From: Dudresnaya verticillata
Lineage: Eukaryota
NCBI GenBank assembly: GCA_977862235.1
Contig: OZ374560.1
Span: forward strand, 2,914,001-2,941,251
Direction: 5' to 3'
Length of the DNA: 27,251 nt
Part shown: one piece after another, positions 1 through 27,251 of the stretch
Layout of the letters: each line of letters opens with the position of its first letter
How positions within the stretch are numbered: position 1 is the first letter of the stretch
Notes under the pieces: model-generated
Database searches by the model: none
What the model saw: the letters and a program-made list of their open reading frames with translations, nothing else
Told to the model about the DNA's origin: nothing
Made by a program: the position numbers and the translations under genes

Positions 1-1221
1 TCCTGGTCCAAAGAGAACCGAAAGAAAAGCCCCCCACCTGTCAGGACGGTAGTGTCCCCTTGCGAAACGCGATCTTGTAGTGCGTAGTTGACAACGTTCC
101 AATGCAGTGTGCTGTTGGCGTCCGGCAATATTTCATCCTCATCGAAAGTGCGAATAAGAGTCTCAGCAAGCCGCTCCCAAGCCCTTCCGACTTGGTTCTT
201 CAACATATCCATTCCGGAAAGCGTGAATTGGCCGACACGCAAGAACATCCAGACAATAATTTCCTGTACTACCATTCTACACCAGTTCGTTGCCTCCTTC
301 TTCCAGTCAGGGAGCTTGAAGTGCTCTGAGCTGTCCTGTTGCGTGACATTCCAAACCAGATCATCACACAACTCCATAATGACCTTGTTTGTCATGTCCC
401 AGCCAATTCGCATACCCTTAGACTGAATAAGGGCTTCTCCTGCTTGCGCATCTCACCAGTACCCCAGAAGGGCTCTTCATATGAACGTATTGTATCTGAA
501 ACATCATTCAAGGTCGCTTTATCAGCATAGGCCTCGAGGTAACCACACATGGAAGTGGAAAACTCTGCGGCGCGCAAGAATGCGAACGCAACTGCATCCC
601 TGGAAGCCTGGTCGAATTTCCTAGCCAACCTGTCAACATCAGAGTTGCTTGAAATCAACCGCTCTTGCGTGGAGGCGAATGCCGTGAGTAATGCCATATC
701 GTGCCCTCTCTCCCCCAACTCGTAGATCTCACGTTTCTGAAACACACAAAGGGAACTTGCTTCCGCACTTAGTAACGACCTGATGTTGGGAACCTGGGAC
801 AGCCGCGTGCTGTACAGAACAGCACGAACGGCGTTTGAAGAAGTACCCATAGCGTCAGCGATCGCGGGAAATGCGGCCACGTAGTCATATTTAGAAGCTC
901 TCTCAGTGAGAAGACGGTCAACGAGGGCACTGTTCTCTTGGGCGGAGTGAGCCTCGCGGCTCACAATGGAGACTTTCTCCTGCACTTTCTGAAGAGCAGA
1001 CCACAAAGAATCCATCGAAACACAGTAGAATTGTAAGCCAAGGGCAACCAAGCTTGGTTGTGCCCTAGGACACCAAATGAGATTTTCTGAAACACCGATA
1101 CAGAGATATCTGTATTGGAGCCACCGTCACGCGACGCGCCGAAAGGAGTCTCAGAAACACGGATACACGGATAGGAGTTTCCGGGTTGTGTCGCACCGGT
1201 TAAAGGGAAGAATCGTACCAA
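1..1221 (-). pseudogene. Decayed ORF of unknown function running off the left edge; probable accessory gene of the outer element
   Basis: ORF 1051..392 (219 aa) is followed, after a frameshift near 420, by a stop-free frame to position 1 (…QSKGMRIGWDMTNKVIMELCDDLVW…GGGLFFRFSLDQ). ORF 1221..961 overlaps its 5' end in another frame. No family recognised. Confidence 0.45.
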
Positions 1222-4200
1222 CAGTTGTCTTTAACAGCCTTATGTGTAGCTCGGGCTGATGAGCCGCGGCTGCGAGTGACCTTTCCGGAAGGGTTTCTGG
1301 TTTCAGAAACTCTCCGTGGTCTTCCCGTTAATCGACACCCTCGAGGGAAATTCCTGTTGCAGAACTAACGCGTGTAAACAAGCACAAAGCGTCTGTGTAG
1401 AGGTGGAGGCAGTAAGCTTAAGCGAATTCGTGGTGTTCGAAAAGCAACGTGGGGGGCAGACTGGCCGGTTTGCGTAGGCGCAGCTGCGGGCGTGTGGGCT
1501 CTGAGTGTCGGAAACTCAACGAGGATTTTCAGTTGCCACCGCGCGGACTGCGGACTGTACCACAATGTCGGTGGTGAAATCACGAGCGTACGCTCGTGTC
1601 ACAGTGAGCAAAGCAGAAAGACTAGAAAGGAGGAAGCTGAGTGTCAGAAAACTCGTGCGCGAGAATTGTGAGTTGGTGTGGAAGGCGGAAAAGGGTTGCA
1701 GGGTCGAAACACTGCAGCGCATGCGCTGAAGAGGACTCGGCAGTCGGTATGGCCAGGACCGTTCGTCGATGTGACGATTGAGTTTCGGTGTTTTCTTCCA
1801 AGTTGGCGCGGCCGCGGCTAGAGCCGAGTCAGGTCGTGTTACCGCGGTAAAATCCTGGGCTTTCGGGCAGGGCAACATGCATTGTCATGGCATTGCTATA
1901 CGCGCGTGTGCACACTGTACACGCGCGTGTGAGGGCATCACGGATCACTGCGGATCAAAAGTCCGTGCAATCTGCACTTAGAAGTGAATTCACCACACAG
2001 TGAAAACTCGCGAAGACAGGGCACCACATGGAATTACGAAGTAGCCAATTGGCACAATGAGCCAGTCATGTCAGAGTACCGTTGGAGCGTCAGATGGTGA
2101 AAGCCAGTGCTGTCAGCATTCTGTAAGGTTATGTTAGTGTAAGAGCCCATTCTTGCACTGTATGGCTATTGTTACACGTTTCATTCGACATCTGAGAACT
2201 GTCTCCATGTCACACCTCCTGACTTGTGACGGCATCGATAGTTGGCGAAGACGCCTTCGTCGAGACCCTTCTTGTGAGGACAACTGCAGAAAATGAACCT
2301 TGTTGGCAAATTTCTTCCGACAATCGGGCCCAAACATCTCAGTAAGGTCGCAATGAATCTCTCTGCTCAAGAAAAACGAGAGGAAACGTGCAAATTGGGA
2401 CTGAAACGGGCTGTTTCCAAGGACATTATCTCCAATGCTGCTGGAACAGCTTGCCCATGTCTCTTAGTTTCCAAAAAACAGTCTCTCTGCATTGCCCCAG
2501 CATAAGAGGGGTTTGTTGTGTCGAAGAAAACTCTCGGGCATTCAAGGTGGCAAGAAGAGAGCCACCCGTCTCAAAACACATGATGTTTGAATCCTCCTGT
2601 ATCTTCTGCTTCTCTTTGTTTCCTGACACTCTTACCTCACATTAGAAGGGGTAATGAATCTATGTAATGTGGCGCCACGAGAACATGAAAACCTTAAACC
2701 GGGAGTGTATAACAGCCATGGTGACAAATGTCACAATACTCCAACGCAGCCTCCCATGTCAGTTAGCCGCTTAATATGTTTCTGAAACACTTCAAGACAT
2801 CACAAACACCCTGCAGTACCTCTGTAACACAAGACGTTTTATGCTCGTTGCGTCTTGACCTTAGTACTCTGCTGAGTGCTGAGTAGCAGTACTGTCCATC
2901 CTGGAGTTTCACAGACATCTTCTGACACCCATATAACGATCTCCAATGGTTTGGTATTTTTCCCTGGTTTTACTGAAAGGGTTTTCAGAAACGAAAACAC
3001 GAATCCCTTTAAAGTACCGATCTGTAGAATTTTGCAACCGAAATGACTCCATAAACATACATTACAGCGAGGTAAGGGGGTTTCACATCATACAAACAGC
3101 CCCTTCACAGTTGTATTACAATGCTCTGGGCTATTAGAGACAATTGGAAAGTGTTTGACTGAAACTCTTTTCGATTTGTTAGAAAGGAACAGGCAAAGGT
3201 ATCATGGACGATGAGTGCAACAGTTCTACCAAAAGGTTTTCAGAAACACAGCTTCCAGCAGAACTTCTTGACACGCTCACTGTGTATTCTAGGGGTGCTG
3301 GAGAGACCTTTTCTGTAGTTTTTCGGAAGGAAATTGCTTTCCTCAAGCCCCAGTGACAGTTCAAAGTTGTCGTTTCGAAAGTGTTTCTGATACTCAATGA
3401 ATAAGTGCCTGTCCTGCACAACTTCCAGCTTTAAACCATTCCATTACCATCCTTTGTTTGCTCGGTTTCAAAAACACCAAAATAGCACGCATCGGTGACT
3501 AGTATTAGGGCGCAAACAACCAAAGACCGGCATGCACTATGCAGGTGGTTTCAGACATGGACCCGGATTCTAGGGCATTTGATCCCGATTTTCATATGAT
3601 GCCGTCAGATTAGGCTGCCCAAAATGCCCGTAAAATGCCTCCAGAGCTCTGCCTCACTCCGCTAGCAGATCCGAGCCCAAGGCAATACGATACACGGTAA
3701 TGAGGAGCATTGTCCACACTATTGCAACATCTGAGTTTCTGCAACACACACCAGAACAAACATACGATCTCACACATAAGCAGACATGGAAACACACAGT
3801 CAAACGAACACCCACGCAAAAGATGGCTTATCACACAAACGGGCAAAGACAAGAATGTATACAGGTATCACGTGCTGCCGAGTACTGTGCAACGCATGCG
3901 TCTGCAGTCTAGTCTGCAGACGCATGACGAGCTCGTCGAGTAGGCATCCGTCTCGGCGGACATTCAAATGTTCGAGCACATGCACACACAATCACATTTC
4001 TTCTGAAGCGGGCGCAGGCACAGGCTCAAGTAGACGCACGCACACGCACAAATTCAGTTTCTGATACAAACAGAGTTCGTTTCTGACACACACAATCCAG
4101 CAACCTGTGGGCCCGCAGGGAAAGGAACCATTTCGCGAAACCGAGGTATCGATGACGAGTGCACAGTCATGTTACAGCGTTTTCGGAGCAGCTGCGCGCA

Positions 4201-4279
4201 GTTTCGGACATACTGGGTTTACAAAGCTGTGGACTGGGGGAAGTGGCACAGAACTATTCTCTGGAACAAACTAATTTCT

Positions 4280-5861
4280 TTACTGCTTAAACATTGGCTG
4301 TAGGTATCCGTCGCAGAGCTCACATTTTCTACCGAAGACCTCTGAACAATCCCAGTGAGTCTTCTGAAAGCACTCCGGGCATTCCCCGAATCCCGCGTCC
4401 CCTGTTGATGGGGCTTCATTTGCGTACTTACAATTCGTTTCTCTCATGAAGATATGTCTATTGCTGCGATTAACTCTGCTTGGAGTACCGTCGACCCTTT
4501 GTCTCTTCTTGGTATGATCAGTAGGTTCCAGGGAGTGTTGGTCGTACGCACCCAGCAGTTGCAAATCGCTTTCGCTGGTTCGACTCAGACATGGGGAGTT
4601 GCCGCGGTAGCTCATGAGTTAATATTATTGGGGAGGGTTGCACAACTGTTTGCCGTGATGTGGTTCTCCCTGTGGATAGGAACCTCGCGCGAGTTCCTTT
4701 TGAGGCCAGTTATTGAGTCGGAGGAAGACCCTGTGCTCTTACTCTTGGACTAGGTGCAGCTGCTGCTGCAGCGATTCCGATACCATGCGTGTTTTCTGAA
4801 ACTCCAAGCTGCGGGGAAGCTTCCGGATGTAATGACTGAGAGAGTGTTTCTGATTCACTGGATGGGGTGATGGAAGGTGTACGGTGGGAATATCCTGTAC
4901 GACCTTGGTCTAGGCGTACTTTTTTCCGAAGTACAATTGACAATGGCCGTCAACGAAGGTCGTTGTTCGATTCTAGAAGGCGACCGGGACGGCTGAAGTC
5001 CGTTGGAACCATCTGACCGTAGTGGTATCGGATGTTTGTTTATACCAACACCAGCAGGAGGCATGGAATCAGTCGCATTTCTGACTTCGGGCATGCTGCT
5101 CGTTCTCGTAGGCGTGCGAGTATTTTTCTGCTGGTTGCGTCGTGCGGATGCAGTTTCGATCCTACTGTCATGTCGGTTGCTTCTGCTGCCTGCGCGCAAC
5201 ATCTCAGAATTCTCAATGAGCTAGTCCAGTGTATGCTTAGCGAAAGCTTCCTCCATGACGTAGAAAGCTGCCAATATCAATGCAATCCGTTCCCCTTCTT
5301 TCGCGTTCCTCACACATCTGGTGGGAGTAACTGCAGCCGTGCCAGTGTTTGACGTTTGTCCGAAAATCAATGTCCTTCTCATCCACGGAGGTGTGAACGT
5401 TCTGTATCTCATCTGTGTGTCTGAAACTCTACTCTCATCTTTTGCCTTCTTGAAAGCCTGTGAGAAGAATACTTCATACAGCCACATCCTAATTTCCGAG
5501 GACGGACGGATAAACTTCGTCGCTGCAGACGCTGGGATCGCAAGCGTACCTTTTGAATCGCCTCCCGTTCGCTTTTGACCAGGAAACTAGTCTGGGATTG
5601 TGCACTTCTCGTTTGCTGTTTGTATGGAAACCCGCGTAACACCACTTACCTCTGCGTCTTCAGCTAATTGAATTGTAGGATTGACAGAAACATTGCGAGA
5701 GAAGCTGAGATGTACTGACTTTCCAGACTGCGCTCATCTCTGAAAGAGACGGTCCTTGAATACACTACCGTGAACTGACGACTATTTCCCGACGATACCT
5801 CTTTAAGAATATGTATCCGCGTATTCTCATTTTTCTCCTCGGCAGTCTTTGCAGCATCCAC
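4280..5861 (-). pseudogene. Fragmented gene with a low-complexity middle and a C-terminal Cys/His zinc finger (PHD/RING-like spacing), divergent from the KDZ-like transposase
   Basis: Collinear minus-strand ORFs 5861..5664, 5487..5221, 5202..4855, 4943..4710 and 4615..4280 are separated by single stops or frameshifts. A GTAAG donor-like site lies at ~5649. The last ORF ends CPECFQKTHWDCSEVFGRKCELC. Confidence 0.5.
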
Positions 5862-5913
5862 CAGCTCTTCTCTCCTGGAAACAGGACAATCGAACTGGAT
5901 TCAGAATCGAGAT

Positions 5914-6681
5914 TGTAGCATAGACGTCGGGTCGATCCGACGTCTGATACTTGCTGGTCCGAAGCCGCCACACAGACCCATCGATGGGTAGCTGTTGGGG
6001 TTGGTAGAGCGGTGTCGGCCGCGTTCGCCCCGCAGGTGCGGATCGACGGCGTCGATGCCGGAGCGCGCACGGGGCGTACCGTACGCGGGTAGGCAGCGGC
6101 CGGATCCCAGCGTCCCTGTCGAAGGGCGGCACGAAGCCGACGGAAAGGAAGAGGAAAGGGGAAAGCCTAGAGAGGCAAGGGGAAAAAGGGAAACCGCCCG
6201 CTGGCGTAAGGCAAAGGGATCGAACCCGAAAAGTCTGGGGGCAAGCTTCAGCGCGAGCTGTTGCTTGCCGGGTTTACGTCGATGGCCGACGGTCTTAAAT
6301 ACCCTACACTATGTGCACTACAACTACTTCTACAGTAGGTGCGCCCCACAACACCAACGCGGGAGGTGTACGAGCGCGCGCCCATACACGTGTCGACACG
6401 TCCGGGTAACGGTTACCCGTGGGCGCGCGCGGGGCTTAACGGGCAGCGGCCCTCTCAACGGCTGGATGCCGGAGAGCGTCATAGGGGCGCGCCGTGTGCG
6501 GCACGGCGCGCGGCCGCTGCCGGCAGCAATGCGGTCGACCGCTACTAATTCAACAAAAAAACTAAGGGCACGCTGCCCAACCACAACTCGCCAGCGGGCG
6601 TCATCGTGTGCACCATTACAGTGCAGGGCTGCCAGCATACCTTACAGCCGCTGCTGGTAGGGTGCTGACAGCTATACTACA
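5914..6681 (-). mobile_element. Solo LTR (768 bp)
   Basis: Begins TGTAGCATAG and ends CTATACTACA (TG…CA, 9/10 inverted match). Flanked by the 5-bp TSD GAGAT (5909-5913 and 6682-6686). GC-rich and non-coding. Orientation is inferred from the position of the CT-rich tract. Confidence 0.9.
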
Positions 6682-6803
6682 GAGATATATTGCATTCCTT
6701 TCCGTGGTGTTGTTTGGTTGTGCCATTTGGATAATAGTCAGTAAAACGCGCCTCGCTCGCGTGCGCCTTTGCGCGTAGAGCAAATCCTGTCATCGAGCTA
6801 GAC

Positions 6804-8428
6804 TTGACTGGGCAAAGTTTTCATCCCCATGCAGTAAATGGGGGCAAGGGAGAGGAGGGGTCATTTCCGTATATTCCGTCAGCTGACGAATCCAGCGACG
6901 CAAACAACGATATATCTGCACCAGAAACAGGTTCCGCGGAAGATGCAGATGCCCAGCCTATGCAGAGTATGCCATGGCATGAGACGGTACCATTTGCAGA
7001 ACCCGCGCAGAAAATACAACGGACATCCAACGGTAGAACGTCAGTTCCTGCGAACAGATTGAACGAGCAAGAGTTGATGAGTAGGGCTATGCGCGAGTGC
7101 ATGCGCTGCTTTTTATGGATTGCTCATAGCCGGAGAGATGGCATTGAGATGCGTTTGCTGCACAATCAGTTCGAAGGTCGGCAAGTTGCAGCAATGGCTG
7201 CTATGAGCGAGGTTAACGTTGTTAATGAGCTCGCAATTGCAGTTCTATGGCAAGTCATGAAGAAGCCCCCTAGACCTGTTTGCGTAACTATTCGCAAGCA
7301 GGGGACCGGAGTTCTCAGCGTGACGTGTTCCTGTGATTCTATGTATGCCAATTCTGTTCCCAACGTCCCTCAAGGTATGCGCTCGTCTATCGCATTCAAA
7401 TGCGATGATACAAAAGTCTGTATGAGCCATGAAGGTCTGTATAGGATATTTCACAGTACGTTTCAGGACCCTGAAAAGGTAGGCAAGTACAAGACAACGG
7501 TTCTGAGTGAGAATGGTCGCCCTCCTTTAATTGAGCTTGTGAGAAGGGCCCAACCTTGGTTGAGAAGCCGCAGTGATAATCTTGGGGCCCTAGCTTGGGC
7601 ATTCTGGATATCATATGATACGAAACGACATCTGTTTGTTCCGATCCTGAAGAAGAGGAGAAAGGATTTCCGTTGTTCCATGTGTAGAGGTTCCTCGGAG
7701 CGAAGAGCTTCATGTAACCATGAAAGAACTTGCAAGTCTTCTGCTGGTGTTTCTGAAACTGTTTCTGAAAATCCTTCTACAATGGCAACCTCCGGTACAC
7801 CGGCTAGTCGTCTTCCATCTGCCACAAATGCCGATGACATGAAGTACGCCGGGACTAATACAATCCAACCGCTTCTTCCTTGTGAAGGAGAACGGAAAGC
7901 CATGGAAAGACTGGCCAAAAAGATACGTTTGCGTGATGAGGATACCATTTGCAGACACTGCGACCTAACAGTAACAAATCCGTTTTTGTCTACAGACAGG
8001 TCAGCCTTCATACTTTGGCGAGGGGAAGGGTTGTGGTTTTCTTCGGAGATTGGAAGTGTCCCATGCTAGCTTGCAGGAAATGGAACTACTACACGGGTGC
8101 CTGGGATGCTATCTTCCCATTCCGACCGGACTCAGCATTCACTACATCATTTCTCTACACAATGGTGGATGGAACTGCTCGGCAAGGGGTAGCATTGCGC
8201 GGTTCCTACTCAATTATGAAGTCTCTGTATCGTGGAATGTTGGACGAAGCTCCTCCCTTCCCTTTGAAGTGTGCGTTTGAAGAGGCTTCAGCAGCGAGAG
8301 AACGCGTCAATGAAGCATTTAGATTGTTTCTGAAAACACTTGATTTAGATGATGATGAGTTCACCAGTGAAATATTTTCTTGCTCAGAATGCGAGGTACC
8401 CTTGACTGAAGGCGACCGGCGGACCTTG
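6804..8428 (+). pseudogene. 5' half of a Cys-cluster (SWIM/CxC-like) KDZ/Zisupton-like transposase
   Basis: ORFs 6804..8069 and 7949..8479 are joined by a frameshift near 7970. Motifs: VTCSCD, FRCSMC…CNH, ICRHC…LHT…WKCPMLAC…YTGAWDAIF…FTTSFL, FSCSEC. The reading frame is cut by the TIR element at 8429. Confidence 0.6.
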
Positions 8429-9422
8429 AACACTAATTTCGCCGGCTACAGAATTTCCAAAACAGAACAGAATTTTTGAGGGTCCTTGAATCCCGGCGTT
8501 CGATAGCGCGTTGGAAAGGGGGCGCTACCCTGAGAATAGTGGTGCCAACAGATCGGAGCAAACGCAAATAGTTTCGGAGTTATGCACTCCGGCATATGGG
8601 CCCCCCCGGGGTCGAAAGTTCCCGAAAGGTGTGATTTTTCCGAAAAGTTCCAATTAAAAATTCTCCAGAAATTGATTCTGCCCCGTCCCGCCGCCCGCGC
8701 CCGCGCCCCCGACCGCACACCGCATTCTGGCGACTTCCCGCCGCATTCCGACGCGCTCGGACTTGGCTTCCCACCGCATTCCGACGCGCGCTCGGCCACC
8801 TCCTCACTTCCGACAGCCACTCCCACCATCACCCTTTCTGGTGCTGCTACTGGCCCACACATTCTGCATTCCGGCGCGTGCGCACGCGCTCTGCTTCTGC
8901 CTTGCGCGTAATGAGCCGCGCTTCCCCACCCCCTCCCAGACCCGTAGTGCCGCTCCCCGCCCCAGTCCGGACTGTGGCCGCACTCTGTCTCACGCTCCCT
9001 GCCGTTCACCCATACCTCGCCGTCACCCTTCCCCGCTCACCGCGCCCGGCCGCATTCTGACACGTCCACATCAAGTTGCCGCATTCGGGCGCACGGTCAG
9101 CCCCTCCCAGCAGTCCCCCGACACGCCTCCTCACCCTTCCCCGCGCTCCTGCGCACCGCGCCCGGCCGCATTCTGACACGTTCACATCAAGTCGCCGCAT
9201 TCGGGCGCATGGTCAGCCCCGCCCAGCAGTCCCCCGACACGCCTCCCTCACCCCTACCCCGCTCCCGTGCGGCACGGCCACCCGCTTTCTGACCCGTCCT
9301 CACAACTGGACTCAGTACCCGCCCGACCGGGTACTCTACCAGGTAGCTCAGCCGCTTGCGCACCCGCGGTTCGGACTTAGCTTGTGGCGTAAACGGGCGC
9401 TACAGGCGTCGAATGGCCTTGC
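8429..9422 (+). repeat. Left terminal inverted repeat (~1 kb)
   Basis: Collinear inverted match to 22962-23957 with scattered substitutions. ORF-track translations 8763+/23622- and 8582+/23803- are near-identical. Confidence 0.95.
9023..9262 (+). repeat. Tandem duplication (~117-bp unit) within the TIR
   Basis: CCGCGCCCGGCCGCATTCTGACACG…ACATCAAGT…CCGCATTCGGGCGCA…GGTCAGCCCC…CCCAGCAGTCCCCCGACACGCCTCC occurs twice. It is mirrored at ~23120-23360. Confidence 0.9.
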
Positions 9423-10092
9423 ATTTCTCGTGTGCTGCATCAACCTGAGAGTATAATTTACTGGTTGTAGCTGTTTCTCGTATCAAGAGCCGGCATACCT
9501 AACTAACAACGGCGATTGTCTGATTCTCTTCTGGACGAGCTGCGGTAGACGTCTCTTCGTAAGAGCTTCGAATTCGACCATTACGGTCGCGACGCCGACA
9601 GTACCAGTCCATGGCTGCTTAGTCGCTGAGTATATGGATGCCTTGTACTTTCCGTCCCAAGCACCCTTACCGTCATACGCCTCGTACCATCTTATATACA
9701 GATCAGTAGCCTTTCCCGTAGCGTCCTGCAGAACATCTAGAATCTGTCCAACCCAAAATGGGCATCGTGCGGTGGCGTTCTCCCTCACAACGGCAACGAA
9801 GTAGTTCTTCGTGTACTGCAGGTCTGAAGGGGGGTCACAGTCTCCTCCTCACCGTCATCCCCTTCCGGTACGTACTCCAGCGCCACTCTTCCGCTGTACT
9901 TTCCCCTTGTCTCAAATATGTGTCCCATATCCCAATGAAACGTTTCCAGCCTATCTCTGTACACGTGGTCCCGCAATTCCTGCAGCTCCCTCATCTTTCC
10001 CGTGTCATACACACGTGTCTCTTCAGAACGAAACCTGTCGTTGACTTCCTTCAAATCTGGTGGCGATTTGACCACTGTTGCTGGAGTCTTGC

Positions 10093-11828
10093 TGTCGTGC
10101 AAACGTCGTATCGAAGACGGAGAACGCCTCCGGGCCGATCGGGAGCCCGGTGGTTAGCCGCTAGTAGCGAACTGGGTAGAGCGGGTAGAACACGCCTAGG
10201 GCGGACTGTAAACACCCAGGGCGAGCGGACGAGGGGGCAAGGAAACCCAAAAGGAAACACGTTAGCAACGAGTTGAAACGTGGAAACACGGATGTGTGGT
10301 GCAAGGGGAGGCGAGCCCTTTTTCGCTGAAAGCGGGCAGACTAAATACGTCGACCGACGGAGAAACCGCCACCGGCGCTCACCACCGCCGTTGGCGCGCG
10401 AACACGTCATCGACGGCTCATTGGGGCGCGCGCGCACACTGTGCGCCGCGCGCCACGCGGGCACTGTACGGTGATGGCCCGACGTGGCGCCCCGGGGCAC
10501 TGTAGCACGGATCCGGATGCGATCCGGATCCGGCATCCAGATTGGCTATCTAGATCGCCTAAGCTGTAAGGTATGCGCCTGTAAGGCTGCGGGTATCAGC
10601 ATTGCTGGCCCGATCCGGATGGGATCAGGATCGGACAAGTACCAGATTAGATCTAAGACGCACGCTCTACAGTGCGCGCGCACGCGCGGCTGTAAGGCAC
10701 ACGCGTCCACGTGTACGTGTAAGCACCCACACAGGGGATTGTACGACGATCTATCAGACGCGCGGCTGCATGCGACGCGTGATCTGTCAGACGCGCCTCG
10801 GGACGACACGTGTCCCGAGTTCCCGCGCTACACGCACGCCGCCGCGCCGCCGTACTATACTTAGGTAAGCCGTCCCAGACGTCACAGTAAACACCCGGGC
10901 GAGCCGGCCTTGGTCCAGACTTCCCCGTTCCGCACGCGCGCATTCTACCGCTGTGTACGGCTAAGCGTCTACCTCCCGTGCTTCCACGTCTACCATCGCC
11001 CTTGACGTGTTCCCCTTTCTCTTTCTCTTTTCCTTCCTTTCTGCCTCGGGCGTTTACAGTCCGCCCAAGGCGTGCCCCTTTTGCTCTACCACCAAGTCGC
11101 CCACGGCGGGTCTACCTACCGCCGAGGGCGCAGCTACCCACCGAGCCCCGAACTGCTCGGCGGTCTATCGTCACTGGACGTTTTGCACCACAGGATGGGT
11201 AGACACTTATGCTTCCGAGCAGCGGTAGGGTGCGCGCTGACGCGGAGGGGAAGTCTAGACTCAAACCGGCTTGCCGGGGCTTTACTGTTACGTCCTGGAC
11301 GAGGTGCCTAAGTAGTACTATAGCGCCGCGGTGCAGCGGCTGCATGACGTAGTGCGCGGGATCCCGGGACGCGTGTCGCGTGGAGGTGTGTCTGACACGT
11401 CCCGGGACAATGCAGCCGCTGTGCGCTGGTGCGTGCGTCTCACAGAGGCGTGCTCGCACGGTGCTGTAAGCGATCCGGATTCGGATCGCGATTGACACGT
11501 ATTACAGCGCGTTTCCCTTACAGTGGATCCCGATGTCCGATCCGGATGTCGGATCCGGATTCGATCGGGATCCGGGCCAATCCGACAGTCGACTCCCTTA
11601 CACCTCGTTGATCTCGATGCATCATCCGGATCCGCTCTGCAGCGTTGCGCCGTACAGTGCGTCGGGCGTGCGCTGCGCTGGGTGGCGGCGCCCGCGCGTC
11701 CGTAGGCCAATCGTCGATGACGTGTTCGCGCCAACGGCGAATGAGCCGTTTCAGGCGACCGTCCGTCGGTCGACGAGGTTATCGGCGCCCATGGCGAGGA
11801 AATAAAAGCCGGTCCCCCGTGCGCCACA
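10093..11828 (-). mobile_element. Solo LTR (~833 bp of its own sequence) inserted in the transposase and split by a second solo LTR
   Basis: Begins TGTCGTGCA and ends TGCGCCACA. The 5-bp TSD is CTTGC (10088-10092 and 11829-11833). Its two parts are a diverged inverted homolog of 10295-11192. Confidence 0.9.
10295..11192 (+). mobile_element. Solo LTR (898 bp) nested in a related LTR
   Basis: Perfect 10-bp terminal inverted repeat TGTGGTGCAA…TTGCACCACA. The 5-bp TSD is GGATG (10290-10294 and 11193-11197). A TATA-like sequence lies at ~10853 and a CT-rich tract at ~11010-11045. Confidence 0.93.
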
Positions 11829-14739
11829 CTTGCCAGGGTCAGGAGGGGATAGTATGAACCCCTTATGCTCTCCTCCTGTCTGCAACGGAACCCAGTCATC
11901 CGCGCATGTCATTCTCAATTGACAGCCTGTCACGAAAGCTGCAACAGATTCTGCCTCTTCCGTCGCAGCTGGACCCACACGGTGGAATCTGAAATAGCGA
12001 TAGGTCGTGAATGCCTCAATATTACCAATGCATCCTTCCTGCCGACACAGGCCTGAGAAATTCGCAATTTGAAGCATGCGACTGACAACTGGTTCTGGAC
12101 TGTACGACTGCCGAAGCTCTTCCATCAATTCAGTCATTGTGACTGCGTCCCGAACTTTAAGCCGGCGTGCCGTTCACGAAAAGGCCTGATCTATATCTGT
12201 GTGAGTGTGCCCGACGGGCAGGAAAGACACGAAGACCTCTTGGAACACACCCCATGCAACGAGACTCTCCAGTTATGAGAACAAAAAGGTATTTTTGTTC
12301 TCTCTCGAACAGTTGTCTACTTGTAGAAATAAAGTCCCTTGTAGCTCTCCTCTGGACTGTTTGTCCGAAAGAGTTCTGTGCAACGCCTCGATAATGTGGT
12401 TCGCGCCGGTCTCGAACTCACCGGTCATTGTGTACAAGTGCAGACGCTTCTCAGCCCTGTGTTCAAGCACCCCAATAAGTTTCGCTTTCATGGCATGCCC
12501 AATGCTGGATTTGGACGACACCACAAAATGGGGAAGTCCAAATGCGGACTGATCAGCACCATCCACTATGAGGGAGCAATACTCTTGCGGCAATAGTATC
12601 GCCTTTTCACATTTTTCTGATATTCACGTCTCTCTGCCTGTATGAATTTCAAGTGAATGTTGCACCGCTCATGCAGGTGTTCAGTGCCTGCTCCAGAGGT
12701 CCCTGCCTGAGCAAGTCGCTCGCGAATGAGTTCGCATTCGCTGCACTTTGCAAATCGGTGTGTCTTTCGCACCTTAATGCGGGAGCAACTGTGTTTCCAT
12801 ACAAAGTAAAAGTAACTCTGACACGGAATATCCCTGTTTCTGTACAGCCTGGTGTGGTCCAATTTGAAGATGTCGTACACAACTGATTTCTGAAAGTAGG
12901 GGAGGTGTGACTCCCCATTATCGGGCATTGGTTCAGCAGTGCTGTCTGTAAGACGTTCAAGGAAGCAAATGATAGTATCTTGCTGATGGGATGAGGTATC
13001 ACGCCTCGCATTGTTTGGGAGTTGCAGCTTCCGGGACTGCATTGTGCCTTTTACAGACGTCTGTAACTCGCGGGAGAATCCAAAGGCCTGCTCCAAAAAG
13101 TTGTAACAGACAGGCTGGCGGTTGAAAAGTATTTCATCTTCCTCGTGTCCAACAGATTGCATAGATACGTTCGCCTTGCTTCTACGTCCATTCCGGCAAT
13201 TCTGCGCGCCTCCGCCTTTACGTACACTTGCTCCACACTTTGGGAGCACTTGTTCCCGATGCAGCATCTCATTGACTGCGTGTTTGCGCGTTCCAGGTCT
13301 TTGAACAGGTGCCTACGTCTCTTCTGAAGACTTCCTCTCCCACTGAATGTCCGCTGCTTTCTCTTCCTGTAAGTATACTTTCGCTTCGTCCTGACCTGCA
13401 CCTTCTGAAAAGGGTCATACGCTTCGTCATCACTTTCCGACACGTGTCGTACGGCGTCCGCATCATCATGGCTGGCCTCCCTCAAATGCTCTCGCGGTTC
13501 ACTCATTTCCTCACTGCTCGGAGCATTGCAAGGCGGGGGTGTTGTTCGAATTGACCGCGCTGCGGCATCCGCTTGCGGCCCCGAACTTTGTTGGAGGGGT
13601 GATGTTGGCCTGGTCGTGTCAACTGGTGTCATCTGCTGGGGCGATGCGGTAGGGGCCACTGCTGCGGCAGTGTTTTCTGCAGTTGACGTCGGGGGGCAAT
13701 TGCTCAGTATTGGGTAAATTCTTCGACGAACTATGCCCTTTCGTGGAGAGTACAACCGTCTCTGGCACAACGGCGCGATTTCTCGATTGCCGAGCTCCTG
13801 AATGTAGTTCACATCCCATGCATGAAAACCCCCACCCATCTCCCCAAGTGTGTGCGGAACTGAGTCCGTCGTCGTGTACTTGTATTTGTACTGAAGTTTC
13901 TCATACGGTTGCATGATTTGTGCTCGGTAAACCACAACCAGCTTCTCCCCTTTTTTCTGACTGGGAGACAATTTGTGGCCATGGAGGGTGACACAATACC
14001 TGCCAGACTGGTCTGTGTCCTCTTTTTTCCCCGGTCTCTTGACAATAGCAGTGCCGACCATTTCCCTGTCATACAGAAGAGCAACATGCCCTTCGTCGCT
14101 TGATTTGCCTCCTCCTTTCTTTGCTCCATTTTCTCGCTCAGCGCAATCCGTAGTTGCCGGGCTCATTTCCATGTCGTTCAAAATGTCCTGCGACAGTATC
14201 TGCACACAGCTTGTGAGAGTGCCACTCGTTCTGTCTTCCCTTCACGCTCTCAGCAGAGCGCCCACTTTTCAGTCTGTTAAGGCACCTGGCCAACCTGGCG
14301 GGGAGGCGCAGCCCTTCGCAGCGAAACGCTTGCGCATTAAATACCCTCTGTGATACCGCGGCGCGCCGCCTGTTGCCTGCTCTTGAGGCTTCACACCCGT
14401 GGAGCGGCACGAGTGGCTTCACGAGGTGCATCTGGGTTATTCTGCAACCCAGATTCTGTTTGTGATCAGATTCTGGTTCTGCACTTGGCCAATTACATTT
14501 CAGGTACAACTTTCCGCATGCATGCGGAGCCACACAAGCTGCAGCTTGTGAGAGGCGGACACATACAGCTGACGGTCACTCTGGGGTGAACTGGCAGTTG
14601 CAGTGCGCCTACATCACGAGTTGATATCGTCTGCAGACGCTTCCAAGGAAGTCGCGGCACAGCACGAATGGAAATGCTGCTGCTACAGTTGTCTCAATGC
14701 CTTAAGGTACTGCAGTAGCATGAGGGTTTCAGGATCGGC

Positions 14740-14900
14740 GAAGCACACGACAGGGCTCAGGACAAAGACGATGGACATGTGGCGCCAGTAGAGTGGCGTC
14801 GGAAACTTCAGCAAACAAATGAACCTGATCATCAAGGAACCCCCGAAAACGAAGTTTTTTGTTGCAACGGACACATTTGAAGTGCGCATTCATTTTCAGA
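14740..14900 (+). pseudogene. Possible captured glycosyltransferase (fucosyltransferase-like) gene fragment
   Basis: The frame reads TMDMWRQ*SGVGNFSKQMNLIIKEPPKTKFFVATDTFEV. F(Y/F)(L/V)ATD preceded by F…M…P resembles GT-B fucosyltransferase-like proteins. The match is short and degenerate. Confidence 0.3.
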
Positions 14901-15780
14901 CCGGCAGTTGTGCCTCGGTACAGCTTGACCAAGTCGATGCACGCTAGCTGTGATCGCGTCTGGGACTTTGCCGCTGTTGGCAAGCGGCTCTCCGACAGGC
15001 TGCCATTGTAGGGAATAATCCCGAACGGGGCGAGAGCGCTAGGCGTAACAAGGATCAAGAGTGTGAAGACAGGGCAAGTCGACAGCGATTACTTGCTAAA
15101 TATTGATAGCGAAGCAAGTGGCATCCTTTGACTGTCGGTACGATCACGATAATGGATATGTTTGGGGGCGCTCAGCGAGGCTTAAGTGGTGAAAATAGTC
15201 GCAACAGCACAAGGCAGAAAGTCGTACAGATGTAGTCAGACATTAACAAACAAGTGACCTCACCTCTCGTGAAGAATATCTTTGAACGCGAGAGTAGGAA
15301 CAGATGAGTTGAGACTTTGAATCAGATTCGACAATACGGCATTTCTGATGGGGAATCTGAATGTGGATATCCGCTCACGGCAGTGATGCAGCTTTTATCG
15401 TTTTCTACAGACTGTATTCAAACTATTAACGGCAAAGCATCACGTCGAGCTTTTAACCAGCTCGAAGCGCTGCGCTATCATAAGGCGAAGAAACTGAACT
15501 CGCGCGCAGTGTTGTTTGTTTTTATTAAGTCGTTGCCTGAGTAGCATCACGTTTGAACAAAAGTAGGCAATACCACAATCTAAATGAAGCAGCGCACCAT
15601 TCCACAAACGTGGTTACCATATTTATCTATAGATTCGTGAATTTGTTGCTCTGTCAAAGAGTTATCTTCACCTCTAGAGACAACAGGTAGAAGAAAGAGG
15701 GCTGGACAGCGGAAATTAATTGCAGGTGAAGGATGGCACAACAGGTGAACACGTGAGACTAACCCACCACCTGCTACAGC

Positions 15781-15999
15781 TGATGGTTTGTTGTGTTGGT
15801 TTGGAATGGATGGCGAATGTAACAGATTCTGTGCTTCCTACACTCTGACCGAGCGACTTCAACATCCAATTATACGCCTACCAAACAACCATGATGGTTT
15901 GTTGTGTTGGTTTGGAATGGATGGCGAATGTAACAGATTCTGTGCTTCCTACACTCTGGCCAAGCGAAGTCAAAGTCCAATTATACGCCTACCAAACAA
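15781..15999. repeat. Tandem duplication, 111-bp period, 2 copies
   Basis: TGATGGTTTGTTGTGTTGGTTTGGAATGGATGGCGAATGTAACAGATTCTGTGCTTCCTACACTCTG occurs identically at 15781 and 15892. The second halves of the two copies differ slightly. Confidence 0.95.
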
Positions 16000-16258
16000 T
16001 AAAAAGAGTCAACAGCACTACCGCATCCTGCGAAGAGGAGGGAACGTGACACTGGACGAAGCTGGTGCGTTGGGTAAAACTGTTCAAAGAAAGGTAAGGG
16101 ATCGTGGTTCCGACAACAACCGCAATTCGATCCTTACAAGCCGAACCACGGAAATCAGAACGGCCTTGACTCCCTCTGCAAGACAATACACGCTCTCCTT
16201 TTTGTAATTGACCTTGCGTTCCTAGCAAGCTGCCTGCACCATCATTTGCGGCACTTTC

Positions 16259-17800
16259 TATACTATGCCACAGCATTGCGGAAACTGTTCGCGCAGGACA
16301 TGGGCGATGTGGTGAAGTGAAAGGCACACCTGTAAGGAGAGCTGATCAAGCAATCCCAATAAGGAGTGATCTCACACGGCACCGGGGTGGTAGAGCTTAG
16401 TTCGTAGACCGAAGGGAGTACCTCGAGCGGCAACACCTGTAAGGAGTAAAGGGACGCACCAGACAAGGGGGACCGTACAGTGCCAGGAAAGCTACACAGG
16501 GACGGAGGTAAGAGGAATCCGTGCACGGGGCTGGCGAGGGGAAACCGTAAAGGACTATGAGGGTAAGGCTTAGGGTAAGTCACTTTGCCCAGGGTTGCGT
16601 ACCCGTTTACTGTAGGACTCGCGGTGGCCACCCATTAATATACTGGGAGATACGCCCCGCGGTCCGGTCCGTGTGGGCCAGACCCCAATGGGTCTGGTCC
16701 ACCAGGTGGGTCCGGCCCTACTGGTCCCGGTCACCGTTGCGGACATGCTCGGCATTCTTATTGGCCGGCTGACACTACGTACTGTACAGCATGATTATAA
16801 TTACCTAATTACAAATAAATCAACTACTTGACTCCTATTCGTGGTGCGCGCAGACTCCAGCAAGGTATACAGTGCTACTGTGTCGCTGCACTCCGTTTCG
16901 GCTTTTGGTGCCAGCTCACCACTGCGCCGGGCGCGGGTCGGCTCAACCGTCGTCCGCACTCCGAAACGGCCGCTTCACCACAGGCGAGATACAGCGCCTC
17001 GCCCTCGTTCATGCCATCAATGAGAGTAAATTGCTCGCCTCCTGTTTCAAGGCCAAGCGTGAAGCGTCAGCCGCCGTTCGCGTCCAGCGAGCACGCAAAC
17101 ACATGCGGCAAGTTTTTGAGGTAGGCCATATCGGCCTGGCGCGACGTCCTTGGTGATAGCGTGTACGCTATTACAACGCGACCCACCAGGAAACGTCTGC
17201 GATGACGATGAGCATCCAGGCGGCCGGGAAGCGGTTGCGGCGGACGACGGACAGGCGAAAGTGTGGCTCCGCGGAGTGGGACATAGCGAAGGGGCGGGCG
17301 GTGGGGTGGGGTGTTGTGGAGCACATCGCGGATGCGGATCACTATGGTCACCTGCGTGGCCAGGTCTGCGGCCGCGGTGGTCGGCACGGGCAAATGGTCA
17401 GGCTGGCGCGCGTCGACCGGGGCGTGGTCGAAGAGCGAGGCGGGCGGGTGCGGGAGTGGGTTGCGCGAGTCTGCGCGGGACTCGTGCAGGAAGGTGTTGA
17501 GCGCTTGCACGTCGGCTTGGCAGTGGTCCACGCGCGCGAGGGAGGAGAAGTGCAGCAGGTGGTGCAGCGCGATAACCTCGACGGCGAAGCGAGGGTGGAG
17601 CTGCGTGTCGACGCGGGCGTTGGCGGGGATTGTTCCGGCGGCGAAGCGGCGCAAGTGGTCGAGCGGGACTTGCAGGCGGGCGGATGCCACGGCGAGGTAC
17701 GTGGGGGTGTCGGCGGCGCGGCGGACGAGGCGCAGCACGGACTGCGGATGAACGAGGCACAGGTGCGACGGGTGCAGGTTTTTGTGCGTGGAACGGGAAG
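16259..17800 (-). pseudogene. Captured host-like gene fragment (GC-rich codons), interrupted by a solo LTR
   Basis: ORF 17924..17067 has a strongly GC3-rich core (~17200-17780). It continues through one TGA and across the LTR: …DANGG*RFTLGLETGGEQFTLIDGMNEGEALYLA|HVLREQFPQCCGIV*. Confidence 0.5.
16308..16982 (+). mobile_element. Solo LTR (675 bp)
   Basis: Perfect 10-bp inverted ends TGTGGTGAAG…CTTCACCACA. The 5-bp TSD is GGCGA (16303-16307 and 16983-16987). An internal TATAA lies at ~16796 and AATAAA at 16814-16819. Confidence 0.92.
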
Positions 17801-18720
17801 ATGAGCAGCAGCAGGAGCGGGAGCAGCGTCGAGGCCAGATAGATTGTGGAGTTTGCTGGCTCTCAGGACCTGTTCCCCAATACTGATATTGCACTTTGGG
17901 CTCCTGCGTTGCCGTGAAGCGCAATATCTGTTCTCATAGCAATGTGACTTGGCTGCATTCAGAAGCTGTAAAGGTGTTGACGGCGGCCCAATGGAAAGAC
18001 CCTTTTACAAGCTTATTCAATATCATTGGACAGAAAATCTATACAGGTTTTTCAGTGCGCAATTTGCCACATCAAAAGAACAGCTATTTGGCCCGGCGCT
18101 CTCGCCCCACCTGTTCCCTGATACTGATATTGCACCCACAGGTGTTGACACCTCCCACCCCCGAGAACCTGTTCCTCGTAAATTGACCGCCGCGCCCCCC
18201 CGCTGGCACGCCGCTGGCAACGGTGTGCCAGTACTCACCGACACCGTGTGTGGCATGCTATTTTACTCGCAGTATCAGCACCTGGCCAGGCTGGCCTCAA
18301 CTTCAAAGCCCGGCCAAGTCGGCTGGGACAGCGAGCAGCATACCCTAATTGACTTTGTTACATCTCGCCCTGCAGGTCTTGTGAAACCTGCATTCTACCA
18401 ATTCCAACTGTACGGCCTGTGCTAAGCATAAGTTCTGATGGAGACTGCCCACACCCAGTGAACAATCCACGTGACCTCCCGTGCCATGTCGGAATTTGCG
18501 GCACATCCATGTCGTACTCTCGCCGTCCGGTGTGTCGAAAGCCCGTATGGTGCCAGTCGAAAACGGCACCCTGCAAACATGAGCCAGGGACGTAAAGAAC
18601 TTCTTGCGGAAGGTTTTCTGAACAGAATCTGGGCAACTCGTCGGACATGCAGTACCCCTTTCCGTACTCTTTCAAGGAGAGCGGTTTTCACGTGCACAGG
18701 GAGTCTTTCTCTCGCACACC

Positions 18721-21700
18721 ATGTCGAAGCGCAAGAAGCTGAGCAGGGGGTCAAGTGAGCCCTTGAGGAAGGAGGATATGGCACAGGCACTGTTTGGAGA
18801 TGTCATGGAGGGGTCTACCAACATTCGAATAGACCCCAGGTCCTGTGTTCCGATGATTGATATAAGGGACATCTCGAGATCCGGTGTTGAGAGGCTCAAG
18901 AAGATTTTTAGGGGTGGTGGGACGAGGAGCGCTAACTGCAACAACGGGTACATTGCCGGTTCTGATGCGCCCATACTGGCTCGCCTAACAGGTCCATTCA
19001 GGAGTTTCATTTTTGAGTTTCTCCGAGCTAAACGGAATGCGGATGGGACAGAGTACACAGAGAAACAGATGAAAGAAGAGGCCTCCAGTCGGTCGGAGTG
19101 GTTCGGTGTTGTTGATGGCATGCATCGACTTATCGCCATTATGGAGCTAATCGATGAAGACCGGGAGACATGGAAGGGGTTTGCTTTGACTGCCACTGTG
19201 CTTAAAGGGGGGCACAACATCCAGATTCTGAAGCAACTGGCTCTTCATCATAACAGAAAGCACGACTCCAGCTTTTTTGTAGAGACCACGTTTTACGATC
19301 AGATATGCGGTCTTAGGAAAGAGGCAGACGGTCTCGAAGCCAGTAATGGGAAGACTCCGACTGCGACGGCAGTTGCCGAAGCATATGATTGATGCAGTCA
19401 CCTATCGAAAAACACTATCAAACAGACAGCGGCAACCGTTCTTCGTCTTGACCGTCGCGTTATTGATGTAATTGGGAAGATAATGAAGGAGGAGGTCCCT
19501 GAACTAGTAACTATGCAACTGTTGACTGCTTCCGGAAAGGCCATAGACTCAAATGTCGCGATGCAGAATCTGGATTGTATAGTATACAGACGCTTCATTC
19601 ACGTCAGTTCCATCAAGTCTTCCAAGGCCTTTATGAATGCAGGCAGCTCTGACAACGGCATTACTGTTCAAATAGCTACTCTGTACAGGCTTCGAGAGGT
19701 GTCAAGGACACACAATTTCAAACCTGCTTCGGCCAAACACACGCAAGAGCAATTCTTGAAAGCTTCAGCCGCCCTTTCCGAGACTGGAAAGTTTGAAGCG
19801 ATGAGGGAGAGGACAGAATGGCCGTCAGGCATGAGTACATTAAGAGAAAACCTGTTACACACTACGAAGCTGGACGTCGAGGTCATCATGAATCGAGGTA
19901 ATGACCGTACACTGTTGAAAACAATAGTTGAGATGTACAGAGAGTGTTGTCCGGAAGAGGCCCCAGTGAAGTTGCAGAAGTACAAAGATCTGCAAACTGT
20001 GATGGATTCGACAGACGTCAGACGTGATGATGCTGTCATGACCCGCCCGGGTTCCAATGAATGTGGAACAAAAGATTCTGACGGTCAACAGAATTTGGAC
20101 TGCACATTGTCACCGCAGGTGGACGCTACCGGAATATCTAATGACGACGAGATTTTAGACTTAGTAACATCAACCAATTCGAAAAGGGAAGAAGGTCGCG
20201 AACCAGCAGAATCTGGACAGGCACCCGTCCAGAACGCAGACCCTAAAGCTGCATGTGCAGCCAAAGACCTTTCTGTACCGGAAAAGAGTCCCACAGACCC
20301 CACTGCATCAACTGTGTCATCAAAGCAGTCTGTTCGCCTCAACATGGGTACTAAGCCTGTGCCGGTGTAGGACGGATCGCTTTCTGTTCCAATAGATTAT
20401 CTTGCGGAAATGAAACTGACATGCTTCCACATGACATGGCAGAGCTACGACAGTACCGTAAGGAAGGAAGGTGACAAACGATTCGATTTAATCCTCACTG
20501 ATCCACCATACGGTACACCGAAATCGCAGTCTAAGTCGGGGAGGTCATTCGATAAACCTCAGCGAGGAAGACATTAAGAAGATAGTTGAGTTCTCGAGGC
20601 GCGTACTTGTAGCAGGGGGGTGGTCGTTTGTTTTCACGTCATTCCTGAACTTCGGTATATTCCACGATGCTCTGAAGAAGGCACAATTCATGTGCCCAGC
20701 ATACCCATTCTTATTCTCCGAAGACCCCAAGACCATGCAGGAACATCGGGGGAGCGATATGCCCCAGAACTGTGTGGAAATAGCCGTTATGGCGCTTGCC
20801 CCAGGTCAGCATGGCGGAGGGTTCTCGCTCGACCTTAGGAGCGAGTATCACTGCATCCCCTCCCCAGAAAAGCGGAAATTCGTGTGCATGTCCTCTCTAC
20901 CAACACCGAAACACAAGTTGCTACGCCCAGGCACCAAGTCCCCAGTTCTGGTCGAAGAGAAGTCTCCCGAAGTACTTGTGGAGATAATGACAATATTCTG
21001 TCCGGAGGGCGGGTCAGTTCTGGATATGCACAGCGGAACCATGACGACTGGGATTGCAGCTCTCAGAACAGATCGTCGGTGTACACTAATCGAATCACAG
21101 GTGGAAACATTCAAGCTGGGGGCTGAACGTTTGCGTAGGCTTGCCACGGAAGCATATGAAATGAAGACAGGTCGTAAACGTTTGGAATCAAGTGCTCATG
21201 ACGAACTGAATGGTATCGGTGAGGCAGCAAGAGGTAGTGTTGTCAAAACAGATTCTGCTCAACCAACAAACCATTCCGTAACGAGGAAGGGACCTGAAAT
21301 GTCCCATCTGACGACACCGTCCGAGCACGTATTGGATGACCGCGAAGAGAGTATCGAGAAGCACGGCAGGAGTGAAGACATAGTTGTAGGAAGTGTGGAG
21401 CTAAATGAAAAGTGCAGGAGAAGGAAAACACCTGAACCTTGTGCAATGCCCAAGGCCGGAGACAGAGTCACGCTTCTTGCAGATGATAAGGAAGTGGGGG
21501 AGGCCGTGTTGCATCCTGAAAAGACTCCAGGAGGGAACTGTAATGAACGCTTGCACGACCACGATCTGTCAGAATCTGCCAAACCAGGGGAGCATCTTGT
21601 GGTCGTGTACAGTTTGAAGGTCATGGCGGAGTATGAGCTAAGTTCGTATCCGTATATATTCAAGGGACTAGAGGACCCTCCTGCCAATCTCAAGGGCCTA

Positions 21701-21751
21701 AACGGCTTGTTGTTCTCGTGGGACTTTCACAACATGAAGAAGATTGGGTAG
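18721..21751 (+). pseudogene. ParB/Srx-like domain + beta-class amino-DNA methyltransferase (DPPY; N6-adenine or N4-cytosine) fusion, ~1010 codons
   Basis: WFGVVDGMHRLIA (19099-19137) is a ParB-like motif. Also FDLILTDPPYG (DPPY at 20500-20511), RRVLVAGG, and EKSPEVLVEIMTIFCPEGGSVLDMHSGTMTTGIAALRTDRRCTLIE (SAM-binding motif I, 21017-21052). In-frame stops lie at 19390 and 20368, and a frameshift at ~20553. Confidence 0.88.
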
Positions 21752-22250
21752 GAATTATAGTCAGTACAGTACTATTGTCATAGGCCGAATTGAACATTTC
21801 TCGAGCATCCGTATTCTGAACATGTCTTTGCGTCTTGCTTCCGCCATGATCCATGAATTCGACGTCGTTCAGGCACCATTTACTCGAATAACGCCAGTGC
21901 TTCCACGTGCCGTACTATGAACGCGGGGGTTATATTTGGTCCACCAAACAAAATCTGTCACGGAAGGCTGTCGCGAGTGTGGCACATGTACCGTACTGCT
22001 GCAGCTGTTGGCAACGTTGCGGCATATTGGCAGTAAGTGATTGATCGACTACGTACCGGAGTGCGCCCAGGGCTGTCTCCAACGCATATGAAATGGACAC
22101 CCGTGAGATCGTGGAAAGATGGACTATGTATTGTTCAGGAACGCAGTGATCCTGTCGCAGTTAAAGGCCTCGGCCATTTCGGAAAGAGAGCTGAGATGAA
22201 ACGAAGTGTTCGTTCACCACCATAATCTGCTGTGACCAGAATAACGCTGT

Positions 22251-22781
22251 ATGGAGACCATGGATGACTTGATTCTGGATGTGGAAAAGCTGTACAACGC
22301 CGTTAAACGTCGGATGGGGGAAGATCTTAGTCGTGAGGCACGAAATTGGACGCCCCAAAGCCCTAGCAGTGACGACGACATTCTGGACAACCACAATGAC
22401 CTGGATCGTGCCCAAATGGCTTTGGAATCATCACAGCAATTTTACGCAGACAAGACGATGATGGAGCATTCCCACCATCAGAAAGCTTTGGAAAAGTTGT
22501 ACAGGTTGTTGCTGAAGAAAATCTTTCTCGTGGGAAGGGGCAAGTACGTACACGGTGCAGCCCATGCTGTAGACTTTGCGATCGTCGAAACGCTGCACAG
22601 GGGCGGAGAGAACGCATATCAACTGGACCGCTACACACGTCTGCTTTGCACCAAATTCTACATGTCCAACAGCCGCGCAATGAAACCGGAGGTGAGGATG
22701 TGCATCATGAGGAGCCTGCACAATGAACTGTCTAGTTGTGAAGGGCTGTATATGCGGAAGCATGATAGCAGCGATTGCTAA
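22251..22781 (+). CDS. Orphan ORF (176 aa) next to the right TIR; possible accessory protein of the element
   Basis: ATG-initiated and uninterrupted, with protein-like helical composition. No family recognised. Confidence 0.4.
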   Translation: METMDDLILDVEKLYNAVKRRMGEDLSREARNWTPQSPSSDDDILDNHNDLDRAQMALESSQQFYADKTMMEHSHHQKALEKLYRLLLKKIFLVGRGKYVHGAAHAVDFAIVETLHRGGENAYQLDRYTRLLCTKFYMSNSRAMKPEVRMCIMRSLHNELSSCEGLYMRKHDSSDC

Positions 22782-22961
22782 CTTTAGAGATAGTAAAGTG
22801 GTGGCCTTCTCCCATGAGCACAGCAATGCGCTTCATTCCATTTGGCGGTCTACAATCGGGGATGTGCCCCATTGAAGTATGGCATGGTCCTCAGCTGCGG
22901 CGCAATAAACGCGGCGCAGACAACGGAATGCAATGGGTTTAGGCTGGCATTGTGCAGAACC

Positions 22962-23957
22962 GCAAGGGAAATCGACGCCTGTAACGTCAGTCTACGCCAC
23001 AAGTTAAGTCCGAACCGCGGGTGCGAAAGTGGCTAAGCTACCTGGTAGTGTACCAGGTCGGACGGGTAGTGGGCCCAGTTGTGAGGACGGGTCAGAACGC
23101 GGGTGGCCGTGCCGCACGGGGGCGGGGTAGGGGTGAGGGAGGCGTGTCGGGGGACAGCTGGGCGGGGCTGAACATGCGTCAGAATGCGGGCACTTGATGA
23201 GGACGTGTCAGAATGCGGCTGGGCGCGGTGCGCAGGAGCGCGGGGAAGGGTGAGGGAGGCGTATCGGGGGACTGCTGGGCGGGGCTGATCGTGCGCCAGA
23301 ATGTGGGCACTTGATGTGGACGTGTCAGAATGCGGCCGGGCGCGGTGAGCGGGGAAGGGTGACGGCGAGGTGTCGGTGAACGGCAGGGAGTGTGAGACAG
23401 AGTGCGGTCACAGTCTGGATTGGGGCGGGGAGCGGCACTACGGGTCTGGGAGGGGGTGGAGAAGCGCGGCTCATTACGCGCAAGGCAGAAGCAGAGCGCG
23501 TGCGCACGCGCCGGAATGCGGAATGTGTGCGCCAGTAGCAGCACCAGGAAGGGTGATAGTGGGAGTGGCTGTCGGACGTGAGGAGGTGGCCGAGCGCGCG
23601 TCGGAATGCGGTGGGAAGCCACGTCCGAGCGCGTCGGAATACGGCGGGAAGTCGCCAGAATGCGGTGTGCGGTCGGGGGCGGGGGCGCGGGCGGCGGGAC
23701 GGGGCAGAATCAATTTCTGGAGAATTTTTAATTGGAACTTTTCGGAAAAATCACAAATTTCGGGAACTTTCGACCCCGGGGGGGCCCATATGCCGGAGCG
23801 CATAACTCCGAAACTATTTGCGTTTGCTCCGATCTGTTTGCACCACTAATCTCAGGGTAGCGCTCCCTTTCCAACGCGCTATTGAACGCCGGGATTCAAG
23901 GACCCTCAAAAAATTCTGTTCTATTTTGGAAATTCTGTAGCCGGCGAAATTTGTGTT
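22962..23957 (-). repeat. Right terminal inverted repeat (~1 kb)
   Basis: Inverted copy of 8429-9422. Confidence 0.95.
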
Positions 23958-23961
23958 CTTG

Positions 23962-25031
23962 GGACTCAGTTCCGATATTGATATCTCTGCACTCAAGAGG
24001 CATTTCAGTTCAGAGGAATCGTCCTGGACGGAACATCGGCTGGAATTGTGGCCAAGCTCCCGCAGTACGACCGTCTGAGTACTGGCATCCCCAAACCGAA
24101 ACGATCTTTGAAGTCATCTCTGCTGAGAAGATCTGATCAGGTTAAGGCCCTGAAGTTATTTATGAAGCTAGCAAGGTTTGCTCTGTCCAAGATGGAGAAC
24201 GTGGTTTCGTTAAAACTGAGTGGACAACGCGGCTTGACAGAATCCGGACTTGATATCTTACGGAATTGTGTGGACAGGGATGTATGCTACCGCCTCAGCT
24301 CTACCTCCAGAGGTAGCGGCGGTCATAACGAAGAATGCGTGCAGAAGCAGGTAGGTTGTGAGCTGGAGAACAAAGAGTTGTCTGAAACACTAAGAGTATT
24401 ATTCAAGTTGCGATTGAACAGAATCGATACAGCTGATATCGAAGCGGGAGCGGAGTCGGACGAATCCGATTTGCTCGACTTAATCACTGACTCCGAAAAT
24501 AGCTGTTCTGATGGGAGCAGAGATTTAATCTCGTCGCAACACTGGGTCGCAGAGTTACGTCACGGTTTCCATGTCGAACAAGACCTCTCTCTGCTGGATG
24601 CCACGCTGGACGTTTTGCAATACTGCACGTTAGAGAACTGCGCGCCAACTTTTCTTGCCCCAATACACACTGATGGCCCTGGTATTGCACCTACCAGTGC
24701 AACAGCGAGAGGGAGAGAGAGATTCGAGTTCTCTGCGGAAGGGCAACCAAGTATGAACTTAACTTATACGGTCCGAAGTTCTATTAGGGCCCATAAGGAG
24801 CTCTGCGAAGCCCTCGTAGCTGCAGTATCTCTAGAGCACCGCCGCGTACGGCAGCCAAATGAGACCCCAAGAAGACCACAAAGACCTGTCGGATTGCGTA
24901 GAAACTGGCCGAACGTAGAACGGACCTGCGCGCCGGTAGCAAGCGTGGTAGAGCGGGAGCGCGCAGACGAAGTCATGGCCAGTATCCGTGATGAGGACGT
25001 AAAATGGCCAAGTCGGGGGTTCAGTTGCTAA
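23962..25031 (+). pseudogene. 3' continuation of the KDZ-like transposase, truncated
   Basis: Joining at the TSD and removing one TTCAG of the duplication at 24004-24013 gives FSCSECEVPLTEGDRRTLGLSSDIDISALKRHFRGIVLDGTSAGIVAKLP…, in frame with ORF 24048..25031. FxCxxC…IVLDGT is the expected first catalytic-Asp context. The downstream catalytic motifs are absent. Confidence 0.6.
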
Positions 25032-25947
25032 CTTTACTCCCAACCTCTGGCGGGACGGCTTCATACCTTTTTCGGCTTAGCCGTAGTGTGTGGCCAGCTA
25101 AGTAGGCCCAAAATCGGCCATCTGAGCTAATCTAGAGCTATTCTACAGATGGTGGCCGAGGTTACTCCGGTCGGCCATAATATCTACTTGCGTTCCGGCT
25201 TCGGGCCAATGTAAGGCCCTTGCGAGACTAAACCAAGTACTTGTGCGTTAGTGGTTGGCCATGCGAGTTAGATTTTCCCTTGATTTTTCCACTGTCTTCC
25301 CTTTGATTCACTGTGCGGCCAAATCCAATTTAGATTTGTGTCTGGTCGCAAAATCAGATCATGCATGTACAGCGGGCCACGTGGTGCGCTTCGGTGTCGT
25401 AGGTGGCCACGTGCGAGCCACGTGTACAGTCGGTGGCCACGTTTCATACTTCCGCGCGCTCACCGCCGTCCGCGCCCCGACGGCACGACTTCATTGGCCA
25501 AGTGTCTTCATTTGGTTGGGCCGATCGTACAGTTGGCCCGTCGAGTTGCTTCCTTTCGGTGGCCCCCTTGCCGCTGCACCACAGAGCCCCCTTCGCAAGC
25601 GCGGACTCCTGGCCGCGAGGGTTTCATCTAGCCATATCAGCGCGCGTGATCCGCGCCGCTACCCCTCTCGCTGCACTCGGCCATCACCATCTTGCCCACA
25701 CCACGCTTCCTCTTACCAACACTTGCCAAAACATCGCGCGGGCGTTCTCGCTTCTTGATAAACTTGCGCGCGTCTTCCTTCGCTTCGGTTTCCATCGTGC
25801 GCACCTGGCCAGTTCGCTCTCGATGGCGGGTAGCCCTGCGAAAGCGCGTCCGCGCCGCACGGCGTCGGCCAAGAAGAAGACTGTTCGACCGACCGTTTCT
25901 TCTAGTTCATCATCCACACCGCCGTCGAGCAACCAAGAAGTCGCTGC
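25000..25947 (+). other. Telomere-adjacent GGCCA-rich segment with a truncated ORF start; probably the left end of another element
   Basis: More than a dozen (T/C/G)GGCCA motifs and four GCCACGT at 25376-25442. An ATG at 25823 opens MAGSPAKARPRRTASAKKKT…, which runs into the telomere. The left boundary is approximate. Confidence 0.4.
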
Positions 25948-27251
25948 GGTTTTAGGGGTTTAGGGGTTTTAGGGGTTTAGGGGTTTTAGGGGTTTAGGGG
26001 TTTAGGGGTTTAGGGGTTTAGGGGTTTAGGGGTTTAGGGGTTTTAGGGGTTTAGGGGTTTAGGGGTTTAGGGGTTTAGGGGTTTTAGGGGTTTAGGGGTT
26101 TAGGGGTTTAGGGGTTTAGGGGTTTAGGGGTTTAGGGGTTTTAGGGGTTTAGGGGTTTAGGGGTTTAGGGGTTTAGGGGTTTAGGGGTTTAGGGGTTTTA
26201 GGGGTTTTAGGGTTTAGGGGTTTAGGGGTTTAGGGGTTTAGGGGTTTAGGGGTTTAGGGGTTTAGGGGTTTAGGGGTTTAGGGGTTTAGGGGTTTAGGGG
26301 TTTAGGGGTTTAGGGGTTTAGGGGTTTAGGGGTTTTAGGGGTTTAGGGGTTTAGGGGTTTAGGGGTTTAGGGGTTTAGGGGTTTAGGGGTTTAGGGGTTT
26401 AGGGGTTTAGGGGTTTTAGGGGTTTTAGGGGTTTAGGGGTTTAGGGGTTTAGGGGTTTAGGGGTTTAGGGGTTTAGGGGTTTAGGGGTTTAGGGGTTTAG
26501 GGGTTTAGGGGTTTAGGGGTTTAGGGGTTTAGGGGTTTAGGGGTTTAGGGGTTTAGGGGTTTAGGGGTTTAGGGGTTTAGGGGTTTAGGGGTTTAGGGGT
26601 TTAGGGGTTTAGGGGTTTAGGGGTTTAGGGGTTTAGGGGTTTAGGGGTTTAGGGGTTTAGGGGTTTAGGGGTTTAGGGGTTTAGGGGTTTAGGGGTTTAG
26701 GGGTTTAGGGGTTTAGGGGTTTAGGGGTTTAGGGGTTTAGGGGTTTAGGGGTTTAGGGGTTTAGGGGTTTAGGGGTTTAGGGGTTTAGGGGTTTAGGGGT
26801 TTAGGGGTTTAGGGGTTTAGGGGTTTAGGGGTTTAGGGGTTTAGGGGTTTAGGGGTTTAGGGGTTTAGGGGTTTAGGGGTTTAGGGGTTTAGGGGTTTAG
26901 GGGTTTAGGGGTTTAGGGGTTTAGGGGGTTTAGGGGTTTTAGGGTTTTAGGGGTTTAGGGGTTTAGGGGTTTAGGGGTTTAGGGGTTTAGGGGTTTAGGG
27001 GTTTAGGGGTTTAGGGGTTTTAGGGGTTTAGGGGTTTAGGGGTTTAGGGGTTTAGGGGTTTTAGGGGTTTAGGGGTTTAGGGGTTTAGGGGTTTTAGGGG
27101 TTTAGGGGTTTAGGGGTTTAGGGGTTTAGGGGTTTTAGGGTTTTTAGGGGTTTTAGGGGTTTAGGGGTTTAGGGGTTTTAGGGGTTTTAGGGGTTTAGGG
27201 TTTTAGGGGGTTTAGGGGTTTAGGGTTTTAGGTTTTAGTTTAGGGGTTTAG
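25948..27251 (+). repeat. Telomere, (TTTAGGGG)n with TTTTAGGGG variants
   Basis: About 1.3 kb of tandem 8-mer with the G-rich strand running 5'->3' to the end of the sequence. Confidence 0.98.

Follow-up and report, generated by a model that had tools for sequence, protein, structure and literature searches.

At a chromosome end of Dudresnaya verticillata, two DNA transposons, one nested in the other, carry mutually exclusive dispersed palindromes, candidate docking sites for element-encoded proteins

The window, a stretch of 27,251 nucleotides of Dudresnaya verticillata DNA (contig OZ374560.1, positions 2,914,001 to 2,941,251), contains two nested DNA transposons located at a chromosome end. 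Its features, in window coordinates, are as follows.

3..1126, minus strand: two overlapping ORFs of 244 and 150 amino acids, running off the window start
492..5427, no strand: 15 dispersed copies of the outer palindrome GTTTC-W-GAAAC with at most one mismatch, at 492, 733, 1083, 1148, 1300, 2778, 2982, 3237, 3383, 3465, 3735, 4057, 4079, 4792 and 5417
1505, 1641, 2906, 3548 and 4846: copies of the outer palindrome with two mismatches
4283..5900, minus strand: chain of broken ORFs with a Cys-rich end, unclassified
6738..8428, plus strand: KDZ (Zisupton)-like transposase gene, 5' part, with a frameshift near 7960-8070
7749..8336, no strand: three copies of the outer palindrome within transposase ORFs, at 7749, 7761 and 8326
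8425..8428, plus strand: left copy of the 4-bp target-site duplication CTTG
8429-23957: insert, a Sola1-like transposon that splits the KDZ-like transposase gene
8429..9428, plus strand: left terminal inverted repeat (TIR) of the insert, terminus AACAC
11751..14241, minus strand: disrupted transposase-like gene within the insert, matching DUF7869 (PF25273, E 1e-45 read through stops)
11945..21578, no strand: copies of the insert palindrome CAGA-W-TCTG, at 11945, 14450, 14467, 15823, 15934, 18623, 19222, 19564, 20207, 21249 and 21570
18721..21751, plus strand: gene interrupted by two stops and a frameshift, its N-terminal part predicted to be ParB/Noc-like and joined to a DNA methyltransferase
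22956..23957, minus strand: right TIR of the insert, with terminus GTGTT and 94% identity to the left TIR
23958..23961, plus strand: right copy of the target-site duplication CTTG
23962..25031, plus strand: 3' continuation of the KDZ-like transposase gene
24378..24388, no strand: lone, weak match to the outer palindrome with two mismatches, within the 3' transposase part
25951..27251, plus strand: telomere-type array (TTTAGGGG) x160

The repeats bounding the insert had been labelled LTRs in a first-pass annotation of this DNA, which also found the outer palindrome absent from them. The absence holds; the label does not, since the repeats are inverted and thus 1-kb TIRs. In the left TIR, CCGCATTCYG repeats in one orientation accompany a 116-bp tandem unit, and both palindromes are absent. 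Reading the insert ends as CACTA/Plavaka, with a 2-3-bp duplication, was set aside because a duplication of 4 bp matches perfectly and makes the split reading frame continuous again; homologous proteins align straight across the insertion point. The split transposase gene and the 4-bp duplication therefore show that 1-8428 and the segment after 23961 form one element. The first-pass annotation had reached the same conclusion by way of the motif, which does not serve as a tie, the right segment holding a lone two-mismatch copy (P ~0.01-0.05). The insert has the 4-bp target-site duplication and the TIRs of Sola1. The target preference of Sola1 is AWWT (PMC3845634), from which the CTTG target departs, although a single insertion cannot measure a preference; hence the insert is filed as Sola1-like only. 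DUF7869 is the sole domain detected in its transposase-like gene.

For the transposase gene of the outer element, four homologs were found (E 1e-10 to 6e-7). Pfam detected CxC4 in two of them (E 0.004 and 0.027), KDZ in one (E 0.033) and nothing in the fourth, all matches lying below the curated cut-offs, and gave no CxC/KDZ match in the ORFs of the window itself. Residues beyond ~570 of the 910 of homolog P0001 have no match anywhere in the window, where the transposase copy ends at 25031 and the C-terminal core of the homologs is absent. As this catalytic core is missing, the outer element is filed as KDZ-like only. KDZ transposons produce an 8-bp target-site duplication (PMC12730594); within the window, the outer element has no recognisable end. 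Homolog searches with the outer ORFs 6738-8066 and 395-1126 returned nothing, and the Atlas returned one low SWIM-cluster match (0.76) and one blank for the same two ORFs. The ORFs at 3..1126 are probably one frameshifted accessory gene, and the broken ORFs at 4283..5900 possibly a second. By eye only, ORF 395-1126 has a helix-turn-helix-like or ParB-like spacing near 780-850, which Pfam, PHROGs, NCBIfam, PDB, plasmids and profile comparison all failed to support; its single-sequence model (pLDDT 36) was unusable and the fold search uninformative. The outer element, as far as it is visible, yielded neither a ParB-like nor a methyltransferase gene.

Counted over the whole window, GTTTC(A/T)GAAAC with at most one mismatch occurs 18 times, every time in 1-8427, with no copy in the insert and its ends and none after 23959. 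The first-pass annotation had placed all four exact and all twelve one-mismatch copies correctly, and rightly called the motif scarce in the insert; it had missed the one-mismatch copy at 3735. Among its weaker copies, 3548 and 4846 indeed have two mismatches, "493" lies at 492 with one mismatch, and "~24380" lies at 24378 with two. The fuller site is approximately (G/A)(T/A)GTTTC-W-GAAAC(A/T)C (16 bits), longer than had been described, with a nearly invariant 5-bp core. The comparison with shuffled backgrounds proposed at that stage shows clear enrichment: 100 dinucleotide shuffles gave 0.62 copies per window (largest 2), and Markov models of orders 1-4 trained on 1-8427 gave means of 0.21-1.24 (largest 5 in 200 simulations each), versus 18 observed. 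In a look-elsewhere control covering every 4-bp-arm palindrome with spacer 0-7 in order-3 simulations, 10 were observed in the outer element, the simulated mean was 3.1, and 0 of 150 simulations reached 10.

As claimed earlier, the motif lies inside ORFs on both strands: seven of the 18 copies fall in six tested ORFs, in two codon phases. Synonymous-codon shuffles gave a mean of 0.96 (maximum 4 in 2000) versus these seven, with coding status assumed for the minus-strand ORFs, which are without known homologs. Because the motif exceeds synonymous shuffles and occurs in differing phases, we regard it as a DNA signal and not a peptide repeat. A tandem duplication of 12 bp accounts for the pair at 7749 and 7761. 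Sequences flanking the outer sites have a mean identity of only 25%, so the sites did not spread as a repeat unit, tandem or short. No copy lies from 5428 to 7748, a GC-rich region between divergent genes. A nucleosome-like periodicity of the sites was ruled out (best period 187, null P 0.98).

The insert has a dispersed palindrome of its own, absent from the first-pass annotation: CAGA(A/T)TCTG, with 11 exact copies within the insert (0.15-0.6 expected), none in either TIR and none outside. In the look-elsewhere control, 0 of 150 simulations reached the observed value; synonymous-codon shuffles gave 0.55 (maximum 4 in 2000) versus seven observed, again in two codon phases. The pair at 15823/15934 arose by tandem duplication. 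After collapsing duplicates, 17 independent copies of the outer and 10 of the insert palindrome remain. Exclusivity is reciprocal (18/0 for the outer motif, 0/11 for the insert motif, Fisher P 2.9e-8), each palindrome being confined to its own element in this window of two elements with one decayed copy each. Both are odd-centred, with a single central base and 9-15 bp. This confinement, together with the different palindrome of the insert, fits the earlier suggestion of an element-restricted tag at the DNA level.

The insert protein (998 aa) could spell CAGA-W-TCTG at six places, and eight relatives at 0, 0, 0, 1, 1, 1, 1 and 4 places. Guessing private palindromes from the proteins of relatives alone was underpowered, the positive control ranking second without significance; there were hints for two of eight other proteins, P0009 and P0015 (<=1 of 40 shuffles), which we do not count as evidence. 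Rfam gave no match. Pattern scans for related loci (two metagenome, two viral, one of prokaryote genomes) matched 137, 41, 166, 36 and 56 stretches, with none confirmed.

The insert is predicted to encode a fusion of a ParB-like DNA-binding protein with a DNA methyltransferase. The methyltransferase part is of the DPPY beta class (N6-adenine/N4-cytosine type), and the C-terminal part of a relative matches CcrM-type methyltransferases (E 1e-10 to 5e-8). The ParB fold assignment is drawn from a relative's model, itself of low confidence (mean pLDDT 46), for which the 10 best Foldseek matches were all ParB or Noc (best E 0.004, none with E<=0.001). VIA-align gave Z 5.7 to PadC (rmsd 3.4, 82 aligned), ranked below unrelated helical rows. 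A GxxR-type motif is conserved in all of the aligned sequences that span it (8 of 8); Pfam gave no ParB match.

By layout, the insert resembles Sola1-1_Ec32 of Ectocarpus, a giant Sola-1 element described with a 4-bp target-site duplication, AACCG-CGGTT termini, and a 1104-aa gene for a ParB-like protein with N4C/N6A methyltransferase opposite the transposase (PMC12477816). The insert correspondingly has AACAC-GTGTT termini, a 4-bp duplication and a ~1000-aa gene on the opposite strand. The authors of that paper propose self-binding and self-modification; in its main text the term "palindrom" is absent, and the passages concerned name no recognition site (PMC12477816). In sections of a report on Bostrychia and other red seaweeds, the Plavaka genes PAG2/PAG3 are methylase and ParB-like accessory genes, accessory genes of red-algal giant transposons move among families including Zisupton, and the suggested targets bound by PAG3 are inverted repeats (bioRxiv 10.1101/2025.02.11.637652). 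Those repeats form tandem arrays beside PAG3, whereas the sites in our window are single, dispersed and intragenic; likewise, methylase+SET and ParB+2OG oxygenase are separate there, whereas in the insert the ParB-like part is fused to the methyltransferase.

The first-pass annotation had likened the motif to plant anti-silencing motifs. As far as described in the consulted sections, the VANC motifs of Arabidopsis VANDAL elements are short, many per element, family-differing and read by an element-encoded protein, and are also asymmetric, mostly outside coding sequence, in one orientation and amplified through tandem repeats (PMC5735166). The palindromes share the shortness, the number per element and the difference between families, and each is dense in one family and rare in the other, for the two elements of the window. 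In layout the analogy fails: the sites are palindromic, scattered and partly coding (seven ORF copies per motif), have unrelated flanks, form one tandem pair per element instead of same-oriented non-coding arrays, and show no CpG depletion. Bacterial ParB/parS and Noc/NBS, from the parts of the source at hand, combine multi-copy palindromes of 16 bp and even symmetry with a ParB-fold dimer whose specificity switches between paralogs (PMC7383237). Several palindromic sites on one DNA unit are likewise found here (18 and 11 copies), in a eukaryotic transposon setting and with no ParA seen; neither palindrome, odd with a 1-bp centre, matches the 16-bp consensus. At sequence level, the outer arms TGTTTC...GAAACA equal the outer six bases of consensus parS, which has a 4-bp centre versus 1 bp here, and we take this as a lead only.

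Based on this dataset, we lean slightly towards the hypothesis that the GTTTC-W-GAAAC copies are docking sites for a dimeric protein encoded by their own family, and the CAGA-W-TCTG copies likewise for the nested family. Two-fold symmetry suggests a dimeric reader, and an element-encoded one is suggested because a host factor is not expected to discriminate so cleanly between adjoining elements. The reader of CAGA-W-TCTG would likely be the predicted ParB/Noc-like methyltransferase of the insert; that of the outer element may be encoded either ahead of the window start or by the unclassified ORFs on the minus strand. Such a protein would load at its sites, then spread along the element like ParB/Noc, and deposit 6mA/4mC or displace repressive chromatin, so that each family would act on its own copies only.

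Several other readings were weighed. That the sites are read by the transposase of each element, for synapsis or transcriptional self-activation, instead of an accessory ParB-like protein appears unlikely; it would equally yield family-specific motifs and would require no missing gene in the outer element. The AtMu1 transposase is described, in the sections available, as binding and activating its own family, yet with its peaks located at TIRs (bioRxiv 10.64898/2026.08.24.746577). In the insert, the TIR repeats GCATTCYG share ATTCTG with the internal palindrome and occur at 7-8 per kb in the TIRs versus 1.6 inside, but they are asymmetric and same-oriented, unlike the symmetric, scattered internal palindrome, whose exact full form is missing from both TIRs. 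It is quite unlikely that each element gathered sites for different host transcription or chromatin factors that secure its expression. Host-factor sites are common in transposons, and the visible part of the outer element has yielded no reader of its own; against this, the outer sites are missing from the GC-rich stretch that separates the divergent genes, and the palindromes lie within ORFs and are strictly exclusive between neighbouring elements.

We give little credence to the view that the palindromes are methylation targets of an element's methyltransferase (cores TCWGA and GAWTC) instead of ParB-like loading sites, a view otherwise compatible with docking. Both cores have symmetric adenines, the outer core is close to invariant, and the insert enzyme is related to CcrM, whose target GANTC includes the insert core GAWTC. 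The 5-mers alone are, however, far less discriminating (TCWGA occurs 36 times in the insert, GAWTC 13 times in 1-5900), the conserved words span 9-15 bp while beta-class methyltransferase sites are usually shorter, and the visible outer element has no methyltransferase gene. That the motif merely reflects recurrent peptides, codon bias, tandem duplication or excision footprints is scarcely credible and already largely refuted within the window. Five of the seven ORF copies of the outer motif do share one phase (V-S-E/D), and each element has one tandem-duplicated pair; still, the excess over synonymous shuffles, the two phases and strands, the unrelated flanks and the copies left after collapsing duplicates speak against it. 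No indel against homologs occurs at the sites, and 8326 (outer) and 19222 (insert) lie in gap-free aligned protein, so they are not insertion scars.

Extending the docking-site hypothesis, we tentatively raise the rather doubtful possibility that algal giant DNA transposons of unrelated superfamilies use private ParB/parS-like addressing, with a palindrome throughout the body at which the family's ParB/Noc-like protein would load before spreading and placing a bacterial-type 6mA/4mC mark on copies of that family alone. The palindrome would be written into codons too, and site and reader would diverge together, leaving nested neighbours orthogonal. Self-binding by such accessory proteins has already been proposed for Bostrychia and Ectocarpus. 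Dispersed intragenic sites differing between nested families were not found in the literature searched, on which subscription papers and supplements may bear. If true, CAGA-W-TCTG and GTTTC-W-GAAAC would be explicit recognition sequences of two addressing systems, and two mutually exclusive candidate sites, one beside its candidate reader, allow a direct cross-specificity experiment. A bacterial partition-type protein would then have been repurposed in eukaryotes as a family-specific epigenetic self-marking device, and giant nested transposons could be sorted by a simple sequence signature.

The palindrome GTTTC(A/T)GAAAC is found, at no more than one mismatch, only in the left part of the outer KDZ-like element, into whose transposase gene a Sola1-like transposon is inserted (8429–23957). 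Scanning of the whole window returned 18 copies (4 exact) spanning 492–8336, all of them in 1–8427, with none in either terminal inverted repeat (TIR) of the insert, in the 13.5-kb insert interior or after 23959. Dinucleotide shuffles (n = 100) gave a mean of 0.62 and a maximum of 2 copies, and Markov models of order 1–4 trained on the left region an expectation of 0.21–1.24. A look-elsewhere control, in which all palindromes with 4-bp arms and spacers of 0–7 compete, reached the observed 10 in 0 of 150 order-3 simulations. The observation is real: all 16 main positions in the first-pass annotation were right, its weaker copies at 493 and 24380 lie at 492 and 24378, and a copy at 3735 had been overlooked. 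Pooling of both arms extends the site to approximately (G/A)(T/A)GTTTC-W-GAAAC(A/T)C around a nearly invariant TCWGA core, and mean identity of the flanks beyond the site is 25%. The sites display no periodicity (P 0.98), and tandem duplication accounts for a single pair.

Comparison with codon-shuffled ORFs, as suggested in that annotation, places the motif above background: six outer ORFs (4320 nt, picked as the likeliest coding frames, with homologs for plus-strand ORFs only and minus-strand ORFs taken as coding by assumption) hold 7 copies, versus a mean of 0.96 and a maximum of 4 in 2000 synonymous-codon shuffles. Both strands and two codon phases are represented among the ORF copies, and the copy at 8326 lies inside a gap-free alignment to homologs and therefore marks no insertion scar. 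The outer motif is a DNA signal, independent of protein sequence.

The insert has a palindrome of its own, which the first reading had missed and which lends the outer-motif finding better support. CAGA(A/T)TCTG occurs in 11 exact copies in 9429–22955 (0.15–0.6 expected; 11 reached in 0 of 150 look-elsewhere simulations); neither the TIRs nor the outer sequence on either side of the insert holds an exact copy. Mutual exclusion of the two motifs (18/0 and 0/11) is significant (Fisher P 2.9e-8), as is confinement of the insert motif taken alone (binomial P 0.005). Seven copies fall within the 11 insert ORFs tested, versus 0.55 in synonymous shuffles. Isolated long palindromes of 18–32 bp (3895–3926, 5922–5945, 1581–1598, 14533–14550) are unrelated to both motifs. 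A GC- and CpG-rich stretch between divergent outer genes (5900–6700) lacks the outer motif and is possibly promoter-like or a small insertion.

Features of the nested elements
8429–9428 and 22956–23957, inverted: terminal repeats of the insert, 94% identical, with 61 substitutions over 1003 aligned columns
8700–9300 and 23080–23660: subterminal same-orientation CCGCATTCYG repeats (7–8 per TIR) and 116-bp tandem unit
15781–15999: tandem duplication of a 111-bp unit that holds one CAGA-W-TCTG
Insert, minus strand: broken DUF7869 transposase-like gene
18721–21751, plus strand: broken gene of about 1000 codons
From about 900 bp after the outer gene end at 25031: (TTTAGGGG)x160 array

The terminal repeats of the insert are inverted, and the LTRs postulated earlier are thus not LTRs. 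The insert is flanked on both sides by a 4-bp duplication, CTTG, and its removal restores the interrupted reading frame. Four distant homologs of the interrupted gene were found; alignment to one of them (P0001) extends to its residue 253 at window position 8428 and starts again with residue 265 at 24006. This alignment runs across the insert and shows that both outer halves belong to a single gene. The element is classified as KDZ-like because three of the four homologs give weak Pfam matches, below cut-offs, to CxC4 or KDZ. The earlier view of 1–8428 and the segment after 23962 as one element is upheld by the split-gene alignment and the duplication, and not by the motif: a single copy with 2 mismatches lies to the right (P 0.01–0.05 under seven nulls) and adds little to the joining of the halves, though it does fit the density on the left, from which 2.7 would be expected. 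No counterpart of the homologs' C-terminal core occurs in the window. The gene end is abrupt, and the stretch of about 900 bp that separates it from the telomere array (25031–25950) is GC-rich with many TGGCCA words; the chromosome may have been truncated here and then healed. The Bostrychia telomere is given as TTTTTAGGGG in the available part of bioRxiv 10.1101/2025.02.11.637652.

A candidate reader, i.e. a motif-binding protein, is encoded in the insert by the gene at 18721–21751. Seven homologs (42–54% identity; PF01555 in four) can be aligned over its full length, and the C-terminal part of its product matches beta-class methyltransferases, e.g. M1.HpyAVI, M.BceJIV and CcrM. For its relative P0007, a low-confidence structure model (pLDDT 46) has only ParB or Noc proteins among its best ten Foldseek matches (best E 0.004), while VIA-align against PadC gives only Z 5.7 (rmsd 3.4, 82 residues) amid unrelated rows; the ParB-like assignment is thus consistent yet weak. 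A stretch at 21551–21748 (+) is homologous to 13789–13986 (−) (38% over 66 aa), being an unnamed domain shared by the C-terminus of the ParB-like methyltransferase and the N-terminal part of the transposase-like ORF; P0007 and a further relative, P0009, match both. Directly after the DUF7869 ORF, a GC-rich region with degenerate internal inverted repeats in fold-back layout (10160–11780), without an exact copy of either palindrome, is possibly a third nested element. Another GC-rich block within the insert (17160–17840) has long open frames and ORFs of ordinary composition on both flanks.

We hypothesize, with slight preference, that both motifs are family-private docking sites for a dimeric protein that the respective element encodes, as judged from one decayed copy of each element. 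A dimer would bind the palindromes, the element itself would encode this reader, and the reader may load at the sites, spread, and mark its own element via 6mA/4mC or a chromatin change. That the palindromes are by-products is very improbable. The insert palindrome is spellable at 6 places in the insert protein and at 0–4 in eight relatives (0 or 1 in seven of these), and is therefore not forced by a conserved protein. From protein alone, P0009 and another relative, P0015, could each spell one odd palindrome 6 times versus 0.75–0.78 in shuffles, a hint, in an underpowered test, of other private motifs.

Internal sites for the transposase are unlikely. The asymmetric CCGCATTCYG repeats and the 116-bp unit of the TIRs probably serve it as binding sites; the repeats are distinct from the palindrome, with ATTCTG common to both. 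The 111-bp duplication resembles the way in which VANDAL elements multiply sites. Sites for a host factor are more doubtful still. That the palindromes are methyltransferase targets, a reading compatible with docking sites, is a little less probable again.

No candidate reader turned up in the outer element, which extends past the window start. Within its visible part it matches neither the insert-protein family profiles nor, read through stops, Pfam, and a helix-turn-helix-like stretch in ORF 395–1126 found no support in sequence, profile and fold searches. In its arms the outer motif is identical to the six outermost bases of the parS consensus, with a different centre (PMC7383237), which is a lead only. 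The anti-silencing (anti-5mC, VANC-like) role proposed at first lacks support, CpG observed/expected being 0.85–0.99 in the element bodies and CpG transitions making up 9 of the 61 TIR differences.

As far as the available portions of the sources go, the insert shares its layout with Sola1-1_Ec32 of Ectocarpus, an element for which self-modification by its ParB-like methylase has been put forward (PMC12477816). Accessory genes of this kind are known from Zisupton elements of red algae, and in Bostrychia Plavaka elements tandem inverted-repeat arrays adjoin a ParB-like gene (bioRxiv 10.1101/2025.02.11.637652). The Bostrychia telomere and the red-algal Zisupton genes make a red seaweed the probable host, but Ectocarpus, a brown alga, likewise has both element types. 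VANC motifs, too, are specific to a family, yet they lack symmetry and lie in tandem in non-coding sequence (PMC5735166); the accessible part of PMC4738411 holds nothing on these elements. The literature searched yielded no case of palindromes that are scattered within genes and differ from one nested family to the other.

Follow-up and report, generated by a model that had tools for sequence, protein, structure and literature searches.

A decayed Sola-type transposon from a family that pairs its transposase with a ParB-fold, beta-class amino-methyltransferase

Elements of the Sola superfamily are characterized by a DDD transposase, a 4-bp target-site duplication (TSD) and terminal inverted repeats (TIRs) of 11–1124 bp, and some exceed 15 kb (PMC10741241, available sections). 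The closest described system is Sola1-1_Ec32 of Ectocarpus, whose description, in the portion accessible, gives a length of 21.5 kb, a 4-bp TSD, AACCG...CGGTT ends and a 282-bp TIR (PMC12477816). On the opposite strand lies a gene of ~1000–1100 aa whose product joins a ParB-like domain to an N4/N6 methyltransferase domain, and self-modification was proposed for it (PMC12477816, same portion). A sequence-only reading of the locus studied here had offered this pairing as the novel part and had suggested self-modification; both are in print for the Ectocarpus element (PMC12477816).

Similar domains have been described in the Plavaka PAG2/PAG3 of red algae. According to the accessible text of the Bostrychia preprint, these have N6-adenine methylase and ParB-like domains, move among transposon families (the carriers being EnSpm/Plavaka, Mutator, Zisupton or Fanzor elements) and were proposed to modify their own element; the two domains are encoded by different genes, the methylase as a fusion with SET and the ParB domain as a fusion with a 2OG oxygenase (10.1101/2025.02.11.637652). 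The word “Sola” is absent from the main text of that preprint. Beyond transposon-borne enzymes, the rotifer N4CMT is a host gene that joins an SPPY motif to a chromodomain and marks transposons; bacterial N6A enzymes typically have DPPY and most N4C enzymes SPPY, and the N6_N4 domain has switched repeatedly between 6mA and 4mC (PMC8885841, available sections). As far as the available portions of the sources go, transposon-borne ParB-methyltransferases have been published from annotation alone, and no functional test of one was found in the literature outside subscription journals, Repbase Reports and bioRxiv supplements. The available sections of a review of giant transposons (PMC6431247) mention neither Sola nor ParB, those of PMC4455052 and PMC5751038 contain no Sola sequence signature, and a literature search for TTTAGGGG together with red algae found no paper.

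The window, a stretch of 27,251 nucleotides that probably comes from a seaweed, contains one such element. Our main reading, to which we assign a probability of roughly 0.45, is that it is a decayed Sola-type transposon from a family carrying a head-to-head gene for a ParB-fold, beta-class amino-methyltransferase, and that the enzyme of its clade likely bound its own DNA and wrote 6mA, a predicted mark. The features are as follows, numbered from the first letter of the window.

8425..8428, + strand, left copy of the 4-bp TSD, CTTG, from a reading of the junction
8429-23957, the element, 15.5 kb, complete but decayed
8429..9428, + strand, left TIR, 1000 bp, beginning AACAC
9483..14172, − strand, decayed Sola-type DDD transposase gene with a DUF7869 core, 3 frameshifts, 2 stops and 1 nested insertion
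9513..9833, − strand, predicted BAH-like beta-barrel at the transposase C-terminus, mapping to residues 866-974 of the relative P0031
10093..11828, no strand assigned, nested insertion of 1736 bp with TG...CA ends, a 5-bp CTTGC duplication and internal inverted repeats
12191..12563, − strand, catalytic core with predicted DDD residues (DGADQ at ~12563, DNC at ~12317, DID at ~12197-12191)
13800..14094, − strand, 95-aa beta domain at the transposase N-terminus
14173..18720, no strand assigned, spacer of 4.5 kb between the two start codons
18721..21751, + strand, decayed ParB-fold/beta-class amino-methyltransferase gene of ~1010 codons, divergent from the transposase
18787..19389, + strand, predicted ParB/sulfiredoxin-fold domain, with DGMHR at 19114-19128
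20410..21140, + strand, amino-methyltransferase domain, motif IV (DPPY, 20500-20511) followed by motif I (DMHSGT, 21023-21040)
21458..21745, + strand, 95-aa beta domain at the methyltransferase C-terminus
22245..22781, + strand, 178-aa ORF
22956..23957, − strand, right TIR, ending GTGTT
23958..23961, + strand, right TSD copy, CTTG

Alignment of the TIRs (94% identical, 61 mismatches in 1000 aligned sites) and the junctions, GAC-CTTG/AACAC...GTGTT/CTTG-GGA, confirm that the element is complete, with the 1-kb TIRs and CTTG duplication first claimed for it. In this single copy, a 2-bp TT duplication with a TIR one base longer would leave an identical empty site; the 4-bp reading is preferred because it requires the smaller coincidence (1/4 vs 1/16) and because the AAC ends recur in Sola1-1_Ec32, whose termini (AACCG...CGGTT against AACAC...GTGTT) agree in their first three bases. 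The DDD transposase, 4-bp TSD and TIR length together support assignment as a Sola-like element. The 12-bp motif GCATTCBGRCRC, present in 8 copies in the left TIR and 8 in the right, is subterminal and the sole repeated site found; it is non-palindromic, unlike the parS sites at which CTP-binding ParB proteins load before sliding, and may equally be a candidate transposase site. The left TIR also has a 116-bp tandem duplication. The CpG-transition excess among the TIR differences is small (9/228 vs 22/772), so there is no sign of heavy host 5mCpG from which the element would need to escape. For the interrupted flanking ORF, neither a Pfam match of weight nor a longer homologue was found.

The description of the element as giant holds for its 15.5-kb span, but at least 1.7 kb of that size is nested DNA: the 1736-bp insertion, overlooked in the earlier note, sits inside the transposase gene and is probably solo-LTR-like. 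The spacer is about twice as long as those of two related loci (L002 and L003), includes a tandem repeat of 108 bp at 15781-15999, is GC-rich from 17200 to 17800, and possibly harbors further nested DNA. The 178-aa ORF had no Pfam match and no counterpart in 80 loci, and 51 further ORFs showed no Pfam match of weight and no host marker.

The transposase was identified by a DUF7869 match (E 3.9e-16) and by the motifs DGADQ, DNCSRENKN and GHTHTDIDQ. In its relative P0031, residues D535, D538, D658 and D660 are invariant across 109 rows, and the predicted model resembles Mos1 and integrase cores (Z 8.3–8.7); the Foldseek matches are weak, none reaching E ≤ 0.001. Profile, motifs, invariant aspartates and model bear out the DDD transposase proposed from sequence. 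Viral and prokaryote collections gave no match to the transposase alignment, and no solved structure is a sequence relative of it. The tail of the relative's model matches BAH structures (probability 0.99–1.0, E 0.03–0.04, Z 6.0–6.7), and Pfam BAH is weakly present in 5 of 48 transposase relatives, always under the cut-off.

The divergent gene had been described as one of ~1000 codons with a DGxHR motif, DPPY and a downstream SAM motif, all of which are present (DGMHR at 19114, DPPY at 20500, DMHSGT at 21023), and as beta class by its IV-then-I order. That class is supported by the motif order, by PF01555 and by the predicted fold of intact relatives. PF01555, which like DUF7869 had been expected, matches the broken piece at E 6.5e-5, under the curated cut-off, but lies above it in 7/7 relatives and at E ≤ 0.01 in 39/41 further homologues. 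The model of a methyltransferase relative (pLDDT 84.9; Foldseek E 1.8e-11) has CcrM and M.BceJIV as its nearest folds; in the intact relative P0008 the DPPY region models as a Rossmann-type methyltransferase of the CcrM/RsrI/PvuII kind, as had been anticipated (CcrM Z 23.7, rmsd 3.2 over 229 residues). Motif I in the homologues has another residue in place of its final glycine, typically reading GT[LFM], which counts against the main reading. The gene has stops at 19390 and 20368 and a frameshift near 20555; since both genes are broken by stops and frameshifts, this copy is dead, as previously stated, and unable to act in cis.

Another way such an enzyme could operate is in trans, on host chromatin, competing elements or RNA rather than on its own element. 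Similar accessory genes do move among several red algal transposon superfamilies, going by the accessible text of the preprint (10.1101/2025.02.11.637652), and some RNA methylases, METTL3 among them (Z 14), have a beta-class fold. Against this, DNA methylases outscore RNA methylases as matches to the methyltransferase model (Z 19–24 vs 11–15) and tight linkage to one transposase clade fits a benefit in cis, so action in trans is quite improbable.

The N-terminus of the protein is supported as a ParB/sulfiredoxin fold by modeling. The best fold matches of the P0008 N-terminus are ParB/Srx-family chains: 5k5d (Z 8.6, rmsd 4.2, 215 aligned) and PadC (6ryk; Z 8.1, rmsd 2.6, 97 aligned), with KorB (Z 6.5), sulfiredoxin (Z 6.2), SerK and SbnI also matched. 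An Atlas search with this head leads to ParB_N and DndB clusters; among 48 homologues the ParB_N profile had no match and DndB matched weakly in 2. The ParB-like N-terminus is kept in 56/57 long homologues.

The two genes also have a domain in common. The 95-aa domains at the methyltransferase C-terminus and the transposase N-terminus are homologous, and across relatives the domain occurs on the methyltransferase, on the transposase or on both. It had no usable Atlas match and no Pfam match; the fold search with the whole model, in which that part of the protein was scarcely probed, had no row for it. It may resemble the plant CACTA Tnp1/En/Spm-like domain.

The pairing of methyltransferase and transposase is conserved. 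Both genes lie divergent and head-to-head in three distant metagenome loci (L002, L003 and L007) whose transposases are 32–37% identical to the query. Among loci with at least 2 kb of upstream DNA, the methyltransferase gene lies upstream of 3/3 close-clade transposases vs 0/8 distant DUF7869 loci. Matches to the two proteins fall on equally long contigs for 4/17 long contigs, vs 0.16 expected, and for 5/6 members of the P0005 cluster; one same-size pair, at 4334, was too short for both genes and was discarded as chance. A pattern scan with the methyltransferase alignment returned no locus in the metagenome, viral or prokaryote collections, a scan that overlooks distant relatives, since L002, L003 and L007 do hold them. 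That the gene was a one-off capture, or a nested insertion into a plain Sola element, had been named as a possible refutation. The element does contain at least one nested insertion, but with the same pair in three loci, the same-sized-contig matches and a domain common to both genes, such a capture, judged on relatives of the two proteins, is barely credible. The protein family comprises 261 clusters at 50% identity, and the intact relatives whose existence had been suggested were found among protein homologues, with P0004, P0005 and P0008 bearing DPPY.

A canonical motif IV ([DNS]PP[YFW]) occurs in 29/107 homologues and 20/57 long ones, and on a FastTree tree its state must have changed at least 5 times. 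The other 78/107 are non-canonical, with the ParB-like head and long ORFs retained, which weakens the case for own-element 6mA writing. One way to account for this is a protein that is mainly a non-catalytic cofactor for transposition or anti-silencing, in which the head and the methyltransferase fold would bind, and perhaps flip, element DNA to assemble or place the transpososome, methylation being dispensable. A 21-row clade is wholly degenerate, and in L003, where TAIP replaces DPPY, the degenerate gene stands open beside an open transposase. The presence of the 95-aa domain on either or both proteins, as if they acted at one place, points the same way, as do the inactive methyltransferase domains of DIRS1 elements (PMC4738411, available portion). 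However, the clade of this copy (7 rows, support 99) retains DPPY in 7/7 despite pairwise identities of ~40–57%, canonical motifs recur in several other clades, and the variants DPPF, EPP- and DPFQ may still be active. We consider a mainly non-catalytic role unlikely, if far from negligible.

Dam restrains IS10 and Tn5, whose transposition takes place on hemimethylated DNA after replication. The enzyme could likewise methylate the ends or spacer as a brake that limits transposition to such DNA, consistent with CcrM and similar orphan regulatory methylases being the nearest folds and with a divergent layout that provides one common control region. Repeated loss of motif IV would abolish the brake, and this explanation is improbable.

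Under the main reading, in which the clade's enzyme wrote 6mA on its own element, the ParB fold and helical region would form a nucleotide-gated DNA-loading head, the target would be the element itself, and the methylated base would be adenine, as suggested by DPPY and by CcrM and M.BceJIV as the nearest folds. The mark might keep the spacer and ends accessible, both to transcription and to transposition, and the BAH-like tail could guide the transposase to chromatin. Three model systems link 6mA with active transcription (PMC4738411, available portion). A bolder version is decidedly doubtful: the protein would be a nucleotide-gated ParB-like clamp on the transposon, complexed with the BAH transposase through a traded domain. 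No eukaryotic cut-and-paste element before this one would then have been shown to mark itself with 6mA, and in its lineages the writer would repeatedly have become a catalytically dead reader that keeps the partnership. If the main reading is true, a eukaryotic transposon encodes an epigenetic writer, from which some 6mA or 4mC in algal genomes may come. The large family of clusters provides intact DPPY proteins, named above, for assay, together with natural degenerate controls.

In comparison with known systems, the element resembles Sola1-1_Ec32, going by the accessible part of its published description only, as a giant Sola with a 4-bp TSD, AAC starts and an opposite-strand ParB-methyltransferase. 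It differs in size and ends (15.5 kb, 1000-bp TIR and CTTG, against 21.5 kb, 282 bp and a TSD biased to a final A), and Sola1-1_Ec32 is likely of another host lineage. It shares with the Sola superfamily, as described in the available sections, the DDD transposase, the 4-bp TSD and a TIR within the 11–1124 bp range, but unlike typical Sola elements it has a second large gene. Like PAG2/PAG3, in the accessible text, it bears methylase and ParB-like domains on a transposon; unlike them, it combines both in one gene and has no SET or 2OG fusion, neither family being matched in the 48 homologues scanned or among the fold matches. With CcrM, M.BceJIV, M1.HpyAVI and rotifer N4CMT the enzyme shares the IV-then-I order, PF01555 and the same fold, but not its ParB-fold head, C-terminal beta domain or transposon location. 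Phage ParB-terminase loci and chlorophyte Dam similarly have a ParB-type domain fused or adjacent to an N6A methyltransferase (PMC4738411, available portion), and a match to PHROG 67 reached E 1.8e-29. Such modules are a plausible source of this one, although chlorophyte-type Dam, as described there, belongs to group 2 and has a ParB HTH, whereas here a permuted beta-class enzyme follows a ParB/Srx N-terminal fold. New here are the pattern of motif IV decay, the shared 95-aa domain, the predicted BAH-like transposase tail and the nested insertion of at least 1.7 kb.

The Sola-type element that the sequence-only reading placed at 8429–23957 is real and its outline is well preserved, and this copy of it is dead. 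The features concerned are these:

18721–21751, + strand: accessory gene, with DGMHR, then DPPY, then DMHSGT; two stops, one frameshift
~14172 to 9483, − strand: decayed transposase gene; intact relatives map to it in pieces
10093–11828: nested insertion, 1736 bp, with TG...CA ends, extensive GGATCCGG-rich inverted repeats inside and a 5-bp CTTGC duplication
21458–21745, + strand: 95-aa beta domain, methyltransferase
13800–14094, − strand: 95-aa beta domain, transposase
25950–27251: telomeric repeats; TTTAGGGG predominates (133 units), alongside 17 TTTTAGGGG variants

The element's position is borne out by TIRs at 8429–9428 and 22956–23957 (61 mismatches over 1000 aligned sites) and by CTTG at both junctions (left GAC-CTTG|AACAC, right GTGTT|CTTG-GGA). 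The same empty site would result if the duplication were TT (2 bp) and each TIR extended by one base; the 4-bp reading is preferred because it needs the smaller coincidence and because the ends then begin AAC, as in Sola1-1_Ec32 of Ectocarpus. A 12-bp motif occurs eight times per TIR, with 16 of its 17 matches in the window falling inside the TIRs (1.4 expected), although the independent count is lower, since each TIR repeats the other and a 116-bp duplication accounts for two of the eight. CpG transitions are only slightly in excess among the TIR differences (9/228 versus 22/772), and escape from host 5mC is thus unsupported here. The window terminates in a TTTAGGGG telomere, which resembles the TTTTTAGGGG telomere of Bostrychia. 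That likeness and the literature suggest a red alga as the eukaryotic host, though no marker gene bore this out. The element lies ~2 kb from the chromosome end. It splits a long cysteine-rich reading frame (CxxC...VLDGT; 6738–8428 and 23958–25031), which gave no Pfam match and no hit in a search for a longer homologue; presumably it resembles a KDZ-type transposase.

Intact relatives of the transposase gave 175 matches, the best with 63% identity over the core, and their alignment reveals three frameshifts and a gap at 10093–11828, where the nested insertion appears solo-LTR-like; the core itself holds two stops. The predicted structure of one relative, P0031 (pLDDT 75.8), resembles the Mos1 and retroviral integrase cores (Z 8.3–8.7), with every Foldseek row weaker than E 0.001. 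Its last 100 residues resemble BAH domains (probability 0.99–1.0 at E 0.03–0.04; Z 6.0–6.7), and Pfam BAH matches weakly in 5 of 48 relatives, so that the tail can with moderate confidence be called BAH-like and putatively chromatin-reading. Two distant DUF7869 loci (L055, 11384–11920; L066, 7311–8156) appear by eye to share such an end (FWIAE...VRW), and the tail may therefore predate the accessory gene.

Ten homologues of the accessory protein were found, and the seven full-length ones carry PF01555, as expected of the methyltransferase first proposed. In the model of its intact relative P0008 (pLDDT 84.9), residues 514–770 align with CcrM (Z 23.7, rmsd 3.2, 229 residues) and also match M.BceJIV, MboIIa and N4CMT. 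The N-terminus resembles ParB/sulfiredoxin-family chains (5k5d, Z 8.6; PadC, 8.1; KorB, 6.5; sulfiredoxin, 6.2). The anticipated ParB-like domain thus stands as a predicted fold, Pfam ParB_N having no match among 48 homologues. The matches of an exhaustive search fall into 261 clusters at the 50% identity level; among 57 proteins of at least 700 aa (50 from the best 150 clusters, seven added from other searches), 56 keep this N-terminus.

The pairing of the two genes is conserved. Among 80 of 104 metagenome loci retrieved with the transposase, the accessory gene lies divergent from it in L002, L003 and L007; where at least 2 kb of upstream sequence was present (n=11), it occurred in 3/3 close-clade and 0/8 distant loci. 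L040, with ~1.9 kb upstream, gave no accessory-gene match. In L003 (8182 bp) both ORFs are open. An indirect sign of linkage is that, among 17 long contigs with methyltransferase matches, four have the same length as a contig with a transposase match (0.16 expected), and five of the six P0005-cluster members agree in length and source with P0036-cluster members; a contig-length match at 4334 was dropped as too short to hold both genes. Nine of the 17 contigs had no counterpart among the matches listed, which may reflect limited match lists or other carrier transposons. A one-off capture of the methyltransferase gene is accordingly very improbable.

The spacer between the genes is 4.5 kb here versus ~2 kb in L002 and L003, and later insertion therefore accounts for some of the size that earned the element the name "giant"; the relatives' contigs may be without their TIRs. 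The spacer also holds a tandem pair of 108-bp units (15781–15999, 94% identical), a GC-rich 288-aa frame (17067–17933, −) and a neighbouring block (16300–16800), the last two without a Pfam match and perhaps further nested fragments. Past the methyltransferase gene, before the right TIR begins, lies a 178-aa ORF (22245–22781, +), perhaps a third gene of the element or else a remnant. Three short palindromes in the L002 spacer (2366–2506) are possible candidate binding sites for the ParB-fold protein.

Our tentative reading, at a probability of about 45%, is that the protein would load onto its own element through its ParB fold and helical region and, in the window's clade, would methylate adenine there and so keep the element active. 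The DPPY motif and the closest structural matches speak for 6mA, but the N6_N4 domain has repeatedly switched base specificity, according to the available part of PMC8885841. A replication-coupled brake is unlikely, and action in trans slightly more so.

Loss of motif IV in most homologues complicates this view of the enzyme as a writer. Of 157 aligned homologues, 107 include the strand that bears the motif, and 29 of these show its canonical form; among the 57 long ones, 20 do. On a midpoint-rooted FastTree phylogeny, with the window entered as its N-terminal half, the state of motif IV requires six changes, of which well-supported branches force at least five; a clade of 21 rows is degenerate throughout, and the window's 7-row clade is wholly canonical. 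Because the database consists of open reading frames of unknown age, decaying copies may account for some of the degenerate rows. The main rival, a non-catalytic cofactor role, is somewhat less probable than self-methylation. A further complication is that the methyltransferase C-terminus and the transposase N-terminus share a homologous 95-aa beta domain (E 1e-12), present in 19 of the same 57 methyltransferases and 12 of 120 transposases. Among linked pairs it occurs in both genes (the window), in the methyltransferase only (P0004, P0005, P0189), mainly in the transposase (P0031) or in neither (L003), which suggests a targeting module that would serve one or the other partner on the same DNA.

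The main value of the find is that intact and naturally degenerate relatives open the self-methylation idea to testing. Repeated motif IV loss, the common 95-aa domain and the BAH-like tail were not met in the portions of the related literature consulted on other points. Sola elements >15 kb and Sola TIRs of up to 1124 bp are on record (PMC10741241, in part). Related accessory genes, differently fused, occur in red algal elements in the available part of the Bostrychia preprint, whose supplements describe further carrier families that may include Sola (bioRxiv 10.1101/2025.02.11.637652). The pairing of Sola with a ParB-methyltransferase, put forward as potentially novel, is of a kind already in print: in PMC12477816 the 21.5-kb Sola1-1_Ec32 bears on the opposite strand a gene with ParB and N4/N6 methyltransferase domains, self-modification is proposed for it, and it has a 4-bp TSD and AACCG-CGGTT termini. 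By its architecture the element in the window would belong to that published kind.

Follow-up and report, generated by a model that had tools for sequence, protein, structure and literature searches.

The window analysed here, a 27,251-nucleotide stretch of Dudresnaya verticillata DNA, contains a whole transposon with terminal inverted repeats (TIRs) that carries two divergent genes, one for a transposase and one for a ParB-like protein with a DNA methylase. Each gene encodes a copy of one domain of ~100 residues, probably mobile, which is predicted to be an SH3-like barrel (Table 1). We are highly confident of the identity of the element and of the shared domain taken together. The type of element and its cargo are already known; the shared domain is the part of which our searches found no description.

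Table 1. Positions of the transposon and its features in the window.
Feature	Position	Strand	Details
Whole TIR transposon, Sola-like	8429..23957	.	15,529 bp; AACAC...GTGTT termini; CTTG direct repeat on both flanks
Left TIR	8429..9428	+	~1 kb; 7 same-strand CCGCATTC copies
116-bp tandem repeat within left TIR	9032-9299		tandem repeat
Broken transposase gene	9483..14172	-	barrel, low-complexity linker, Cys-containing region, DUF7869 core, C-terminal domain
Insertion splitting transposase	10093..11828	.	1,736 bp; TG...CA ends; 5-bp duplication CTTGC
Shared barrel, transposase copy	13789..14085	-	predicted SH3-like, pLDDT 94.8
Broken ParB-like + beta-class N6/N4 DNA methylase gene	18721..21751	+	VDGMHR; DPPY at 20500; DMHSGT at 21023
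Shared barrel, methylase copy	21467..21748	+	predicted SH3-like, pLDDT 93.1
Open ORF	22260..22781	+	173 codons, uninterrupted; between methylase and right TIR
Right TIR	22956..23957	-	939/1002 columns identical to left TIR (94%); 6 copies of CCGCATTC

The element, its genes and its surroundings

The accessible part of PMC10741241 lists as Sola features a 4-bp target-site duplication, TIRs of 11-1124 bp and a DDD-type transposase. The element fits Sola in having a 4-bp duplication, with CTTG on both sides, and TIRs of ~1000 bp that lie within the published limit of 1,124 bp. A boundary with a 2-bp TT duplication and GAACAC termini is formally possible. A CACTA/EnSpm identity was rejected, as CACTA is present, two bases in, at the left end only, the right end has CACAA and there is no flanking 3-bp duplication. 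The AAC terminus and the cargo match Ectocarpus Sola1-1 as partially described and so point to Sola1, these pointers being drawn from features and not from a comparison of transposase sequences.

Sola1-1_Ec32, according to the accessible part of PMC12477816, is a giant Sola element of 21.5 kb with 282-bp TIRs, AACCG termini, a 4-bp target-site duplication and an opposite-strand gene (1104 aa) for a ParB-like protein with an N4/N6 methylase, which is proposed to mark the element's own DNA. Set beside this description, the window element is alike in its opposite-strand ParB-like and methylase gene, its 4-bp duplication and its termini starting with AAC, but differs in having 15.5 kb, ~1-kb TIRs and AACAC at its ends. 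That part of the source does not mention a domain shared by the transposase and the methylase.

The transposase copy of the barrel forms the N-terminus of an ORF that aligns to the full-length DUF7869 transposase P0003 (residues 14-360), and the core of the window transposase is 63% identical to P0003. This core has three Asp-centred motifs, DGADQ, VDNC and HTDIDQ, which may hold the putative DDD-type catalytic residues; our literature search found no paper that names DUF7869. Three frameshifts (near 13130, 12615 and 9840) disrupt the reading frame, as do two stops (12275 and 12176) and the 1,736-bp insertion. The insertion, whose features would suit a solo LTR, has 62% GC, three nested inverted-repeat pairs and GATCCG-rich repeats. 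At the C-terminus of the transposase (9513-9833, minus strand) there is a second small conserved domain, FW-x-G-x-I...WYE, which is present in many relatives, has no Pfam match and is presumably BAH/PWWP-like.

The methylase gene, which has stops at 19390 and 20368 and a frameshift near 20555, aligns end to end with intact relatives of 922 and 944 residues across the ParB-like region, the methylase and the barrel, and the intact relatives P0001 and P0002 have the same barrel at their C-terminal end. P0001 matches PF01555 with 57.8 bits against a cutoff of 26.7, whereas the window fragment alone scores 23.4, below the cutoff. Motif IV (DPPY) precedes motif I, which is the beta-class N6/N4 order, and the methylase profile matches the DpnA-like 5hek with E 3e-14. 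The ParB-like region has the DG-x-HR motif, and its matches to DndB (E 0.0025) and DGQHR (E 0.07) are weak and come from one relative. The likeness to beta-class DNA amino-methylases (DpnA-like 5hek, CcrM 6pbd and PvuII 1boo) consists of DPPY standing before the SAM-binding motif; the window gene differs from them in being eukaryotic transposon cargo with a fused ParB-like region and barrel and with no restriction partner.

Since both genes are broken, which the earlier note had missed, this copy of the element is dead as sequenced. The breaks were judged by alignment to continuous relatives, and assembly errors could explain the frameshifts.

The 173-codon open ORF has no Pfam match and none from the collected proteins, and is possibly a third, accessory gene of the element. 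The 4.5 kb between the divergent genes (14173-18720) have a 111-bp tandem duplication at 15781-15999 and, near 17000-18000, a block of 64% GC in which long ORFs overlap; a 27-bp repeat occurs at 17868 and 18109. This interval is without a Pfam match and may hide another nested insertion or a decayed gene.

The window ends (25951-27251) in a telomeric array of ~160 copies of the 8-base unit TTTAGGGG, 2 kb from the right end of the element, and because these repeats close the window we read it as a eukaryotic chromosome end. A literature search for the telomere motif was uninformative; the repeat given for Bostrychia in the accessible part of bioRxiv 10.1101/2025.02.11.637652 is TTTTTAGGGG. The genes related to those of the window are intronless ORFs. 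Together with the red-algal cargo genes described below, the telomere repeat and the lack of introns make a red alga the likely host.

The element splits a long plus-strand coding region (6738-8428 and 23962-25031) that has Cys/His clusters and a CxxC...DG motif, which we associate with KDZ/Zisupton-type transposases. The locus thus looks like a transposon within a transposon; the split region has no Pfam or NCBIfam match. Outside the element (700-4100, 4840 and 7755) there are many occurrences of a short motif resembling GTTTCTGA(A/T)AC, which might serve the older host element as binding sites.

A domain shared by transposase and methylase

The earlier note claimed that the transposase N-terminus (14085-13789, minus strand) and the methylase C-terminus (21467-21748, plus strand) are homologous, and both segments read as first quoted. 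BLASTP aligns them with 36/102 identities (35%) and E 4e-17. The Smith-Waterman score of the pair is 134, whereas shuffled sequences average 24.6 and score at most 57; as none of 10,000 shuffles reached 134, chance similarity is ruled out and the claim of homology stands. The same is true of the old divergence that the note proposed: the proteins are 33-35% identical, compared with 94% between the TIRs, which rules out a recent duplication. We found no third copy by tblastn over the whole window (next best E 0.85).

Structure prediction gives both segments a small SH3-like beta barrel core of five strands, with two long inserted loops and pLDDT 93-95. These confident models bear out the beta-barrel fold predicted earlier, and since the two were built from nearly identical alignments they are not independent of each other. 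Foldseek returned no matches at E<=1e-3 from the PDB and viral sets. A wide structural search (VIA) returned mostly SH3, KOW, Tudor, PWWP, Sm, KorB-C and integrase-C barrels, all tied, with best Z 4.0-4.1 and alignments that cover ~50 of the 100 residues. First in the list for the methylase copy is the KorB C-terminal domain (Z 4.1, rmsd 2.2, 49 aligned), tied with dozens of SH3 domains; the PHF19 Tudor (Z 3.9, rmsd 3.1, 51 aligned) and the MSH6 PWWP (Z 3.5) are tied with SH3 and KOW. Because these matches are weak and tied, they do not single out Tudor or PWWP.

The suggested identity with a PF03017-like domain was not borne out: neither window copy (E<=10) and none of 85 aligned members (E<=0.5) has an HMM match to PF03017 or DUF8039. 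PF03017 (Transposase_23, Tnp1/En/Spm)/DUF8039 has a similar order of short motifs in a small transposon-borne domain, and this order is suggestive of a possible remote link. We found no Pfam model for the barrel, neither window copy matched the ESM Atlas at 0.9 or above, and the best PDB match by sequence had E 0.42. Our literature searches found no description of the shared domain; the Bostrychia supplements, which lay outside their scope, may list PAG domains or Sola carriers.

Distribution and history of the barrel

A first-pass word-based search with the transposase barrel alone gave 56 candidates and found nothing; an HMMER-only search succeeded. A four-sequence profile run against 1.84 billion representatives found 197 proteins at E<=1e-3. 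Class counts rest on the 150 of these matches that were listed, less seven bacterial repeat/Ig-like proteins with partial multi-stretch matches (P0169, P0181, P0199, P0221, P0245, P0254 and P0264), plus other collected proteins. At least 153 carriers were collected, comprising 25 methylases, 20 transposases, 10 ParB/oxygenase-like proteins and 98 fragments too short to class (median 139 residues). Among the matches listed, the barrel is C-terminal in all methylases and N-terminal in the transposases and ParB/oxygenase-like proteins.

Five of the ten ParB-like barrel proteins (P0236, P0239, P0241, P0243 and P0255) are long and end in an oxygenase-like region with HxD...HAG motifs. We took the ParB and 2OG labels from motifs and the literature; no PDB or family match confirmed them, and no Pfam, NCBIfam or PDB match names an oxygenase in these five. 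When the oxygenase-like and methylase groups were compared by HHalign, the sole alignment reported was the barrel, with probability 99.3. Three proteins of 510-749 residues (P0136, P0162 and P0226) have the barrel and the ParB-like part without the oxygenase-like end, and are either truncated or a fourth architecture.

Among the DUF7869 transposase relatives found by their catalytic core, 12 of 120 have the barrel. The core tree of 124 rows contains 16 carriers (these 12, three more that the barrel search brought in, and the window transposase), which fall in two clades: 3 of the 11 rows around the window (support 98) and 13 of 16 rows elsewhere (support 95). The N-terminal region of 17 of the 108 barrel-less transposases is as long as about the shortest barrel-bearing one, and in many cases the barrel-less proteins may be 5'-truncated gene predictions. 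In the barrel tree (56 rows and 102 columns, with the 98 unclassed fragments and one short transposase copy left out), the transposase copies of the window, P0003 and P0004 join all 26 methylase and 10 oxygenase-like copies on a branch with support 97/96, and the 17 other transposase copies lie across that branch.

The clades of the core tree and the placement in the barrel tree together point to two captures, that of the window lineage being from an accessory gene. On balance, the window transposase lineage probably took its barrel from an accessory gene of the methylase/oxygenase kind, and the second barrel-bearing clade would represent a separate capture. A single origin of all transposase barrels is not rejected on the 102-column tree (p-AU 0.23).

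When the 55 other barrels are ordered by identity, each window copy has its partner no higher than 10th or 11th, and at 33% the pair is at the family background (medians 28-36%). The best tree does not join the two as sisters, although such a pairing is not rejected (p-AU 0.21). Neither window copy is nearer to its partner than to the rest of the family, which fits a mobile module swapped among transposon proteins. The earlier note had derived a long residence of the methylase from a duplication within the element, and this argument is not established, because the barrel occurs in at least three protein classes and the window partners are neither each other's closest relatives by rank nor sisters in the best tree. 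The split between the window barrels is old, but its age is no measure of how long the methylase has resided in the element. We recovered no second locus with both genes: nine distant methylase loci lack the barrel (0/9), and genome and viral contigs gave none. The linkage of transposase and methylase therefore comes from this window.

Possible roles of the barrel

Of 56 barrel copies, 48 have a net charge at or below zero and one is at +5 or more. Conservation is concentrated in aromatic (Y 88%, Y 96% and W 97%) and acidic (95%, 77% and 90%) columns, with one His (91%) and also Pro and Gly. Only one conserved column is basic, at 59%, and both window copies have a non-basic residue there. Because aromatic and acidic residues are conserved and there is no basic patch, the barrel would appear to bind protein and not DNA.

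Our best overall explanation, which we hold tentatively, at a little below even odds, is a mobile barrel on transposase, methylase and oxygenase-like proteins that likely binds a shared host chromatin protein ligand. For the chromatin-ligand mechanism itself we are a shade more reserved. The host would provide the ligand, perhaps a histone tail or a similar basic or methylated peptide, and by binding it the barrel would bring the transposase, the methylase and the oxygenase-like protein to the same chromatin. An intact element would, through its methylase, place 6mA or 4mC on its own DNA, a role also proposed for the methylase of Ectocarpus Sola1-1, and transposases with the barrel would be brought to the chromatin where the methylase acts. 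A host ligand suits the barrel because it needs no cognate partner: most transposases lack the barrel, and accessory genes change elements.

The main rival, which we consider unlikely but worth keeping, is that the barrel is a homotypic docking tag, with barrel-barrel contact tying the methylase (and the oxygenase-like protein) to the transposase so that it reaches the ends of the element. The C-terminal domains of KorB and of integrase have roles in self-association, and both are among the structural matches, though dozens of SH3 domains score level with KorB. In the proteins examined the barrel is always terminal, behind a long low-complexity linker, and in this window the methylase and transposase are partners in one element, which would suit docking, but the barrel is absent from 108 of 120 transposase relatives and the window pair is no more alike than the family background.

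A second rival, improbable in our judgement, is nucleic-acid binding, in which the targets of both barrels would be RNA or the CCGCATTC repeats of the TIRs, by analogy with the TnpA domain; direct targeting of both proteins to DNA had also been suggested in the earlier note. The seven and six CCGCATTC copies in the TIRs, against one in the remaining ~24 kb, speak for it, since no 8-mer exceeded four copies in any of 1000 shuffled sequences; without tandem duplicates, however, the count falls to four, which 5 of 1000 shuffles equalled. The tied matches include the folds of KOW, LSm, PAZ and PWWP, and Spm TnpA, as far as the accessible part of its description goes (bioRxiv 10.64898/2026.08.24.746577), offers a precedent for a DNA-binding domain common to transposases and accessory proteins, though this is a tandem HTH. 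Against this, the mostly acidic or neutral charge disfavours direct DNA targeting by the barrel, and TIR binding could instead fall to the ParB-like part or to the body of the transposase.

Least probable, by a little, is that the barrel works in accessory enzymes and was joined to transposases by recombination between neighbouring genes, with no role in transposition: its presence in just 3 of 11 rows of the closest transposase clade, and the loss of some conserved residues from the window transposase barrel (YPY to YKY), would agree with this, but it is intact in two diverged transposase clades, in 13 of 16 rows of one, and keeps LHG, YPY, PxxL and W there despite low overall identity.

The accessible parts of PMC12477816 and bioRxiv 10.1101/2025.02.11.637652 leave open what guides the methylase and oxygenase carried by algal giant transposons to their target; PMC4738411, PMC6431247 and PMC5751038, as far as their accessible parts go, are background on the topic only. 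The same preprint, in the part available, describes red-algal Plavaka accessory genes, of which PAG2 is a PF01555 methylase with SET and PAG3 is ParB with a 2OG oxygenase, and reports that PAG genes move between transposon families. The window gene is like PAG2 in being a PF01555 methylase carried as transposon cargo, and differs in joining a ParB-like region and a barrel, instead of SET, to the methylase; PAG3 is like the third barrel class by architecture only. The PAG carrier is Plavaka/EnSpm whereas the element here is Sola-like, and in that part of the preprint no barrel is described for PAG genes. Spm TnpA and VANDAL VANC, as partially described, are similar insofar as a domain is shared by transposase and accessory proteins and the accessory proteins act epigenetically on their own element, but they lead to loss of 5mC, whereas the window has a beta barrel beside a predicted methyl writer.

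Returning to the chromatin-ligand reading, a broader picture, rather unlikely as a whole, is of algal giant transposons with their own DNA-marking kit, in which an adenine/cytosine methyl writer, an oxygenase eraser and a transposase would be joined by an undescribed barrel that serves all of them as an address tag; Sola transposases would have taken it up on two or more occasions, coupling self-methylation to transposition. The significance of the find is limited insofar as the element type and cargo were known, the window copy is dead and the function of the barrel is inferred. A barrel common to a writer, a putative eraser and a transposase would nevertheless offer a small, well-folding handle of ~100 residues on cargo targeting, and its ligand, once found, would give the targeting rule. 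The barrel profile also recognises accessory genes that are otherwise unannotated.
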